Source of the DNA: an uncultured Rickettsiales bacterium
GTDB taxonomy: Bacteria > Pseudomonadota > Alphaproteobacteria > Rs-D84
DNA: 64,000 bases
Direction of reading: 5' to 3'
NCBI GenBank assembly: GCA_900550565.1
Contig: URSG01000003.1
Location: forward strand, 287-64,286
Part shown: positions 1 through 64,000 of the stretch, in pieces
How the letters are laid out: every line of letters begins with the position of its first letter
Position numbering within the stretch: position 1 is the stretch's first letter
Notes under the pieces: generated by a model
Databases searched by the model: none
The model's input: the letters and a program-made list of their open reading frames with translations, nothing else
What the model was told of the DNA's origin: nothing
Made by a program: the position numbers and the translations under genes

Positions 1-129
1 TGCCACAGAAATGATTTCTTTGCCGGCCCGGTTTGTGATGTTATACACATCTGTTCCATAGTGGGCTGTATGCACAACGTTGCTGGATTTGATTACTGCA
101 ACGATTTCGTTTTCTAAAATTTTATTCAT
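1..129 (-). CDS. hypothetical protein, N-terminal 43 codons only (continues past window start)
   Basis: ATG at 129-127 with AAGGA 7 nt upstream. Open to the window edge (MNKILENEIVAVIKSSNVVHTAHYGTDVYNITNRAGKEIISVA). No family recognised. Confidence 0.35.
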   Translation of the reverse strand, partial: MNKILENEIVAVIKSSNVVHTAHYGTDVYNITNRAGKEIISVA

Positions 130-278
130 AGTGTATCCTTTTTTTTTGCCTTGAATATAACACGTAAATTTGTTTTGTCAAGTATTTGTGCGCTGATATT
201 TTATATGTGTGCTTGAATTTTCAAATTATTCTGATACGATTTACAAGATAGTTTAAAAATAACCAAGAAGCACATAAA

Positions 279-2690
279 ATGAACATAGAACTGGGGAAAA
301 ACATAAACGCGCGTGAAATTGAAACAAAAATCCAGGAATTTTGGGATAAAAATCATTTCTGGAACAATGATGTAAAATCGGACAAGCCGGCATTTTGCAT
401 TATGATGCCGCCACCAAATGTGACGGGCAACCTGCATATGGGGCATGCGCTGGATAACATTTTGACTGATATTGTTTGCCGTTATAAACGTATGTGCGGT
501 TATGATGTTTTGTGGCAGCCGGGAACCGACCACGCGTCAATCGCGACCCAGTTATTGGTGGAACGTGATTTGTCCAAGCGTGGAATCAATCCACGCACAA
601 AAACCAAGCAAGAATTGCTGGACATCGCCTGGGCGTGGAAGGCGGACAAGGGCGGTCAGATTATGAAACAGTTGCACATATTGGGCGTGACGCCGGTGTG
701 GGCGCGTGAACGCTTTACAATGGACGCTGGGCTGTCTGCGGCGGTAAATAAATTATTTGTTCAAATGTATAACCAGGGGCTGATTTATCGTGCGCGTCGC
801 CTGGTCAACTGGTGCCCAAAGCAACAGACGTCTATTTCTGATTTAGAGGTAGAAGTTCGCGAAGAACACGGTAAATTCTATTATTTCAAATATCCGTTGC
901 GCGATGGTGGATTTATTGAAATTGCGACAACACGTCCCGAAACGCTGTTCGGCGACCAGGCGATTGCAATTCACCCAGATAATGAAAAATTAAAGCACTT
1001 GATTGGCAAGACGGCGATTATTCCGCTGACGAATATTGAAATTCCAGTTATTGCCGATGTGCACGCCGACCCGGACAAGGGAACTGGTGCGGTGAAAATC
1101 ACACCTGCGCACGACAAAGATGACTGGGCGGTTGGCCAGCGTCATAATTTGCCAGTTGTATGTGTTTTGACCAATGACGCTAAAATGGCAGACATTGATG
1201 TCGTGCCAGAAAAATATCGTGGTATGGACCGCTTTGCCGCGCGCGCCGAAATCATCAAAGATTTAGACGCCGCCGGATTGATGATAAAAATTGACGACAA
1301 GATTATTCCGACGCCATATTCTGAACGCGGTAATGTTGTGATTGAATATATGGTTCGTGACGAGTGGTTTGTTGACGCCAAGAAATTGGCCGCGCCGGCA
1401 ATTCGTGCCGTAGAAGAGGGCAAGGTTAAATTTATGCCTGAACATCGTTATAACCTGTTTATGGCGTGGATGCGCGATATTCACGAATGGTCTATTTCGC
1501 GTCAACTGTGGTGGGGACACCAGATTCCGGCCTGGTATGACGCAGACGGTAATATCTATGTTGCCGAAACCGAGGCAGACGCCATCGCACAATCAGGTGG
1601 ACGTGAATTGACGCGTGACACATCGTGTTTGGATACGTGGTTCTCGTCCGGGCTGTGGCCGTTTTCTACGCTGGGGTGGCCGGAACAGACGCCAGAACTG
1701 AAAAAATATTATCCAACAGATTTGTTATACACGGCCGCAGATATTATATTCTTTTGGGTTGCGCGTATGCTGATGATGGGGATTTACGTGATGGGCGATG
1801 TTCCGTTCCACACGGTGAATTTCCACGGCCTGGTTCGCGATGCCAAGGGACAGAAAATGTCCAAGACCAAGGGCAACGGCACAGACCCATTGGCGGCTGT
1901 TGAAAAGTTTGGTGTTGACGCGTTGCGCTATTGGGTTGCAACGGCACCTATTGGAACAGACATCAGATACAGTGATGACGAGGTTAAGCGTGGGTCTAAA
2001 TTACTGACCAAGTTGTGGAACGCGTCAAAATACACATTGATGAATCTGACGGATTTTGACCCAAAAACGGCGACGCCGGTGGCGGTCAAAGACCGTTATA
2101 TAGAAGACCGCTGGGTTTTGGCGGAATTGAACAAAACAATCGCAGATGTCCGTCGCAATTTGGATAAATACGACAACTATAATTCACGCAGTGCGATTGA
2201 CGCGTTCTTTTACGATGTGTTCTGTGACCAGTATTTGGAATTCATCAAGGATCGTTTCTGGTCGCCGGAAAAATATGACGCAAATTCTAAATTGTCGGCC
2301 CAGTGGACATTGTTCCAGGTCTTGCGTGCGATTATCGGATTGTATGCGCCGTTTATCCCGTTCCTGACCGAAGAATTGTGGCAGAAAATCTATCAAGATT
2401 ACGAAGGGGGCGAAACCCTGCACCTGACGGCGTATCCAGCGGTGGACGATGCGCGCGATACCGATGTTCGTGATATGCAAATTGCGCTGGATATATTGCG
2501 GACGGTTCGCGGTCTGCGCACAGAACGCAAGGTTGGCAATGGCGCAAAACTGGAAACACTGACGATTCCGGCGACGACGCCTGTGGCGTTGCACGGGGTG
2601 ATAAAGTCTGCGGCGCGTGCAAATCAAATCGTGTTGGGCGATGATGTTGATTTTGTCGTTGCGCCCCAGTGTAATACCACCCAAGGATAA
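279..2690 (+). CDS. valS: valyl-tRNA synthetase
   Basis: 803 aa. Class I HIGH motif (PPPNVTGNLHMGHA), KMSKS motif (KMSKTKGN) and ValRS-type WQPGTDHASIATQ. Short C-terminus with no long coiled-coil tail. Confidence 0.95.
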   Translation: MNIELGKNINAREIETKIQEFWDKNHFWNNDVKSDKPAFCIMMPPPNVTGNLHMGHALDNILTDIVCRYKRMCGYDVLWQPGTDHASIATQLLVERDLSKRGINPRTKTKQELLDIAWAWKADKGGQIMKQLHILGVTPVWARERFTMDAGLSAAVNKLFVQMYNQGLIYRARRLVNWCPKQQTSISDLEVEVREEHGKFYYFKYPLRDGGFIEIATTRPETLFGDQAIAIHPDNEKLKHLIGKTAIIPLTNIEIPVIADVHADPDKGTGAVKITPAHDKDDWAVGQRHNLPVVCVLTNDAKMADIDVVPEKYRGMDRFAARAEIIKDLDAAGLMIKIDDKIIPTPYSERGNVVIEYMVRDEWFVDAKKLAAPAIRAVEEGKVKFMPEHRYNLFMAWMRDIHEWSISRQLWWGHQIPAWYDADGNIYVAETEADAIAQSGGRELTRDTSCLDTWFSSGLWPFSTLGWPEQTPELKKYYPTDLLYTAADIIFFWVARMLMMGIYVMGDVPFHTVNFHGLVRDAKGQKMSKTKGNGTDPLAAVEKFGVDALRYWVATAPIGTDIRYSDDEVKRGSKLLTKLWNASKYTLMNLTDFDPKTATPVAVKDRYIEDRWVLAELNKTIADVRRNLDKYDNYNSRSAIDAFFYDVFCDQYLEFIKDRFWSPEKYDANSKLSAQWTLFQVLRAIIGLYAPFIPFLTEELWQKIYQDYEGGETLHLTAYPAVDDARDTDVRDMQIALDILRTVRGLRTERKVGNGAKLETLTIPATTPVALHGVIKSAARANQIVLGDDVDFVVAPQCNTTQG

Positions 2691-2695
2691 TAGTT

Positions 2696-3421
2696 ATGGT
2701 TGACAAGTTTGTTTCACGGCGTGTATTGCAAGCGTATCAGTGTGACCGGTATGGATATGTCCGGCCACTGATTTTAATGAACGAATTGCAAAGTTGTGCA
2801 GACAGCCACGCTGAACAGTTGGGGTGTGGTCGCACGTTCTTGACCGAACAGAATATGGCGTGGGTGGTGACGCATTACCTGGTTGATATTATGGAATTGC
2901 CACGCGAAGGCGAAGAATTGACGATTACAACGTGGCCATCTGTCAAAGAATTATTGCGTGCCACACGTGATTTTGAAATTCGTGGCGCAGACGGTCGTCT
3001 GATGGTGCGTGCAACGTCCCAGTGGGTTTTAATTGATATGACGGCGCGTCGCCCGGTGCGATTGGACGATGCAGTTCCTAAATTGGTTGAAAATGGGGCG
3101 CGTGCCTGGGACCGTATATTTTGCAAGTTCCCAGATTTCGTTCCTGAAAAAACACACGTGTTCAAATGTCGGTTTGACGATATTGATGTGAATCAGCATA
3201 TAAATAACGCGGTCTATGCGGTCTGGGCAACGGAAAGTGTTGGATACGCATTTCGCAATGCGCACAAATTGCGTTGTATTGAATTGAATTTCAAAAAAGA
3301 AATCAACCCAGACACGCCCCAGGTTGAAATTGACGTTGCGATTGACGGCGACGTTTCGCGTCATCGTATTCGCACAGGCGACACAGAACACGCGTCGGTT
3401 GTATGCACCTGGTCAGAATAA
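2696..3421 (+). CDS. acyl-ACP thioesterase family protein
   Basis: 241 aa double hot-dog layout with the characteristic DIDVNQHINNAVY motif. AAGGA RBS upstream. Confidence 0.8.
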   Translation: MVDKFVSRRVLQAYQCDRYGYVRPLILMNELQSCADSHAEQLGCGRTFLTEQNMAWVVTHYLVDIMELPREGEELTITTWPSVKELLRATRDFEIRGADGRLMVRATSQWVLIDMTARRPVRLDDAVPKLVENGARAWDRIFCKFPDFVPEKTHVFKCRFDDIDVNQHINNAVYAVWATESVGYAFRNAHKLRCIELNFKKEINPDTPQVEIDVAIDGDVSRHRIRTGDTEHASVVCTWSE

Positions 3422-3448
3422 AAAACCGCCCCACCGGGCGGTTTTTTT
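3421..3448 (+). terminator. rho-independent terminator after the thioesterase gene
   Basis: Stem CCGCCC/GGGCGG followed by T7, beginning at the stop codon. Confidence 0.7.
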
Positions 3449-3589
3449 AGTGACAAAGTGAGAAAGTGACAAAGTGAGAGAGTGATAAAGTGACAAAGTG
3501 ACAGAGTGAGAAAGTGACAAAGTTTTTTATTCTAAAACTAAATCACTATATCACTGTATCACTTCATCACTGTATCACTTCCTCACTAT
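3449..3589. repeat. inverted arrays of tandem 8-nt units: 9 x AGTGAnAr (3449-3520), 21-nt spacer, 6 x nTCACTnn (3542-3589)
   Basis: Read directly: agtgacaa agtgagaa agtgacaa agtgagag agtgataa agtgacaa agtgacag agtgagaa agtgacaa ... atcactat atcactgt atcacttc atcactgt atcacttc ctcactat. Sits between two convergent terminators. Confidence 0.9.
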
Positions 3590-3615
3590 AAAACCGCCCC
3601 TGGGGGCGGTTTTTT
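3590..3615 (-). terminator. rho-independent terminator for the 3614..6182 operon
   Basis: Stem CCGCCCC/GGGGCGG flanked by an A-run and a T-run. Overlaps the stop codon of the minus-strand gene. Confidence 0.7.
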
Positions 3616-4372
3616 ATTTGTCTTTATCGTCTGGTTTGTTTTTATTATTTAACGCCTCGGTGCGTTGAATTACGGCAATGTTTAACGCGTATGCACAGTT
3701 GTTCACAGCGTCGCGTCTTGCCGTCAGATTTACGCATTGTGCCGGTTTCGTAATTTTTCCCGTTTTGGTGTCAGTTTCCGCGGCGCCGAACGAAACGGCA
3801 AAAACCAAATCCTTGTCCAGTTGGCGTTTTGCTTCGCCAATTTGATTTGATGACACCGCGTTCAAGACCAGGCGAATATTATTCTGGATACATTCCAGAC
3901 CGGTCTGGGTGCTGGTTTTCAACATACAATTTTCCGCGCCAGACAATATAATATTTCGGTCACTGGATTTAAACGCCCCCCCAGATGACGATGTGCTTTC
4001 TTCTTCGTCGCTGGCACCGGCGGCTTTAAGTTTTGTGGTCAAAACGGCCTTTTCCAGTTGGGTTTTAAAACGGCGAAGTGTTGCGTCCAGATAGTCGTAT
4101 TGTTTTTTCATCTGTTGCGTCATAACCGTCGTTTTTAACGCGACGGTGTCACGCATCAGTTGTTTGTCGGCCTCGTCATCAGGGTTTTTTGTGCTGCCGA
4201 TATTATACGCGTGCGTGCTGCACAGGGCCAATTCAGCGACAATGCGGTCATTCTTTTCGTCGTCGCAACCATCAGATGCGGCAAATGCCGGCAAAATAAG
4301 CGCAGTGACAATGGCCGTCACGCCCAGAAAACTTTTTATACCGTCAAAGATGTTTTTATTTAGTTTTTCCAT
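3614..4372 (-). CDS. secreted hypothetical protein (signal peptide, coiled-coil, 6 Cys)
   Basis: 252 aa. N-terminal signal peptide ending PAFA/AS. Start overlaps the stop of the upstream 608-aa gene by 17 nt, implying one operon. Confidence 0.7.
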   Translation of the reverse strand: MEKLNKNIFDGIKSFLGVTAIVTALILPAFAASDGCDDEKNDRIVAELALCSTHAYNIGSTKNPDDEADKQLMRDTVALKTTVMTQQMKKQYDYLDATLRRFKTQLEKAVLTTKLKAAGASDEEESTSSSGGAFKSSDRNIILSGAENCMLKTSTQTGLECIQNNIRLVLNAVSSNQIGEAKRQLDKDLVFAVSFGAAETDTKTGKITKPAQCVNLTARRDAVNNCAYALNIAVIQRTEALNNKNKPDDKDK

Positions 4373-6182
4373 TTAAGAAAGTTTTTGTTTCTACTGGTTC
4401 CAGAGATGGAACAAAATTAAACTTGCACCCCGTCTTTTCGTTAAACTCTTGACCCAAGCACTGACATTTACCAGGCCAATACCAGGTGCCACCGGTGGTT
4501 TGGCATAATTTGCATTTTTCTGAACCATTACAATTAAGTGTCAGCCACGCATTAGAAAAATCAGATGCTTTTATAATAGCGTCAATTTCTGTGGTTTCAC
4601 CAGATGTGACCCCAGGGTTTTCGTTCCATTTGGCCAATAAATCGGCGTCTGTGGTGCATATTTTAGATGGTAATTTTTTCAGATTGGCCGATTTTTGCAG
4701 GTCAACCAACGTGTCTGCGTTCACGGCGCAATATTTTACCCCGTCTGGGTCTGGTTTTGTATTGCTGCGCAGACGGCTGGAACCATACACAGATGGCGCG
4801 TCCTGTTCAATAATGCGTTGCAGTGTTTCAATATCAATAGATGCCTGTTTTTTGCGGTTGCGGAACAGGGCAGACGTGTCCAATGCCTCGGACGCACAGC
4901 CAATGCGAACCTGGGCGTTTTCAAAACCTTCGTCTGGATACAGCCAGTTATACTGAACCTCGTCATTGCTGGTCAACATTTGAATCAGTTGGCAACCACC
5001 ATCAGACATCGGAACAACCTGGCCGACCTTGCATTTTGCGCCACCGCGGACAGTTGCCTTAGCCTCGCTTTCGGGTGTTGAAATGCCGTTTATGCAATTC
5101 TTGTTGGTATAGTGCATAACCTGGTCTTGGGTGCACAGGTATTTTGCCCACGCGTTGCATGTTCCGTTCAACATCATATAAATATCGGTAATGTCAACGC
5201 CAACCGATTGCGCCATTATCAATGCGTCATACAATTCGTCCAGCACGGCGTTATATGGTTCAAAGAAATTCATTGCGCGCTGTTTAAACGTCTTGACCCG
5301 CTTTGGCCCGGCGCAATTATTACCAGACGTGTCGCAACCGGCGTATTCAAACGTGTCGTTCATTGCGGCCTTTAACGCCTTTAACTGGGTCTGGGCGTTT
5401 TCAATCTTGGACATAATTTGCCCGGTTATTTGGTCGCGTGCCAATAAATCCGCAGATAAACCGGATTTCGCGGCGATTTTTTGTGCCGTGGTCAGGCCAT
5501 CTGTAATTGTTTGTGAATCTGTGTCAGTGGCGTCGTCATCGGTCGCAGGCGTAGATGTCGGCGTGTCATTTGTTGTGACCGGGTCAGGTGCTGCGTCTGC
5601 ACCTGCTGCCTTGGTGGCTGTCATCTCTTGCTGTTTGGCCAATGCATCGCGCAATGTGTTTGCCGTTTCGGCGTTTTGACGTTCCATAGATGCCTGCATT
5701 TCCTGCATTTGTGCCTGCATCTGTTCAAGTTGTTCGTTGGTTTGCTGGGCTGCTGCCTGGGCCGCGGCAGTTTGGGCGGCGGCCGCCTGGGCATTGGCGC
5801 GCGCAGTTGATGACGCGACCAGTTGCGCCGAAATATATTCAACCAATTCGTCGCCATACTGTTTACACGTGGCGTTTGATTGCACACAGCCCGATACAAT
5901 CGGATTTGCGATTTCCATTGTGGTGCAACCACCCGATGCACACTTTGGCTGGGCGCAACGTAAAATCAGCGCATTACAGTTGCCGAAATCAGCGCGCGGC
6001 GCAGACGTGTTTGCCTGGCCCCGTGTGTTCATCATAGTGTTCCAGGTGTTATTATTCATCGCGCCCGATGCGCCGTTGAACGCGGTCAGATTACTGCCAG
6101 CGGTTGTTGCAACGGCGGCCGTCGCCGGGGTCACAGACACCAGCGTCAACGCCACAACCAAAAATTTTGATATGGATTTCAT
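4356..6182 (-). CDS. large secreted Cys-rich coiled-coil protein, unknown family
   Basis: 608 aa. Signal peptide (SVTPATA/AV), Cys cluster (CNALILRCAQPKCASGGC), Ala/Gln-rich coiled coil, and a C-terminal CKLCQTTGGTWYWPGKC motif. Confidence 0.75.
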   Translation of the reverse strand: MKSISKFLVVALTLVSVTPATAAVATTAGSNLTAFNGASGAMNNNTWNTMMNTRGQANTSAPRADFGNCNALILRCAQPKCASGGCTTMEIANPIVSGCVQSNATCKQYGDELVEYISAQLVASSTARANAQAAAAQTAAAQAAAQQTNEQLEQMQAQMQEMQASMERQNAETANTLRDALAKQQEMTATKAAGADAAPDPVTTNDTPTSTPATDDDATDTDSQTITDGLTTAQKIAAKSGLSADLLARDQITGQIMSKIENAQTQLKALKAAMNDTFEYAGCDTSGNNCAGPKRVKTFKQRAMNFFEPYNAVLDELYDALIMAQSVGVDITDIYMMLNGTCNAWAKYLCTQDQVMHYTNKNCINGISTPESEAKATVRGGAKCKVGQVVPMSDGGCQLIQMLTSNDEVQYNWLYPDEGFENAQVRIGCASEALDTSALFRNRKKQASIDIETLQRIIEQDAPSVYGSSRLRSNTKPDPDGVKYCAVNADTLVDLQKSANLKKLPSKICTTDADLLAKWNENPGVTSGETTEIDAIIKASDFSNAWLTLNCNGSEKCKLCQTTGGTWYWPGKCQCLGQEFNEKTGCKFNFVPSLEPVETKTFLNGKTK

Positions 6183-6200
6183 ATTCTCTCTGTTGCGATA

Positions 6201-6229
6201 ATTCTATCACAAAACCACACGCACTGCAA
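6201..6229 (-). promoter_or_regulatory. candidate sigma70 promoter for the 6182..3614 operon
   Basis: On the minus strand: TTGCAG, 17 nt, TAGAAT, about 20 nt upstream of the ATG at 6182. Confidence 0.45.
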
Positions 6230-6263
6230 AATAAAAATACCCGTTTTGGGTATTTTCAGATAT

Positions 6264-6289
6264 AAAAAAACCGCCAATCGGCGGAATTT
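6264..6289 (-). terminator. rho-independent terminator after rpmH
   Basis: Stem CCGCC/GGCGG followed by T7 on the minus strand, immediately after the rpmH stop. Confidence 0.7.
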
Positions 6290-6442
6290 TTAATTAGCGG
6301 CAGTCACGGCCAAGCGTTTGCGCCCCGCCGCGCGACGACGATTCAATACATCGCGACCGCCCTTGGTTGCCATTCTTTCACGAAAGCCGTGCGTGCGCAC
6401 GCGACGTGTTTTTGACGGTTGATAAGTTCTTTTAGTTGCCAT
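6290..6442 (-). CDS. rpmH: 50S ribosomal protein L34
   Basis: Not in the ORF track (50 aa). Hand translation is [50 protein letters not shown], a clear L34 signature. Confidence 0.9.
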
Positions 6443-6498
6443 AATTAAATCCTTTTGCGCGTCTATTTAACCACAGGTTTTTATAAAACGCAACCTTT

Positions 6499-6594
6499 TT
6501 ATTTAGATTTTACCAATCCCAGTTTTTTCAGCCCTTCTAGCATCAGGTAATAACTGAACAATAATGCGAATAACCGCCAAAATGGTAAAAACAT
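6499..6594 (-). CDS. possible 31-aa hydrophobic micro-protein
   Basis: ATG 10 nt after the stop of the 86-aa gene. Translation is MFLPFWRLFALLFSYYLMLEGLKKLGLVKSK. The only support is position and hydrophobicity. Confidence 0.2.
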   Translation of the reverse strand: MFLPFWRLFALLFSYYLMLEGLKKLGLVKSK

Positions 6595-6603
6595 CGTTTT
6601 GTC

Positions 6604-6864
6604 CTATTTTGTTTTCTGAAATTTATCGCAGGCGCACTTTTTAATATTTTGCATTTTAATGCGAGCCGCGGCAGCGGCGCGCAATGCACGCAATATCAGT
6701 TTCGTGTTTGCACGAATCAGGCGAACCTGGAATTTGGTAAAGCTGTCGGTCTGGCCATAGGTGTCCAACACTTGGTCATAGGTTTTCAACAGTTGGTCAT
6801 AGGTGTCCAACAGTTTGTTCATTTCGTCCTGGGCATCAATAAAAGTTTTTTCTTGTTTCATCAT
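6604..6864 (-). CDS. small coiled-coil protein with heptad (D/K)TYDQ(L/V)L repeats
   Basis: 86 aa. Contains 3 x 21-nt tandem DNA repeats at 6757..6819. A strong promoter lies directly upstream. Confidence 0.5.
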   Translation of the reverse strand: MMKQEKTFIDAQDEMNKLLDTYDQLLKTYDQVLDTYGQTDSFTKFQVRLIRANTKLILRALRAAAAARIKMQNIKKCACDKFQKTK

Positions 6865-6874
6865 AGTAAGGACT

Positions 6875-6902
6875 ATTCTATTACGAAAAAAACTTTTGTC
6901 AA
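6875..6902 (-). promoter_or_regulatory. candidate sigma70 promoter (TTGACA-16-TAGAAT)
   Basis: Minus-strand TTGACA and TAGAAT. The -10 element ends 10 nt before the ATG at 6864, so the leader would be very short. Confidence 0.5.
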
Positions 6903-6983
6903 TCTTTTTTTTGTCGTTATGTCTTGACCCTTGGGCTAAAAATTTGCTATTGTTGCAGTGTCAAATATAGGGGAAAGCAAAGT

Positions 6984-9725
6984 ATGTCTGAAATTACTAG
7001 TAATGCCGATGATATGGCTGTAAAAATTCCACAATCGTCAATAGAGCACGAAATGCGGACCAGTTTCTTGGACTATGCGATGTCGGTTATTGTTGACCGC
7101 GCGTTGCCTGATGTCCGTGACGGGTGCAAGCCTGTGCATCGTCGTATTTTATACGTTATGAACGATGTTGCGCCGGCGACAAAGCCAACGGTTAAATCTG
7201 CGCGTATCGTGGGCGAGGTTATGGGTAAATATCACCCCCATGGCGATAGTTCTATTTATGACGCAATGGCCCGTATGGCCCAGGATTTTTCTATGGGCGA
7301 AACGTTGGTCCAGGGCCAGGGTAATTTTGGTTCGCGTGACGGGGATAAACCGGCGGCTATGCGTTATACCGAGGCGCGCCTGTCCAAACTGGGGGCGTCG
7401 TTGATGGACGATATGGACAAAGATACCGTTGATTGGCAGCCGAACTTTGACGGCACATTGCAAGAACCGGTTGTTTTGCCGACCAAGTTCCCAAATTTCT
7501 TGGTCAATGGCGGTTCGGGTATTGCAGTTGGTATGGCGACAAATGTTCCGACGTATAACCTGGGTGAAATTTGCAATGGTATTTTGGCAATCTTGGACAA
7601 CAAGGATTTGTCAGATGATGAATTGTTCGGCATTATCCCTGGGCCTGATTTCCCAACAGGGGCGATAATAATGGGACGTGCCGGCGCATACAAGGCGCAT
7701 ACGACTGGGCGTGGGTCTATTATCGTTCGTGCAAAAACGCACATGGAAAAATTCCACGACCACGACGCAATCGTTGTTGATGAAATCCCGTACCAGGTCA
7801 ACAAGGCCCAGATGATTATCAAAATCGCCGAATTGATAAAGGATAAACGCATAGAAGGTATTTCTGAAATTCGCGATGAATCGTCCAAAGAAGGTCTGCG
7901 TATTGTTATTGAATTAAAGCGCGACGCGATTTCTGATGTGGTGTTGAATCACCTGTTCCAATACACGGAAATGCAGACGAATTTCCCGGTCAATATGATG
8001 GCGTTAAATCGTGGCCGTCCGATGTTGTTCAATATTCGTGGCGTGCTGGACGCGTTCATTGATTTCCGGTGCGAGGTTATTCGTCGTCGCACAATATTTG
8101 ATTTGAACAAGGCGCGTGCGCGTGCGCATACGTTGTTGGGCCTGTCGGTGGCGGTTGGAAATCTGGACGATGTTATTGAACTGATTAAATCCAGTCCGAA
8201 CCCAGACGCCGCGCGCGATGCATTGATTTCACGCGGTTGGCGTGCGTCGGATATTGAATCATATATTCAACTGATTGATGACCCAAATACAGAATACAAA
8301 GACGGTATGTTCTATATGTCCGAAGATCAGGCGCGTGCAATTCTGGAATTGCAATTACATCGTCTGACGGGATTGGAACGCGACAAGATTCACGACGATT
8401 TAACAACGTTGGGTGCGTTGATAAAAGACCTGTTGGATATTCTGGGCAGTCACGAACGTATTATTCAAATTATCCGTGATGAAACCGCATCTGTTCGTGA
8501 TAACTGGGCGTCGCCACGTCGCACAGAAATATCTGATGCAGAAATAGATATTGACATAGAAGATTTGATTGCACGCGAAGATATGGTTATCACGGTGTCT
8601 AATACCGGTTATATCAAGCGCGTATCGCTGGATACATATCGCGCGCAAAAACGCGGTGGCAAGGGTCGCAATGCAATGACCACCAAAGAAGATGACTATG
8701 TCGTCCAGGTCTTTGTTGCGAATACGCATACGCCACTGTTGTTCTTTAGTTCCAAGGGATTGTGCTATAAACTGAAAACATATAAATTACCCGAAGCGGC
8801 GGCATCTGCCAAGGGACGGCCATTGGTCAATCTGTTGCCGTTGGAAAATGGCGAAACGATTACCGCAATATTGCCAGTCCCCGAAGAAGAAGTTGCGCGC
8901 GTTCGCGCATCTGGCCAGGAACATTTCCTGATGTTTGCAACGGCGTCTGGTACGGTGCGTCGCAATCGTATGTCTGATTTTGATTCAATCCGCGCAAACG
9001 GTAAAATTGCGATGAAACTGGACGACGGGGACAGTTTGATTTCTGTGCTGCCGTGCAACGAAGACCAAGATGTGTTCTTGGCAACATATCGCGGTCGTTG
9101 CATACGTTTCCCAGTCAACGAAATTCGCGTCTTTGCGGGCCGCAATTCAACCGGTGTTCGTGGTATGAATCTGGGCGCAGATGATAAGATTATCGGTATG
9201 TCAATGTTGACACACGGTGAATCTGATGCGACGGTGCGTGCGGCGTATATTAAACAGTCGCGTGCATTGCGTCGTGCGGCAACTGGTGTTGACGAAGAAG
9301 CGTCTGATGACGAAGAAGCAACAACGCTGACACTGACTGATGAACAAATGGCGCGTATGGCGGCCGATGAACAGTTTATATTGACCATATCTGAAAATGG
9401 TTTTGGTAAACGCACCAGTGCATATGAATATCGCACAACGCATCGTGGCGGTAATGGATTTACCAATATTAAACTGGGTGGTAAAAACACAGCGGTCGCA
9501 GGTTCGTTCCCGGTTGAAAACGGACACGATGTAATGATGGTGACCGATGGCGGTAAAATTATCCGCACACCGGTTGATGACGTTCGTATTGCTGGGCGCA
9601 GTACGGCCGGTGTGACACTGTTCCGCACAGGTGAAAATGAACGCGTTGTGTCGGCGATTTCAATCGTCAGTGACGAAGAAGAAGCGGCCGAGGTTGAAGC
9701 CGACGCTGCCGCAATCGCAGAATAA
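6984..9725 (+). CDS. gyrA: DNA gyrase subunit A
   Basis: DYAMSVIVDRALPDVRDGCKPVHRR, active-site AAMRYTEARL, and a GyrA-box QKRGGKG in the C-terminal domain. Start trimmed from 6924 to the ATG at 6984, which has an AGGGGAAAG RBS. Confidence 0.95.
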   Translation: MSEITSNADDMAVKIPQSSIEHEMRTSFLDYAMSVIVDRALPDVRDGCKPVHRRILYVMNDVAPATKPTVKSARIVGEVMGKYHPHGDSSIYDAMARMAQDFSMGETLVQGQGNFGSRDGDKPAAMRYTEARLSKLGASLMDDMDKDTVDWQPNFDGTLQEPVVLPTKFPNFLVNGGSGIAVGMATNVPTYNLGEICNGILAILDNKDLSDDELFGIIPGPDFPTGAIIMGRAGAYKAHTTGRGSIIVRAKTHMEKFHDHDAIVVDEIPYQVNKAQMIIKIAELIKDKRIEGISEIRDESSKEGLRIVIELKRDAISDVVLNHLFQYTEMQTNFPVNMMALNRGRPMLFNIRGVLDAFIDFRCEVIRRRTIFDLNKARARAHTLLGLSVAVGNLDDVIELIKSSPNPDAARDALISRGWRASDIESYIQLIDDPNTEYKDGMFYMSEDQARAILELQLHRLTGLERDKIHDDLTTLGALIKDLLDILGSHERIIQIIRDETASVRDNWASPRRTEISDAEIDIDIEDLIAREDMVITVSNTGYIKRVSLDTYRAQKRGGKGRNAMTTKEDDYVVQVFVANTHTPLLFFSSKGLCYKLKTYKLPEAAASAKGRPLVNLLPLENGETITAILPVPEEEVARVRASGQEHFLMFATASGTVRRNRMSDFDSIRANGKIAMKLDDGDSLISVLPCNEDQDVFLATYRGRCIRFPVNEIRVFAGRNSTGVRGMNLGADDKIIGMSMLTHGESDATVRAAYIKQSRALRRAATGVDEEASDDEEATTLTLTDEQMARMAADEQFILTISENGFGKRTSAYEYRTTHRGGNGFTNIKLGGKNTAVAGSFPVENGHDVMMVTDGGKIIRTPVDDVRIAGRSTAGVTLFRTGENERVVSAISIVSDEEEAAEVEADAAAIAE

Positions 9726-9740
9726 AAACGGGGTGCCGAA

Positions 9741-10121
9741 ATGGAAAACAATGAATACTTTTCATCAATAAATGATGTATCCAAACGTTTGGACATTCCG
9801 GCACACACCCTGCGTTATTGGGAAAAACAATTCCCTGTCGCGATAAAGCCGACAACGGGTGCCGGTGGTCGTCGCTATTATCGTGGCGAGACGGTAAATC
9901 GCCTGGTCGTTATCAAGGATTTGTTGTATAACCGCGGTATGACGATTGCAGGTGTAAAAAAAATGTTGCGTGATGGCACGTTCCCAGATGCGCCGGGTGA
10001 TGTGGTTATTTCTGCAACGTCACCGGTGAACCCCGGGACGCACAATGCGGCACACGCCGATGATATTTCTGCGGCGATAACATTGTTGGACGCGGCAAAG
10101 CAGATTTTAACGGCGGTGTAA
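9741..10121 (+). CDS. MerR family transcriptional regulator
   Basis: 126 aa. N-terminal HTH LDIPAHTLRYWEKQF...GGRRYY, typical of MerR. Confidence 0.8.
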   Translation: MENNEYFSSINDVSKRLDIPAHTLRYWEKQFPVAIKPTTGAGGRRYYRGETVNRLVVIKDLLYNRGMTIAGVKKMLRDGTFPDAPGDVVISATSPVNPGTHNAAHADDISAAITLLDAAKQILTAV

Positions 10122-10865
10122 ATGCTGTTCACATCTGTTCCACATTTTCTTAGTAATATTATTTGCGGTCTGATTCCAGACAAGGCGCGTCGCAAAAAGG
10201 CACGTGTGATGATGAATTCGCCTATGGCAATCCAGGTGCAATTTATTCGTCGCAATATAGATGAACCAATTCGTCGTCTGAAAACATTTGTCGGATACCA
10301 GGCGCGCAGTCTGATTATCGGCGTCAACGATAAATGGATTTTCAAGTTTCCGTTGCGTCGCGATAACAGTGATGAATTGGCCCAGCGCGAGGTGCGAATT
10401 GTCAACGCGTTGTCGCCACTGTCGCCGATTTATATTCCACCGGTCCAGATTTTAAAATTGCGTGGACGTTTGGTTCGTAAATATGAATTTGTGCGTGGCA
10501 AAACTCTGCGCCAGACATCGCCCGATTTAATTCTGAAACATAAAACAAAGTTGGCGCGCCAGATTGCAAATTTCCTGTATGTTGTTGGCACATCAGACCC
10601 AGCAGAAATTCGTGATTTGAAACCATCTGCGTCTGCGCGTCCTGGGTTCTTGTTCGGCTGGTCCCAGGGGGACGTTTGCGACAATTTTATGATAGATACG
10701 GAAACAATGAACGTGATTGCGATTATTGACTGGGAAGATGCACATTTCGGCGATATTTCGCCCCAGTTGGTAAACGACCGACGTTCGCCCCAGCGCGAAC
10801 TGATGGCGGCGGTCAAGGACGAGTATGAAAAAATTTGGCACGCACACAATAAACAGAAAAAATAA
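10122..10865 (+). CDS. aminoglycoside/choline-kinase-like phosphotransferase (APH fold)
   Basis: 247 aa. Catalytic-loop-like GDVCDNFMID and IIDWEDAHFGD motifs. Confidence 0.6.
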   Translation: MLFTSVPHFLSNIICGLIPDKARRKKARVMMNSPMAIQVQFIRRNIDEPIRRLKTFVGYQARSLIIGVNDKWIFKFPLRRDNSDELAQREVRIVNALSPLSPIYIPPVQILKLRGRLVRKYEFVRGKTLRQTSPDLILKHKTKLARQIANFLYVVGTSDPAEIRDLKPSASARPGFLFGWSQGDVCDNFMIDTETMNVIAIIDWEDAHFGDISPQLVNDRRSPQRELMAAVKDEYEKIWHAHNKQKK

Positions 10866-10868
10866 AAT

Positions 10869-10896
10869 TCGCCGAACATGTCGGCGATTTTATTTT
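10869..10896 (+). terminator. rho-independent terminator
   Basis: Stem TCGCCGA/TCGGCGA followed by a T-rich run. Confidence 0.6.
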
Positions 10897-10970
10897 GGCA
10901 GTCCCAAGGGGAATTGAACCCCTGTTCCCAGAATGAGAATCTGGTGTCCTGACCGCTAGACGATGGGACC
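10896..10970 (-). tRNA. tRNA-Glu (anticodon CUC)
   Basis: The reverse complement, GGTCCCATCGTCTAGCGGTCAGGACACCAGATTCTCATTCTGGGAACAGGGGTTCAATTCCCCTTGGGACTGCCA, folds as a cloverleaf. Anticodon loop is TTCTCAT. Confidence 0.9.
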
Positions 10971-11054
10971 AAGCGTGGCCTATGATAACATCTTTTTCAT
11001 ATTTTGCAAAAAGAAAACACGCGCCGCCGGCAAAAACTGTGCAAAGACAGACAG

Positions 11055-11083
11055 TTGAAAAAATGTGTTTTTTGCGGTATAAT
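11055..11083 (+). promoter_or_regulatory. near-consensus sigma70 promoter TTGAAA-17-TATAAT
   Basis: The -10 element ends 6 nt before the ATG at 11090, and no Shine-Dalgarno lies between them. Confidence 0.55.
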
Positions 11084-11089
11084 TTGCGT

Positions 11090-12163
11090 ATGTCGTATGC
11101 TACAAAGAATCTTTTTATTGTGTTGGGAATTTGCGCAGGTATGCCGTTATTGTGCCGCGCAGCAAGTTTGCTGGAATCTGCGTCGTTCCCAAAAACAACA
11201 GGGGATTTAAGTTTTGTTGACAGAATAACCCTCCAGGAAAGTGATTATGAAATATTTAAAGATTTGTCCCCATACGACCAGTTGGACATAATATATACGG
11301 ACCAGGGTATAAATGATGAAGTGGCGGCGGACTATTTAATGGACGCGCAACAGGCCGAACAAAAAACTGATGCGAACGGTGCCACAAACGTGGCGTCTGG
11401 GCCTGGGGCGACAACGACGCCTGGCCAGCCAACGGATACAGGTTCTGCGCCGGCGGTTGCCACGCCCAGCCCGACGCCCGTGGCCACCACACCCAGCCCT
11501 GCGCCTGTGACCACCACGTCCGGCCCCTGTCCTGCGCCACCGACAGATGCGACGTATTGTGCGCAATCTGCGCCACATATTCCAAAAAATCAAAAAATAC
11601 CATTTGGCAAACCCCTGTCAGACTATCTGTTTTGTTCTGATTATGGCCTGCGTTCTATGGGGAAACAAAAGGTTTATGATAAGAAAACGGGGAAATGGAT
11701 TACAAAAACCATATGGGACACACACTATGGTATGGACATAGGTTGCAGAGATGAATTTTATAACAAGCCTGTCTATGCCACGGCCGATGGCATCGTAGAA
11801 CTCGCAAAACCAAATCGCCCGGGCAGTTCTGCGGGAAACTATATTGTTATAAATCATGGAAATGGATTCAAGACCAGATATATGCACCTGAATAATATGT
11901 TGGTGGCCAAGAACCAGCATGTCCAGGCCGGGTGCCAGATTGCAACGGTTGGATACACCGGTGGTGCCAAGGTGAACAAGGCGTCACTTAGGAAACAGAA
12001 ATGTCCCACTATGCGCAAATCAATTTCCCATTTGCACTATGAAATACTTTACAATGGGTCGTTAAAAAGCGTGACCGGACCGGACGGCAAAACCGTGCGA
12101 ATTGTTCATGGAATTCGCAACAGCAACGCCATTGACCCCGCGCCATTTATGGGTGAAAAGTAA
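11090..12163 (+). CDS. M23 family metallopeptidase (secreted, Pro/Thr-rich linker)
   Basis: HYGMDIG...ADG...NHGNGFKTRYMHL...SHLHYE LytM motifs. Signal peptide begins at MSYATKNLFIVLGICAGMPLLCRAAS. Start trimmed from 10982. Confidence 0.85.
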   Translation: MSYATKNLFIVLGICAGMPLLCRAASLLESASFPKTTGDLSFVDRITLQESDYEIFKDLSPYDQLDIIYTDQGINDEVAADYLMDAQQAEQKTDANGATNVASGPGATTTPGQPTDTGSAPAVATPSPTPVATTPSPAPVTTTSGPCPAPPTDATYCAQSAPHIPKNQKIPFGKPLSDYLFCSDYGLRSMGKQKVYDKKTGKWITKTIWDTHYGMDIGCRDEFYNKPVYATADGIVELAKPNRPGSSAGNYIVINHGNGFKTRYMHLNNMLVAKNQHVQAGCQIATVGYTGGAKVNKASLRKQKCPTMRKSISHLHYEILYNGSLKSVTGPDGKTVRIVHGIRNSNAIDPAPFMGEK

Positions 12164-12216
12164 GAACCAAAAATAAACCCGGCACAAGGCCGGTTTTATT
12201 CTTGGTTGGGGCGCAC
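12164..12216. repeat. direct repeat copy A (terminator plus last 14 nt of tRNA-Gln)
   Basis: 53 nt, near-identical to 12349..12400 with 1 substitution and 1 T indel. Contains TGGTTGGGGCGCAC, the complement of the tRNA-Gln 3' end with CCA. Confidence 0.9.
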
Positions 12217-12348
12217 TCAATTTCCTCGGTGTCACGCATAAATGCGCGACACCTGTGGGGCAACCGTGACGATTTGATTGCGCGCGGCTTATCAAATCTA
12301 CTTGTTGTCGAACCGGCAACTTCGTTGCAGGTGTCGCACCGTGGCCAC
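12217..12348 (-). other. structured 132-nt segment between the two repeat copies (candidate ncRNA or integration scar)
   Basis: Hairpins 12228-12253 (12 bp, perfect with one G-U only on the minus strand) and 12271-12298 (8 bp). A 10-bp long-range pairing 12246-12255/12328-12337 competes with the first hairpin. Confidence 0.3.
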
Positions 12349-12400
12349 GAACCAAAAATAAACCCAGCACAAGGCCGGTTTATTCTTGGTTGGGGCGCAC
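12349..12400. repeat. direct repeat copy B (tRNA-Gln 3' end plus its terminator)
   Basis: See copy A. Overlaps the genuine tRNA-Gln 3' end. Confidence 0.9.
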
Positions 12401-12460
12401 GGATTCGAACCATGATAAAGAGAACCAAAATCTCTTGTCCTACCATTAGACGACACCCCA
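12387..12460 (-). tRNA. tRNA-Gln (anticodon UUG)
   Basis: The reverse complement, TGGGGTGTCGTCTAATGGTAGGACAAGAGATTTTGGTTCTCTTTATCATGGTTCGAATCCGTGCGCCCCAACCA, has a U1-A72 pair as in E. coli tRNA-Gln and an encoded CCA. Confidence 0.9.
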
Positions 12461-12563
12461 AAAGTGATTATGATTATAAGTATCTTTTGAATTTTTGCAA
12501 TAACAAAAATTACGTTTTATATATTTGCAATTAAAAAAATTAGGATTCTTTATTATTTTATGC

Positions 12564-12592
12564 TTGCATAAAAATCATTTCAAATATATAAT
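12564..12592 (+). promoter_or_regulatory. candidate sigma70 promoter TTGCAT-17-TATAAT for the efflux operon
   Basis: Read directly, about 80 nt upstream of the marR-family ATG. Confidence 0.5.
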
Positions 12593-12603
12593 CGTTCAGT
12601 TTT

Positions 12604-12632
12604 TTAATGATTAAAAGACTTTTAATTATTAA
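12604..12632. promoter_or_regulatory. imperfect 14-bp inverted repeat, candidate MarR operator
   Basis: TTAATGATTAAAAG-a-CTTTTAATTATTAA, just downstream of the predicted -10. Confidence 0.4.
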
Positions 12633-12673
12633 AGGACTGTTCGGTTCACCTTGCTACAAAGGGGGGCATAAAT

Positions 12674-13123
12674 ATGATGCGCAAAGAATTTATTAGTTTA
12701 TTGGAATCAAATATTTTAACATTGGACCGGTTGGCAGAACGGCTGCGCAAGGAGCCATTGGACGCTGGTCTGTATCCAAAAAATCAGATGACGGTATTGG
12801 TACGTCTGCACATGGGCGGACGGGCGCGATTGAAAGATATTGCGCGTCGCGAATTGGTGCCGGCACCGAATTTGTGTGCGACGTTTCGCAAACTGGAACG
12901 CGATGGTCTGGTGACGCGGACGGTTGATGAAAACGACCGCCGTAATACGTGGTATGCATGCACGCCCGCAGGTGAAAAACTGGCGAGCAAGGCGATGGAA
13001 TTATTTCGCAGTGCGATTTGTCGCCTGTTTGAAAATATCGCACCTGATGACGAGGCGGCATTGACAGATGCGCTGAAAACAATGAATGAAATACTGACAA
13101 AGATGGAGTTAAAAAATGTTTAA
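12674..13123 (+). CDS. MarR family transcriptional regulator
   Basis: 149 aa winged-HTH (LKDIARRELVPAPNLCATFRKLERDGLVTRTVDENDRRN). GGGGGG RBS upstream. Confidence 0.85.
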   Translation: MMRKEFISLLESNILTLDRLAERLRKEPLDAGLYPKNQMTVLVRLHMGGRARLKDIARRELVPAPNLCATFRKLERDGLVTRTVDENDRRNTWYACTPAGEKLASKAMELFRSAICRLFENIAPDDEAALTDALKTMNEILTKMELKNV

Positions 13124-14444
13124 AATCGGACGATTTGCTGCGTTTTTTTGTGGCATAGTCGCAGGGGTGGCAAATGCAAACGCGATGGATTTATCGCTGG
13201 CGACGGCTGTGGACAAGATTGTTGCCGAATCCCAGGATTTGAAAAAGGCCGACGCAAATGTTAAAAAGGCCCAGGCATCGCTGGATGCGGCGAACGCAAA
13301 CCGTTGGTTTTCAGTTGACGGGACGGTGGGATATACGAATCTGATAAATGTTAAAAAGCCGTTTGATTCCTATGGTGTGGATTTAACCCCAGAAATGGGC
13401 GGTCTGTTGGCGCGTGTTTTGGGGACTGATATTGACCACCTGGAAATTCCAGATAATATTTTCACCGCAGGCGTCACAATAACCCAACCGATTTATACGT
13501 TTGGTAAAATTGGCAACGCAGTTGACGGTGTGCGGTCTGCGATAAAGATGGCCGACGCCAGTCGTGAAATGACACTGCGTGCGGTTAAATACAGTGCTGC
13601 TGATATTTACTGGACGGCCAAGATGACCGATGAAATCGTTAAAATATCAAAACAAGATTTGGATTCTGCGCGCAACGCAAAGAAAAGTTTAACATCGGCA
13701 GGACGCGCAAACCGCAGCAATTTGGTAAAGATTGAATCTGATATTGCCGCCAAAGAAATAAATCTGTCTGATGCAGAATTCAATCGTGATACTGCGCACA
13801 GAATGTTGAAAATTCTGGCCGGTATTGATATGAACGAAGAATTAAATTTGACCGATAATTTCCCGTCTGATTTTTCAGACCTGGGGGCCGGCGAATTGAA
13901 ATCTACGCCACAATGGCGCGCATTAAACGAACAGGTTATGATGTATGAAAAACAGGCGCGTTCAAAACGTGCCGGGGCATACCCGACGTTGGCGGCGGTT
14001 GGTTCATACAGTTATATGGCACTGGACCAAAACTTCAATGATATGTTTGGTCATGATAATTCCCAGTCTGCGTATTGGGGTGTGGCATTGCAGGTGCCTA
14101 TTTTCAGTGGTGGCGCGCATCGCGCAAATGCAACAATAGAGGCCATGAATGCCGAGGCTGCACACCAAGATTTGGACAAGGCGAAAAAGATGACGACCGA
14201 AGAATATTCGCGCGCAATCGCCAAATATAATCATCTGCGTGGCAATCTGAAAACATTGGAAAATGCGCGCAATTTGGCGGCCAAGGCATACGGAATTTCC
14301 AGTGACCGTTTTTCGGCCGGACAAACGTCTGCGGTTGAATTGGCCGAAGTGTCCGCCGGTCTGTATCAGTTAGATATGGCGTTGTTAAACGCAAAATACA
14401 ACATACTGATGTCGGCAGAATCTGTGAAAAAGTTGGGTGAATAA
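13116..14444 (+). CDS. TolC-family outer membrane efflux protein
   Basis: 442 aa. Signal peptide, two repeated coiled-coil/barrel halves and conserved PIFSGG. Overlaps the marR-family stop by 8 nt. Confidence 0.85.
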   Translation: MFKIGRFAAFFCGIVAGVANANAMDLSLATAVDKIVAESQDLKKADANVKKAQASLDAANANRWFSVDGTVGYTNLINVKKPFDSYGVDLTPEMGGLLARVLGTDIDHLEIPDNIFTAGVTITQPIYTFGKIGNAVDGVRSAIKMADASREMTLRAVKYSAADIYWTAKMTDEIVKISKQDLDSARNAKKSLTSAGRANRSNLVKIESDIAAKEINLSDAEFNRDTAHRMLKILAGIDMNEELNLTDNFPSDFSDLGAGELKSTPQWRALNEQVMMYEKQARSKRAGAYPTLAAVGSYSYMALDQNFNDMFGHDNSQSAYWGVALQVPIFSGGAHRANATIEAMNAEAAHQDLDKAKKMTTEEYSRAIAKYNHLRGNLKTLENARNLAAKAYGISSDRFSAGQTSAVELAEVSAGLYQLDMALLNAKYNILMSAESVKKLGE

Positions 14445-14445
14445 T

Positions 14446-15075
14446 ATGAATACTGTAAAAAAACTGATTGCAAAAATAGATTGGTTGATTGCGCAAATGA
14501 AAACCCCACGTGGTCGCAAAATTACTGCGATTGCAGGTGTTTGTGTGATGGTATTGTGGGTTGCGTTTCGTTTTACCATGATTGGAATTGAACACGCGCG
14601 CCCTGTGTTTAATGCAACGCGTGATGCGGCGGAAAATGGCGTGCCGGTTGTGACGATGACGGTGACGCGCAGTGCCGGCGATTTGCGCGAACCAATCGCA
14701 ATCAAAAATAATCGCGCCTATGTTTCGTCGGGTCGCGTGAATAAATTCGGTGTCGGTCAACACGTTGGCGATGGGGTGATTGTTTCTGTCGCAGGTGGAA
14801 TTGACCTGGATTCTGGAATGTATGTTATTCGCACCCGTGGCGTGGCCGACGGTTTGCAGTATGCGAAATATCGCGCAACAGGATATTTTGTGCCAGTAGA
14901 CGCCATAAACAACAATGTTGTTATGGTTGCCGATGGCGATGTCGCACGTGCGCGCACCGTTCGTGTTGGTCGCCAGGACGATGAAAACGCACTGGTTGAA
15001 TCAGGACTGCAAGATGGTGACATTGTCATTTTGACGCACGTATCTGATGGCGACAAGATTCAAATCAAAAAATAA
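14446..15075 (+). CDS. short periplasmic adaptor (MFP/HlyD-like) lacking an obvious alpha-hairpin
   Basis: 209 aa from the ATG at 14446 (alternative GTG at 14437). One TM helix followed by beta-rich sequence. Assignment rests mainly on its position between the TolC and RND genes. Confidence 0.55.
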   Translation: MNTVKKLIAKIDWLIAQMKTPRGRKITAIAGVCVMVLWVAFRFTMIGIEHARPVFNATRDAAENGVPVVTMTVTRSAGDLREPIAIKNNRAYVSSGRVNKFGVGQHVGDGVIVSVAGGIDLDSGMYVIRTRGVADGLQYAKYRATGYFVPVDAINNNVVMVADGDVARARTVRVGRQDDENALVESGLQDGDIVILTHVSDGDKIQIKK

Positions 15076-15095
15076 AAAATGGGGAGATTACAGTT

Positions 15096-18000
15096 ATGTT
15101 AAAGTTTTTCGTTCGCAGACCTGTCACAACTGTTATGTTTGTTTTGTTATGGGTTGCGTTGGGGTTGGTATCATTTCCAAAGATGAACATTGAACGCACG
15201 CCGTCGTTGGATTTCCCGATGGTCACTGCGTCATTTATATATCCAGGTGCATCGCCTGCGGAAATTGAAACCCAGGTTATTAAAAAGGCCGAAGACGCTA
15301 TGTCCGAAGTGGCCGGTCTGAAAAAATTGACCGCCCAGGCGTATGAAAATGGTGGCTATGTTATGGCCGAATTTAACTTGGGCGTGAACGTCAATGATAA
15401 ATCCAGCGAGGTTAAGTCCAAGATTGACGCACTGTCGTCTGAATTCCCAGACGCACTGAAACAGCCTGTTGTTGAAAAATTAAATCCATTACAGGAATCG
15501 GTTGTGGACATTGTTCTGCGTGGTGCATCGCCCCGTGATATGCAGGAATATGTTGATAACGTCCTGTCTAATAAAATCACAGCAATCAAGGGCGTGGCCA
15601 GCGTATCTGTGTTCGGTGGCGAAGACCGTGCGGTGCGCGTTGAAATGAACCCAGAACTGATGGCGGCGCGTGGCGCAACCGTGACAGATGTTGTGACGGC
15701 ATTGGCGGCGCGCAATCTGAATGTCCCAGGCGGAAAAATTGAAACAACTGGGAACGCATCAAACGTTCGTTTTATTGGTGAATTTGAATCAGTGGATGAA
15801 ATTGCAAACCTGCATCTGACAACGGTTGAAGGGGCGCGTTTCAAACTGTCTGATGTTGCAACCGTGACAGATGCCGCCCGTGATGTTGAAACAGGCGCAC
15901 GTTATAATGGTGAACCTGTGGTTATCGCGTCTGTGGTCAAGGCGTCTGATGGTAATGCAATTAAAATTTCCCAGGCATTGCGTAAAAAAATGCCAGAATT
16001 GCAGGCAAATATGCAGACACGTTTCCCGAACGCGACGATGGAAATTATCGCTGATTCATCTACGGCGATATCGGACGAAACAAACAGTACAATTTGGGGT
16101 ATCGTCCTGGGGATTGTGTTTACCGTATTGGTTCTGTTGGCGTTCACACGCAACTGGCGTTCAACCATTATCGCAGGTGTCGTGATTCCTGCGTCATTGG
16201 TTGCCGGATTCTTCTTTATGAACGGCAGTGGATTTACAATCAATGCGATGACACTGTTGGCGTATTCATCTGCGCTGGGGACACTGGTATCAAACGCGAT
16301 TATTTTGATTGAATCTGCGTTGCAGGAAATGCGCGCCGGCAAAGACCCTGAAAACGCCGCTGTTGATGGAACGAAAAAGGTTGCAGTATCTGTGTTGGCC
16401 GGTGTCGGAACAAACGTCGTGGTGTTCTTGCCGTTGGCGTTTATGAGTGGTATCGTTGGGCAATTTATGATTCAGTTTGGTCTGACTGTTGTGTATCTGA
16501 CGCTGTTGTCATTGCTGTTCAGTTTCACACTGACCCCGATGATGATTGCCAAGATTTTGCGTCTGACGGGCGACAAAAACGCCAAGAAAAAACAGGCCGC
16601 ACAAAAGCCCCAGGCTGTATCGCCGACAATGGAAAAATTACATCGCTGGTTTGATGTGCAGCATAATCATCCGTGGCGTGTAATCGGATTGGCGGTGGCG
16701 GTGTTTATCGGTTCTGTTATGTTGACCAAGTTTGTTGGTAATGAATTTGCGCCATCAACTGACGTAGATGAAATTACAATCACGGCGCGTGCGCCAATGG
16801 GGGCGACATTTGAAAAATCGCGCAGTATCGCCGAACAAATAGAAAACGAATTAAAACAATTCCCACAGGTCAAGGCGACATCTGTGAAAATCGGTGAACG
16901 TGGTCTGCAAAACATCGCGATAAAGGCTGAATTGGTCGCGCGTGCAGATCGTGGTATCAGCGATAAAAAACTGGCGCGTCGTATTTTGCCACGTCTGGAA
17001 ACAATCCCAGATGTTGAAATCCAAATTCACGCCGGTTCGTCAATGTCGTCATCGTCAACTGCGGATATTGTTTTGAATATCAAAGGCGAAGATGACGCAA
17101 AGCGCGAAGAATACGCAACGCGCGTCCTGGAAATGATAAACCAGGTTCCCGAAGTGCAAAGTGCGGTGCGCGCCCAGCAGACCCCGGGTCGCGAAATTCG
17201 CTTTGTCCCAGATGAAGATAAAATGAATTTCTGGGGGGTCAAGAATTCTTATGCAGGGACAACATTGCGAACCGCGTTGTATGGTAATGACGATTACAAA
17301 TACAAAGAAAATGGCGAAGAATATCCGATTATTTTGGAATTTGCACGCCCATTTAAAACCGCGGAAATGTTTGACAATGTATACGTGAATTCGCAAAAGG
17401 GTATGGTCGCGTTGTCGTCGCTGGGTAAAATTGAAAACGTTGCGGCAACCCCGAACATCAGCCGTCTGGATAAAAACAGAATTACCGAAATTGACATCAA
17501 TATTGGTAAATCAACACTGGGACCGGTCCAGGCAAAAATCCAGGCTGGGCTGGACGCGATGAACTGGGACGCAGGTTATAGCGCGGAATTCGGTGGTATG
17601 TCGGAAATCCAGGACGAAACAACCGGCGAAATTGCCCAGGCGTTCTTGCTGGCGACAGTATTGACATTTATGTTGTTGGCGGCGATTATGAATTCGTTGG
17701 CGCATCCATTTACGATTGCGACATCAATTCTGACATCGTTCACAGGCGTGTTTATCGTTCTGTTCTTGACCGGTGCGACGATGAACGTTGGTGCTATGTT
17801 GGCGTTCGTTATGTTGGTCGGATTGGTGGTGAACAATAATATTCTGTTGTTGGAACCAACAATCGGGCGTATCAACAATGGTCAAAGTGCATACGACGCA
17901 TTGTGGGCGGAAATAAACGACAAGCGTTATATGATTTTGATGACGTCTATTGCGGTTATTACCGGTATGATGCCCCAGTTGTGGTCAACTGATGGTATGA

Positions 18001-18125
18001 AGGTCGCAATGGCTGCGGTTATGATTGGTGGTATGATGGCCAGTTTGATATTTACATTTACACTGACCCCGGCATTGTTCTTTTTAATAGAACGTGCGCG
18101 CCAACGCGTGTCGCGTAAAAAATAA
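15096..18125 (+). CDS. RND efflux permease (AcrB/AcrD/AcrF family)
   Basis: 1009 aa. 12-TM layout with two large periplasmic loops and an N-terminus FFVRRPVTTVMFVLLWVALGLVSF typical of the family. Confidence 0.9.
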   Translation: MLKFFVRRPVTTVMFVLLWVALGLVSFPKMNIERTPSLDFPMVTASFIYPGASPAEIETQVIKKAEDAMSEVAGLKKLTAQAYENGGYVMAEFNLGVNVNDKSSEVKSKIDALSSEFPDALKQPVVEKLNPLQESVVDIVLRGASPRDMQEYVDNVLSNKITAIKGVASVSVFGGEDRAVRVEMNPELMAARGATVTDVVTALAARNLNVPGGKIETTGNASNVRFIGEFESVDEIANLHLTTVEGARFKLSDVATVTDAARDVETGARYNGEPVVIASVVKASDGNAIKISQALRKKMPELQANMQTRFPNATMEIIADSSTAISDETNSTIWGIVLGIVFTVLVLLAFTRNWRSTIIAGVVIPASLVAGFFFMNGSGFTINAMTLLAYSSALGTLVSNAIILIESALQEMRAGKDPENAAVDGTKKVAVSVLAGVGTNVVVFLPLAFMSGIVGQFMIQFGLTVVYLTLLSLLFSFTLTPMMIAKILRLTGDKNAKKKQAAQKPQAVSPTMEKLHRWFDVQHNHPWRVIGLAVAVFIGSVMLTKFVGNEFAPSTDVDEITITARAPMGATFEKSRSIAEQIENELKQFPQVKATSVKIGERGLQNIAIKAELVARADRGISDKKLARRILPRLETIPDVEIQIHAGSSMSSSSTADIVLNIKGEDDAKREEYATRVLEMINQVPEVQSAVRAQQTPGREIRFVPDEDKMNFWGVKNSYAGTTLRTALYGNDDYKYKENGEEYPIILEFARPFKTAEMFDNVYVNSQKGMVALSSLGKIENVAATPNISRLDKNRITEIDINIGKSTLGPVQAKIQAGLDAMNWDAGYSAEFGGMSEIQDETTGEIAQAFLLATVLTFMLLAAIMNSLAHPFTIATSILTSFTGVFIVLFLTGATMNVGAMLAFVMLVGLVVNNNILLLEPTIGRINNGQSAYDALWAEINDKRYMILMTSIAVITGMMPQLWSTDGMKVAMAAVMIGGMMASLIFTFTLTPALFFLIERARQRVSRKK

Positions 18126-18130
18126 CCACG

Positions 18131-18156
18131 ACGGGGCATAATGCCCCGTTTTTTTA
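18131..18156 (+). terminator. rho-independent terminator after the RND gene
   Basis: Stem ACGGGGCAT/ATGCCCCGT followed by T7. Confidence 0.75.
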
Positions 18157-18212
18157 TTGCCCAACGCGCAAAGCCTGGTATAATACGCCCGAAATATCAA
18201 AAGGATTTGTAT

Positions 18213-18815
18213 ATGTTGATGAAGCAAGATGTTGTTGTTTTTGATTTTGACGGAACGCTGTCGGCGCGTGATTCTAATGTGGAATTTGGGCGGTATTGTT
18301 TTCGCCACTCGTTTCGGCCGTGGTTGTTTTTGCCATTGATGGGTGTGGCATTGATTGCGCGTGCGTTTAATCCGGCTGGGCTGTGGTGGCGCGAAAGTAT
18401 GCGTCGCTTTTTAACCGCAGATATGGTTCGTAAATTTGCACCTGATTTTATCAAACTGCATAAAATGGAACGCTTTGGCTGGGCCAAAGAACAGGTTGCC
18501 GCAGAACGCGCCGCCGGACGTCGGGTGGTGCTGGTTTCGGCCAGTACGGATTACTTGGTGCCGCAACTGGTGCGTGATATAAAATTTGATGTGGTTTTGA
18601 CATCACAGATGGACGCGACCAAACCGTGGAAATATAAATTCTTGTGCTGGGGCGCGAACAAGGTTGTCGCGCTGGACGCGTGGGCGGCAAAAAACAAAAT
18701 TATACCGCGCGTCGTGCGCAGTTATTCGGACAGTCCGTCTGATATGCCGATGATGGAAATTGCCGCGGAACAGGTTTGGGTTGACGCAAAAACAGGATTG
18801 CGAAAACATGCCTAG
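18213..18815 (+). CDS. HAD-IB family hydrolase (phosphoserine-phosphatase-like)
   Basis: FDFDGTL motif I, SAS motif II and SDSPSDMPMM motif IV. Start trimmed from 18141, which overlaps the terminator, to the ATG at 18213 with an AAAGGA RBS. Confidence 0.7.
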   Translation: MLMKQDVVVFDFDGTLSARDSNVEFGRYCFRHSFRPWLFLPLMGVALIARAFNPAGLWWRESMRRFLTADMVRKFAPDFIKLHKMERFGWAKEQVAAERAAGRRVVLVSASTDYLVPQLVRDIKFDVVLTSQMDATKPWKYKFLCWGANKVVALDAWAAKNKIIPRVVRSYSDSPSDMPMMEIAAEQVWVDAKTGLRKHA

Positions 18816-18849
18816 GGCGCGCGCGAAATAAATCCGTTATAATCGTCGT

Positions 18850-19119
18850 ATGGTTATGACGGATTTTTTATATGATTTTTCGGTCGGCATTGCATGTGCA
18901 TTGATTGGTGCGTTGATAAGTATATTGCTATCGCGTCGTAAAACGCGTCGCCTGACCAGTGAAATTGTCCTGCGTCGTCATGATTTAGACGCATTGCGAT
19001 TGGAAAATAATAGATTGCTGGAAACAATCAAGAACCGCGAAACGCAAATACTGGAATTGCAAAAGAAAATATTGGATAACCATAAAAAATCAATTTGCAA
19101 AAAAACACGTCGTAAATAA
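18850..19119 (+). CDS. small membrane-anchored coiled-coil protein
   Basis: 89 aa with one N-terminal TM helix followed by a charged helix. TATAAT at 18838-18843 ends 6 nt before the ATG. Confidence 0.4.
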   Translation: MVMTDFLYDFSVGIACALIGALISILLSRRKTRRLTSEIVLRRHDLDALRLENNRLLETIKNRETQILELQKKILDNHKKSICKKTRRK

Positions 19120-19147
19120 AAACGTCCGTCAAAGCGGACGTTTTTTT
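19117..19147. terminator. bidirectional rho-independent terminator
   Basis: Stem CGTCCG/CGGACG flanked by A5 and T7, between convergent genes. Confidence 0.7.
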
Positions 19148-19155
19148 ATTGCAAT

Positions 19156-20034
19156 TTAATCTTCGCCAAAATCCATATCGCGCAATTTTTCGGCGCGTGG
19201 CGTGATTTTATCAACAGATGTTTGCAGTTGTTCTATGTCGGTTGTTGCCTGGTTAAAGTGTTGTGATACGCGCGCCGCGCGGTCAGACAAACGCCCCAGG
19301 TCGGTCAGCAGCATATCCAGTTCCTTTTTTATCTTGGCCGCGACGCGTTTGATTTTTATGTCAGATAATACTGCGCGAATTGTGTTCAATGTTGCCCACA
19401 GTGTTGACGGCGACACAATAAATACTTTGCGACGCGCAGCATATTCAATCGCGCCCGGAAATTCACGATGCAGTGTTTCAAATATTGATTCAGACGCAAT
19501 AAACATCATAGCAGAATCTGCGGTTTTGCCGGGTATAATATATTTTTCGGCAATGGCATCAATATGCTTGCGCACGTCCAGTTCAAACTGTTTTCGTGCC
19601 GCGCCATCGTTGGCGTCTGATTGCATACGGTTAAATGATTCCAGTGGAAATTTACTGTCAATTATCATATCGCCCGGCGGATACGGCAGGCGTATAACAC
19701 AATCTGGTCGCACGCCAGTATCCATTACAACCTGGAACGCGTATGTTTCAGGTGGCATAATATCGGCAACTAAATCGGCCAGTTGACGTTCACCAAATGT
19801 TCCGCGTGCCTGTTTGTTGCCCATCAAAATATTTTTGAAATTCGCAATGTCGCCACTGATATTTTTCAATTCTATTGCGTTTTGCGACAATGCGCCCAGC
19901 CGTTCGGCCAACCGTTCGCGCAGACGGGCGTTGTCTTCGCGCAGGGCGGAAATGTCCACCGTCGGACGGCGCATTAAAATCGCCATCAATAATCCAATTA
20001 TAATAAACAGCAGTAAAAAAATATAAGTTGTCAT
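19156..20034 (-). CDS. rmuC: DNA recombination protein RmuC
   Basis: N-terminal TM helix, coiled coil and RmuC core (RGTFGERQLADL...IDSKFPLESF). Start set at the ATG at 20034 with an AAGGA RBS; the track start at 20058 is a TTG. Confidence 0.85.
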   Translation of the reverse strand: MTTYIFLLLFIIIGLLMAILMRRPTVDISALREDNARLRERLAERLGALSQNAIELKNISGDIANFKNILMGNKQARGTFGERQLADLVADIMPPETYAFQVVMDTGVRPDCVIRLPYPPGDMIIDSKFPLESFNRMQSDANDGAARKQFELDVRKHIDAIAEKYIIPGKTADSAMMFIASESIFETLHREFPGAIEYAARRKVFIVSPSTLWATLNTIRAVLSDIKIKRVAAKIKKELDMLLTDLGRLSDRAARVSQHFNQATTDIEQLQTSVDKITPRAEKLRDMDFGED

Positions 20035-20076
20035 TTGTCTTTCCTTTGCTAAAATCAATTATAAGAGGATTTATAA

Positions 20077-20580
20077 ATGTTGCAAATGAAACTTTGTGGG
20101 GATTTGGTTTTGCGCGAAAAATGTGCGCCAATTACTGAAATTACCCCCGAAATACTGAATACTATGGACGAAATGATTGGTATGATGCGGGACCAGTCGG
20201 GGGTTGGTCTGGCCGCGCCCCAGGTCGGCATTTTGCAACGTTTTTTGATTATGATGGACCCAGATACTGAAACCGTGTTCAAGATGATAAATCCCAAAAT
20301 CATCTCGCACAGTGCGGAAACCTGCAAAATGGAAGAGGGGTGCCTGTCCGTGTTGGGGCCAGATAATTTGCCGGTGTATTCGCACGTCACGCGCCCGTCA
20401 TCGGTGGTGGTTGAATGGACAGATGAAAATGGCACACCCCAGGGGGCAAAGATGTCTGGGTTGCCGGCGCGAATTGTCCAGCACGAAACAGATCATCTGG
20501 ACGGCAAGTTGTTTATTGACTATCTGTCGCCGGTTCATCGCGAAATGGTTATGCGCAAGGTCAGGAAACGTAAATTATGA
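20077..20580 (+). CDS. def: peptide deformylase
   Basis: The three deformylase motifs GVGLAAPQVG, EGCLS and HETDHLDG. Confidence 0.95.
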   Translation: MLQMKLCGDLVLREKCAPITEITPEILNTMDEMIGMMRDQSGVGLAAPQVGILQRFLIMMDPDTETVFKMINPKIISHSAETCKMEEGCLSVLGPDNLPVYSHVTRPSSVVVEWTDENGTPQGAKMSGLPARIVQHETDHLDGKLFIDYLSPVHREMVMRKVRKRKL

Positions 20581-21386
20581 AATTAGTTTTAATGGGGACA
20601 CCAGAATTTGTTGTGCCAATCTTTGACGCGATTTATAACGCCGGACACGAAATTATGGCGGTATTTACCCGTGGGCCAAAACCGGTTGGACGCAAACAGG
20701 TGCTGACTAAATCGCCGGTGCAACTGTGGGCCGAATCAAAAAATCTGGCTGTGTTTAATCGCGTGTCTGAATATAATTTTTCGCCAGATATGGTTGTTGT
20801 TGTGTCGTATGGGGTAATTCTGCGCGATAATGTTTTGTCGTCTGCGCCGTGCGTCAATATTCACCCAAGTGATTTGCCAAAATATCGCGGCCCGTCACCA
20901 ATTAAAACCGCAATCTATAACGGCGATACGCACAGCACAGTGTGCCTGATGCAAATTACCGCCGAAATGGACGCCGGTGATGTTTTAATGCGACGCGATT
21001 TTGAAATTGGTGAAAATGATACAAACGACGACATTGAATCACGTGTGTCAAAAATTGGGGCAGAAATGCTGACCGAATATTTGGCGAACCCGTCTGGGTA
21101 TGCGCCGGTCGCACAAACTGGCACGCCGACATTTACGCATAAATGGTCGGGCGCAGATGAAATTATTGATTGGTCGCGTGGCGCACGCAATATTCATAAC
21201 CAGGTTCGCGCGCTGGGGGCGGGGCGCACAAAAATCAACGGCATTGATGTCAAGATTTTGCGTACGCGCATTGCGCCAAATGGTGAATTGGAAATATTAC
21301 AGATTCAACCGGCCGGCAAAAAGCCGATGGATTGGAAAAGTTTTACAAACGGTCTGCGTGGCGAATCTATAAAAATAGGGGAATAA
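20577..21386 (+). CDS. fmt: methionyl-tRNA formyltransferase (compact, 269 aa)
   Basis: MGTPEF N-terminus and the HPSDLPKYRGPSPI formyltransferase motif. Overlaps the def stop. Confidence 0.9.
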   Translation: MKLVLMGTPEFVVPIFDAIYNAGHEIMAVFTRGPKPVGRKQVLTKSPVQLWAESKNLAVFNRVSEYNFSPDMVVVVSYGVILRDNVLSSAPCVNIHPSDLPKYRGPSPIKTAIYNGDTHSTVCLMQITAEMDAGDVLMRRDFEIGENDTNDDIESRVSKIGAEMLTEYLANPSGYAPVAQTGTPTFTHKWSGADEIIDWSRGARNIHNQVRALGAGRTKINGIDVKILRTRIAPNGELEILQIQPAGKKPMDWKSFTNGLRGESIKIGE

Positions 21387-21389
21387 ATT

Positions 21390-21593
21390 ATGGGCAATAA
21401 AAAATCAACTGAATATCCACCGCGTTGGTGCGAATATTGTCGTTATTTTGGTGAATTTCGTGGTTGGTATGTGTGCTATCGTCCATGGTTGGCGCGGATT
21501 GGATTTTTGTCGCCTGAAACGGTGCCGTTTTCCGGTTGCTGTGAACATTTCAAATTGGCAAAACGTTATACTATGAAACAAAAAACCAGATAA
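21390..21593 (+). CDS. small Cys-rich protein of unknown function
   Basis: 67 aa (CEYC...C...CC.H). Packed 3 nt after the fmt stop and 2 nt before the truA start. Confidence 0.5.
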   Translation: MGNKKSTEYPPRWCEYCRYFGEFRGWYVCYRPWLARIGFLSPETVPFSGCCEHFKLAKRYTMKQKTR

Positions 21594-21595
21594 CA

Positions 21596-22339
21596 ATGAC
21601 ACGATTTCGCATAACACTTGAATATGACGGCACAGATTTAATCGGCTGGCAAGAAAATCGCCAGGGCCCGTCTGTGCAATCTGTGCTGCGTGATGCGATT
21701 TATGCGTTTTGTGGTGTGCGGCCCGATGTTGTCGCCGCCGGACGCACAGATGCCGGTGTGCACGCGATTGCAATGGTTGCGCATTTTGATTTGCCGGGTG
21801 ATTATACTGCGAACACGGTTATGCGTGCGGTGAATTTTTATCTGGTGGGGCAACCAGTTGCGATATTGTCCTGTGATATTGTCCCAGATGATTTTAATGC
21901 GCGATTTGATTGCGTGGCGCGCCACTATAAATATATTGTTTTGAACCGCAGTGCCGCGCCAGTGTTAAATAAAAATCGCGTGTGGTGGGTGCCACGTGCG
22001 CTGGACGTCGCCGCAATGCGCAATGCTGCAACGCGCCTGGTTGGTCATCACGATTTTACCAGTTTTCGCGCCACCCAGTGCCAGGCAAAAAGTCCGATAA
22101 AAACACTGGACGTTTGCAACATTACGGCCGATGGCGACAATATTATTTTTGAATTTTCGGCGCGGTCATTTCTGCATCACCAGGTGCGAAATATGGTTGG
22201 AACGCTGGTTGAAATCGGACTGGGGAAACCATACGATATTGATGAAATATTTGCCGCGCGTGCGCGCAGTGCGGCTGGGCCAACTGCGCCGGCATCGGGA
22301 CTGTATTTTATTTCGGCTGATTATGCCACGGACGATTGA
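21596..22339 (+). CDS. truA: tRNA pseudouridine(38-40) synthase
   Basis: RITLEYDGTDLIGWQ and the catalytic AAGRTDAGVHA motif. Confidence 0.95.
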   Translation: MTRFRITLEYDGTDLIGWQENRQGPSVQSVLRDAIYAFCGVRPDVVAAGRTDAGVHAIAMVAHFDLPGDYTANTVMRAVNFYLVGQPVAILSCDIVPDDFNARFDCVARHYKYIVLNRSAAPVLNKNRVWWVPRALDVAAMRNAATRLVGHHDFTSFRATQCQAKSPIKTLDVCNITADGDNIIFEFSARSFLHHQVRNMVGTLVEIGLGKPYDIDEIFAARARSAAGPTAPASGLYFISADYATDD

Positions 22340-24242
22340 TTGGCATATACTGGACTAGGCCAGATTTATATATCACAAATCCACCATGTAGAATTTTATG
22401 ATCGCAATGTGGGGCGTCAATATTGAAATACGACACGATGTATTTAACGCTGTCGTCACGGCACAGTTGAACGATGTTTTTGGCCAGTGGCACAAATTTC
22501 TGGATATAAACTAATTTGAATTTTGGCGTGTCAAACGTATAAACGCCGTGGTCGTGTTTTTTACGTATGTTGGGTGTGCCTGTTTTTTCGCCACGCAACT
22601 GTTTCCAGGTATCAAATGCAAAGTAATGATTTGACGCGCGCGATTTATTAAATATCAGTTTTCCATCTTGGACGAATCCAACCAATTCATCGTCGTATGT
22701 TGCCATAAATACAGGACGCGGCGTAATGATAACGACGCCTGTTGCAATCAGTGCAATTACACAGAATAAAATATAGTTTATTTTCCTGGTGCTGAATTTT
22801 ATCAACACCAATGTCATAAACGCCAGTATGCACAATGTGAGCGCCGTGTTTGATATATGTGGCATATTTACCGTTGCCCCAGGCATAGAAACGATTTTTT
22901 GTGCCGTGGCCAGTGTCACGTTATATATCTGGTCGGCCCAGTGCAATGGGAAATGTATTCCGAACACTGCGCCGATTGTGCCAACGATGACCAGTGGCAT
23001 AATTGCAACTGAAAATATCGGCAACAGCACCAGGTTGCCAATCAATCCATATAATGGGAACGAATAAAAATGCGCGATAACAAACGGGGCGGTAAATACA
23101 GTTGCAACAAGCGATGTCATCGTTGCAGTGAACAAGAATTTTAATATCTTGTTTTCTGGGGTGCGCGGTCGCACCACGCCCCAAAACCAAACCAGTCCAA
23201 AAATTGCGGCAAATGATAATTGAAATCCGGCCTGCATAACGTAATGCGGATTGATACAGAATATTACCAACATCGCCATACACACATTGCGCAGTGAAAT
23301 TGCGTCGCGTCCCATTATGATTGCTGTGAAAACAAGTGACGCCATCAAAAACGCACGCATAGTCGCAACATCACAGCCGGATAAAAATAAATAAAACAAC
23401 AATCCCACCCACGCGCATACTGTTGCTGGAATACGCGCCGGCATACGACGGGTTATTGGCGCAACCAGGCGAAATATGCAAAAGAATATCGCGAACAACC
23501 ACCCTGATACCAGGGTCACGTGAAAACCACTGATTGACCAAACGTGTCCGATTCCAACCGCCGTCCATACCGACCTGTCGTCACGTGGCACGGCGTTTTT
23601 GTATCCCATAACCAAACTGTCGCCCAGGAACGAATTTGCACGGCTGTGCAAATAATCGCGCAGTTTTGCGATATTGCCGCCACCGTTGTGCGCCAAGATT
23701 TGAAAATCTTTGATATATCCTGTGGCGGTTAAACCATTAAAGTATGACCATCGTGCATAGTCAAATGACGCCGGCCCATACGCAGGACTGGGGCGATACA
23801 GGTTCACCGTTGCGCGCACTGTGTCGCCAATTTTAGGAATGTCGCCGTCGGGTGATGTTGATACGCGAACTGTTGCCGCGCGTTCGGTAATTTGGCCCGG
23901 TGCAACGCGAATAAAAATACGCGCCCGATTATCTGTATAGTCCAGGTCTTTTACATCGCCGACAACAACAACGTTGCGCAATGGACGCGAAATCTGTGGT
24001 GTTGAAAATGTGTGCGTAAATGCCATCGCATACACAAATCCAAACGCAAATACGAAAACCGCACGCAACAGCAATGGCACGCGTCGTATCATTGCCAGTG
24101 CGCCAAACAGTATCACAAAAATCCACGGAAAAATAATATTGGGTTCTGTTATGCGCGTGAAATACAGCGCGGCACCAAATGCCAATAAAAATGGCAACCA
24201 TAAAAACAAGTTATCTGATTGATTGTTCCAGAATTTCTGCAT
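22308..24242 (-). CDS. comEC: ComEC/Rec2 family DNA internalisation channel (no recognisable metallo-beta-lactamase domain)
   Basis: Polytopic membrane protein with a DUF4131-like N-terminus and a competence domain. No HxHxDH motif in the C-terminal 150 aa. Start set to the ATG at 24242; the track start at 24278 is a TTG that doubles as a -35 element. Confidence 0.8.
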   Translation of the reverse strand: MQKFWNNQSDNLFLWLPFLLAFGAALYFTRITEPNIIFPWIFVILFGALAMIRRVPLLLRAVFVFAFGFVYAMAFTHTFSTPQISRPLRNVVVVGDVKDLDYTDNRARIFIRVAPGQITERAATVRVSTSPDGDIPKIGDTVRATVNLYRPSPAYGPASFDYARWSYFNGLTATGYIKDFQILAHNGGGNIAKLRDYLHSRANSFLGDSLVMGYKNAVPRDDRSVWTAVGIGHVWSISGFHVTLVSGWLFAIFFCIFRLVAPITRRMPARIPATVCAWVGLLFYLFLSGCDVATMRAFLMASLVFTAIIMGRDAISLRNVCMAMLVIFCINPHYVMQAGFQLSFAAIFGLVWFWGVVRPRTPENKILKFLFTATMTSLVATVFTAPFVIAHFYSFPLYGLIGNLVLLPIFSVAIMPLVIVGTIGAVFGIHFPLHWADQIYNVTLATAQKIVSMPGATVNMPHISNTALTLCILAFMTLVLIKFSTRKINYILFCVIALIATGVVIITPRPVFMATYDDELVGFVQDGKLIFNKSRASNHYFAFDTWKQLRGEKTGTPNIRKKHDHGVYTFDTPKFKLVYIQKFVPLAKNIVQLCRDDSVKYIVSYFNIDAPHCDHKILHGGFVIYKSGLVQYMPINRPWHNQPK

Positions 24243-24248
24243 ACAGAA

Positions 24249-24278
24249 ATTATAGGAATTTATATCGTCGGCCTGCAA
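24249..24278 (-). promoter_or_regulatory. candidate promoter TTGCAG-18-TATAAT, with the -10 ending 6 nt before the comEC ATG
   Basis: Read on the minus strand. No Shine-Dalgarno lies between the -10 and the ATG. Confidence 0.45.
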
Positions 24279-24292
24279 TTAAAAAATCAGGA

Positions 24293-24607
24293 TTATTTTC
24301 CAAATATAAATGATGAATCTGTGGTTAAACGAATTATTTCGTCCATATTGTCATCATCAGATGTGTGTTGTCGTATTGTTTTGCCACATTGTTCGCATTT
24401 GTGCGTTATAACAAACCGTGCGCCATCTGGGGCAATGGCCACAGGTCGCATCATGCCGCCACAGGTCGCACTGCGATCGCCCGGTGCGTTATCCACGTGG
24501 CGCGACCACAAACACACAGGGCAATGATTTGTATAACCATTGCCCCGAACGTGCGCGCCACAGTGGGCGCATATAAAATCTTCAACCGTTTTGGTAAAGC
24601 GTTTCAT
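24293..24607 (-). CDS. RNHCP domain protein
   Basis: 104 aa with CAHCG...YTNHCPVCLWSRHVD...CEQCG, matching the RNHCP zinc-ribbon family pattern. Confidence 0.7.
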   Translation of the reverse strand: MKRFTKTVEDFICAHCGAHVRGNGYTNHCPVCLWSRHVDNAPGDRSATCGGMMRPVAIAPDGARFVITHKCEQCGKTIRQHTSDDDNMDEIIRLTTDSSFIFGK

Positions 24608-24855
24608 TACAGCCCCAATGCACTGCGATACATTTGGGTCAGTTCGTCCGCTTCGTCCAGTTCATCTGGGTCCAGTTTGCGCAGGCGTATCATCTGGCGG
24701 ATATATTTTGGATCAAACCCGGCGGATTTAGCCTCGCTATAAATTTCCTTGATGTCGGCGGCGATGTTCGCAGCGTCTTCGTTTAATTTTTCAATTCTTT
24801 GAATTACGGTAAGTAATTGTTGGTTGTCAATTGCGCCGTGATTTGCGTTTTTCAT
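24607..24855 (-). CDS. gapR: GapR-like DNA-binding protein (DUF2312/UPF0335)
   Basis: 82 aa. QLLTVIQRIEKLNEDAANIAADIKEIYSEAKSAGFDPKYIRQMIRLRKLD aligns by eye with Caulobacter GapR. Confidence 0.8.
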   Translation of the reverse strand: MKNANHGAIDNQQLLTVIQRIEKLNEDAANIAADIKEIYSEAKSAGFDPKYIRQMIRLRKLDPDELDEADELTQMYRSALGL

Positions 24856-24948
24856 ATCCTTTTCCCCTTGTTTATCTGTCCGTTTTATGATATATCATAA
24901 ATCGTAAAAATCAAGGAAAACGAAACTAAAAAACAAAGCGGAAAAAAT

Positions 24949-26319
24949 ATGAATAAATTTACTAAAATTACAGCATCAATCGGCCCAAAGTGCGAGGATT
25001 ATGATACACTGGCCCAGATGGTGCGTGCGGGAATGAATGTATGCAGATTAAATTTCAGCCACGATACTGGTGATGTCCAGGGGGCCAAAATTGATTTAAT
25101 TCGTCGTGTGGCATCAGACTTGAATACGCCTGTTGCAGTAATGATTGATTTACAGGGCCCAAAACATCGTATTGGAAACTTTGCAACCGAAGATAAATAT
25201 CCACTGACCATCGGCCAGAAATTTACGTTTGACGATGACCCAACGCCGGGTGACGCAACACGTGTCCAGTTGCCTGATGCTGATGTTATGAAATCATTAA
25301 ACCCAGGCGACAGAATATTGTTAAACGACGGTAAAATTGAAATGACGGTTGATACAGTTGCCGATAATAAAATCGTTGCAACGGTTGTTCGTGGTGATGA
25401 AATTTGGTCGCGTCGTGGTTTTAATTTGCCAGATACTGATATTGCGACATCTGTTTTGACACCAAAAGACAGGGCTGATTTGGAATACGCAATTACAAAA
25501 AATCCAGATTGGGTTGCAATTTCATTTGTCCAGCGTCCCGAAGACGTGGCCGAGGTTCGCGATTTTATCACTGCGCGCACGTCGCACCCGATAAAAATTA
25601 TTGCCAAGATTGAACGTCCAAATGCGGTTGAACGCATTGCAGATATTGCCGCCGCTGCCGATGGGATTATGGTTGCGCGTGGCGACCTGGCGGTAGAGGT
25701 ACCGTTTGAACAGGTGCCTGCGATTTCACGTCATATTATTCGCACGTGCCGTATGTTAAATCGCCCGGTTATTATGGCAACCCAGATGTTGGGGACAATG
25801 GTGACCAGTGAATTTCCAACGCGCGCCGAAATCAGCGACGTTGCAAACGCGGCGTATCTGCGCACTGATTCAACAATGACGTCCGAAGAAACAACCATAG
25901 GTGTCAATCCGGTCAATGTGATTGAAACAATGGCCAAGATTGTCACATACGCAGACTATGACGCGATAACGCACCCCAGCGATTGGTTGCGCACGGAAAA
26001 CGTTCCTGAAAACGATTGGTCGCGTTCGGTTGCGTCAATGGCGTATCTGAATCACGCGTCGGCGATTGTTGTGTTCGCGCGCGATACAGATATTGCGACA
26101 AAAATTTCGTGTCGCAAGCCGGATATTCCAATTATCGCAGTGTGCCGTGACGCGGTCGTTGCAAACCAACTGTGCCTGTCGCGTGGGGTGTTCCCGATTT
26201 GTGATGACGCGCTGTTTGGCCAGCGTGACGGATTTAATTCTGCGCGCCAGTTTGGAATTTCATCTGGGCAACTGGTTATTGTTGACGATGAAAAAATCAG
26301 TTTGCGTGCAATGGATTAA
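24949..26319 (+). CDS. pyk: pyruvate kinase
   Basis: 456 aa with MNVCRLNFSHD, MVARGDLAVE and the overall PK layout. Confidence 0.95.
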   Translation: MNKFTKITASIGPKCEDYDTLAQMVRAGMNVCRLNFSHDTGDVQGAKIDLIRRVASDLNTPVAVMIDLQGPKHRIGNFATEDKYPLTIGQKFTFDDDPTPGDATRVQLPDADVMKSLNPGDRILLNDGKIEMTVDTVADNKIVATVVRGDEIWSRRGFNLPDTDIATSVLTPKDRADLEYAITKNPDWVAISFVQRPEDVAEVRDFITARTSHPIKIIAKIERPNAVERIADIAAAADGIMVARGDLAVEVPFEQVPAISRHIIRTCRMLNRPVIMATQMLGTMVTSEFPTRAEISDVANAAYLRTDSTMTSEETTIGVNPVNVIETMAKIVTYADYDAITHPSDWLRTENVPENDWSRSVASMAYLNHASAIVVFARDTDIATKISCRKPDIPIIAVCRDAVVANQLCLSRGVFPICDDALFGQRDGFNSARQFGISSGQLVIVDDEKISLRAMD

Positions 26320-26350
26320 ATACAGTGCGCCCGTTGGGCGCACTTATTTG

Positions 26351-26380
26351 TTGACCCGCGTGCGCATTTTTTACTAATAT
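26351..26380 (+). promoter_or_regulatory. candidate sigma70 promoter TTGACC-18-TAATAT
   Basis: Sits directly after the pyk terminator hairpin (26325-26345), about 15 nt before the ATG at 26395. Confidence 0.45.
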
Positions 26381-26394
26381 TTATATCATCAAAG

Positions 26395-27546
26395 ATGAGA
26401 AGGGTTTTAATCGCATTTTTTATCGGTGTTTTTTTATCTGGTGGCGCGATGGCGGCACCGTATCGTGCGGCACTGGTTGCAGATATGGATACAGGCCGCG
26501 TTTTAATCAAGGAAAATGCAGATCAACTAAATTACCCAGCGTCGCTGACAAAAATTATGACGCTGTATTTAACATTTGACGCGTTGGAACACGGGCGGTT
26601 GCACCTGGACGATTATCTGATTGTATCAAATTCTGCGGCGGCTGCGTCGCCGGTAAAACTGGGAATTGCCGCCGGCAGCAAGATTAGTGTCCAAGACGCA
26701 ATAAAGGCGGTCGCGGTGCTGAGTGCGAACGACGTCGCACGCGTGTTGGCCGAAAATTTAAAGGGTGGCAAAGAAGGAAACTTTGCCGATACAATGACGC
26801 GTGTTGCAAATGAAATTGGGCTGGCGAATACTAATTTTGAAAATTCATCTGGGTTGCCAAATGACGATCATCTGTCAACGGCGCGCGATATTGCATTGCT
26901 GTCTATGGCGGTGTATAAACATTTCCCACAATATTGGAAATATTTTGGTATCAAGACGTGGACATATAACGGCAAAACATATACCAACGGGAATCGTTTG
27001 TTGGCGTCATATCCAGGCTGTGATGGTATGAAGACCGGATTTACAAACAAATCACGTTATTCGTTGGTTGCCACCGCAAAGCGTGACGGCACGCATCTGA
27101 TTGTTGTGATATTGGGCGCAGAAAACAAAGACGTGCGCGCGTCTGTGGCGACCCAGTTGTTAAATCGTGGCTTTGCAATGTTGAAATCGGGCAGTGCGCC
27201 AATCGTTAAAAATACACCTGTTGCGACGACGCAACCACAAACGATGTCTGCGGCATACAGTGCGGCAACTGCGTCTGTGGCACCAACATACGATGTGACG
27301 CCGGCGCGCACGGTGACGGCGACGGGAACTGGAAATTCAGGGGTGCAATTCGGGGCGTTTTCATCGCACAATGCCGCCGCAACCCAGGTTAAAAATGTAA
27401 AGGCAAAACTGGGTATTACCAGTGTGATTGAACCGACGTCAAATGGTATGTATCGCGTCCGCACGTATGGGTTGAGCCAGACTGCGGCGGCCGACGTTCG
27501 TGCGCGTGCGTCTGCAATGGGTATTGACTGTTATGTGTTTCATTGA
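26395..27546 (+). CDS. D-alanyl-D-alanine carboxypeptidase (S11, PBP5/6-like) with C-terminal SPOR domain
   Basis: SLTK, SAND and KTGFT motifs. C-terminal GVQFGAFSS...MYRVRTYGLS...GIDCYVF is SPOR-like. Confidence 0.9.
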   Translation: MRRVLIAFFIGVFLSGGAMAAPYRAALVADMDTGRVLIKENADQLNYPASLTKIMTLYLTFDALEHGRLHLDDYLIVSNSAAAASPVKLGIAAGSKISVQDAIKAVAVLSANDVARVLAENLKGGKEGNFADTMTRVANEIGLANTNFENSSGLPNDDHLSTARDIALLSMAVYKHFPQYWKYFGIKTWTYNGKTYTNGNRLLASYPGCDGMKTGFTNKSRYSLVATAKRDGTHLIVVILGAENKDVRASVATQLLNRGFAMLKSGSAPIVKNTPVATTQPQTMSAAYSAATASVAPTYDVTPARTVTATGTGNSGVQFGAFSSHNAAATQVKNVKAKLGITSVIEPTSNGMYRVRTYGLSQTAAADVRARASAMGIDCYVFH

Positions 27547-27561
27547 TAGGGTGTGTTTGCA

Positions 27562-28161
27562 ATGAATCCACTGATTGAAAAATTGATTAAACAATTTGCA
27601 CGTTTGCCACGCGTTGGCGCACGTGGGGGGCAACGTATTGCGCTGGCACTGTTGCAAGATAAGACCGGGCGCGCAGAAATGCTGGCGACGACAATTCGTG
27701 ATGCGATTGAAAATATCGTGCCGTGTCCAAATTGTGGGGTGCTGACCGAACGGGGCGCAGGCCTGTGTGAATTTTGTCGCAATCCGGTGCGTGCAAACGG
27801 CGCATTGTGTATTGTGCGTGATTTGTCTGATGTTTGGACGTTGGAAAAATCTGGGGTGTTTCACGGGCGGTATCACATACTGGGCGGATTATTGTCTGGG
27901 GTGGCCGGGACGACACCTGGTGATTTGAATATTGGAACGCTGTCACAGCGTATCCAGGCCGAAAATATTCACGAGATTATTTTTGCATTACCCAACACGG
28001 TAGAGGGAAAAACAACCCAGCACTATGTTATGTCTGTGATTGGAACCCCAGATGGGGTCACGTTTTCAGAATTGGCGTCTGGGGTGCCATTGGGTGGCGA
28101 TTTGGATTACCTGGACGATGGGACATTATCGTTGGCGTTTGGGGGGCGTAAAACAATATGA
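27562..28161 (+). CDS. recR: recombination protein RecR
   Basis: HhH (LPRVGARGGQRIA), a C4 zinc finger (CPNCG...CEFC) and Toprim. Alternative GTG start at 27553. Confidence 0.95.
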   Translation: MNPLIEKLIKQFARLPRVGARGGQRIALALLQDKTGRAEMLATTIRDAIENIVPCPNCGVLTERGAGLCEFCRNPVRANGALCIVRDLSDVWTLEKSGVFHGRYHILGGLLSGVAGTTPGDLNIGTLSQRIQAENIHEIIFALPNTVEGKTTQHYVMSVIGTPDGVTFSELASGVPLGGDLDYLDDGTLSLAFGGRKTI

Positions 28162-28982
28162 CAGACGCAGTAAAAAATTTACCACCTGTTGCCGAAATGA
28201 TGCGTGCCACTGGTCTGGAACCCAAGAAGCAATTTGGTCAAAATTTCTTGTTTGATTTAAATTTAACCGGACGCATTGCGCGCAGTGTGCCAGATATTGA
28301 AAACACCGATGTTATGGAAATTGGGCCTGGGCCGGGCGGATTGACCCGGGCGTTATTGATGGCCGGTGCGCGTCGTGTTGTCGCGATTGAAAAAGACCCA
28401 ACGACAAAGCCTATTCTGGATAAAATTGTTGACGCGTCTGGCGGACGTTTAACGGTTGTGTATGGCGATGCGTTGCGTGTCCAGACGCGTGAATTAAATC
28501 TGGGGGCGTATGCGATATGTGCAAATTTGCCGTATAATGTCGGGACTGAATTATTTACGCGTTGGTTGATTTCGTTGACGGACGCAACGCCAATTAAATC
28601 TATGACATTGATGTTCCAGCGCGAGGTGGCTCAACGTATCACTGCGCGCGTTGGTGATGAACACTATGGGCGTTTGGCGGTTTTAACATCGCTGGTCGCA
28701 GATGCCAAGATTTTGTTTGATGTTCCAAATACTGCGTTTGTTCCACGGCCACGTGTTCAGTCTGCGGTTGTTCAGGTTGTGCCAAACCCGGCCAAGATTC
28801 GCAATGTTGGCGATATAAGCAAACTGGAACGTATTACCGCGCGCCTGTTTGGCCAGCGACGCAAAATGATACGTGGAATTATTCCTGGGGTTGATTGGGC
28901 AAAATATGGATTGACCGGAACAGAACGCGCCGAAGAATTATCGCCTGAAAAATTTTTACAAATGTCGCGCGATTTGATATAA
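28158..28982 (+). CDS. rsmA: 16S rRNA (adenine1518/1519-N6)-dimethyltransferase
   Basis: KKQFGQNFLFD, the EIGPGPGGLT SAM motif and NLPYNV. ATGA overlap with recR. Confidence 0.95.
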   Translation: MTDAVKNLPPVAEMMRATGLEPKKQFGQNFLFDLNLTGRIARSVPDIENTDVMEIGPGPGGLTRALLMAGARRVVAIEKDPTTKPILDKIVDASGGRLTVVYGDALRVQTRELNLGAYAICANLPYNVGTELFTRWLISLTDATPIKSMTLMFQREVAQRITARVGDEHYGRLAVLTSLVADAKILFDVPNTAFVPRPRVQSAVVQVVPNPAKIRNVGDISKLERITARLFGQRRKMIRGIIPGVDWAKYGLTGTERAEELSPEKFLQMSRDLI

Positions 28983-29011
28983 TACACAAAAATAGCAGGG
29001 GGGATTTTTAG

Positions 29012-30715
29012 ATGACAGCGTCATTATCAATATTACTGTTTGTCACAGTGGTCTTTGGATTGGTTTTTGCATTACGCCTGGCGCGGATTGGTGCGTTGGT
29101 TGCGTTTTTGCTGGCCGGTATTATTGCCGGGCCATACGTTTTGAATTTATTCCAGTTGACGGATAATTGGGCGATTCTGGGCAATCTGGGGATAATGTTT
29201 TTGTGGTTTATGTTGGGGCTGGGGATAAATATGCGCCGGTTGTGGGGATTGCGTCGCGCGATATTTGGTTTTGGTGCCGCCCAGGTTTTGATGGTTGTCG
29301 CGATACTGTTTCCGTTGTTGTTTGGGGTGACCGGTTGGTCAATTATGGGCTGTGTTATGGTGGCGTTGATGTTATCTATGTCCAGCACGTCCGAAGATGT
29401 CCAGTTGTTATCTGACCGCAACCAGGTGAACACTGAAATGGGGCGGCAAACATTTTCAATTTTATTATTCCAGGATTTGCTGGCAATTCCATTGTTGGCA
29501 ATGATGCCGGTATTGTCGGGCAAGTCGTTTAATTTTGGCGCAACTGCGATTGACGTTTTGGTTTGGTCTGTTGTTTTAATATTAGGCGTTGTGATTATTG
29601 GCCGATTTGTGTTGAATCCATTGATGCGCCAGGTTGCACGTCTGAAATCCAAAGAGGCATTTTTGTTGGCGATTTTATTAAACATCGCATTGTGGGCCAG
29701 CATTGCCGAATGGATTGGTATGCCGGTTGGTTTGGGCGCGTTCTTGGCCGGTATGTTGTTGTCTGAAACAATTTATAATCACCAGGTCACCGCAGAAATC
29801 AGCCCGTATGCAATGTTGTTCTTGGCGTTCTTTTTCATATCACTGGGTATGGGATTGAATTTGTCTGTGCTGGGGCAGTATTGGTATATCGTCGCGGCCG
29901 GCGTTATCGGATTGATAGCGGCCAAGTTTGTTGCGATATTTATGGTCGCGCGCGTTCGTCATGTCAGTTTGCCTGATGCAATAATGATTGCGCTGGTTCT
30001 GTCCCAGGCAGGCGAGTTTGGTCTGTTGATGTTGCAGACAATGCGGTCATCGGGGATTGACGCGATTCCGGCCCAACACCAGGAAATTTTAACGGCGATA
30101 ATAATGCTGTCTATAATGGCGACACCGATAATATTGGCGGTGTTTGATCGTCTGCAACGCACAGGAAAATTATTCAGTCCCAACCTGATGCCGTCGCGGC
30201 CACGCGTGTCAGATACGCCAAAGGTTGTGATTTGTGGATTTGGTCGTGTTGGCCAGTTGGTTGCACAAATGTTGCAGGCACAAAAAATATCGTATGTCGC
30301 GCTGGATATGGACGTGAATATTGTGATGTTAGGGCGCGAACACGGGTATAATGTTGTGTATGGTAATTCTACTAATGCCGATGTTCTGACGGATATTGGG
30401 CTGAACCCACACAAGACGCGCGCAGTGGTTGTTGCATTGGACAATGCATCAACCGCGCGTGATACCGTTATCACCGTGCGCGAGATTGCGCCCCGTATCC
30501 GTGTCTTTGCACGTGCGCGTAATCTGACAGAATCCAAGTTGCTGGTAAAAGAAGGGGCGCAAATCGCATTGCCTGAAACAATAGAAAGTTCGTTGTTCTT
30601 GGGCTATGGCGTGTTGGAACACTTGGGCGTATCGCAAAACGCACTGACGCGAATGTTGAACGAGTTGCGCCAGGATAATTATGCCCAGGTAGAAGACCCT
30701 GTATCCGATAACTAG
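29012..30715 (+). CDS. CPA2 family monovalent cation:proton antiporter with TrkA-N (Kef-type)
   Basis: 567 aa. Polytopic N-terminal half, then a Rossmann VVICGFGRVGQLVAQ. Confidence 0.85.
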   Translation: MTASLSILLFVTVVFGLVFALRLARIGALVAFLLAGIIAGPYVLNLFQLTDNWAILGNLGIMFLWFMLGLGINMRRLWGLRRAIFGFGAAQVLMVVAILFPLLFGVTGWSIMGCVMVALMLSMSSTSEDVQLLSDRNQVNTEMGRQTFSILLFQDLLAIPLLAMMPVLSGKSFNFGATAIDVLVWSVVLILGVVIIGRFVLNPLMRQVARLKSKEAFLLAILLNIALWASIAEWIGMPVGLGAFLAGMLLSETIYNHQVTAEISPYAMLFLAFFFISLGMGLNLSVLGQYWYIVAAGVIGLIAAKFVAIFMVARVRHVSLPDAIMIALVLSQAGEFGLLMLQTMRSSGIDAIPAQHQEILTAIIMLSIMATPIILAVFDRLQRTGKLFSPNLMPSRPRVSDTPKVVICGFGRVGQLVAQMLQAQKISYVALDMDVNIVMLGREHGYNVVYGNSTNADVLTDIGLNPHKTRAVVVALDNASTARDTVITVREIAPRIRVFARARNLTESKLLVKEGAQIALPETIESSLFLGYGVLEHLGVSQNALTRMLNELRQDNYAQVEDPVSDN

Positions 30716-30804
30716 GCGTAATAAAACAATGTCCCATTTTATGGGACATTTTATTTGCATTTAGGCGCGCGCATTGGTATATTTCGGCGTATAGGGACGG
30801 AAAA

Positions 30805-31350
30805 ATGAAAAAGAAAATATTACTGTGTATTGCGATTATTGTGACGGTTATTATGCTGGACGCACTGACCAAGGGGGCGTTGCTGTATTTAATTACTGGC
30901 ACAGTACCGGTGACGGGGGCGGCGTGGGATATTGTGCCGGTGCCGTATTTGATGGCGCACGTGACCGATTGGTTTAATATTGTGTTCACGTGGAATCCAG
31001 GCGCGTCATTTTCAATGCTGCGCACCGTGGGCGAAGGTGCGCCACTGATAATTGTTGCGGTGACTGGGTTTATAATCGGTATGATTGGGTATTATCTGTT
31101 TGCGCGCGCAGACAGTTATGAACGCGTCCCACTGGCGTTGGTTGTTGGTGGTGCGTTGGGGAATCTGATTGACCGGGTGCGTTTTGGCGCGGTTGTTGAT
31201 TTCCTGGATTTTCATATCGGCGCATTGCATTGGCCGGCATTTAATGTCGCAGATGTTTGTATTTGTGTGGGTGTTGCCCTATATATACTGAACTGGGCGA
31301 TTGCGCGTCGTCGCTGTATGTTGTCTGTTAAATCAAAGGATAGAAAATAA
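30805..31350 (+). CDS. lspA: lipoprotein signal peptidase II
   Basis: FTWNPGASFSM, GGALGNLIDR and FNVAD motifs. Confidence 0.9.
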   Translation: MKKKILLCIAIIVTVIMLDALTKGALLYLITGTVPVTGAAWDIVPVPYLMAHVTDWFNIVFTWNPGASFSMLRTVGEGAPLIIVAVTGFIIGMIGYYLFARADSYERVPLALVVGGALGNLIDRVRFGAVVDFLDFHIGALHWPAFNVADVCICVGVALYILNWAIARRRCMLSVKSKDRK

Positions 31351-32922
31351 ATGGTAAAATATTTAGATAATAATTCGGGCTTTGCCCAGTGGAACGCGAA
31401 CAAAAACGCCACGACCAAGAAATCAATGTTGGGGTCGTTTTTGTGGTGGGTCGTTTTATTCATCGCGGCGTGGTGGGCCGTCGGGGCAATTATGTCGCCA
31501 AAGAAAGCGACCACAACAACTGAATCAGACACTATGCCGGTTTTGGATTTATCGGCGGTGCCGGCGCATACCGCGACGTCTGATAAAATCACGGCGACGG
31601 TGCGTGGGTTGCGCGTGTCTGACGTTGTTCTGGCGGACTATGCCCAGAACGCCCAGGCGTCTGATGGCGAACGCGTCACGTTGTTGTCTGGGGATAATAA
31701 CTTTGCTGAAATCGGGGTTGTTGCAACTGGGACATCTGCGCCGACACCTGAAACAATTTGGAAAAAAAGTGGCGATGCGTTCACGTGGCGCAATTCTGAT
31801 GGGGTTGAATATCGTCGCACGGTGACGGTTGATGGATACCTGGTCACGGTCAGTGATGAAATCAAGAATAAATCTGGACGCGATATTACGGTGACGCCGT
31901 ATGCGCGCGTTGTGCGTGACGCCGGGGAAAAATCGTCTGGGGGTGTTTATACCGGTATGATTGCGTATGTGAATTCTGACATAGAACACAGTGATTGGTA
32001 TAAACTGGACAAGAAATCGTATGCGTATTCAACGACAAATGGTTTCGCCGGTTTTGCCGACCAATATTGGGAAACGGTTGTCCAACTGGACAGTCCAGAT
32101 CAAACCATACGTGCCAAGAAAGTTGCCCAGGACGCATACCAAACAGACATCGCTGCGGCGGCTGTGTCTGTGCCGGCCGGTGGCGATAAAACAATCACAA
32201 CGCACATATTTGCCGGCCCACGCGACCAGAATATCTTGGCCGGGGTGTCTGGTATGATTGCAGGCATTGATGAAACCGTAGATTATGGTTGGTTTTGGTT
32301 CTTGGCGCGTCCAATGTTGTGGGCGTTAAACGGCCTGTATTCAATCGTAGGCAATTACGGAATCGCGATTATTTTGTTCACATTGCTGTTGCGTTTGGCG
32401 ATATGGCCACTGACGCGCAAGTCATATACATCAATGATTGCGATGCAGAAAATGCAACCAGAAATGGTGCGTATCCAGAAACTGTATGCCAATGATAAAA
32501 TGCGTCTGCAAATGGAAATGATGCGCCTGTATCAGACGCACAAGACGTCGCCGATGTCTGGGTGTCTGCCGATGTTGATTCAGATTCCAATATTCTTTGC
32601 GTTATACAAGGCGTTGTTGGTATCTGTTCCTATGCGCAGTGCAGGGTTCTTGTGGATATCTGATTTGGCGGCGATGGACCCATATTTTATATTGCCGATA
32701 TTGATGGGTGCAACAATGTGGTGGCAGTCGCGTCTGCAAACGGTTGCCAAAACCGCGTCTGGCAATGACGCCGTTGCCCAGACGCAACGCGTAATGAAAT
32801 GGATGCCGGTTATATTTACGCTGTTGTTTGCGTGGATGCCGGCCGGGCTGGTGCTGTATTGGACGGTGTCAAATCTGTTTGGTATTGCCCAGATGCAGAT
32901 AATAAAACGCGTATCAAAATAA
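31351..32922 (+). CDS. yidC: membrane protein insertase YidC
   Basis: 523 aa. Large periplasmic P1 domain, then the conserved 60-kDa IMP core (GCLPMLIQIPIFFALY). Confidence 0.9.
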   Translation: MVKYLDNNSGFAQWNANKNATTKKSMLGSFLWWVVLFIAAWWAVGAIMSPKKATTTTESDTMPVLDLSAVPAHTATSDKITATVRGLRVSDVVLADYAQNAQASDGERVTLLSGDNNFAEIGVVATGTSAPTPETIWKKSGDAFTWRNSDGVEYRRTVTVDGYLVTVSDEIKNKSGRDITVTPYARVVRDAGEKSSGGVYTGMIAYVNSDIEHSDWYKLDKKSYAYSTTNGFAGFADQYWETVVQLDSPDQTIRAKKVAQDAYQTDIAAAAVSVPAGGDKTITTHIFAGPRDQNILAGVSGMIAGIDETVDYGWFWFLARPMLWALNGLYSIVGNYGIAIILFTLLLRLAIWPLTRKSYTSMIAMQKMQPEMVRIQKLYANDKMRLQMEMMRLYQTHKTSPMSGCLPMLIQIPIFFALYKALLVSVPMRSAGFLWISDLAAMDPYFILPILMGATMWWQSRLQTVAKTASGNDAVAQTQRVMKWMPVIFTLLFAWMPAGLVLYWTVSNLFGIAQMQIIKRVSK

Positions 32923-32924
32923 AA

Positions 32925-32948
32925 AGCGGGGCATTGCCCCGTTTTTTT
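32925..32948 (+). terminator. rho-independent terminator after yidC
   Basis: Stem GCGGGGC/GCCCCGT followed by T7. Confidence 0.7.
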
Positions 32949-32951
32949 GCA

Positions 32952-33299
32952 TTATATTTTTTGTATGTATTTAAACAATGCGTCTGGGGTTTGAATTCGG
33001 GCGCGGCGTATGCCGATTACGCGCTTGGTAAAATCAACACAGGTTATACCGCGCATATTATCCGTTTGTGGCGTCGCGTTTGGAATACATACGAATTTCC
33101 AGCCGTGTCTGCGCAGTGTGTTCATATCGCGCACGTCCAGTGCCAATCGCGCGATTTTGTGACGTGTCACAAATTGATACATAACAAATGGTTTCTTGGC
33201 CCCAGACGCAGTAATAATTGGCGCGCAATGCCGAAAGTGCCGACATAAAACGCGTGGCAAAAACTTTGATGTCTGGGTGCAAAATGCAACGATTATCAT
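32952..33299 (-). CDS. hypothetical protein (115 aa, basic, 6 Cys)
   Basis: AAGGA RBS 7 nt upstream and a start 16 nt after the stop of the upstream gene. Codon usage looks native. No family recognised. Confidence 0.45.
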   Translation of the reverse strand: MIIVAFCTQTSKFLPRVLCRHFRHCAPIITASGAKKPFVMYQFVTRHKIARLALDVRDMNTLRRHGWKFVCIPNATPQTDNMRGITCVDFTKRVIGIRRARIQTPDALFKYIQKI

Positions 33300-33314
33300 A
33301 ATTGTATCCTTTGG

Positions 33315-33668
33315 CTAGTCTTGGATAATCCAACCGCGTGCGATTGCGGCCTCGCCGATGGTTTGCATTGCGCGTCGCCATAAATCAGCAGCGCGATTTT
33401 CGGCCCAAATATATTGATGTGGTGCGCGTCGTCGGTCGCCGAATTCCTTCATCACAGATAATTGTTCATCAGATAATTTTCCACACAGATATAATTTTGT
33501 TATCAGCGTTTCCACATCTACCAGTTCTGCAACACGACGCGTGGCGCAATCGCGCGGTCGCATAAAACCATTACGAACAGACTTTGAATACAGAAACCAA
33601 AACCACATTTGTTCTGCATTGTGAAATTTTTCCGGTGCATATTCTGGTTGATTGTGTTGTGCTGTCAT
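33315..33668 (-). CDS. hypothetical protein (117 aa, possible HTH/sigma-region-4-like segment)
   Basis: Strong AAGGAG RBS. The segment KLSDEQLSVMKEFGDRRRAP resembles region-4-type HTH proteins, but only weakly. Confidence 0.5.
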   Translation of the reverse strand: MTAQHNQPEYAPEKFHNAEQMWFWFLYSKSVRNGFMRPRDCATRRVAELVDVETLITKLYLCGKLSDEQLSVMKEFGDRRRAPHQYIWAENRAADLWRRAMQTIGEAAIARGWIIQD

Positions 33669-33835
33669 TTTTTTCTCCTTGGCTAGGTGTTATTTGATAA
33701 ATCCAGGATTTAATTCCTGTGTTATGATGTATAGTCCAATGATTGACACTAGTAAAACATTACAACCTTTGGTTGAAATCAGAATCGGAAATCCGATTCA
33801 TTGCGTGATTTTTGATTTGTAAAAACGAATCGCGC

Positions 33836-33905
33836 AAAAAAACAAAAAACGCGCCATTTGGCGCGCAACGTTAAAAAAATCCCCACATATTTGTGGGGAA
33901 TTTTT
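33836..33905 (-). terminator. two tandem rho-independent terminators after virB10
   Basis: TCCCCACA/TGTGGGGA plus T7 (33872-33905), then GCGCGCC/GGCGCGC plus a T-run (33836-33868), on the minus strand. Confidence 0.75.
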
Positions 33906-36299
33906 TTACAAGATTGGTGGGAAACAATCACCACCGGTTTCTGGGCAACAATTAAATCCTTGGTCGCCCATATCTGTATATATTTCGCCCGTGCAACATC
34001 CGTTTGCATCAGGTGTCGTCCCGTCTTCACAGGTAATTACAGCCTGGGCGGTGTCTTCTTCCTTTTTGGCCGCCTGGAACGGATTTTGAATAGAGCCGTC
34101 TTCGTTATATTTCAGTCCCAAAACGTTTTCATTGTATGATTTGGTGCCGACGCCCCCTGTGCTGGCAATACTGTTAGAATTATTCGCGTCTTGTTGATTC
34201 TGGTATATTGCCGCCTGGCGCACGTTGTTGATTGCCTGGTAATTCAGTGATTTGCAATACGTCAACACGGTGCGGTAATCGTATCCAGCCTCGTATATTC
34301 TTTGTGGTGTATCTTTGTCGGAATTTATTGTCCACATATTGTCTTTGCCTTGGATGCAATATTGGCTTAAATCAAACGACCGAACCTGGCCAGTCCACGA
34401 GCCATCGTTGTAATCGGCCTTGCCACTGTGTTGCCAGTTAGGCCGTTTGTTCCGATCGCCTTTTTGTGAACTTGCCTTAACTTTGGCCACAGAACATATT
34501 TTATCACTTTTTTCGCCACATGTGATAACCAAATCGGCGGGTGAAAATACCGTTATACGTGTGCCGGCCGCGATTGAAAATGGTGGCACGGTATTGTCCA
34601 GCATATCCACAATAAACTTTTGGGCAACCTGGTTCCAGGCGGTGATAATTTCATTTTTTGCCAATTCAGATGAACGCACGGTGCCAGATTGCACAACCGT
34701 ATTGTTGTCCAAATCAATTTGATTCACAAATTTATCGGTAATTGGCGCAATCATATTCACCGCCGCCGGCACAACCGCGGTCAGCAATGGCAATACCATT
34801 TGTTCAATATAATCTGTGCTGCCATATCCGGGAACGCCCGCGCGTCCCTGTGAATCGCCAGAAAATGGATCTTCATTTGAATTACCTGTAAAGTTAAATT
34901 CAACACCATTTGGTAAAATAAATTGATACCAGCGAATATCCATACGACCAACAGTTTTATATGGCCCGGGAATTTCACCCGTGACATATCCTAATAACAG
35001 TGTTCCGGCCGGGATTACAACCGTGCGGCCATTGTCAGAATACACATTACGGTCAACCGTTGCGCGTACGGGTAATGATCGCGCACCCTCTTTATACAAC
35101 GATGGGTCGGCGCGAACCTCGGACACAATGGTGGCCGGAATCGGTTTATATTGACGTAACACAAACGTGCGGTCATACGGGTCAGACGAATAAAATGCGT
35201 CCCCACTGGTTCCGATATGAACATCGCCAGAATTGTCGCGCATTGTGATACCACCACGAAAACGGTCGGCGGTTTCAGCCCCCGTTGCAGATGCAGACAT
35301 CTGTTCAATTTCATCGGTTGTCAGTTGGTATGCACGATTTTTAACGCGCGTCACCGGATTAGACAACTGGGGCAATGCGCCACCGGCACTGGCGTCAGTG
35401 TATCCGATGTGTTCGGCATCTGTGCCAATCTTTTTCCCAGGTGTTTTTATATCGGTAATTATACCACTGTCTGGATTATAGACGCCCGTTGGATTGTTGC
35501 ATTTTTTATCAGAAAATGGGTGGAAATAATACGCGCCACGTTCGGGACGAATCCAACCGATTTGTGTGCCGTTTGCATCATAGCCCGGGAATGCAAATTC
35601 AGAACACGGCGTAGATGGGGTATCATCTGCCACTTTTGTGTTGTTGTGGTCGTTGTCTGCGAACGGGTCGGCCGGTGCCAGTGTTTCAACCTGTTGCTTG
35701 ATTTCCTGTTGAACAGGTTTTGGCGCAGGTTCTGGTGTTGGTTCGGCCGGCTGTTTAATTTCAGGCGCAACCGACGATAACACCAAAATCAGTTTTTCTG
35801 CGTTTGACATTTTTTCCGGCTGGTGTACGTCGTGCCAGTCAATGAATAACGCCAGTGTTTTGCTGTCCATTGCCACAGTTGGCGCGTATTTCAGCGTGAT
35901 ATTGCAACCGGTCACCTGGTTTATTTCGGCCATTTTTTTACAGGTTTCTTTGATGTCCAGTCCAGCAATTTGGTCGTGATAACGCACGTCTTTGATTTTA
36001 ACCGGCGCTGTGGCCTTGACGTTCAGTTGAATTTCTTTGGTGGTGCCAACCGTGACATCTGTCCAGGTCAATGTATTTTCAGTCCAATCTTCTGGTGGGG
36101 TGGCGGCGACAATCAACTTGATTGGTGCCTCGTCCGCGGTATTTTGAACGCCCGATGATTTGCCACGTCCCCCCAGCAACAGAATCAACAATACCAGCAC
36201 GACGATAAACGCCGCCACCATCAATATCCACTGGATATGCTTTGGGGTTGTTTTACGAATTTCTGTAATTTGCTGTTTGATAGCACTCATATTAAACAC
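33906..36299 (-). CDS. virB10: VirB10/TrbI-family T4SS core protein with extra N-terminal module and Cys-rich C-terminal tail
   Basis: 797 aa. TM helix aa 23-43, Pro-rich linker aa 179-196, TrbI core aa ~375-592 (VIPAGTLLLGYV...MDIRWYQFILPNGVEF...GRAGVPGYGSTDY...AAGTRITVFSPADLVI), then a 205-aa tail. GTG at 36299 or ATG at 36290. Confidence 0.85.
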   Translation of the reverse strand: MFNMSAIKQQITEIRKTTPKHIQWILMVAAFIVVLVLLILLLGGRGKSSGVQNTADEAPIKLIVAATPPEDWTENTLTWTDVTVGTTKEIQLNVKATAPVKIKDVRYHDQIAGLDIKETCKKMAEINQVTGCNITLKYAPTVAMDSKTLALFIDWHDVHQPEKMSNAEKLILVLSSVAPEIKQPAEPTPEPAPKPVQQEIKQQVETLAPADPFADNDHNNTKVADDTPSTPCSEFAFPGYDANGTQIGWIRPERGAYYFHPFSDKKCNNPTGVYNPDSGIITDIKTPGKKIGTDAEHIGYTDASAGGALPQLSNPVTRVKNRAYQLTTDEIEQMSASATGAETADRFRGGITMRDNSGDVHIGTSGDAFYSSDPYDRTFVLRQYKPIPATIVSEVRADPSLYKEGARSLPVRATVDRNVYSDNGRTVVIPAGTLLLGYVTGEIPGPYKTVGRMDIRWYQFILPNGVEFNFTGNSNEDPFSGDSQGRAGVPGYGSTDYIEQMVLPLLTAVVPAAVNMIAPITDKFVNQIDLDNNTVVQSGTVRSSELAKNEIITAWNQVAQKFIVDMLDNTVPPFSIAAGTRITVFSPADLVITCGEKSDKICSVAKVKASSQKGDRNKRPNWQHSGKADYNDGSWTGQVRSFDLSQYCIQGKDNMWTINSDKDTPQRIYEAGYDYRTVLTYCKSLNYQAINNVRQAAIYQNQQDANNSNSIASTGGVGTKSYNENVLGLKYNEDGSIQNPFQAAKKEEDTAQAVITCEDGTTPDANGCCTGEIYTDMGDQGFNCCPETGGDCFPPIL

Positions 36300-36314
36300 C
36301 GCCTGCCAAATCAG

Positions 36315-37847
36315 TTATTGAATACGCACGACACTGCAACTGGCACCGCTGAATTTTAACAACTGGTCGCACAGTTTTTGCGCTGTGTCAATATCAGACA
36401 TTGGGCCAATGCGCAGACGATATAAACGCGCCGCGCGTGATGTTGCACCCAAATCACCGACACCTTGTTCGTCAACGGCAAAGAACACCTTGTCCTTGTA
36501 CGGGGTCAATAAACCCATACCGTCATCGCCACTGAATTTCGCCAACAGTCCCGTCCAGTAATCGTCCAGTGCCTTGACCGATGTGTCAGATTTTAATTCT
36601 ACGGCAACGCCACTTTGATTGCTGGTAATCAATGGGATATTTGTCTGGGGCAGATAAGAACCAGCCGTCACACGTTCTGTTGGAATCATATTTACGCCCG
36701 TCGCGCCCGATGTCGCCACAGCCGCACCTGGAACAGTTGCAACCGATGCCGGCATATAATAACCAGTGCCAGCGGCGGCGTTTGTATTAGAAATGTATGT
36801 CGGTGTTCCTGTGTTATTCACGCCAGCAGTATTGATTGCGTTTTGGTCCATTGAATACGCGATGTTATTCAATGACTGGCCCGACATCATAGATTGCGCA
36901 ACGTTCGCTTCGGCCAATGCCATAACAGACGCCGTGTCTGCAATCAAGAACGGTTTTTCACGCTTTTTAATACATACGATTCGCTGGCCACTGCGCAATA
37001 CCATATCGCCAACGGCTTCTACTATCAACAGGCGGCCATCGTCGCCATCTGTGCGGAAACCGACCGGGGATTCGCCACCTTCTACCAGTAATGATACAAC
37101 CGGACGTTGGGTCATTGCGATAACCTTGTCGCCAAAGTCAATGTATGTGAATATTCTGTCGCGCCATACGCGTTCAGGCGCAATGACGTAATCGTCTGGG
37201 TTTGGAACGAATATATCCAAATCAAATCTGAATTCAGACGGATCAATTTTCATTGATTTAATCCAACCATAATCTTCGCCGTCGGCACCAACCGTGCTGG
37301 CCGTCTTGGGGGCCTTTTTGAATATAGATGATGCGCCACTGGTCGCGTCGTTCGCGCCCGTTGCACCCGGCAGACTGGTATTGCCGTCCAAAACAACTTC
37401 TACCTGGGAATATGTGATTTCGCTGGAATTTGATGGTTCGCTGCGCAGATAAAATATATACTTGTTGCCAGATTTTCCCGTCACAATCAGGTTCGTATCA
37501 GAACCCTGGTTGCTGGCCGTTGGACTGATAATCATTGTGCGGTCACCCTGGTTCGCCTCTATCGTGAACAGGCCCTGGTTTCCAATGACGGCGTCGGCAA
37601 TCTGTTCCCCGTTGGGCAAGGACACCATCGTCACCATACCATTACGTAATTTAATTGGCAAAACGCTGCCCGTGGTCCAAGACAACTGGGCGTATCCGGG
37701 TTTCGTGCTGCCTGCGGCCATATTCGCAGTTGGGTTGTCCCAGGCTTCTTGGACGCCATAGTTCACAGCCGCCGCTGGTGCAATAATGCACATTGATGCC
37801 AAGCAAAACACAGATATATTTAATTTTATTGCTGTCTTAAAACTCAT
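36315..37847 (-). CDS. virB9: VirB9/CagX/TrbG-family T4SS core protein fused to a C-terminal SPOR-like domain
   Basis: 510 aa. Signal peptide, a VirB9 N-domain (MVSLPNGEQIADAVIGNQGLFTIEANQGDRTMIISP...TNLIVTGKSGNKYIFYL) and C-domain (RIFTYIDFGD...VEGGESPVGFRTDG...LRSGQRIVCIKK), a low-complexity linker, then a SPOR-like end (LYRLRIGPMSDIDTAQKLCDQLLKFSGASCSVV). Confidence 0.8.
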   Translation of the reverse strand: MSFKTAIKLNISVFCLASMCIIAPAAAVNYGVQEAWDNPTANMAAGSTKPGYAQLSWTTGSVLPIKLRNGMVTMVSLPNGEQIADAVIGNQGLFTIEANQGDRTMIISPTASNQGSDTNLIVTGKSGNKYIFYLRSEPSNSSEITYSQVEVVLDGNTSLPGATGANDATSGASSIFKKAPKTASTVGADGEDYGWIKSMKIDPSEFRFDLDIFVPNPDDYVIAPERVWRDRIFTYIDFGDKVIAMTQRPVVSLLVEGGESPVGFRTDGDDGRLLIVEAVGDMVLRSGQRIVCIKKREKPFLIADTASVMALAEANVAQSMMSGQSLNNIAYSMDQNAINTAGVNNTGTPTYISNTNAAAGTGYYMPASVATVPGAAVATSGATGVNMIPTERVTAGSYLPQTNIPLITSNQSGVAVELKSDTSVKALDDYWTGLLAKFSGDDGMGLLTPYKDKVFFAVDEQGVGDLGATSRAARLYRLRIGPMSDIDTAQKLCDQLLKFSGASCSVVRIQ

Positions 37848-37886
37848 GCCTGTTTTCCTTACCTTTCTCGTAATACTGTGGACGGA

Positions 37887-38564
37887 TTATTGCCCGTCGT
37901 CCAGATAACCCGTGTCCAGCGGGTCCCCGTTCCCAGATTCAACGCGATATTCTGATACGCGTATCCCCAGTGGGTTGTCCAAACGATCCGACCATTGTAA
38001 TTCGGTCGTGTCGTCCATTTGTAATTTCAGTATAATTGTATAATCTTTTTTGGCAGTCTGTCCACCACTATCTTCACAAAAATACTTAAATTTCACGGCG
38101 TATGTATCCGATGTGCGTGGGGTGACCGCGCCGTTTTCAAATTCTACGCTGCAACTGAATTCAAAATCAGGCGTATTGTTCATCAGGGCGTTCCACATAT
38201 TCGTGCGCGTGAACGCGTTATAGACCGCCGGCGTGGACCACGTATGCACGATGCCCGTGACGTCATTGTTCCATTTACGCAACATAACACGACCGTCTGG
38301 GACGATTTCGTTGCGCGCCTTGATATATTCGCGGATAAATGCGCGTTTATACCATTTGACGTTTTCATCATTGGTGGATAATTCGCTGACAATAACCTGT
38401 TGATCTTCGCGTGGTTGCGTCATCAGAAAAAATACCTGGGGCCGATTGAGTGGGAACATTTTATACAGTGTAAAGCCCAACACCCCCAGCACGACAATCG
38501 CGCCAGCCAGAACAAATGTCATCAATCGTGATAATAAAATTGGCGGTTCTATGCGGTCTTGCAA
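37887..38564 (-). CDS. virB8: VirB8-family T4SS protein
   Basis: 225 aa bitopic protein with a TM helix at aa ~13-35. C-terminal NPLGIRVSEYRV matches the conserved VirB8 NPxG motif. TTG start with an AGGA RBS. Confidence 0.8.
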   Translation of the reverse strand: MQDRIEPPILLSRLMTFVLAGAIVVLGVLGFTLYKMFPLNRPQVFFLMTQPREDQQVIVSELSTNDENVKWYKRAFIREYIKARNEIVPDGRVMLRKWNNDVTGIVHTWSTPAVYNAFTRTNMWNALMNNTPDFEFSCSVEFENGAVTPRTSDTYAVKFKYFCEDSGGQTAKKDYTIILKLQMDDTTELQWSDRLDNPLGIRVSEYRVESGNGDPLDTGYLDDGQ

Positions 38565-38801
38565 TGATTTCCTCTCTCTGTTATTATTAAATCATAGACA
38601 AAAAGTGCAGGTGCGTGCAAGCAAAAAGTGCGAAAAATCAAAAAAAATCAAATCAGTTTTTCAGATTTTACTTGCGCGTGGCGCGTTAAAATCATATAAT
38701 GTATGCGCTTTTTCTGCTTGCTTTTTTGTTCGTGTGTGCTATCCTGGCGCAGACTATCGGAATGGTCACGTGATTGTGCAGGCATAAAAGCGACCAAAAA
38801 C

Positions 38802-38875
38802 AGGGGCATAGTTCAACGGTAGAATATCGGTCTCCAAAACCGCGGATAAGGGTTCGATTCCTTTTGCCCCTGCCA
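38802..38875 (+). tRNA. tRNA-Trp (anticodon CCA)
   Basis: AGGGGCATAGTTCAACGGTAGAATATCGGTCTCCAAAACCGCGGATAAGGGTTCGATTCCTTTTGCCCCTGCCA. Sits in the canonical position upstream of secE-nusG. Confidence 0.95.
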
Positions 38876-38933
38876 ATATTTCGCAAAACAGCGATGTTGG
38901 TTGTAATGATGGTCGGATATAGTGGGCGAATTT

Positions 38934-39113
38934 ATGAAAAAAGTTATTGATTATATTAAGTCGGTTCGCGGTGAATGGTTCAAAATTGTATGGCCATCGC
39001 GCGATGCTGTTATTCGTGCAACTATTATGATTCTGGTGTTTTCTGCGATTGCAGCACTGTTTTTCTTTGTGGTGGACAGTGTGTTAAACACGATTGTTGG
39101 TTGGATTTTCTAA
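38934..39113 (+). CDS. secE: preprotein translocase subunit SecE
   Basis: 59 aa (63 aa from the alternative GTG at 38922). Contains EWFKIVWPSR and a single TM helix, and lies in the tRNA-Trp-secE-nusG context. Confidence 0.85.
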   Translation: MKKVIDYIKSVRGEWFKIVWPSRDAVIRATIMILVFSAIAALFFFVVDSVLNTIVGWIF

Positions 39114-39138
39114 AACAAAACGGGCAAAGGATACGCAT

Positions 39139-39672
39139 ATGGAAGATAAAATGCAATGGTTTGTTGTAAATGTTCATACCGGCTGTGAAGACAAGGTTGC
39201 CCGCGGCCTGCGCGAACAGATTGACAAGCGTCGCTTGAACGCGTTGTTTGGGGAAATTTTGGTTCCAACACGCGAAGTGACAGAAATCAAGGGTGGCAAA
39301 CGTGTTAAAACGGAAAAGAAATTCTTTCCGGGTTATATCGTTGTCCAGATGGTTTTGAATAACGAAACGTTTTCGTTGGTAAAACTGATGCCCCAGGTTG
39401 TTATGTTCTTGGGTGCGAAAAACAAACCAATCGCCGTCAGCGAAGAAGAAGCACGTCGCCTGCAAAAACAGGTAGAAGAGGGCGCGATTTCTGTTGAAGA
39501 CGTAGAATACGAGGTTGGACAAGAGGTTCACGTTATTGACGGGCCGTTCAATGGTTTCAATGGCATCGTGGCCGAGGTTGATAATCTGAAACAAAAAATG
39601 ACTGCGACGATTTTGGTGTTCGGTCGTGAAACCAGCGTTGAATTGGGTTTTGCCGAAGTTGAACGCGTCTAG
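39139..39672 (+). CDS. nusG: transcription termination/antitermination factor NusG
   Basis: WFVVNVHTGCEDKV NGN domain and a KOW domain (EVGQEVHVIDGPFNGFNGIV). Start trimmed from 39094. Confidence 0.95.
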   Translation: MEDKMQWFVVNVHTGCEDKVARGLREQIDKRRLNALFGEILVPTREVTEIKGGKRVKTEKKFFPGYIVVQMVLNNETFSLVKLMPQVVMFLGAKNKPIAVSEEEARRLQKQVEEGAISVEDVEYEVGQEVHVIDGPFNGFNGIVAEVDNLKQKMTATILVFGRETSVELGFAEVERV

Positions 39673-39851
39673 GACAGACGTATTGCGCGTGAACGTCGGG
39701 AATGGGTTGCAACGTTGATTTCGGAATTACGGACGCACAAACGTTAAAGAAAAAAAGTTTTCGGGTTTTTGCGAAATGGTTTCGTTAAAAATCCCGGCGG
39801 CAGATGCGCCACATCGGACCGCCGCACAACCAAAAAAAATGGAGTGAACAA

Positions 39852-40283
39852 ATGGCAAAGAAAGAACTGAAAGGGATTGTCAAATTAGTCGTCCCTGCAA
39901 AGCAAGCAAATCCTGCGCCACCGATTGGGCCTGCGTTGGGTGCTGCTGGTGTGAACATCGCAGAATTCTGCAAACAATTTAACGACAAAACATCTGATAA
40001 AGAACCGGGTATGCCGATTCCATGCATTATCACTGTTTATACTGACCGCAGTTTTGAATTTATTATGAAATTGCCGCCAGTGTCGTATTACATTAAAAAG
40101 GCGTTGAAACTGAAATCTGGTTCAAAAAAACCGGGTCGTGATTTCGTTGGAACGATTTCCAAAGACCAGGTTAAACAGATTGCAGAAAACAAAATGCCGG
40201 ACTTGAATTGCTCTACCATTGAATCCGCAATGAACATTGTCGCGGGTCAGTGCCGTTCTATGGGCGTAAAGGTGGAGGAATAA
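39852..40283 (+). CDS. rplK: 50S ribosomal protein L11
   Basis: [37 protein letters not shown] upstream. Start trimmed from 39804. Confidence 0.95.
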
Positions 40284-40286
40284 GAT

Positions 40287-40961
40287 ATGAAACTGACAAA
40301 AAGACAAAAGACATGGGCAAACCTGGATACAGACAAAGTGTATTCTTTGGCTGATGCGATTGAAGCCCTGCGTGGTTATACGTCCAAGAAATTTGACGAA
40401 AGTTTGGAAATCGCCATCAGATTGGGCATTGATGTCACCAAGGCTGACCAGAATATTCGTGGTATGTTGTCCTTGCCAAATGGCACAGGTAAAACAGTTC
40501 GCGTTGCAGTATTTACTGTCAACAGTGCAGACGATGCCAAAAAGGCTGGCGCAGACGTTGTTGGCGGCGAAGAACTGATTGAAAAGGTTGCCGGTGGCGA
40601 AATCAATTTTGATCGCGTTATTGCAACACCAGATATGATGCCAAAAATGTCAAAGATTGCACGTATCTTGGGGCCAAAGGGTTTGATGCCGAATCCAAAA
40701 TTGGGAACGGTCACAAACAACGTTGCCGAAGCAATCAAGGCAGCCAAGGCTGGCCAGATTGAATACCGTGCAGAAAAGAAGGGTATCATTCACGCTGGTA
40801 TCGGCAAAATGTCGTTCACAAACGAACAGTTGGTTGAAAACGCAACCGCATTGGTTGACCAGTTGAAAAAGGTAAAACCTGCATCTGCCAAGGGTCAGTA
40901 TATCTTGGGCGCATCTGTTGCGACAACCCAGGGTCCAGGTCTGAAGGTTGATGTAAAATAA
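40287..40961 (+). CDS. rplA: 50S ribosomal protein L1
   Basis: 224 aa, typical L1 (FDESLEIAIRLGIDVTKADQNIRG). Confidence 0.95.
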   Translation: MKLTKRQKTWANLDTDKVYSLADAIEALRGYTSKKFDESLEIAIRLGIDVTKADQNIRGMLSLPNGTGKTVRVAVFTVNSADDAKKAGADVVGGEELIEKVAGGEINFDRVIATPDMMPKMSKIARILGPKGLMPNPKLGTVTNNVAEAIKAAKAGQIEYRAEKKGIIHAGIGKMSFTNEQLVENATALVDQLKKVKPASAKGQYILGASVATTQGPGLKVDVK

Positions 40962-41172
40962 GTTATGTTCTGGTGTGGTCAATGCCACACTGGAACAAAT
41001 ACAGATTTCTGTCCAAGACTGATGGTGTTGACAACAACTTAATTCCCATCATAGACAAAGAAAAAATTCTTTGGGGCAGGAACCAAGCCCCATTTCGGGA
41101 AACCGAGTGGAAAGTTTAACAAAGCAGGGATTAGGGGCAATAACCCCGAAATCTGGAAGTAAAGGATAAAAT
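40962..41172 (+). promoter_or_regulatory. rplJ 5' leader region (probable L10/L12 autoregulatory leader)
   Basis: A 211-nt untranslated gap with several hairpins in the position of the known L10 leader. The structure was not verified. Confidence 0.35.
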
Positions 41173-41649
41173 ATGAGACGCGAAGAAAAATCAGATTTGA
41201 TTTCAGCGTTGCAGTCGTCCTTGAAAGATGCAAACGGTGTTTTCGTTATTGAAAACCACGGTCTGACCGTGAAAGAAATGGAAATCCTGCGTAATGAATT
41301 GCGCCCGGTTGTTTCTGTTTTCAAAGTTGTGAAAAACCGTTTGATGAAATTGGCATTGAAAGATACCGATTTTGAACCTGTGTCCGAAATGATGAAACGT
41401 CCGACCGCCGTTGCAGTTGCAACAGATGGCCTGGCGGTGACCAAGGTTTTGGCAAAGTTCGCCGAAGCGCACCCAAACCTGAGCATCATCGGTGGTAAAA
41501 TGGACGCAGATGTCTTGGACAAAGACGGCATTATGCAATTATCCAAACTGCCATCCCTGTTGGAAATCCGTGGCACTATCGCGCGTATCCTGGTGGAACC
41601 AGCATCACGCTTGGCACGTGTTTCAGCAGAGTATGGTAAGAAAAATTAA
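41173..41649 (+). CDS. rplJ: 50S ribosomal protein L10
   Basis: 158 aa in the rplJ-rplL context, with a typical N-terminus. Confidence 0.9.
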   Translation: MRREEKSDLISALQSSLKDANGVFVIENHGLTVKEMEILRNELRPVVSVFKVVKNRLMKLALKDTDFEPVSEMMKRPTAVAVATDGLAVTKVLAKFAEAHPNLSIIGGKMDADVLDKDGIMQLSKLPSLLEIRGTIARILVEPASRLARVSAEYGKKN

Positions 41650-41697
41650 TATCAAAATGGCAACATTTTGATTTACCTAAAATAATAGGAGCAAAAA

Positions 41698-42063
41698 ATG
41701 GCAGACATTCAGAAATTAGTTGAAGAATTGTCAAAATTGACCGTTTTGGAAGCAGTTGAACTGTCCAAAGCGTTAGAAGAAACATGGGGCGTTTCCGCCG
41801 CCGCCGCAGTTGCAGTTGCAGCTGGCCCGGCTGCTGCCGCCGCAGAAGAAAAAACAGAATTTGACGTTGTTTTGGCCGAAATCGGCGCAAACAAACTGGC
41901 CGTTATCAAGGCTGTCAAAGAAATGACAGGTTTGGGGCTGGGCGAAGCGAAAGCTTTGGTTGAATCTGCACCAAAGGCAGTCAAAGAAGCTGTTGCAAAA
42001 GATGAAGCCGAAAAAATGAAGGCTACATTGGAAGCAGCAGGTGCCAAGGTTGAATTGAAATAA
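41698..42063 (+). CDS. rplL: 50S ribosomal protein L7/L12
   Basis: Ala-rich hinge and a C-terminal [19 protein letters not shown]...KVELK. Confidence 0.95.
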
Positions 42064-42222
42064 TTCATACCGTCGGGTTTGCCCGACACAATAAAAAAAG
42101 TCGCGGCATTGCCGCGCAAACGCCAGCCCACCAGGGGATTTTTCCCCGGTGGGCGCAAAGGCGTAAAAAACAGTTTGAAATAGTTCCGTTTGCAAAACGC
42201 ACAAAAAAAAGGATTGATACCC

Positions 42223-45200
42223 ATGGCAGTTATCCAGAAATTTAGAAAATCTTTTGGAAAAAGTTTTTTGCAAACTCCGCTTCCTGATCTGGTTGAAATT
42301 CAATATAATTCATACAAAGAGTTTTTACAGGCTGATGTAGAACCGCAGAACCGTAAAAATATTGGTCTGCAAAACGTGTTCTCGTCCATGTTCCCAATCA
42401 AAGACTATGCCGGCATTGCCGACCTGGAATTTGTGGAATACACGTTGGACAAACCTGTGTATAACGTAAAAGAATGCATGCTGCGTAATATGACATATTC
42501 CAGCAAGCTGAAACTGAAGCTGAGATTGATTTTATGGGATATCGCCGAAGACGGCAAAAAAACGTTGCGCGATATCAAAGAACAAGAAATATTTATGGGC
42601 GAAGTGCCGTTGATGACTGAACGCGGCAGCTTTATCGCATCGGGCGTTGAACGTGTTATTGTTTCCCAGATGCATCGCGCCCAAGGTGTCGTTTTTGCAA
42701 CCACCAAAGAAGCAAAAATCGCTGGCAACCCAGTCACATACACCGCGCGTATTATCCCAGAACACGGCAGTTGGATTGATTTTGAAGAAGCCAAGGGCGT
42801 TATCTATGTCCGTATTGACCGCCGTCGCAAGGTTCCGGCAACTGTGTTGTTGCGTTGTCTGCCGGCCGCCGAAGATGAAAAGAAATTCGCCGCTGACCCA
42901 CGCAAGTCAACAATTCGTGGTATGAGTGATACTGAAATCTTGTCGGCGTTTTATAACCGTATTCCGTTAAAGTTTGACGGCAAATTGTGGGCGGGCGAAA
43001 CCGCGGCATTCGCAGGATTGGATAAATATCGTTTGAACTATGATTTAATCAATCCAAAAGACAAAAAAGTCTTGGCGTCCAAGGGCGACCGTCTGAACGC
43101 AAAACGTATGACAAAAATCACGGCTGCGTCTAAACAGTTTGGTATTTTGCCAGAATCATTGATTGGCGAATATCTGTTTGACCCGATTATGTCCGGGGAC
43201 GAGGTTGTATTCCAATCTGGCACCGAAATCACCGAAGAAGTTTTGTCTGATTTGGACAAGATGGGTGTCAAAGAATTGTCATTGATTGCGATTGATAATG
43301 CAACAATCACCGCGCATATCCGCAATACGCTGGTTGCAGATAAAACAACCAATCGCGAAGAAGCGTTGATAGAAGTTTATAACATTATTCGTCCGGGTGA
43401 ACGTCCAACACTGGAAGCGGCAATCAATTTGTTCCTGCGCCAGGGATTTGACGCGGCGTTCTATGATTTGTCGGCGGTTGGTCGTTTCAAGATGAACAAG
43501 CGTTTGAAAATTGATTCTGGTAAAAAGCCCGAAGATGAACGTTTGCTGACAAAGTCTGACTTCTTGGCGGTGTTGAAAACACTGACAAACATTATTGACC
43601 ACAAAGACACGGTTGATGATATTGATAATCTGTCAAATCGTCGCGTGCGTGCGGTTGGTGAATTGCTGGAACAGAATTTCCGCACAGGTATGGTTCGTAT
43701 TGAACGTCTGGTTCGCGAAAGCCTGTCGTCACCAAACATTGCAAATATGCAACCCCAAGATGTTATCAATGTAAAACCGTTGATGTCGCTGATTGCAGAA
43801 TTCTTGGGAACGTCCCAGTTGTCCCAGTTTATGGACGCGTATAATCCGTTGTCTGAATTGGAACACAAACGCCGTATTTCTGCGTTGGGACCAGGGGGAT
43901 TAAATCGTGAACGTGCCGGCATTGATGTCCGCGACGTTCATCCGACACATTATGGTCGTCTGTGCCCAATTCACACACCCGAAGGTGCAAATATTGGTCT
44001 GATAAATCACTTGGCGACGTATGCGCGTGTCAACCCATACGGATTTATTGAAACACCATATTACGTTGTTGAAAATGGTCGTGTCACAGGCAAGATGATG
44101 TATCTGACCGCAGACGAAGAACTGGGACATAAAATTGCCCAGGGCAACACCCCAACAACCAAAGATGGCGCATTGGCCGAAGATATCGTGACCGCACGTG
44201 TTGACGGTGAATTTACAATGGTGCCAAAAGAAGAAATTGACTTGATTGACGTTGCCCCACGCCAGGTGGTGTCCATCGCAACTGGTTTGATTCCGTTCGT
44301 TGAAAACGACGACGCGAACCGTGCATTGATGGGTTCAAATATGCAACGCCAGGGTGTTCCATTATTGCGTGTCCAGGCACCATTGGTCGGAACGGGTATT
44401 GAACGCGAAGTGGCGCGTGATTCCCGCACGGGCAAGGTTGCAAAGCACAGCGGTATTGTTGAATCTGTGGACGCAAATCGTATTGTGGTTAAATGTATGA
44501 ACAGCCGCAATGTCGTGACCGGTGTTGATATTTACAACCTGGAAAAATTTGAACGCAGCAACAGTGAAACATTGATTCACCAAAAACCATTGGTCAAGGT
44601 TGGCGACCGTATTTCTGCGGGCGACATCATTGCCGACGGTTCGTCTATGAATTATGGTGAATTGGCGTTGGGCCGCAATGTGTTGGTCGCATTTGTGCCA
44701 TGGCGCGGTTATAACTATGAAGACGCGATTGTGATTTCTGAACGTATTTCACGCGAAGATATGTTTACATCGGTTAAAATCGTTGAAAAAGAATTCAAGG
44801 TTCGTGATACCCAGTTGGGCCCGGAAAGCTTTACACGCGACATTCCAAACGTTGGTGAAGAAGCACTGAAAAACCTGGACGAATCCGGTATCATTTACGT
44901 TGGTGCGCGCGTGAAACAGGGCGACATTTTGGTCGGTCGTGTTTCGCCGAAATCTGAAACGTTGCTGACCCCAGAAGAGGCGTTGTTGCGCAACATCTTT
45001 GGGGAAAAGGCACTGAACGTCAAGGATACATCGCTGCGCGTTGGACCAAACGAAGAAGGAACTGTTATCGGGGTGAACGTGTTGACACGTCACGGCGTCA
45101 AGAAAGACGAACGTACCCAGATGATTGAACTGCAAAAGATTGAACAAATCAACAAAGACCGCGATGAAGAAACATCTATCATTGAAAAGGGCTTTGCAGA

Positions 45201-46359
45201 CCAGGTATTCCAAATTGCCGAAGGCGAAACCATTGACGCCGGCACAGGCAGCCTGAAACCTTTTGTCGGCAAGAAATTGACCGCCGAAGTGTTTGAAGGT
45301 ATTAAACCTGCGGATATTAAAAAACTGGTTGTGCGCAACAAAGATGCCCAGGCCAAGATTGATGATTTACGCGAACAGCATATTGCAAAACTGAAAGCAT
45401 TGAACGAAAAAGCCGATGCCGAAGTTGCCAAGGCAACAGAAAGCAATTCGCTGAACGCAGGCGTCTTGAAAGAGGTCAAGGTTTATATCGCACACAAGAT
45501 GAAACTGCAACCTGGTGATAAAATGGCCGGTCGTCACGGGAACAAGGGTATCGTGTCCAAGGTTGTCCCGATTGAAGATATGCCATATATGGAAGATGGA
45601 ACACCGGTTGACATCGTTCTGAATCCGTTGGGCGTGCCGTCACGTATGAACATCGGTCAGATTTTGGAAACCCACCTTGGTATGGCAGGACGCGCACTGG
45701 GCCAGCAGATTGGCGAAGTGTTGGAAGAAGTCAAGGCGAAACGCGCCGTGACCGATGACCTGCGCGCCATTATGGGCAAGATTTACGGCAAAGAAACCGC
45801 GGATAAATTGGAAAAGATGACGGATACAGATGTCCGTGCCGAAGCTGCATTGTTGCGCGACGGCGTTCCAATGGCGACACCGACATTTGACGGTGCCACC
45901 CCAGAAGATATTCGCAGTATGCTGAAATTGGCAAAACTGCCTGAATCTGGTCAGTTCACGATGTATGACGGTATGACGGGTGAAAAGTTCGCACGTCCAG
46001 TCACAGTTGGCGTGATGTATATGATGAAACTGCATCACTTTGTTGATGAAAAGATTCACGCACGTTCAATTGGTAATTATTCGTTGGTGACACAACAGCC
46101 GTTGTCTGGTAAAGCCCACATGGGTGGCCAGCGTTTGGGTGAAATGGAAGTATGGGCATTGGAAGCACACGGTGCAGCGCACCTGCTGCGCGAAATGCTG
46201 ACTGTCAAGTCTGACGATATTGTCGGCCGTAACAAGATGTATGAAGCCATCATATCCGGCAGCAATGATATTCAGACCGGCACACCAGAAGCATTCAACG
46301 TATTCGTCCGCGAATTGCGTGGTTTGGGTCTGGCGATGACACCAAAGAAAATTGACTAA
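42223..46359 (+). CDS. rpoB: DNA-directed RNA polymerase subunit beta
   Basis: 1378 aa with conserved beta motifs (NLSNRRVRAVGELL, GRHGNKGIVSK). Start trimmed to the ATG at 42223 with an AAAAGGA RBS. Confidence 0.97.
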   Translation: MAVIQKFRKSFGKSFLQTPLPDLVEIQYNSYKEFLQADVEPQNRKNIGLQNVFSSMFPIKDYAGIADLEFVEYTLDKPVYNVKECMLRNMTYSSKLKLKLRLILWDIAEDGKKTLRDIKEQEIFMGEVPLMTERGSFIASGVERVIVSQMHRAQGVVFATTKEAKIAGNPVTYTARIIPEHGSWIDFEEAKGVIYVRIDRRRKVPATVLLRCLPAAEDEKKFAADPRKSTIRGMSDTEILSAFYNRIPLKFDGKLWAGETAAFAGLDKYRLNYDLINPKDKKVLASKGDRLNAKRMTKITAASKQFGILPESLIGEYLFDPIMSGDEVVFQSGTEITEEVLSDLDKMGVKELSLIAIDNATITAHIRNTLVADKTTNREEALIEVYNIIRPGERPTLEAAINLFLRQGFDAAFYDLSAVGRFKMNKRLKIDSGKKPEDERLLTKSDFLAVLKTLTNIIDHKDTVDDIDNLSNRRVRAVGELLEQNFRTGMVRIERLVRESLSSPNIANMQPQDVINVKPLMSLIAEFLGTSQLSQFMDAYNPLSELEHKRRISALGPGGLNRERAGIDVRDVHPTHYGRLCPIHTPEGANIGLINHLATYARVNPYGFIETPYYVVENGRVTGKMMYLTADEELGHKIAQGNTPTTKDGALAEDIVTARVDGEFTMVPKEEIDLIDVAPRQVVSIATGLIPFVENDDANRALMGSNMQRQGVPLLRVQAPLVGTGIEREVARDSRTGKVAKHSGIVESVDANRIVVKCMNSRNVVTGVDIYNLEKFERSNSETLIHQKPLVKVGDRISAGDIIADGSSMNYGELALGRNVLVAFVPWRGYNYEDAIVISERISREDMFTSVKIVEKEFKVRDTQLGPESFTRDIPNVGEEALKNLDESGIIYVGARVKQGDILVGRVSPKSETLLTPEEALLRNIFGEKALNVKDTSLRVGPNEEGTVIGVNVLTRHGVKKDERTQMIELQKIEQINKDRDEETSIIEKGFADQVFQIAEGETIDAGTGSLKPFVGKKLTAEVFEGIKPADIKKLVVRNKDAQAKIDDLREQHIAKLKALNEKADAEVAKATESNSLNAGVLKEVKVYIAHKMKLQPGDKMAGRHGNKGIVSKVVPIEDMPYMEDGTPVDIVLNPLGVPSRMNIGQILETHLGMAGRALGQQIGEVLEEVKAKRAVTDDLRAIMGKIYGKETADKLEKMTDTDVRAEAALLRDGVPMATPTFDGATPEDIRSMLKLAKLPESGQFTMYDGMTGEKFARPVTVGVMYMMKLHHFVDEKIHARSIGNYSLVTQQPLSGKAHMGGQRLGEMEVWALEAHGAAHLLREMLTVKSDDIVGRNKMYEAIISGSNDIQTGTPEAFNVFVRELRGLGLAMTPKKID

Positions 46360-46434
46360 GAAATCCAGCCGTGACGGTGCAGTCACTGTCACGGCAAAAG
46401 CATTTTGAACAGCGACTTGAAAGGAGCAAAATTT

Positions 46435-49400
46435 ATGACCAATATGTTGCAGAAGATTTTCGGACAAATTGAAACCAAGGAACAGTTTGACGCACTGCGC
46501 ATCACCATCGCGTCCCCAGAAGAAATTCTGTCCTGGTCCCACGGCGAGGTAAAAAAGCCCGAAACTATCAACTATCACTCTTTGAAACCAGAAGCAGAAG
46601 GCTTGTTCTGCCAGCAGATTTTTGGTCCGGTCAAAGATTATGAATGTGCATGCGGAAAATATAAAAGAATTAAATTCCGTGGCGTTGTTTGCGAACGTTG
46701 TGGGGTTGAAGTTGGTTCTTCGTCCGTTCGTCGTGAACGTATGGGACACATCAAACTGGCGATGCCGGTTGCACACACGTGGTTCCTGCGCGAAGGTAAA
46801 ATTGCCACATTGTTGAACAATCTGCCCCAGAAAAAATTGGAACAGGTTATTTCGTATGACGCGTATATCGTTATTGAACCGGGTTTAACAAACTTGAAAC
46901 AATACGACGTCATCAGCGAAGATGAATATCAAAACGCCGTTGAAGAATTTGGCCCAGACGCGTTCCGCGTTGGTATCGGTGCCGAAGGGGTGCGCAGCAT
47001 CATCGCAAATCTGGATATGGGCGATGAACGGACACGTTTGCGCGCAGAATTGGCGGAAACAAAATCCGAAGCAAAACGCAAGGGTTTAATCAAACAATTA
47101 AAACTGGTTGAAGCGTTCTTGGATTCTAAAACAGAACCGGCGTGGATGTTGCCGGATATTATCCCTGTGATTCCACCAGATATGCGTCCGTTGGTCACAT
47201 TGGACGCCGGACACGTTGCGGCATCTGACCTGAACGATTTGTATCGTCGCGTTATTATCCGTAATAATCGTCTGAAAAGATTTATTGAAATGCACGCGCC
47301 AGACATCATTGTCCGCAATGAAAAGCGTATGTTGCAAGAAGCCGTTGATTCATTGTTTGACAATGGACACAAGGCACGCCCAATGGTTTCTCAGAACCGT
47401 CGTCCGTTGAAATCACTGTCTGATTCACTGCGCGGTAAATCGGGTCGTTTCCGTATGAATATGTTGGGTAAACGTGTGGACTATTCTGGACGTAGCGTTA
47501 TTGTGTCTGGGCCATCACTGAAATTGCACCAGGTTGGTTTGCCCAAGACAATGGCGTTGGAATTGTTTAAACCGTTCGTGTATGCGCGTCTGTTGGCAGG
47601 TGATTATGCAAACACATTGAAAACCGCACGCAAGATGGTTGAAAACGGCGAAGATGTTGTGTGGGAAATCCTGGAAAAGGTTATTTACCAGCACCCAGTT
47701 CTGTTGAACCGTGCGCCGTCATTGCACCGTCTGTCATTGTTGGCGTTTGAACCCGTTTTGATAGAAGGCAAGGCAATCCGTCTGCACCCATTGGTCTGCA
47801 AGGGATTCAATGCTGACTTTGACGGTGACCAGATGTCTGTACACGTTCCTATTTCATTAGAGGCGCAATTAGAAGCGCGTACATTGATGTTGTCTTCTAA
47901 TAACGTATTGTCGCCTGCAAATGGTGAACCAATGATTGTTCCGGCCCAGGACATGGTTTTGGGTGTCTATTATATTTCGTTGATTGATGGCGAACACACG
48001 GATAAATCACCGCGCTTTGCCGATATGGACGAAGTGAAAATGGCGTTGGAAAATCATTCCATTACATTGCACACGCCAATCGTTGCGCGTATCAACGGCA
48101 AGATTTATAAAACAACAGCAGGCCGTATGATTTTGGGCGAATTGTTGCCGAAATCAGACAAAATGCCGTTTGACCTGGTGAACAAGGTTATGCCGGTCAA
48201 GGAAATCAAGGCACTGTTGGCGACAACGTATGAACGTTGCGGCGACAAGGCGATGATTATGCTGGCGGATAATCTGAAAAATACCGGATTTGAACAAGCG
48301 GCACGCAGTGGTATTTCAATCGGGTTTGATGACATCATTATTCCAGATGAAAAGAAAAATATGATTGCCAGTGCTGAAAAAGCGGCCGAAGAAATTGAAT
48401 CGCAATACCAGAACGGTTTGCTGTCTGGCGGTGAACGTCACAACAAACTGATTGACCTGTGGCAGAAAACAACCGATAAACTGGGTGACTTGGCGTATGC
48501 TGCGCTGGGCAAAACGACCGGTGAAAATTGGAATTCTGTTTTGATGATGGCGTTGTCTGGGGCGCGTGGTTCTAAACGTCAGATTCAGCAGTTGGCTGGT
48601 ATGCGTGGTATGATGCAGAAACCAGACGGTTCTATTATTGAAGTTCCGATTATTTCCAACTTTAAAGAAGGTCTGACTATGTCTGAATACTTTACGTCCA
48701 CCCACGGTGCGCGCAAAGGTATGTCGGACACGGCGTTGAAAACTGCGTCGGCTGGTTATCTGACACGTCGTTTGGTTGAATTGTCGCAAAACACAGTTAT
48801 TACTGAACACGATTGCGGAACCACAGAATTCATTACTGCAAAACCTGTGTACCAGGGTTCAACCCTGTCGGTTGCGCTGGGTGATGTGGTGTTGGGACGC
48901 ACAGCAGCACACGATATTGTTCACCCAATTACCAAGGAAGTTATCGTTCCAGCCGGTGAATTGATTACCAAAACAGCGGCCAAGCAAATCAATGAATCTG
49001 GTTTGCCGTCGGTTGATGTGCGCAGTGTTCTGACGTGTTGCAGTGACGGTCTGTGTGCAAAATGCTATGGTATGGATTTGTCGCGTAATGCGCTGGTTCA
49101 CGTTGGCGAAGCGGTCGGCGTTATCGCTGGTCAGTCCATTGGTGAACCTGGGACCCAGTTGACGCTGCGAACATTCCACATTGGTGGTGTTGCGGCTGGT
49201 GGTACGGAAAATCACTTTATAGAAGTGCCGGTGGCTGGTAAAATCAAACTGACAGGTGTGAATACAATTAAAAACACATCTGGACGTGTTGTTGTCCTGT
49301 CGCGTAATGGCGAATTGGCCGTTGTTGATAACAAGGGTGAAACGTTATTCTCGTGCGGGTTGCCGTATGCGGCGATGCTGATTGTCAACGATGGCGACGC

Positions 49401-50544
49401 GGTTGAAAAGGGTGCCAAGGTTGCAGAATGGGATCCATATTCCAACACAATCATCGCTGAAAAAGATGGTATCGTCAGTTTCAATGACCTGGTTGAAAAC
49501 GTATCATACCAGGAAGAAGTTGATTCTATGACTGGCATCACCTCGCGCAAGGTTATCAACTGGAAAGCGAACACCAAAAAGGCATTGCAACCGGCAATCC
49601 GCCTGGTTGACGCAAACGGCAATATCATTTCGTTGGGTGGGAAAAAGATTGCAGAATATATGCTGCCGATGTATTCGGTTCTGAACGTTGCAAACGGTGC
49701 AACCGTTGTGGCGGGCGATGTTCTGGCACGTATCCCGGTCCAGGCGAAAAAGACGGGCGATATTACCGGCGGTCTGCCACGTGTTGAAGAATTATTGGAA
49801 GTGCGCCGTCCATCTAACCCGGCATTGCTGGCGGAAATTGACGGAACGGTTGAATTGGAAGATGCAAAATCCAAAATCATCATTCGCATTGACCCAGAAG
49901 ATGGCACCGCACCGGTTGAATATGCAGTACCAAAGGGAACAAACCTGTTGGTGCGCAGTGGCGACGTTGTTCGCAAAGCGGACAAGTTGGTTGATGGTGA
50001 CCCAGTTCCACAGGATATTTTGCGTATCTTGGGGCAAAAGGCATTGGCGACATTTATGGTTGAACAGATTCAACAGGTTTATCGCTTGCAGGGTGTGGTC
50101 ATCAACGACAAGCATATTGAAATTCTGATACGTGAAATGACACGTCGTGTTGAAATCACAAATCCGGGCGATACGGGCTTCTTGATGGGCCAGGTTGTTG
50201 ACCGTGTTGATTTTGAAGAAGAAAATGCACGTGTTGCACACGATGGCGGCAAAGTGGCCGAGGCATCACAGGTCTTGGTTGGTTTGACCCGTGCATCATT
50301 GACATCACGTTCGTTTATATCAAACGCGTCGTTCCAACAGACAACCAAGGTATTGGTTGACGCTGCAATCAGCGGTGCAACGGATAAACTGGTTGGTATC
50401 AATGAAAACCTGATTGTTGGTCGTCTGATTCCAATCGGCACAGGGGCCTATGTCCGCCGTGTCCGTGAAATCGCCAAGGCCGAAGAACGCGAAGAACGTT
50501 TGGCACGCGAAGGAAACACCCAGCAACAGTTGTTGGATATCTAG
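46435..50544 (+). CDS. rpoC: DNA-directed RNA polymerase subunit beta'
   Basis: 1369 aa with a zinc site (CACGKYKRIKFRGVVCERCGVEV) and the catalytic NADFDGDQM. Start trimmed to the ATG at 46435 with an AAGGAG RBS. Confidence 0.97.
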   Translation: MTNMLQKIFGQIETKEQFDALRITIASPEEILSWSHGEVKKPETINYHSLKPEAEGLFCQQIFGPVKDYECACGKYKRIKFRGVVCERCGVEVGSSSVRRERMGHIKLAMPVAHTWFLREGKIATLLNNLPQKKLEQVISYDAYIVIEPGLTNLKQYDVISEDEYQNAVEEFGPDAFRVGIGAEGVRSIIANLDMGDERTRLRAELAETKSEAKRKGLIKQLKLVEAFLDSKTEPAWMLPDIIPVIPPDMRPLVTLDAGHVAASDLNDLYRRVIIRNNRLKRFIEMHAPDIIVRNEKRMLQEAVDSLFDNGHKARPMVSQNRRPLKSLSDSLRGKSGRFRMNMLGKRVDYSGRSVIVSGPSLKLHQVGLPKTMALELFKPFVYARLLAGDYANTLKTARKMVENGEDVVWEILEKVIYQHPVLLNRAPSLHRLSLLAFEPVLIEGKAIRLHPLVCKGFNADFDGDQMSVHVPISLEAQLEARTLMLSSNNVLSPANGEPMIVPAQDMVLGVYYISLIDGEHTDKSPRFADMDEVKMALENHSITLHTPIVARINGKIYKTTAGRMILGELLPKSDKMPFDLVNKVMPVKEIKALLATTYERCGDKAMIMLADNLKNTGFEQAARSGISIGFDDIIIPDEKKNMIASAEKAAEEIESQYQNGLLSGGERHNKLIDLWQKTTDKLGDLAYAALGKTTGENWNSVLMMALSGARGSKRQIQQLAGMRGMMQKPDGSIIEVPIISNFKEGLTMSEYFTSTHGARKGMSDTALKTASAGYLTRRLVELSQNTVITEHDCGTTEFITAKPVYQGSTLSVALGDVVLGRTAAHDIVHPITKEVIVPAGELITKTAAKQINESGLPSVDVRSVLTCCSDGLCAKCYGMDLSRNALVHVGEAVGVIAGQSIGEPGTQLTLRTFHIGGVAAGGTENHFIEVPVAGKIKLTGVNTIKNTSGRVVVLSRNGELAVVDNKGETLFSCGLPYAAMLIVNDGDAVEKGAKVAEWDPYSNTIIAEKDGIVSFNDLVENVSYQEEVDSMTGITSRKVINWKANTKKALQPAIRLVDANGNIISLGGKKIAEYMLPMYSVLNVANGATVVAGDVLARIPVQAKKTGDITGGLPRVEELLEVRRPSNPALLAEIDGTVELEDAKSKIIIRIDPEDGTAPVEYAVPKGTNLLVRSGDVVRKADKLVDGDPVPQDILRILGQKALATFMVEQIQQVYRLQGVVINDKHIEILIREMTRRVEITNPGDTGFLMGQVVDRVDFEEENARVAHDGGKVAEASQVLVGLTRASLTSRSFISNASFQQTTKVLVDAAISGATDKLVGINENLIVGRLIPIGTGAYVRRVREIAKAEEREERLAREGNTQQQLLDI

Positions 50545-50582
50545 TCAATATTCCGGGGCGTGTTGCGCCCCGGATACATAAA

Positions 50583-50987
50583 ATGCCAATGACAGAAATA
50601 CCGGCAATCTTTTGTGACATAGATGGTGTGGTGAATAAAAAATTCGCTATTGCCAACTATGACCGTTTCGGTGAACCGAATCCTAATATGATACGTGTTT
50701 TAGAAACACTGGGACGGGATTTCACGATTGTCTTTATTACTGGGCGTTGGGCCATGGGTCAGAACAAGGTTCAGCAACATATTGACGCATTGTTGCCGAA
50801 CATCAAAAAACGCGTATTCTGCAAGCCGCATGATTATCCTGGCACAACCGCAGAATTCAAATTGGCAACGATTGTCGCACTGGAACAACAGGGATATAAA
50901 TTCTATATGGGGCTGGACGACCACAGCGCGGTTATCGGTCTGATGCATAATCACGGTATGTTTGTCGCCCAGGTAATATCGGATTAA
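50583..50987 (+). CDS. small HAD-superfamily phosphatase-like protein
   Basis: 134 aa with DIDGVV (motif I), FITGR (motif II) and GLDDH (motif IV-like). Confidence 0.5.
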   Translation: MPMTEIPAIFCDIDGVVNKKFAIANYDRFGEPNPNMIRVLETLGRDFTIVFITGRWAMGQNKVQQHIDALLPNIKKRVFCKPHDYPGTTAEFKLATIVALEQQGYKFYMGLDDHSAVIGLMHNHGMFVAQVISD

Positions 50988-51053
50988 AGTTTTCCTTGCA
51001 TTTGCAAAGGATTTTAATAAAATATCAAATTGTAAATTAAAAAGGATAGTAAA

Positions 51054-51203
51054 ATGGCAACGCCAAAAAGCAAAACAAGTAAAGCACGTACAGCACAACG
51101 TCGTTCACATGACGCATTGTCCATTATGCCATGCACAGTATGCAAGGCCTGTGGCGAAAAGAAACGTCCACATCACGTTTGCCCAGCGTGTGGTGCAAAA
51201 TAA
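51054..51203 (+). CDS. rpmF: 50S ribosomal protein L32
   Basis: Not in the ORF track (49 aa). Hand translation is MATPKSKTSKARTAQRRSHDALSIMPCTVCKACGEKKRPHHVCPACGAK. AAAGGA RBS upstream; precedes plsX as usual. Confidence 0.9.
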   Translation: MATPKSKTSKARTAQRRSHDALSIMPCTVCKACGEKKRPHHVCPACGAK

Positions 51204-51281
51204 TTATGGCACAGAAAATATAAAAGGCAGATTTGGCGCACTGTTTTGTGCCACTCTGCTTTTTTAATATGAAAAAATATC

Positions 51282-52358
51282 ATGACAGACACAAATACGA
51301 AAAAGATAATTTCCGTTGATGCGATGGGTGGGGACAAAGGCCCCAAGGCTGTCCTGGGCGGTATGAATCAATTCCTGTATCAAAATGGCGAGGACAAGGT
51401 TGCGTTTCGTCTGTTTGGGGATTCTGCACGTCTGAAACGTATGTTGGCAAAATATCCGCGCGTGGCGCGTAATTGCACGGTTGTGCATGCGCCTGGGGTT
51501 GTGCGTGGCACGGACAAGGTTCGTGATGTTATTCGTCACGCCCAGGATACGTCAATGTATATGGCAATCAAAGATGTCCGCGAAGGAAACGCGTCCGCCG
51601 TCGTCAGCGCGGGAAATACTGGTATTTTGATGTCGCTGTCTAAACTGATGTTGAAAACGACCGCGGGTATTTCGCGCCCGGCGATTACAACAATGTTGCC
51701 ATCGGGGGGCGGTGATTCACGCGTTGTTGTGTTGGATTTAGGGGCAAATGTCCAGTGTGATGAAACGATTTTGTTTGATTTCTCGGTTCTGGGCAGTGTT
51801 TATGCCGAGATTATCGGTAAAATGCCACGCCCGAAATTAGGTGTGTTGAATATCGGTGCCGAAGATACCAAGGGCAACGAAACTCTGCAACACTTGAATC
51901 GCGTTTTAACCGAACACCGTGATGAATTGCCGTATGAATACATCGGTTTCGTAGAAGGAAACGATATCAGCGGTGGCACCGTCCAGGTTGTTGTGACAGA
52001 CGGATTTACCGGCAACATCGTATTAAAAACAGTAGAAGGCACGGCAAAACTGATAAAGCGTGTTCTGGTTGATAATTTCAAGAAATCAATTTTGGCGATG
52101 ATTGGCGCGTTTTTCTTGGTTCACGTGTTCAAGCGTCTGAAACACAAGATTGACCCACGTTCGTATGCCGGCGCAGTATTTTTGGGACTGCAAGGTTTTG
52201 CGGTAAAAACCCACGGCAACAGTGATGCGTTGGCATTTGCCAATGCGCTGAAATATGCCGCCGATTTGACCGAGGCAAACCTGAACGACGCAATCGCGGC
52301 GCGCGCAGCAGCGGTCACAAAAATTCGTGACGAGTTTAAAATAGTGGCAGAACAATAA
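51282..52358 (+). CDS. plsX: phosphate acyltransferase PlsX
   Basis: ISVDAMGGDKGP N-terminus and VVTDGFTGNIVLKT. Confidence 0.95.
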   Translation: MTDTNTKKIISVDAMGGDKGPKAVLGGMNQFLYQNGEDKVAFRLFGDSARLKRMLAKYPRVARNCTVVHAPGVVRGTDKVRDVIRHAQDTSMYMAIKDVREGNASAVVSAGNTGILMSLSKLMLKTTAGISRPAITTMLPSGGGDSRVVVLDLGANVQCDETILFDFSVLGSVYAEIIGKMPRPKLGVLNIGAEDTKGNETLQHLNRVLTEHRDELPYEYIGFVEGNDISGGTVQVVVTDGFTGNIVLKTVEGTAKLIKRVLVDNFKKSILAMIGAFFLVHVFKRLKHKIDPRSYAGAVFLGLQGFAVKTHGNSDALAFANALKYAADLTEANLNDAIAARAAAVTKIRDEFKIVAEQ

Positions 52359-52387
52359 AAAATACCGGCGATTGCCGGTATTTTTTT
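52357..52387. terminator. bidirectional rho-independent terminator between plsX and mraZ
   Basis: Stem TACCGGC/GCCGGTA flanked by A6 and T7. Confidence 0.75.
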
Positions 52388-52835
52388 ATTCCCCGATTTT
52401 CAGGTTTGGGCGCGTGGCACGCAGGTTTTTCAGCGACTGTTCCTGGGCCGCGCGGAATGCGTCTGGATTCCAGATTTGAAAACTGTTTCCGCGACCGACG
52501 AATATTGCGCGGTCTGTGATACCGGCGTGCTGTAATAAATCCGATGGAATAACAATGCGGCCGGTCACATCAAATGCCAGTTGGCGTGCGTCTGCGAACA
52601 GCATTGCCGATAAATCGTCCAGCGCGTCATCAAACACGCCCATTTTATCGGTCGCGGCGGCCATTTGTTCCATACGGGACATAGATAATCCCTCTATGCA
52701 ATTATGGGTAAAAGAACGATATAAAACGACGCCAGGAAACTTTTCATTGGACACCGAAGCACGGAAAGAGGCCGGCACAGAAATCCGCCCCTTGGTATCC
52801 AAACGATTTTCATAAGATGAGAGAAACAATGACAT
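52386..52835 (-). CDS. mraZ: transcriptional regulator MraZ
   Basis: 149 aa. RLDTKGRISVPASFR and a second SpoVT-AbrB repeat (DVTGRIVIPSDL). Confidence 0.9.
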   Translation of the reverse strand: MSLFLSSYENRLDTKGRISVPASFRASVSNEKFPGVVLYRSFTHNCIEGLSMSRMEQMAAATDKMGVFDDALDDLSAMLFADARQLAFDVTGRIVIPSDLLQHAGITDRAIFVGRGNSFQIWNPDAFRAAQEQSLKNLRATRPNLKIGE

Positions 52836-52837
52836 TT

Positions 52838-52958
52838 TTTATGGTCCTTGTTCGTTGGGCGTGTGCTTGATTCCCCTTTCCGACTTCACAGGGAAGATAG
52901 CACGGGGATTTATGGTTGTCAATGACAATTTATAATTATTTTATGGGATTTTATGGTC
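52838..52958 (-). promoter_or_regulatory. mraZ promoter (TTGACA-17-TATCTT at 52922-52894) with direct TATGG(G/T) repeats, candidate MraZ operator
   Basis: Plus-strand GGGGATTTATGGTT (52904-52917, inside the spacer), TGGGATTTTATGGTC (52944-52958) and TTTATGGTCC (52838-52847, over the RBS). Confidence 0.4.
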
Positions 52959-53013
52959 TGGTAAATAAAAATAAATTTTTTTCAAATAAAATTAAAATAA
53001 ATTAAATTTCCAC

Positions 53014-53043
53014 TTGACCTGCGATTCGTTTTTGTTCTAAGAT
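53014..53043 (+). promoter_or_regulatory. candidate sigma70 promoter TTGACC-18-TAAGAT
   Basis: About 170 nt upstream of the ATG at 53213, implying a long 5' UTR. Confidence 0.4.
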
Positions 53044-53212
53044 GTTTGTATAGACAAGGAGAAAAGGTTTCAAAACCCCAGAAATCCGCCAAAAACCGGA
53101 AATCTGGCAAAAATAAAAAACAACAAAAGATTTGGTTGATGAAAATGTAAATACGTGTGTAAATACATCATTTGGCCAGTTCTTTAAACCCAAGCAAAGG
53201 AGGGACCCACGC

Positions 53213-53548
53213 ATGCCAAAAAATATTAAAGAAATTATGATTGCCTTGAACAAAGTTTTAACAACAACAGTTTGGGTGAACGAAGATCGCCAGATTATAT
53301 CCTTGGCCGATGAATTGAAAATTGGTATTGGCAATGCGCCACGCAGCATAGAAGATTTGCCACGAACATCATTGGTTGGTGCGTATGTTTCTTTGCAGAT
53401 TCGCACGGATAATTTTGATGTTGCCGCCGAAAGTATGGATACAAAAACATTGGCATTGCGTGTCAAGGGCATGGTCTTTGCCGAAGCGAAAAAGATAATG
53501 GATGCCGCAGACGTTGCAGACAAGACAGTTGTTGCACGTGCTGCATAA
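53213..53548 (+). CDS. hypothetical protein (111 aa)
   Basis: Strong AAGGAGGG RBS 7 nt upstream of the ATG and a terminator downstream. Preferred over the 205-aa antisense ORF. No family recognised. Confidence 0.5.
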   Translation: MPKNIKEIMIALNKVLTTTVWVNEDRQIISLADELKIGIGNAPRSIEDLPRTSLVGAYVSLQIRTDNFDVAAESMDTKTLALRVKGMVFAEAKKIMDAADVADKTVVARAA

Positions 53549-53614
53549 TATGTGTGTGCCGCGTGGGCACATGGCATCATAACAGTTTCTGGGAATACCA
53601 GAAGGAAGGGAGTA

Positions 53615-53649
53615 GCCACCGTCGAGTAATCGCCGGTGGTTATTTTTTT
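53615..53649 (+). terminator. rho-independent terminator
   Basis: Stem CCACCG/CGGTGG followed by TATTTTTTT. Confidence 0.6.
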
Positions 53650-53673
53650 AGTGACGAAGTGATACAGTGAAAA
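53650..53673. repeat. three tandem AGTGAnnn octamers (half-array)
   Basis: agtgacga agtgatac agtgaaaa directly after the terminator T-run. Same unit as at 3449 and 57973. Confidence 0.75.
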
Positions 53674-53698
53674 ATAAAGTTTCCGTTGCGTGGCGTTT

Positions 53699-55288
53699 TT
53701 ATACGAATTTTTCAGGAACCAGGCGCATCATAATTTTCCATGCACGACGGAAAATGGTCGTGTCCGGACTGTGATGATATTCGCGCGCCGCGGTGTCGCC
53801 TGGGCGTTTGCCGGTCCATAATGGATTGCCGTCTTCGTCCAGTGTCACGCGCCACGCGGTCTGGGTGTCGCGCAAAATCATATCACGTAATTTTTTGGCA
53901 AAATCGCGACTTTCAAATATTGCGACGTTTTCAGTGTTAAAATACGCACTGCGTGGGTCCAGATTAAAACTGCCAATCCAAGAAATTCTGTCGTCAAACA
54001 CCATTGTTTTACTGTGCAGAACAGAAAAACTGGATGCCTTGCGTTCGCGGTCGTGTTCGTGGGCGCGCAGGTTTTCCGCCGACAGCATAAATTCATAGAC
54101 GTCTGCACCTGATTCAATCAGATGTTTGCGATACTTTTCCCATTTTGCATAAACCGTTGGTGCGTTTGTTGACGCCAGCGAATTTGTGACAATCGTTATA
54201 TGAACGCCAGATTTTTCTTCGCGTGTTATGTGGGCCAGACCACCCTGGCCAGGGACGAAATACGCCGCCGAAACATACACAGAATTATCTGTTTCGCGCC
54301 ACAGGTGTTGCAGTGCGCGCACAATGTCGCCACGGTATTTTTGTTTCTGTTCCATGGTCATTTCGACCTTGGCCGGTGGGTCGGCCAGGAATTTCCCGTG
54401 ACCCCAACTGAAATCAAAATCTTTTTGTTTGTATTTATCTATGGCGTTTTGGATTATGTTATTATACAGCTGTGTGTCGGTTGCGCTGCGTTCCTGGATT
54501 TCTTGGAATTTTTCTTCCAGGTGGTGCAATGCCTTTTTAGATTTAGCCTTGGGGAAAACGTCGGCCGGTATTGCCAAGTGATGATTCCAATATTCATCAA
54601 AACTGGCCGTTGCGTATTTCGTCATATCGCCCAAGAACAACACGTCGGTATCTGAAAAATTAGACGCGGTTTCTGGGTAAAAATAATTACTGCCCACGTT
54701 GCGGCCCCCGGTGATGTATGCAACGTTGTCCACGATAAACAGTTTGTTGTGCATACGCGAATTCAGCCGATTAAATTCCAGCAAAAATTGTGGGTAATAT
54801 AAAATCTTGGCACGATTGGCGACGGTGTTGAAAACCTTGACCTCTATATTAGGGTGCTGGTTCAGCAACATTACGTCAACAATATCAGAATTTGTTCCAT
54901 AGTCGTCCAGCAATATGCGCACGCGCACCCCACGGTCGGCGGCCCGTTTTAATTCGCCAACCAAAACCTTGGACGAAAAATCATTGCTGTAAATATATGT
55001 TTGCAGGTCAATCGTTTTTGTTGCCATACGTGCGAACGCCGCGCGAAGTACAAATGCAGCCAACCCGTCGTCAATCAATGTCGCGCCCGATATGTTATCG
55101 CCGTTGTTTAGTTCGTCGTAATAGCATTGCGCGATTGGGGTCTGCATCGGGTCATAATCAAAATCAGACGCAGTAATTTTTGGAACGTGACCGTCCAACC
55201 GCTTGTCTTGCGTGCTGGTCGGGACAGTCGTGCACCCCAGCACTGGCAGCGTCAACAAGAATAATAAACTGCGTTTTATGCCAGACAA
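53699..55288 (-). CDS. phospholipase D / cardiolipin-synthase-like lipoprotein (two HKD motifs)
   Basis: Lipobox LPVLGC, HKD1 MHNKLFIVDNVAYITGGRN and HKD2 LHSKTMVFDDRISWIGSFN. TTG start with an AAGGA RBS. Confidence 0.85.
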   Translation of the reverse strand: MSGIKRSLLFLLTLPVLGCTTVPTSTQDKRLDGHVPKITASDFDYDPMQTPIAQCYYDELNNGDNISGATLIDDGLAAFVLRAAFARMATKTIDLQTYIYSNDFSSKVLVGELKRAADRGVRVRILLDDYGTNSDIVDVMLLNQHPNIEVKVFNTVANRAKILYYPQFLLEFNRLNSRMHNKLFIVDNVAYITGGRNVGSNYFYPETASNFSDTDVLFLGDMTKYATASFDEYWNHHLAIPADVFPKAKSKKALHHLEEKFQEIQERSATDTQLYNNIIQNAIDKYKQKDFDFSWGHGKFLADPPAKVEMTMEQKQKYRGDIVRALQHLWRETDNSVYVSAAYFVPGQGGLAHITREEKSGVHITIVTNSLASTNAPTVYAKWEKYRKHLIESGADVYEFMLSAENLRAHEHDRERKASSFSVLHSKTMVFDDRISWIGSFNLDPRSAYFNTENVAIFESRDFAKKLRDMILRDTQTAWRVTLDEDGNPLWTGKRPGDTAAREYHHSPDTTIFRRAWKIMMRLVPEKFV

Positions 55289-55437
55289 AATTTTATCCTT
55301 TGACGCGAATTATAGTATAAAAAATTGTCGTATGACAAGGGATTTTAATCACGCCAGACAAGAATTTTGGACAGGGGGTAAAATGCATTTCGGTCAATTA
55401 AATCAATGATTTTTTAAACGCAGTTGTCTTTTTTTGT

Positions 55438-55466
55438 TTGTATAGCCAGGGGAATTATGATAAAAT
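55438..55466 (+). promoter_or_regulatory. candidate sigma70 promoter TTGTAT-17-TAAAAT
   Basis: About 28 nt upstream of the ATG at 55494, with an AGGAAGGA RBS in between. Confidence 0.45.
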
Positions 55467-55493
55467 CTGAACAATAGGAAGGAATATTTCGCC

Positions 55494-57944
55494 ATGAAAA
55501 GACTGATTGTTGTATTGAGTGGATTGCTGGTTTTGCCCGCATTTGCAGAGGTTGCGCCCGCATATTACTATGACGACGTTATTGAATATTCGGATACGGA
55601 TATTGATTCTGACGTTGATGATGTGGTGATTGCTGACGACGCAGATGTGGCCCAGGATACAGGCAAGACGTCTGTCCCGACGGTTGCGTCACGCACGGTT
55701 GCAAATACCAATTCGCGTGCGGCGGCCGCGTCGCCACGTGCAACGGCGTCTGGTCGTGTGGCATCGGCGCGTAATAATGCCACGTCATCACGCACGGTCA
55801 CGGCACGTACAGCGACAACGTCGCGTGCAAATGTTTCGCGTGCAAACGTATCGCGCGCAGCGGCAACATCGTCGGCGAATAAAAATGTTTCTGCACGTCG
55901 CGCAGTGTCAAATACAACTGCGGCGCGCGCATCAATCGTGCAAACTGATACAGTCAACACACCGTTATACACCGGACGTGTTGGTGTGCGCGGTCAATCT
56001 GTGACAACGCGTGTCCCAACGGTTCGTATGGCGGCGGCGTCAACAGCCACAGATACGTCCAAGACATCATCTGCCAGCAGCACAACCGATATGGACGAAT
56101 TGGCCCAGGTCACCGATTTTTGCAAGGCCCAGTATCAGTCTTGTATGGATAATTTCTGTAATGTTCTGGACGATAACCAGGGACGTTGCAGTTGCAGCAA
56201 AAATTTAAAGAATTACGAAAAAACCGAAGCGGCACTGAAACAAGCAACCGAAGATTTACAAGACGTCGCGCAAAAGATTCAGTATATCGGTTTGTCCAAG
56301 GACGAAGTGGAAACCTTGTTCACCCAGACCGAGGCTGAATTAAAAATGCAGGGTTCCAGTGACAATTCCCAGTTGAAAACTGATTTGGATAAAATCAAAA
56401 GCCTGATTGTTGATGTGAAATCGGGCAGTGCGTCGTCCGTCAGTGACAGTGGGTTGAGTTTTGATTTGTCCGGTCTGTTGGACTTTACAGTCAGCAGCAC
56501 AGGTTTTGATTTAAGTGCGTTTTTGGGCAATTCATCAAATACGTCCAGCATCAGCAACCAACGTGGCGAACAGTTGTACAAGACTGCGACGGCACGGTGC
56601 AAGGCGGCGGTTCTGAATACGTGCAGTGCCCAGGGTGTTGACATTTCTGTTATCACAAATGCATACGATTTGGAAATTGATAAACAGTGCATCGTATATG
56701 AACGCGCGTTGACGGATTCTAATGACCAGATGGCGTCAACGGTGCGCAATGCGAAATCTGTATTGCAAAAGGCGCGTTTGTTGGTCGCACAACAGAAAAA
56801 TACATACGATTTGCGTGGGTGCGTAAATGCGCTGGATTCATGTATGCAAGATGATTTTGTCTGTGGGTCTGATTATGAAAACTGTTTGGATCCGACCGGC
56901 AAATACATCGTTGATGGTAAAATCGTCGTAGGCAGCACACCTGGTCAAAAGGTTGACGCAGATGTCGCCGCGCCTAAGTATTATACAGATAATTTGTATG
57001 CAACGTGGAATTATGGCGACAAGAAAAACGCCTGGGGTGACGATGGCACGCTGAGTGATTATATCACCCAAACTGTCACAAACAGTAATGTGACCAAGAC
57101 GTCTGAAATAATGTCTAATTATTTGCAGTATAAAATTGGCTATAACGCCGACGGCAAGAATTATGGTATGTGTATGTCTGTCTTGAACAAGTGCCAGGAT
57201 ATTACATACAAGGGTGCAGGTCAGAACAAAACCTATGATCCACAAAACAACGTGGTCAAGGAATATCTGCAACGTACGTTGACCCAGATAAAGGCGAAAC
57301 AAGATGAACTGTTGGCCAGTTATGCAGAAACCTGTATTTCTGATGTGTCGTCGTGCCTGGGCCAGAACGGATACAGCACATCGTCAACCACAACAACCAG
57401 TCAATCGGCCAAGAATATCGCAATCAATGCGTGCCGTGCGTCAATCGTGACATGTATGTCTGTCAATGGTATGACCAATGTGACACCGACACCAGATTCT
57501 ATGATTTCGTGGGTCAGTGCAGTTATTGATAAAAGTGCGACAACCGAATATCCAACACCAAAACCATCAGGCCCCGACCTGTATGTGACATGTGCGACGT
57601 GTAAAAAAGGTGGCTATTCGTGGAAAAATGGCACGTGCGTAGCAAAAATCAACTATGCTGACATTACATCATCGTCGGCGTGCGCAACCCAGGGAGGCAG
57701 TTGGGTTCCTGGGACGTGTACGTATGTTGCGAACAACGTGCCAGACCTTAATGATATGTTGATATCGTTAAAGGATGACCATTGGACCGTGACACAGACG
57801 GGTCAAAATGTAAAGGCGACCAAGAGAGCAGAGTTTAGCGCATGTCAAGATGGTATTAGCGAAATGAATGGTCGGTTAGATGCTGGCACTGACGTGTCCT
57901 TGACATACAAAGATGCTGTGTGTACTGAAAAGGCATGTGAATAA
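55494..57944 (+). CDS. large secreted Cys-rich coiled-coil protein with basic Arg/Ser/Thr/Ala-rich N-terminal region
   Basis: 816 aa. Signal peptide (LPAFA/EV), SRANVSRANVSRA repeats, Cys cluster CKAQYQSCMDNFC...CSC, and C-terminal CATCKKGGYSWKNGTC and CATQGGSWVPGTC motifs resembling the 608-aa protein. Confidence 0.75.
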   Translation: MKRLIVVLSGLLVLPAFAEVAPAYYYDDVIEYSDTDIDSDVDDVVIADDADVAQDTGKTSVPTVASRTVANTNSRAAAASPRATASGRVASARNNATSSRTVTARTATTSRANVSRANVSRAAATSSANKNVSARRAVSNTTAARASIVQTDTVNTPLYTGRVGVRGQSVTTRVPTVRMAAASTATDTSKTSSASSTTDMDELAQVTDFCKAQYQSCMDNFCNVLDDNQGRCSCSKNLKNYEKTEAALKQATEDLQDVAQKIQYIGLSKDEVETLFTQTEAELKMQGSSDNSQLKTDLDKIKSLIVDVKSGSASSVSDSGLSFDLSGLLDFTVSSTGFDLSAFLGNSSNTSSISNQRGEQLYKTATARCKAAVLNTCSAQGVDISVITNAYDLEIDKQCIVYERALTDSNDQMASTVRNAKSVLQKARLLVAQQKNTYDLRGCVNALDSCMQDDFVCGSDYENCLDPTGKYIVDGKIVVGSTPGQKVDADVAAPKYYTDNLYATWNYGDKKNAWGDDGTLSDYITQTVTNSNVTKTSEIMSNYLQYKIGYNADGKNYGMCMSVLNKCQDITYKGAGQNKTYDPQNNVVKEYLQRTLTQIKAKQDELLASYAETCISDVSSCLGQNGYSTSSTTTTSQSAKNIAINACRASIVTCMSVNGMTNVTPTPDSMISWVSAVIDKSATTEYPTPKPSGPDLYVTCATCKKGGYSWKNGTCVAKINYADITSSSACATQGGSWVPGTCTYVANNVPDLNDMLISLKDDHWTVTQTGQNVKATKRAEFSACQDGISEMNGRLDAGTDVSLTYKDAVCTEKACE

Positions 57945-57972
57945 AAAAACGCCCCATCGGGGCGTTTTTTTT
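57944..57972 (+). terminator. rho-independent terminator
   Basis: Stem CGCCCC/GGGGCG followed by T8. Confidence 0.75.
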
Positions 57973-58084
57973 AGTGAATAAGTGAATAAGTGAGAAAGTG
58001 AATAAGTGATAAATCACTCTGTCACTCTATCACTCTATCACTATATCACTCTCTCACTCTGTCACTTTCTCACTCTCTCACTAA
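57973..58084. repeat. inverted arrays of tandem 8-nt units: 5 x AGTGAnnn abutting 9 x nTCACTnn
   Basis: agtgaata agtgaata agtgagaa agtgaata agtgataa | atcactct gtcactct atcactct atcactat atcactct ctcactct gtcacttt ctcactct ctcactaa. The centre is the palindrome AGTGATAAATCACT. Confidence 0.9.
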
Positions 58085-58106
58085 AAACACCGCCCTGGGG
58101 GCGGTG
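58083..58106 (-). terminator. rho-independent terminator after the IHF gene
   Basis: Stem CACCGCCC/GGGCGGTG followed by T5 on the minus strand. Confidence 0.7.
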
Positions 58107-58109
58107 AAA

Positions 58110-58400
58110 TTATTGGTGCTTTGCAACACGTTGTCTGAATTCGTTGCTGGGGCGAAATGACGCAACGCGTCGCGCCGATATTACCGCAGATTCGCCCGTT
58201 TTGGGATTGCGTCCCATACGTTGGGCCTTGGTTAAAATCTTGAAACTGCCGAATCCGGCAAATTTTACTTCTTCGCCATTTACCAGTGCGTCGTGTATTT
58301 CGTCAAATACAATATCAACTAATTTATACGCGTCCGCCGTGGTCAGACCAAATTTATCCCGCAAACGTGCGGCAAAATCACTTCTTGTTACCGTTGACAT
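58110..58400 (-). CDS. ihfA: integration host factor alpha-like (HU/IHF family)
   Basis: 96 aa. GFGSFKILTKAQRMGRNPKTGESAVISARRVASFRPS resembles IHF-alpha more than IHF-beta or HU. Confidence 0.75.
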   Translation of the reverse strand: MSTVTRSDFAARLRDKFGLTTADAYKLVDIVFDEIHDALVNGEEVKFAGFGSFKILTKAQRMGRNPKTGESAVISARRVASFRPSNEFRQRVAKHQ

Positions 58401-58492
58401 TTTTACCCTTCCTGTTTTTTGTCGGGCATATTATAGCCGCGGTTATTACAACTTGCAATATTAAAATCCAAGGAATAAAATAAAACCGGTAT

Positions 58493-58568
58493 GTTCCCAT
58501 AGTTCAACAGGATAGAACGAATTCCTCCTAAGAATTAAATCCGGGTTCAAGTCCTGGTGGGAACGCCA
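58493..58568 (+). tRNA. tRNA-Arg (anticodon CCU)
   Basis: GTTCCCATAGTTCAACAGGATAGAACGAATTCCTCCTAAGAATTAAATCCGGGTTCAAGTCCTGGTGGGAACGCCA. Anticodon loop is CTCCTAA. Confidence 0.9.
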
Positions 58569-58583
58569 ATCAAAGGATTTGTT

Positions 58584-58913
58584 ATGAAAAACAAGGCTGT
58601 TAAAATCGGAATAATCGCGTCGTTGGTGCCGCATTTGTTTTGCTGTGTGTTGCCAATCGTGTTGTCGGTTGTGTCACTGGTTGCGCCAGAATTCGCGCAC
58701 ACATCTGTGTTGCCGACGTGGATTGAACCGTGGCTGTTCGTATTTTCAGCGTTAATGTTGGGATTTTCGTGGGTGCTGGTCGTGCGCGATTGTCATTGTG
58801 ATTGCGCGCATTGTAATGATGGTGCCGGACACCGTCGCCAGAAAATAATCCTGGGGGTTATTACGCTGATATTTATAATCAGTGTTGTTTTGCACATTTT
58901 ATCACACAAATAA
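58584..58913 (+). CDS. small polytopic membrane protein with CC and CHCDCAHC motifs (MerC-domain-like)
   Basis: 109 aa. Start trimmed from 58557, which overlaps tRNA-Arg, to the ATG at 58584 with an AAGGA RBS. The resemblance to MerC-domain proteins is from memory only. Confidence 0.45.
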   Translation: MKNKAVKIGIIASLVPHLFCCVLPIVLSVVSLVAPEFAHTSVLPTWIEPWLFVFSALMLGFSWVLVVRDCHCDCAHCNDGAGHRRQKIILGVITLIFIISVVLHILSHK

Positions 58914-58941
58914 AAAACGTCCCATTTCGGGACGTTTTTTT
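58913..58941. terminator. bidirectional rho-independent terminator
   Basis: Stem CGTCCC/GGGACG flanked by A6 and T7. Confidence 0.75.
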
Positions 58942-60934
58942 ACCATAACTTTATTCGTTTTTCTGGGGCGATATATAACGCGTCGCCAGGCTGTATTCCA
59001 AATGCATCATACCACATTGCGATGTTCGGCAATATGCCATTGACGCGGTTGCGCGCCAGGGAATGTTCGTCAACCTTGGTCAGGCGCAGGTCTTCGTCGG
59101 GGCGACTGTTTTGCGCCCAACTGCCAGCGTATGCGATAAAGAAACGTTGGTCTGCGGTGAATCCATCGGCAACATCAGTTGCGTGACCAAAGTTTTTATA
59201 TGCGGTAAATGATACAGTTATCCCACCATAGTCCGCCAGGTTTTCGCCCAGTGTAAATTTGCCGTTTGCGTGCACGCCGGGCGCAATTACGATTTTATCA
59301 AACTGTGCGCGCAGGACGCCAGCACGCTGTTCAAATCCCTGGGCGTCGCGCACAGTCCACCAATCGGTCATATTACCGTTGGCGTCAAAATGACGGCCAG
59401 AATCATCAAATCCGTGTGTCATTTCGTGACCAATAATACTGCCGATTGCGCCATAGTTAAATGCGTCGTCTGCGTTCATATCAAAGAACGGATACTGTAA
59501 TATGCCGGCCGGAAAACATATCTCGTTCGTAGATGGGTCATAATACGCGTTGATTTCGTGTGCGTTCATATACCACAGGGTTGGGTCTTTTTCGCGACCG
59601 ATTTTGTTCAGCCAAAAATCATCTTCAAATTTTGATACAATCAGCATATTTTCCCACAGTGACGCGTTCGGGTCTATGTGCAATTCAGAATAATCGCGCC
59701 ACTTGTCCGGGTATCCGATTTTTGCGTGAAACGTGTCCAGTTTTTGTAATGCCTGGCGTTTAGTTTCGTCGGACATCCATTCCAGATTTTCAATACGCGC
59801 GCCCAGTGCGCGTTGCAAATTTTTCACCAATTCTTGCATACGTTTTTTTGCGTCTGCGGAAAAATATTTTTTCACATACAGGTGGCCGATTTCTTCGCCC
59901 AGAGTGCCGTCCAGCATCGCGACCGCGCGTTTCCAGCGTGGCTTTGGCGTGGGTTGGCCGGCCATTGTGCGGTTATAAAAATCAAATGATATTTCGTATG
60001 TTGTGTCGTCCAGTAATGTGTCTGCGGAACTGACAATGCGATATTTCAGATATGTCTTTATCAAATCCAAATCAGTATCGTTCATAATCGCGATTGATTC
60101 TGCGATTGCCTCGGGCTGGGCGATGTTGATTTGCGTCGCACGCGTTGCGCCACGCGCGGCCAAGTATGCGTCCCAATCAAATCCTGGGAAACGTGATTTG
60201 ATTTCGTCCAGTGTCATCTTGTGATAGTTCGCATGTGGGTCACGCAATTTTTCCTTTGGATAAAAAGACCGCGCCATACGTAATTCTAAATCGTATAATT
60301 TTTTTGCGTCCACAGAAATGCCAAAGTTTTTCATTTGTTTCGCGATAAATTCCAGATACTTTTCGCGAATCTGGATTGTTTTTTTGTCTGTGTCAAAATA
60401 GTAGTCACGTGCCAGCCCCAGTCCGCCCTGGCCAATGTTATACAGGTAATGTGTGCTGTCTGTTTCGTCCAGTGCAACGCCGTCGCCCCAAAATGCCGAT
60501 GTCATCTGGTGCATACGACCAATAAATTCTGGTAATTCATCGCGTGATTTTATCGCGTCAATTTCTGCAATCTGGGCGGCAACCGGGCGCACGCCGTCGG
60601 CGTTTAATTTTTCTGTGTTCATCGCGATTTTATATAACGTCCCGATTTTTCCGGTATCTGTTTCGGCGATTTCGCGCACACGCACCAGGTTGGTATCGTG
60701 CAAAACATCAAACACACCATATCGTGTATAGTCGTCTGGGATTGGGTGCGCCGACCGCCAACCGTTTGTTGCATACGCGTAAAAATCGTCGCCTGGACGA
60801 ACAGTTGTATCCATATTTTCAGGTCGTATCCCAGTGTTCATAATTACATCCTTTGGTTTTGTTAAATAGTGCGCAATCACAACCGCGGTGACAACCGCGA
60901 TTATTCCGATTATGTTCAGCAATTTGTTTTTCAT
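58940..60934 (-). CDS. pepO: M13 family metalloendopeptidase (PepO/ECE-like)
   Basis: The HEMTHGFD zinc motif and ENLADYGG. N-terminal signal anchor. The ATG at 60934 overlaps the hemW stop (ATGA). Confidence 0.9.
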   Translation of the reverse strand: MKNKLLNIIGIIAVVTAVVIAHYLTKPKDVIMNTGIRPENMDTTVRPGDDFYAYATNGWRSAHPIPDDYTRYGVFDVLHDTNLVRVREIAETDTGKIGTLYKIAMNTEKLNADGVRPVAAQIAEIDAIKSRDELPEFIGRMHQMTSAFWGDGVALDETDSTHYLYNIGQGGLGLARDYYFDTDKKTIQIREKYLEFIAKQMKNFGISVDAKKLYDLELRMARSFYPKEKLRDPHANYHKMTLDEIKSRFPGFDWDAYLAARGATRATQINIAQPEAIAESIAIMNDTDLDLIKTYLKYRIVSSADTLLDDTTYEISFDFYNRTMAGQPTPKPRWKRAVAMLDGTLGEEIGHLYVKKYFSADAKKRMQELVKNLQRALGARIENLEWMSDETKRQALQKLDTFHAKIGYPDKWRDYSELHIDPNASLWENMLIVSKFEDDFWLNKIGREKDPTLWYMNAHEINAYYDPSTNEICFPAGILQYPFFDMNADDAFNYGAIGSIIGHEMTHGFDDSGRHFDANGNMTDWWTVRDAQGFEQRAGVLRAQFDKIVIAPGVHANGKFTLGENLADYGGITVSFTAYKNFGHATDVADGFTADQRFFIAYAGSWAQNSRPDEDLRLTKVDEHSLARNRVNGILPNIAMWYDAFGIQPGDALYIAPEKRIKLW

Positions 60935-62010
60935 TTTCCGTCCCAGTTGCACAAGTCTAGCAACAAATCATCTAAAATCAACATACCTTTTTCCGTGACG
61001 CAAATTCGGTTGCCGTTATCACAAACCAGTTCTGGATTTGCGCGCAGCCAGTCAGTGTTTATTACGCGCATAACGTCATCGGATTTACGCACACCACGCA
61101 CGGTGCGCAGACCTGTGATAATTTTTTCTGTGGCGCGCGCCGCTGGCGTCAGTGGTTGCATTTGTATATCGTCGCCACCACGCTGTTCATACCAGGTGCC
61201 GTCAATGTATGGTCGCCCGGCCGCACCACGACCAATGCCAACATAGGCGTCGCCGTCCCACACGTTCTGGTTGTGAATGCATTCGTTGCCGGGGGTGGCA
61301 TAATTTGAAACCTCGTACCGGGGCAGGGCCAGCGTCCCTGCGATTGTGCAATACATATCGGCCATCGCGTCGTTTGATGGCATTGCTAAATTCATTTGGC
61401 CAAATGGTGTGTTTTTTTCAATGGTCAATTCATACATTGACACGTGGCCCAGCCCCAAGGCATTTATATCCCGACACATTTGTGCGACGGTGTCCGCATT
61501 ATCCCCAGGGATTCCATATATAAAATCTGCGTTCACACGCAGGCCCATTTTCATTGCCACGTCCAATAATTGCATTGCGTCGCGCACATTGTGCCGTCGC
61601 CCCAAGAATTCCAGTTCTGGGTTATCCAGGCGTTGCACACCCACCGACAGGCGATTTACCCCGGCGTCCATAAATTCGCGCAACCGCGTCGCGTCCAGTG
61701 TTTTTGGATTTGATTCCAATGTGATTTCTGGATTTGGGGCAATGTTAAAATTGTTGCGCAACGCGTTCATAATTCGTGCAAACACGTGCGTTGGCATCAG
61801 TGACGGTGTGCCACCGCCAAAAAATACAGTTGGCACCGCAACGCGCCCCAGGCGCACGCCCCAGAATTGGATTTCGCGCACAATGCCGTCGGCAAATCTG
61901 TCCCAGTCAGGTGCAGTGCATGCAGCCGAAAAAAATGCGCAATATTTGCACTTGGACATACAAAATGGTGTGTGAATATATATATTGTGTGGCATTTCCA
62001 TACGACGCAT
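60931..62010 (-). CDS. hemW: radical SAM heme chaperone HemW / HemN-like
   Basis: CMSKCKYCAF CxxxCxxC cluster near the N-terminus and a HemN-type fold length of 359 aa. Confidence 0.8.
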   Translation of the reverse strand: MRRMEMPHNIYIHTPFCMSKCKYCAFFSAACTAPDWDRFADGIVREIQFWGVRLGRVAVPTVFFGGGTPSLMPTHVFARIMNALRNNFNIAPNPEITLESNPKTLDATRLREFMDAGVNRLSVGVQRLDNPELEFLGRRHNVRDAMQLLDVAMKMGLRVNADFIYGIPGDNADTVAQMCRDINALGLGHVSMYELTIEKNTPFGQMNLAMPSNDAMADMYCTIAGTLALPRYEVSNYATPGNECIHNQNVWDGDAYVGIGRGAAGRPYIDGTWYEQRGGDDIQMQPLTPAARATEKIITGLRTVRGVRKSDDVMRVINTDWLRANPELVCDNGNRICVTEKGMLILDDLLLDLCNWDGK

Positions 62011-62099
62011 TGTATCGCGGTATAAAATCGGCGCAAGTGATAAATGAAATCACTTTCGCAGGGACTGTTTTTATGATATAATAATCCCAAGAAAAAGAA

Positions 62100-63575
62100 A
62101 TGAAGACAGGAATAATAACCTTTTTTACCGGCGTTTTTGCGTCTGTCGCGGCGTTGGCTGCGAACGAGGGCGTGCCGTCGTATTATCAGACATCGTCAAC
62201 TAATGCGAACCAAGTTGGCTATTCCCAGTATCAAAATCAGGGATATACGAAATATGTCGGACAATCTGGCAATAAACAGGTTGTGGGCAGTCGGTCTTAT
62301 TCATACCAGGTTCCGCGTCAAACGGTGGCCCAGCCAACATATTCTGGCACAATGACGGCAAACGGAATTTCTGGGGCGGACACGGCCAAGACGACGATTG
62401 CGCCAACATACGCGCGTCGTTTTGCAAACTTTGAATTTGAAACCGGGGTCAATTCCATTTTGCAATGGGACGATATGGTTTTTAACGAGGTTGGCGTCAC
62501 AGCCCAGCATAATTTCAGCCTGCGCAATTTTGATATGTTTGCGTTTGCCGAATATACATACGGTCGTATGGCGTCGGGCGGTCTGTCTATGGATTATGAC
62601 CTGAAACCATTTAACGAATCCAAACCGACCGAGGGTATATTTACCATTTCTGTTGGTGACCAATCGGGGCGGACAAACCATTTCCGTTTTGGCGTTGGGG
62701 CGCATCATGTGTGGGATATTGGTGGCTGGAAATTATCGCCATCGTTTGGATATGAAATATTCAAACATAATTTGGAAATGTCCGATCACTATTACCCGAA
62801 TCCGGGCGTGTATTTGCCACTGATGACGGACAAGGGTGCGTATGTATATGGTGATGCGGCCGGTAATTATTATTCTGTGCCCATCGGGACCCCGGTTGCA
62901 GATGACTGGTACCAGGTATGTATGTCGCCCGAAGATTTAAAGGTTGTGCCGGCTGGGTCTAATGGGGGAATTTTTTCACTGGGGACATCATTGCCGACGA
63001 TTGATTATGATCCCGCCTGGGGCAATGTTCCATGGGGCGTGGGCAGTGGCGAATGTGTCATTATCGGTGGCGATGGCCCGATTGTAGTAGAGGGCAAAAC
63101 CCACGAATACAACACAACCTGGTCTGGGTTTTATGTCGGAATGGAAGTGGAAAAGCAAATGACACTGTCGGACAAATTGCGCTTTTATGTCCAATTTGGA
63201 TTGCCGAAATATTCGTCCGAAGGAATTTGGCCAAACCGCACAGATTGGCAACAGAACCCCAGTTTCCTGGACGAAGGGTCCAACGGTGCATATTCATACC
63301 AGGCCGAAATGGAATACAATATGCGCGTGTCTGACCGTTTGCAGTTGGTTTTGCGTGCCGATACAAATTATTTCTATGTTGGCAAGATTGGTGGTGAATT
63401 GTATATCGCCGAATATTCTCAGTTCAAAATAGAAAATGGGCAATATGTTCTGGACGACAATGGTAATCCGATAATTGAAACGATTGCGGCACATACTGAA
63501 AAAATCAGTGACCAGTTAAAGCATGCCACGTGGCAATCATTTGGACTGCATCTGGGGCTGAAATACGCATTTTAA
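62100..63575 (+). CDS. outer-membrane beta-barrel protein, unknown family
   Basis: 491 aa. Signal peptide (ASVAALA/AN), aromatic-rich alternating pattern and a C-terminal LGLKYAF ending in Phe. Confidence 0.6.
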   Translation: MKTGIITFFTGVFASVAALAANEGVPSYYQTSSTNANQVGYSQYQNQGYTKYVGQSGNKQVVGSRSYSYQVPRQTVAQPTYSGTMTANGISGADTAKTTIAPTYARRFANFEFETGVNSILQWDDMVFNEVGVTAQHNFSLRNFDMFAFAEYTYGRMASGGLSMDYDLKPFNESKPTEGIFTISVGDQSGRTNHFRFGVGAHHVWDIGGWKLSPSFGYEIFKHNLEMSDHYYPNPGVYLPLMTDKGAYVYGDAAGNYYSVPIGTPVADDWYQVCMSPEDLKVVPAGSNGGIFSLGTSLPTIDYDPAWGNVPWGVGSGECVIIGGDGPIVVEGKTHEYNTTWSGFYVGMEVEKQMTLSDKLRFYVQFGLPKYSSEGIWPNRTDWQQNPSFLDEGSNGAYSYQAEMEYNMRVSDRLQLVLRADTNYFYVGKIGGELYIAEYSQFKIENGQYVLDDNGNPIIETIAAHTEKISDQLKHATWQSFGLHLGLKYAF

Positions 63576-63593
63576 TACAGGGGGAAAACAGAT

Positions 63594-64000
63594 ATGACCC
63601 AACCAAGACTTTTCGCATGCGTGGCGTGCGTGGGGCTGTTGTGTATGTCGCGTTCGGTGGCCGCACCGACCGAATATGTTGTTGCCATTGCGCCAGACGT
63701 GGCGCCTGTGGTTGCCGACCGTGGCGCATTTGATATGGTGCGCTGGGAATCTGTGCTGGACGATATTCGCACGCGTGCGGCGGCACAAAATATATCACGC
63801 GCAACGATTGACGCAACATTGAAAAATCCGGCATTTATTCCAAATATTGTAAAGCGCGACCAGAATCAGTCTGAATTTAAACTGACGATGGACGGATACT
63901 TGGCACGCACCGTTGCGCCATCGCGCGTTGCAATGGGGCATAAAATGGCACATCGTTATCCGACGTTGTTACACCGCGTAGAACAGACCTATGGCGTCCA
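63594..64000 (+). CDS. lytic murein transglycosylase (MltB/SLT_2-like), N-terminal part, continues past window end
   Basis: Signal peptide. The stretch ...GISRATIDATLKNPAFIPNIVKRDQNQSEFKLTMDGYLAR...RYPTLLHRVEQTYGV is typical of the MltB family N-terminal region. Confidence 0.7.
   Translation, partial: MTQPRLFACVACVGLLCMSRSVAAPTEYVVAIAPDVAPVVADRGAFDMVRWESVLDDIRTRAAAQNISRATIDATLKNPAFIPNIVKRDQNQSEFKLTMDGYLARTVAPSRVAMGHKMAHRYPTLLHRVEQTYGV

Follow-up and report, generated by a model that had tools for sequence, protein, structure and literature searches.

The cassette at positions 33906-38564 (- strand) of the window, by which the whole 64,000-nt stretch of DNA analysed is meant, encodes VirB8, a VirB9 fused to a peptidoglycan-binding SPOR domain, and a long VirB10. 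It is conserved, syntenic, under strong purifying selection, and without linked T4SS ATPases. The cassette is tentatively interpreted, with a probability of about 0.45, as a functional, vertically inherited VirB-type envelope-spanning core, namely the minimised conduit of a non-conjugative T4SS whose VirB4-like ATPase, VirB3, and VirB6 would lie at unlinked loci and which would mediate import or contact-dependent exchange of macromolecules. The DNA comes from Candidatus Enterousia, a gut lineage without cultured members in the alphaproteobacterial order Rs-D84. Genomes of this lineage span 0.75-1.0 Mb, and the one in question is approximately 0.9 Mb.

Gene neighborhood and operon limits

Three co-directional, intact ORFs make up the cassette, which is flanked by tRNA-Trp/secE on one side and by yidC-lspA on the other. 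The following features were identified.

32952..33299, - strand: orf115, a small, less conserved ORF downstream of orf117
33315..33668, - strand: orf117, a putative conserved cytoplasmic protein of 117 aa, located past the terminators and preceded by a ribosome-binding site of its own
33849..33899, - strand: two tandem intrinsic-terminator-like hairpins with T runs, closing the virB8-10 transcription unit
33906..36299, - strand: virB10, encoding a bitopic 797-aa protein that has a cytoplasmic tail and crosses the membrane by a helix at residues 19-42 (Pfam TrbI, PF03743)
36315..37847, - strand: virB9 fused to SPOR, 510 aa (Pfam CagX, PF03524, E 5e-21, residues 54-295)
37887..38564, - strand: virB8, 225 aa (Pfam VirB8, PF04335, E 7e-14, residues 5-208)
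38565..38801, - strand: leader/promoter region of 237 nt from tRNA-Trp to virB8, as read from the sequence
38802-38875, + strand: tRNA-Trp, followed by secE and nusG

Both operon limits given in the first-pass annotation were found, with tRNA-Trp/secE before virB8 and two terminators past virB10. Terminator 1 (33899-33880; 8 pairs and TTTTTTT) lies directly past the virB10 stop, and terminator 2 (33866-33849) has 7 pairs, 6 of them GC, and TTTTTTGTTTT. The virB8 gene starts with TTG, preceded by the ribosome-binding site GAGAGAGGA. The 237-nt leader contained no VirB7-lipoprotein-like ORF and no Rfam element, and a promoter scan of its - strand gave no consensus sigma-70-type match.

All larger ORFs of the window were checked using precomputed Pfam annotations of identical contigs or our own scans, and none matched VirB4, VirB11, VirD4, VirB6/TrbL, a pilin, a relaxase, or an integrase. 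The earlier claim that the window encodes only the VirB8/9/10 scaffold, with no T4SS ATPase, VirB6, pilin, or transfer gene, was thus upheld among the ORFs checked, and VirB4, VirB11, VirD4, and VirB6 were also not detected across the window and its nearest flanks (~68 kb). The core-chromosome setting between yidC-lspA and secE-nusG, free of integrase, relaxase, and att duplication, was likewise as described; the sole match in a search for tRNA-Trp repeats was an imperfect 15/17 nt inside yidC, at chance level. The GC fraction of the cassette (0.47-0.495) is close to that of its flanks (0.45-0.49). Envelope-biogenesis genes are among the neighbors, namely yidC, lspA, and a PBP5-type carboxypeptidase gene here and genes for PBP1a, M23 peptidases, and secD in other lineages.

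Domain structure of VirB8, VirB9, and VirB10

Assignment of the three proteins to VirB families was confirmed by PF04335, PF03524, and PF03743, all of which passed the Pfam thresholds. VirB8 crosses the membrane by a single helix, which separates a short cytoplasmic N-terminus from the periplasmic VirB8 domain; the latter ends in NPLGIRVSEYRV, the hallmark motif noted previously. Identity of VirB8 between species is 47-87% (dN/dS 0.07-0.10), and an N-terminal IEPPILLSRLMTFV motif is retained in divergent lineages.

The two outer-membrane-complex proteins are remodelled, as first reported: VirB9 by the SPOR domain, and VirB10 by Ig-like, hypervariable, and 6-Cys parts. VirB9 comprises a signal peptide, an N-domain with a weak match to TrwF, a C-domain, a helical and low-complexity linker, and the C-terminal addition listed here.

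36318..36614, - strand: SPOR (peptidoglycan-binding) domain of VirB9, ~residues 412-510 (Pfam PF05036)

The CagX match spans the whole model, and the TIGR02781 VirB9 model gave 51 bits. PF05036 scored 23.4 bits with whole VirB9 and 26.7 bits with the isolated C-terminus (cut-off 21), and precomputed Pfam annotation lists SPOR in many homologues and in L175. The top match of the domain in a PDB sequence search was the SPOR domain of CwlC, at only E 0.5. The pattern LYRLRIGP...C...C.VVR.Q is invariant in 7 divergent lineages. No mention of SPOR on VirB9 was found in the T4SS literature searched. Across 80 species VirB9 is 74-96% identical, higher than YidC, LspA, KsgA, and RecR, and its dN/dS of 0.03-0.07 resembles that of NusG and RplA.

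VirB10 matched PF03743 at residues 382-589 (E 1e-15). Against NCBIfam it scored 55 bits with the VirB10 model and 45 bits with the ComB10 model, both far under the equivalog cut-offs (220-300; 300 for ComB10). Searches of PDB with phmmer returned CagY (1e-4) and ComB10 (2e-3), and Foldseek with the AF2 model returned CagY, TrwE, ComB10, Xanthomonas VirB10, and TraF (E 2e-8 to 7e-6). The dN/dS of VirB10 is 0.12-0.16. The following regions were distinguished.

35769..36116, - strand: residues 62-177, extra periplasmic Ig-like (ASH/PapD-like) beta-sandwich with 2 conserved Cys (AF2, Foldseek)
35418..35606, - strand: residues 232-294, small conserved beta domain, C..FA..Y...G...GWI......C...G (AF2 pLDDT 71-80)
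34500..35174, - strand: residues 376-600, TrbI/VirB10 barrel (Pfam span, AF2 helices)
34125..34499, - strand: residues 601-725, C-terminal extension, hypervariable within species (conspecific comparison)
33909..34049, - strand: residues 751-797, 6-Cys terminal module, C.DG..PD.NGCC.GE.YTDMG..GFNCCP..GGDCFPPI (conservation 0.73-0.93)

The Ig-like domain was modelled by AF2 with strands at pLDDT 60-77 and gave ASH/PapD-like Foldseek matches (E ~2e-4) as well as a faint, sub-threshold Pfam ASH match (E 0.06); it is common to homologues with merely 26-32% identity. The domain at 232-294 has no Pfam match, and its C232, G248, W249, and C267, which include two invariant Cys, are invariant family-wide. 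In the AF2 model the two long helices of the barrel (495-517 and 543-569) occupy the outer-membrane antenna position, and residues 501-575, the antenna-like region, form the most conserved stretch of the protein (column conservation 0.84-0.97).

The extension at 601-725 varies at 69/125 sites among 11 conspecific sequences whose neighboring genes are 99-100% identical. Its 7 distinct sequences fall into ~3-4 allele classes with 51-64% identity and 3 Cys kept; local dS is 0.15-0.67 versus 0.02-0.05 in the flanks, with dN/dS ~0.37. We read these variants as probable imported mosaic alleles. The 6-Cys module matched no Pfam family. It also terminates unrelated envelope proteins or is repeated in tandem.

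Distribution, synteny, and selection

A VirB9-SPOR relative is encoded in 275 species-representative genomes, and a relative of VirB10 was found in a further 140 metagenome stretches. The survey for the same cassette and fusions that had been suggested earlier found them both in related species, which number in the hundreds, and in Alphaproteobacteria of more distant lineages. Gene order was identical in all 80 species-representative loci examined. Distant lineages, with VirB10 identity down to 26%, encode VirB8, VirB9-SPOR, and long VirB10 together in other housekeeping contexts, and in one of them a gene for a 57-aa lipoprotein immediately precedes virB8, thereby occupying the usual position of VirB7.

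The reading frames of virB8-10 are intact in 87/89 loci, the two short ones seeming truncated, probably by contig ends, and purifying selection is strong (dN/dS 0.03-0.16). Pseudogene decay, which the first-pass annotation had named as an outcome that would overturn its reading, is excluded by these data. Up to 10 kb from the cassette, neither a T4SS ATPase (VirB4, VirB11, VirD4) nor VirB6 was detected in ~170 loci that represent several genomic contexts, as checked by tblastn with one S. meliloti reference set and by precomputed Pfam annotations.

Comparison with known systems

The rvh T4SS of Rickettsiales resembles the cassette in being chromosomal, vertically inherited, VirB-type, and part of reduced-genome Alphaproteobacteria, with genes scattered over several loci and no conjugative functions (PMC2653234). 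In rvh, virB8-virB9-virB10 is directly followed by virB11-virD4, whereas in Enterousia virB10 is closed off by two terminators and has no linked ATPase; since the ~170 loci lack a nearby ATPase, the rvh analogy is weakened. Neither SPOR on a VirB9 nor the extra VirB10 domains are reported in the literature searched.

In the ComB system of H. pylori, B8-B9-B10 also lie in one operon apart from the ATPase operon, VirD4, VirB11, and VirB5 are missing, and ComB works with ComEC (PMC12857230). ComB10 is among the top PDB matches of Enterousia VirB10 in both sequence and fold. However, Helicobacter belongs to a different bacterial class, and ComB9 and ComB10 are short proteins with no counterpart of the SPOR, Ig-like, or Cys-rich additions.

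The Cag system of H. pylori provides a likeness in its VirB9/VirB10 homologues CagX/CagY, which are enlarged by lineage-specific domains, and CagY, the top PDB match of the VirB10 core, varies within species by recombination. Unlike the cassette, Cag is a pathogenicity island gained by horizontal transfer and has a complete ATPase set, and the variable part of CagY is repeat-based and N-terminal to the barrel, whereas that of Enterousia is a small Cys-stabilised domain C-terminal to it. Peptidoglycan-anchored outer-membrane complexes, such as those with DotK of Legionella Dot/Icm (OmpA-like domain) and Xanthomonas VirB7-N0 (PMC3093366), share with Enterousia an accessory domain added to the outer-membrane core complex, which possibly ties it to the wall. 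In Enterousia the wall-binding module is of the SPOR type and is part of the VirB9 polypeptide. Bartonella Trw is a comparable T4SS derivative. Having lost its coupling protein, it took on a role in surface interaction, and its exposed components are variable (PMC12857230). In contrast to Enterousia it kept VirB4, VirB11, and pilus genes, and its variability is due to gene duplication rather than to allelic mosaics in VirB10.

Proposed function and alternatives

The anatomy set out in the first-pass annotation stands, and its three explanations, a split T4SS, a ComB-like system, and an ATPase-less scaffold, are not separated by the present data. In the first of these, which is favoured, the core would be a fixed chromosomal organelle of reduced-genome gut Alphaproteobacteria of the order Rs-D84. 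By analogy with the pKM101, R388, and Cag core complexes, the N-terminal helix of VirB10 would anchor in the inner membrane, its C-terminal barrel would form a ring below the outer membrane with the VirB9 C-domain, and its two conserved antenna-like helices would line the outer-membrane channel. Because the structure models have low confidence (pLDDT 50 for VirB10 and 35 for VirB9), we infer ring and channel only from these complexes. VirB8 would act as a periplasmic collar on the inner-membrane side. The SPOR domain may pin the ring to peptidoglycan, replacing the anchoring done elsewhere by a VirB7 lipoprotein or a DotK-type subunit, and the VirB10 extension, with its variable domain and 6-Cys module, may be turned towards a changing partner, for example phage, host immunity, or a partner cell. 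Exchange or import would serve an organism unable to make nucleotides, amino acids, and lipids, for which a dependence on metabolites from other cells has been predicted (PMC12306168).

Hints of further partners are provided by the conservation of the antenna-like region, the retention of VirB8, and the 57-aa lipoprotein. In solved T4SSs, such as that of R388, VirB8 is part of the region adjoining the VirB4/VirB6 assembly (PMC9259494), and the conserved cytoplasmic N-termini of VirB8 and VirB10 fit contact with a cytoplasmic or inner-membrane partner. Split chromosomal T4SSs have precedents in Rickettsiales (PMC2653234) and in H. pylori ComB (PMC12857230). Several points count against a split T4SS. 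VirB8/9/10 are only marginally similar to the T4SSs characterised so far (45-55 bits with equivalog models; PDB searches), the structure models have low confidence, and the published genome analysis of Rs-D84 mentions no T4SS (PMC12306168). Moreover, no partner gene is linked to the cassette, whereas in known split systems at least virB11-virD4 or virB4 mostly lies beside some of the core genes.

That missing linkage is one argument for an ATPase-less, repurposed trans-envelope scaffold, in which VirB8, VirB9-SPOR, and VirB10 would join inner membrane, peptidoglycan, and outer membrane. In a lineage from which most envelope and transport genes have disappeared, such a complex would staple the envelope together or provide a large outer-membrane conduit, either passive or energised in another way. 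The housekeeping-level conservation of VirB9, the added SPOR domain, and the envelope-biogenesis neighbors in Enterousia and other lineages agree with it, and there is a precedent in the TraN/TraO/TraF core of pKM101, which assembles and spans both membranes without ATPases. We nevertheless consider it less likely than a split T4SS. VirB8 and the conserved cytoplasmic tails hint at additional partners in the inner membrane or the cytoplasm, and the absence of ATPases applies to the window with its nearest flanks and to the surroundings of the cassette in the ~170 loci. We know of no ATPase-less T4SS derivative. Orphan systems are not mentioned in a T4SS review (PMC12857230), whereas a genome analysis of Rs-D84 that sought means of cell-cell interaction reports neither a T4SS nor standard uptake transporters (PMC12306168), in keeping with a scaffold.

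The same analysis reports no nucleotide biosynthesis for Rs-D84, and type IV pili only in another lineage (PMC12306168), and a ComEC gene (PF03772 and DUF4131) is retained in the ~0.9 Mb genome at 22308-24278 of the window; the idea of ComB-like DNA uptake therefore gains some circumstantial support. The VirB8/9/10 core would then move DNA over the outer membrane and ComEC over the inner one, as in Helicobacter, and imported DNA would supply nucleotides, a scheme compatible, as to its motor, with either a split T4SS or an ATPase-less scaffold. CagY and ComB10 as top PDB sequence matches of the VirB10 core, and the division of ComB itself into comB2-4 and comB6-10 operons (PMC12857230), point in this direction. 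Such uptake appears improbable all the same: the ComB10 score is below that of the generic VirB10 model, the operon lacks ComB6 and ComB7, and ComB4, essential in Helicobacter, was not found in the window or the loci searched. ComEC is moreover found in many bacteria, among them species without known competence, and here is unlinked to the cassette, ~10 kb off beyond unrelated genes. The incomplete gene set and the adjoining tRNA-Trp could also suggest a decaying remnant of an integrated conjugative element or plasmid T4SS inserted there. This has a negligible likelihood and was rejected as refuted by the conservation data: strong purifying selection, strongest in VirB9, rules out a decaying remnant or recent mobile element, and the shared synteny, the matching GC, and the missing integrase, relaxase, and att duplication agree. 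The cassette is also on the 5' side of the tRNA gene, not at its 3' end, and the nearest plasmid VirB10 is just 29% identical, in the core alone.

Adjacent small ORFs

In nearly all Enterousia genomes examined, orf117 and orf115 are syntenic beside the cassette, and whether either is part of the VirB8/9/10 system is uncertain. Neither has a Pfam match. Identity across species is 58-94% for orf117 (dN/dS 0.07-0.09) and 36-68% for orf115 (dN/dS 0.15-0.27). In divergent lineages orf117 is missing, and a different secreted protein of ~120 aa fills its position.

Organization of the cassette

Three intact, closely spaced open reading frames (ORFs) were found on the minus strand at 33906-38564 of the window, and all three were assigned by Pfam to the VirB8, VirB9 and VirB10 families named in the first-pass annotation. 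The PF03524 match on VirB9 spans model positions 5-197 of 198, so that both the N- and C-domains are present, as had been described, and the TrbI core reported for VirB10 was recovered, with ~380 N-terminal and ~200 C-terminal residues lying outside any Pfam annotation. The proposed location between a tRNA-Trp/secE side and a yidC-lspA side, with two terminators behind virB10, was borne out by the following features.

Features of the cassette and its flanks (window coordinates)
37887-38564, minus strand: virB8, 225 aa; Pfam VirB8 (PF04335), E 7e-14, residues 5-208; C-terminal end NPLGIRVSEYRV
36315-37847, minus strand: virB9, 510 aa; Pfam CagX/VirB9 (PF03524), E 5e-21, residues 54-295
33906-36299, minus strand: virB10, 797 aa; Pfam TrbI (PF03743), E 1e-15, residues 382-589 only
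38802-38875, plus strand: tRNA-Trp, followed on that side by secE, nusG, rplKAJL and rpoBC
33899-33880 and 33866-33849: two hairpin-plus-T-run terminators, directly after the virB10 stop codon
33315-33668, minus strand: orf117, a predicted cytoplasmic protein of 117 aa
Other flank: orf117, orf115, yidC, lspA, kefB, ksgA, recR and a PBP5-type carboxypeptidase

The GC content of the cassette was similar to that of its flanks, and an Rfam search for a leader RNA gave nothing beyond tRNAs. All of the larger ORFs in the window were checked, using either the precomputed Pfam annotation of identical contigs or our own scans, and none matched a type IV secretion system (T4SS) ATPase, VirB6, a pilin, a relaxase or an integrase, in agreement with what had been stated for the 64 kb. 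No coupling protein was detected in the window, and VirB7, VirB6/VirB3 and VirB2/VirB5 pilins were detected neither in the window nor in the operon. There was no att-like repeat near the cassette; integration at tRNA-Trp was considered and rejected, the sole repeat being a 15/17-nt match at chance level and the cassette lying on the wrong side of the tRNA.

Conservation and distribution

Contigs encoding exactly this VirB9 protein were numerous in human-gut metagenomes, Hadza samples among them, and the protein was also encoded on an 851 kb contig of the metagenome-assembled genome GCA_940589265.1. In a scan of species representatives, a relative of this protein, which carries a C-terminal SPOR domain (VirB9-SPOR), was found at 75-96% identity in 275 genomes labeled Candidatus Enterousia or uncultured Alphaproteobacteria and obtained from the guts of humans, ruminants, horses, mice and chickens; among these genomes, OZ007020.1 is a closed circular chromosome of 958,618 bp. 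The same three-gene operon with the same fusions, for which a survey of related genomes had been proposed, was found across these relatives and in the divergent lineages described below. The order secE / virB8-virB9-virB10 / ... yidC-lspA-kefB-ksgA-recR was kept, as far as the contig reaches, in 80/80 species-representative loci, nearly all of which also have orf117 and orf115 after virB10. In Enterousia the gene orf117 always lies immediately behind the cassette; its product shows 58-94% identity between species (dN/dS 0.07-0.09), belongs to no known family and is missing from the divergent lineages.

Across the 80 species, VirB9-SPOR identity was 74-96%, lower than that of RplA and NusG and higher than that of YidC (57-88%), LspA, KsgA and RecR. 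The Nei-Gojobori dN/dS of window genes against three other species was 0.03-0.07 for VirB9, 0.02-0.05 for NusG, 0.07-0.10 for VirB8 and 0.12-0.16 for VirB10. VirB10 was full length in 87 of 89 loci, and the other two appear truncated, probably at contig ends. Fixed synteny, low dN/dS and intact genes therefore exclude both a decaying pseudogene cluster and a recently integrated element, and the cassette is ancient, vertically inherited and strongly constrained.

Protein architecture

The SPOR domain (PF05036) scored 23.4 bits on the whole VirB9 protein and 26.7 bits on the isolated C-terminus (cut-off 21), with a match that spans the second half of the model only. The domain is also listed for many VirB9 homologues, and its pattern is conserved in seven lineages. 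SPOR proteins bind denuded glycan strands and localize to the septum. A weak SPOR match was also seen on the PBP5-type D-Ala-D-Ala carboxypeptidase (Peptidase_S11) at 26395-27546 on the plus strand, which suggests that SPOR may be a recurrent wall-binding module in this lineage.

AlphaFold2 (AF2) models had low confidence, with a pLDDT of 35 for VirB9 (from a low-diversity alignment of 19 sequences) and 50 for VirB10 (from nine sequences), and the VirB10 model was used for secondary structure and domain-level fold matches only. Its elements were nevertheless consistent with the sequence data.

Predicted elements of VirB10 (residue numbers)
19-42: transmembrane helix (AF2)
62-177: beta-sandwich (AF2)
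linker: Pro-rich, disordered (AF2)
237-294: small beta domain with invariant Cys, Gly and Trp (AF2 and conservation)
378-593: barrel (AF2), with helices 495-517 and 543-569 at the antenna position

In Foldseek searches the VirB10 core matched CagY, TrwE, ComB10, Xanthomonas VirB10 and TraF (E 2e-8 to 7e-6), and the N-domain matched ASH/PapD-like Ig domains (E about 2e-4). Because of the low confidence of the model, assignment of the two long helices to an outer-membrane antenna is provisional; within the protein, conservation peaks in the antenna-like stretch (column conservation 0.84-0.97).

Allelic variation and the 6-Cys module of VirB10

Among eleven sequences of the window species, the neighboring genes were 99-100% identical and VirB10 88-96% identical, with differences concentrated at residues 326-375 (window 35175-35324) and 601-725 (34125-34499). 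Over residues 601-690, three or four allele classes of 51-64% identity can be distinguished, which retain three Cys residues and several motifs. Synonymous divergence was 0.15-1.3 in the variable regions versus 0.02-0.05 in their flanks, with a dN/dS of about 0.37. Judged from these sequences, the variation bears the signature of imported mosaic alleles, as in surface antigens, and looks like recombination-driven antigenic variation; from this signature we infer that the variable small domain is exposed to a changing partner.

The last 45 residues of VirB10 (751-797, window 33909-34049) form a highly conserved 6-Cys module, C.DG..PD.NGCC.GE.YTDMG..GFNCCP..GGDCFPPI, with no match to a Pfam family. 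Secreted proteins also carry this module in tandem copies, and further envelope proteins have it at their C-termini; its carriers include bitopic proteins of ~700 aa and small membrane proteins of ~80 aa (P0179, P0192, P0229, P0231, P0240, P0299, and locus L177 at 10001-10243). The module may serve this lineage as a docking or anchoring domain of its own. As a lead to other T4SS genes the module was rejected, since its matches were mostly the ~80-aa proteins and the single context read was not a T4SS. That context, at 5257-11096 of locus L177 from an Enterousia-like genome, is a MacB/FtsX-type ABC operon adjoining ftsQ-ftsA. Its products are a 446-aa protein, a permease of the MacB/FtsX type, an ABC ATPase and proteins of 234, 230, 80 (6-Cys) and 278 aa, and none of the non-ABC genes had a Pfam match. 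The operon could be a second envelope machine that has this module in common with VirB10.

Divergent lineages

When VirB10 was searched exhaustively against 1.8 billion representative proteins, the full architecture was confined to proteins of ~800 aa, and a wider family at 26-32% identity was recovered that has the N-terminal domains and the barrel in common. When metagenomes were scanned with this wider family, 140 stretches encoded a relative, and 80 were retained as loci. Divergent members come from the termite gut, a lineage of 33% GC and others. A profile search with the alignment of divergent VirB10 proteins (A2) returned 14 proteins only, and a deep alignment was therefore not obtained.

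Wherever a divergent locus extends upstream of virB10, virB9 (and virB8) adjoin it. The cassette neighbors are again housekeeping genes (mutS and thrS; the atp operon with sodB, miaB, gatAB and secD; dnaX; PBP1a; an ABC exporter), and all divergent VirB9 proteins retain the C-terminal SPOR pattern LYRLRIGP...C...C.VVR.Q. In one distant lineage (L174, 5543-5716), a 57-aa lipoprotein with an LLSGC lipobox is encoded directly upstream of virB8 and is a candidate VirB7. A secreted protein of ~120 aa, unrelated to Enterousia orf117 and orf115, directly follows virB10 at three loci of two divergent lineages (L174, 10882-11247; the closely related L175, 12166-12525, and L098, 4218-4577), with 39-40% identity between lineages. 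Large secreted proteins encoded upstream of virB8 in divergent lineages were considered as VirB4 and rejected, as Big_2 domains, or no Pfam family at all, were recognized in them.

Search for a T4SS motor

A VirB4-family ATPase is the universal hallmark of T4SSs. None was found in the window and its nearest flanks (~68 kb) or within 10 kb of the cassette in ~170 loci, nor did the precomputed Pfam annotations of the loci list a T4SS ATPase in that 10-kb range. VirB1-11 and VirD4 of Sinorhizobium meliloti pRmeGR4a were compared by tblastn with 2.8 Mb of related loci (1.78 Mb, then 1.01 Mb); VirB10 alone was detected, with no hit to VirB11 or VirD4 at any locus, by a single reference set that also failed to detect VirB8 and VirB9 and may miss very divergent homologues. 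In none of the loci read is the cassette linked to a T4SS ATPase.

Comparison with known systems

Homologues of VirB8, VirB9 and VirB10, as in VirB-type (MPF-T-like) T4SSs, are all present, and the parts of the cassette belong to known families, at a considerable distance from the described members. Sequence matches in the PDB were marginal for VirB8, and were to CagY (1e-4) and ComB10 (2e-3) for the VirB10 core and to TrwF (2e-3) for the VirB9 N-domain; the nearest plasmid VirB10 was 29% identical over the core only. NCBIfam equivalog cut-offs are 218-300 bits, and the matches to VirB9 (TIGR02781, 51 bits against 218), VirB10 (55 bits) and ComB10 all scored far lower.

Unlike for a conjugative or integrative element, no relaxase, coupling protein, integrase, att duplication or atypical composition was detected in the window, and all 80 of the species-representative loci read have the cassette in the same gene order. 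It also differs from the Rickettsiales vir homolog (rvh) system in that a virB8-9-10-11-virD4 operon is absent: the terminators directly follow virB10, and then come orf117, orf115 and yidC. The rvh system further has second copies of VirB4, VirB8 and VirB9, and several VirB6 genes, at separate loci. The comB6-comB7-comB8-comB9-comB10 operon of the Helicobacter DNA-uptake system (ComB) was not matched either, as B6 and B7 homologues are absent from the operon, and the ComB10 equivalog model NF038092 scored 44.9 bits against its cut-off of 300. A ComEC protein, as used in the ComB inner-membrane step, is present in the window (22308-24278, minus strand; 656 aa; PF03772, E 1e-51, plus DUF4131), with no metallo-beta-lactamase domain reported. 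It has been kept in a genome of ~0.9 Mb for which type IV pili are not described, which bears on the DNA-uptake hypothesis.

Enterousia is placed in the GTDB order Rs-D84, whose genomes of 0.75-1.0 Mb encode no respiration, no TCA cycle, an incomplete glycolysis and no synthesis of amino acids, nucleotides or lipids, and in which standard uptake transporters are absent (PMC12306168). The same paper proposes a partner-dependent lifestyle, makes no mention of a T4SS and mentions type IV pili for another lineage only (PMC12306168). In the literature searched, no paper was found that links SPOR to VirB9, or Enterousia or Rs-D84 to a T4SS, and a 2025 review of T4SS diversity covers neither SPOR nor orphan core cassettes.

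Interpretation

By analogy with solved core complexes, VirB9 and VirB10 would form a ring joining both membranes, with the conserved VirB10 helices lining an outer-membrane channel and VirB8 forming a collar on the inner-membrane side. The SPOR domain would tie this ring to peptidoglycan, a task that falls to VirB7 or DotK-like subunits in other systems.

The preferred reading, to which we assign a probability of about 0.45, is that the cassette is the core of a split, non-conjugative T4SS, given the conservation of VirB8 and of the cytoplasmic tails, the precedent of split systems and a predicted lifestyle that calls for import or exchange. That VirB8, VirB9-SPOR and VirB10 instead form a scaffold operating without a T4SS ATPase seems somewhat unlikely; this is argued for by the lack of ATPase linkage in several different contexts, conservation at the housekeeping level, envelope-biogenesis genes as neighbors and the silence of the genome paper on T4SSs. 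A ComB-like role in DNA uptake, compatible with either a split T4SS or an ATPase-less scaffold, is held to be improbable: ComEC, the inability to synthesize nucleotides and the mention of type IV pili for another lineage only in the Rs-D84 paper are in its favor, but the match to the ComB-specific model is far below threshold, and no ComB4, ComB6 or ComB7 was detected.

Taken further, the reading without a motor would make the three proteins an ATPase-independent, T4SS-derived organelle of the Rs-D84 core envelope, a peptidoglycan-stapled ring that joins both membranes and provides a large outer-membrane conduit, a proposal that we likewise regard as somewhat unlikely. Such an organelle would display the recombining, hypervariable VirB10 domain and carry the lineage-specific 6-Cys docking module; the MacB/FtsX-type ABC operon and further envelope proteins have this module as well, and coupling of the complex to non-T4SS machinery is therefore conceivable. 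If true, an ATPase-independent derivative would be categorically new.

Rs-D84/Enterousia are widespread in human and animal guts, have genomes below 1 Mb and are thought to live off other cells. Because its core evolves as slowly as NusG, VirB9 carries a SPOR domain and the VirB10 alleles vary like antigens, the cassette is the best current candidate for their interface to partners or for uptake. If partner ATPases exist, it would define a chromosomal T4SS family of the gut microbiome that is new and deeply divergent. If there are none, it would be, to our knowledge, the first T4SS outer-membrane core functioning alone, with a bearing on the evolution and assembly of T4SS modules and on what a core complex can do without a motor.

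Other genes in the window

Several further genes were noted in the window. Three large secreted proteins with signal peptides and no Pfam match are candidate surface or partner-interaction proteins. A Pom-family protein is also encoded; porins of this type have otherwise been described from chlamydial symbionts. The window also holds a tripartite efflux system, kept in a very small genome.

Further genes noted (window coordinates)
55494-57944, plus strand: signal-peptide protein, 816 aa
4356-6182, minus strand: signal-peptide protein, 608 aa
3614-4372, minus strand: signal-peptide protein, 252 aa
62100-63575, plus strand: Pom family (Protochlamydia outer membrane protein, PF17251, E 4e-11), 491 aa
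12674-18125, plus strand: MarR-type regulator, outer-membrane efflux protein (OEP), uncharacterized 212-aa protein and AcrB-type RND pump (1009 aa)
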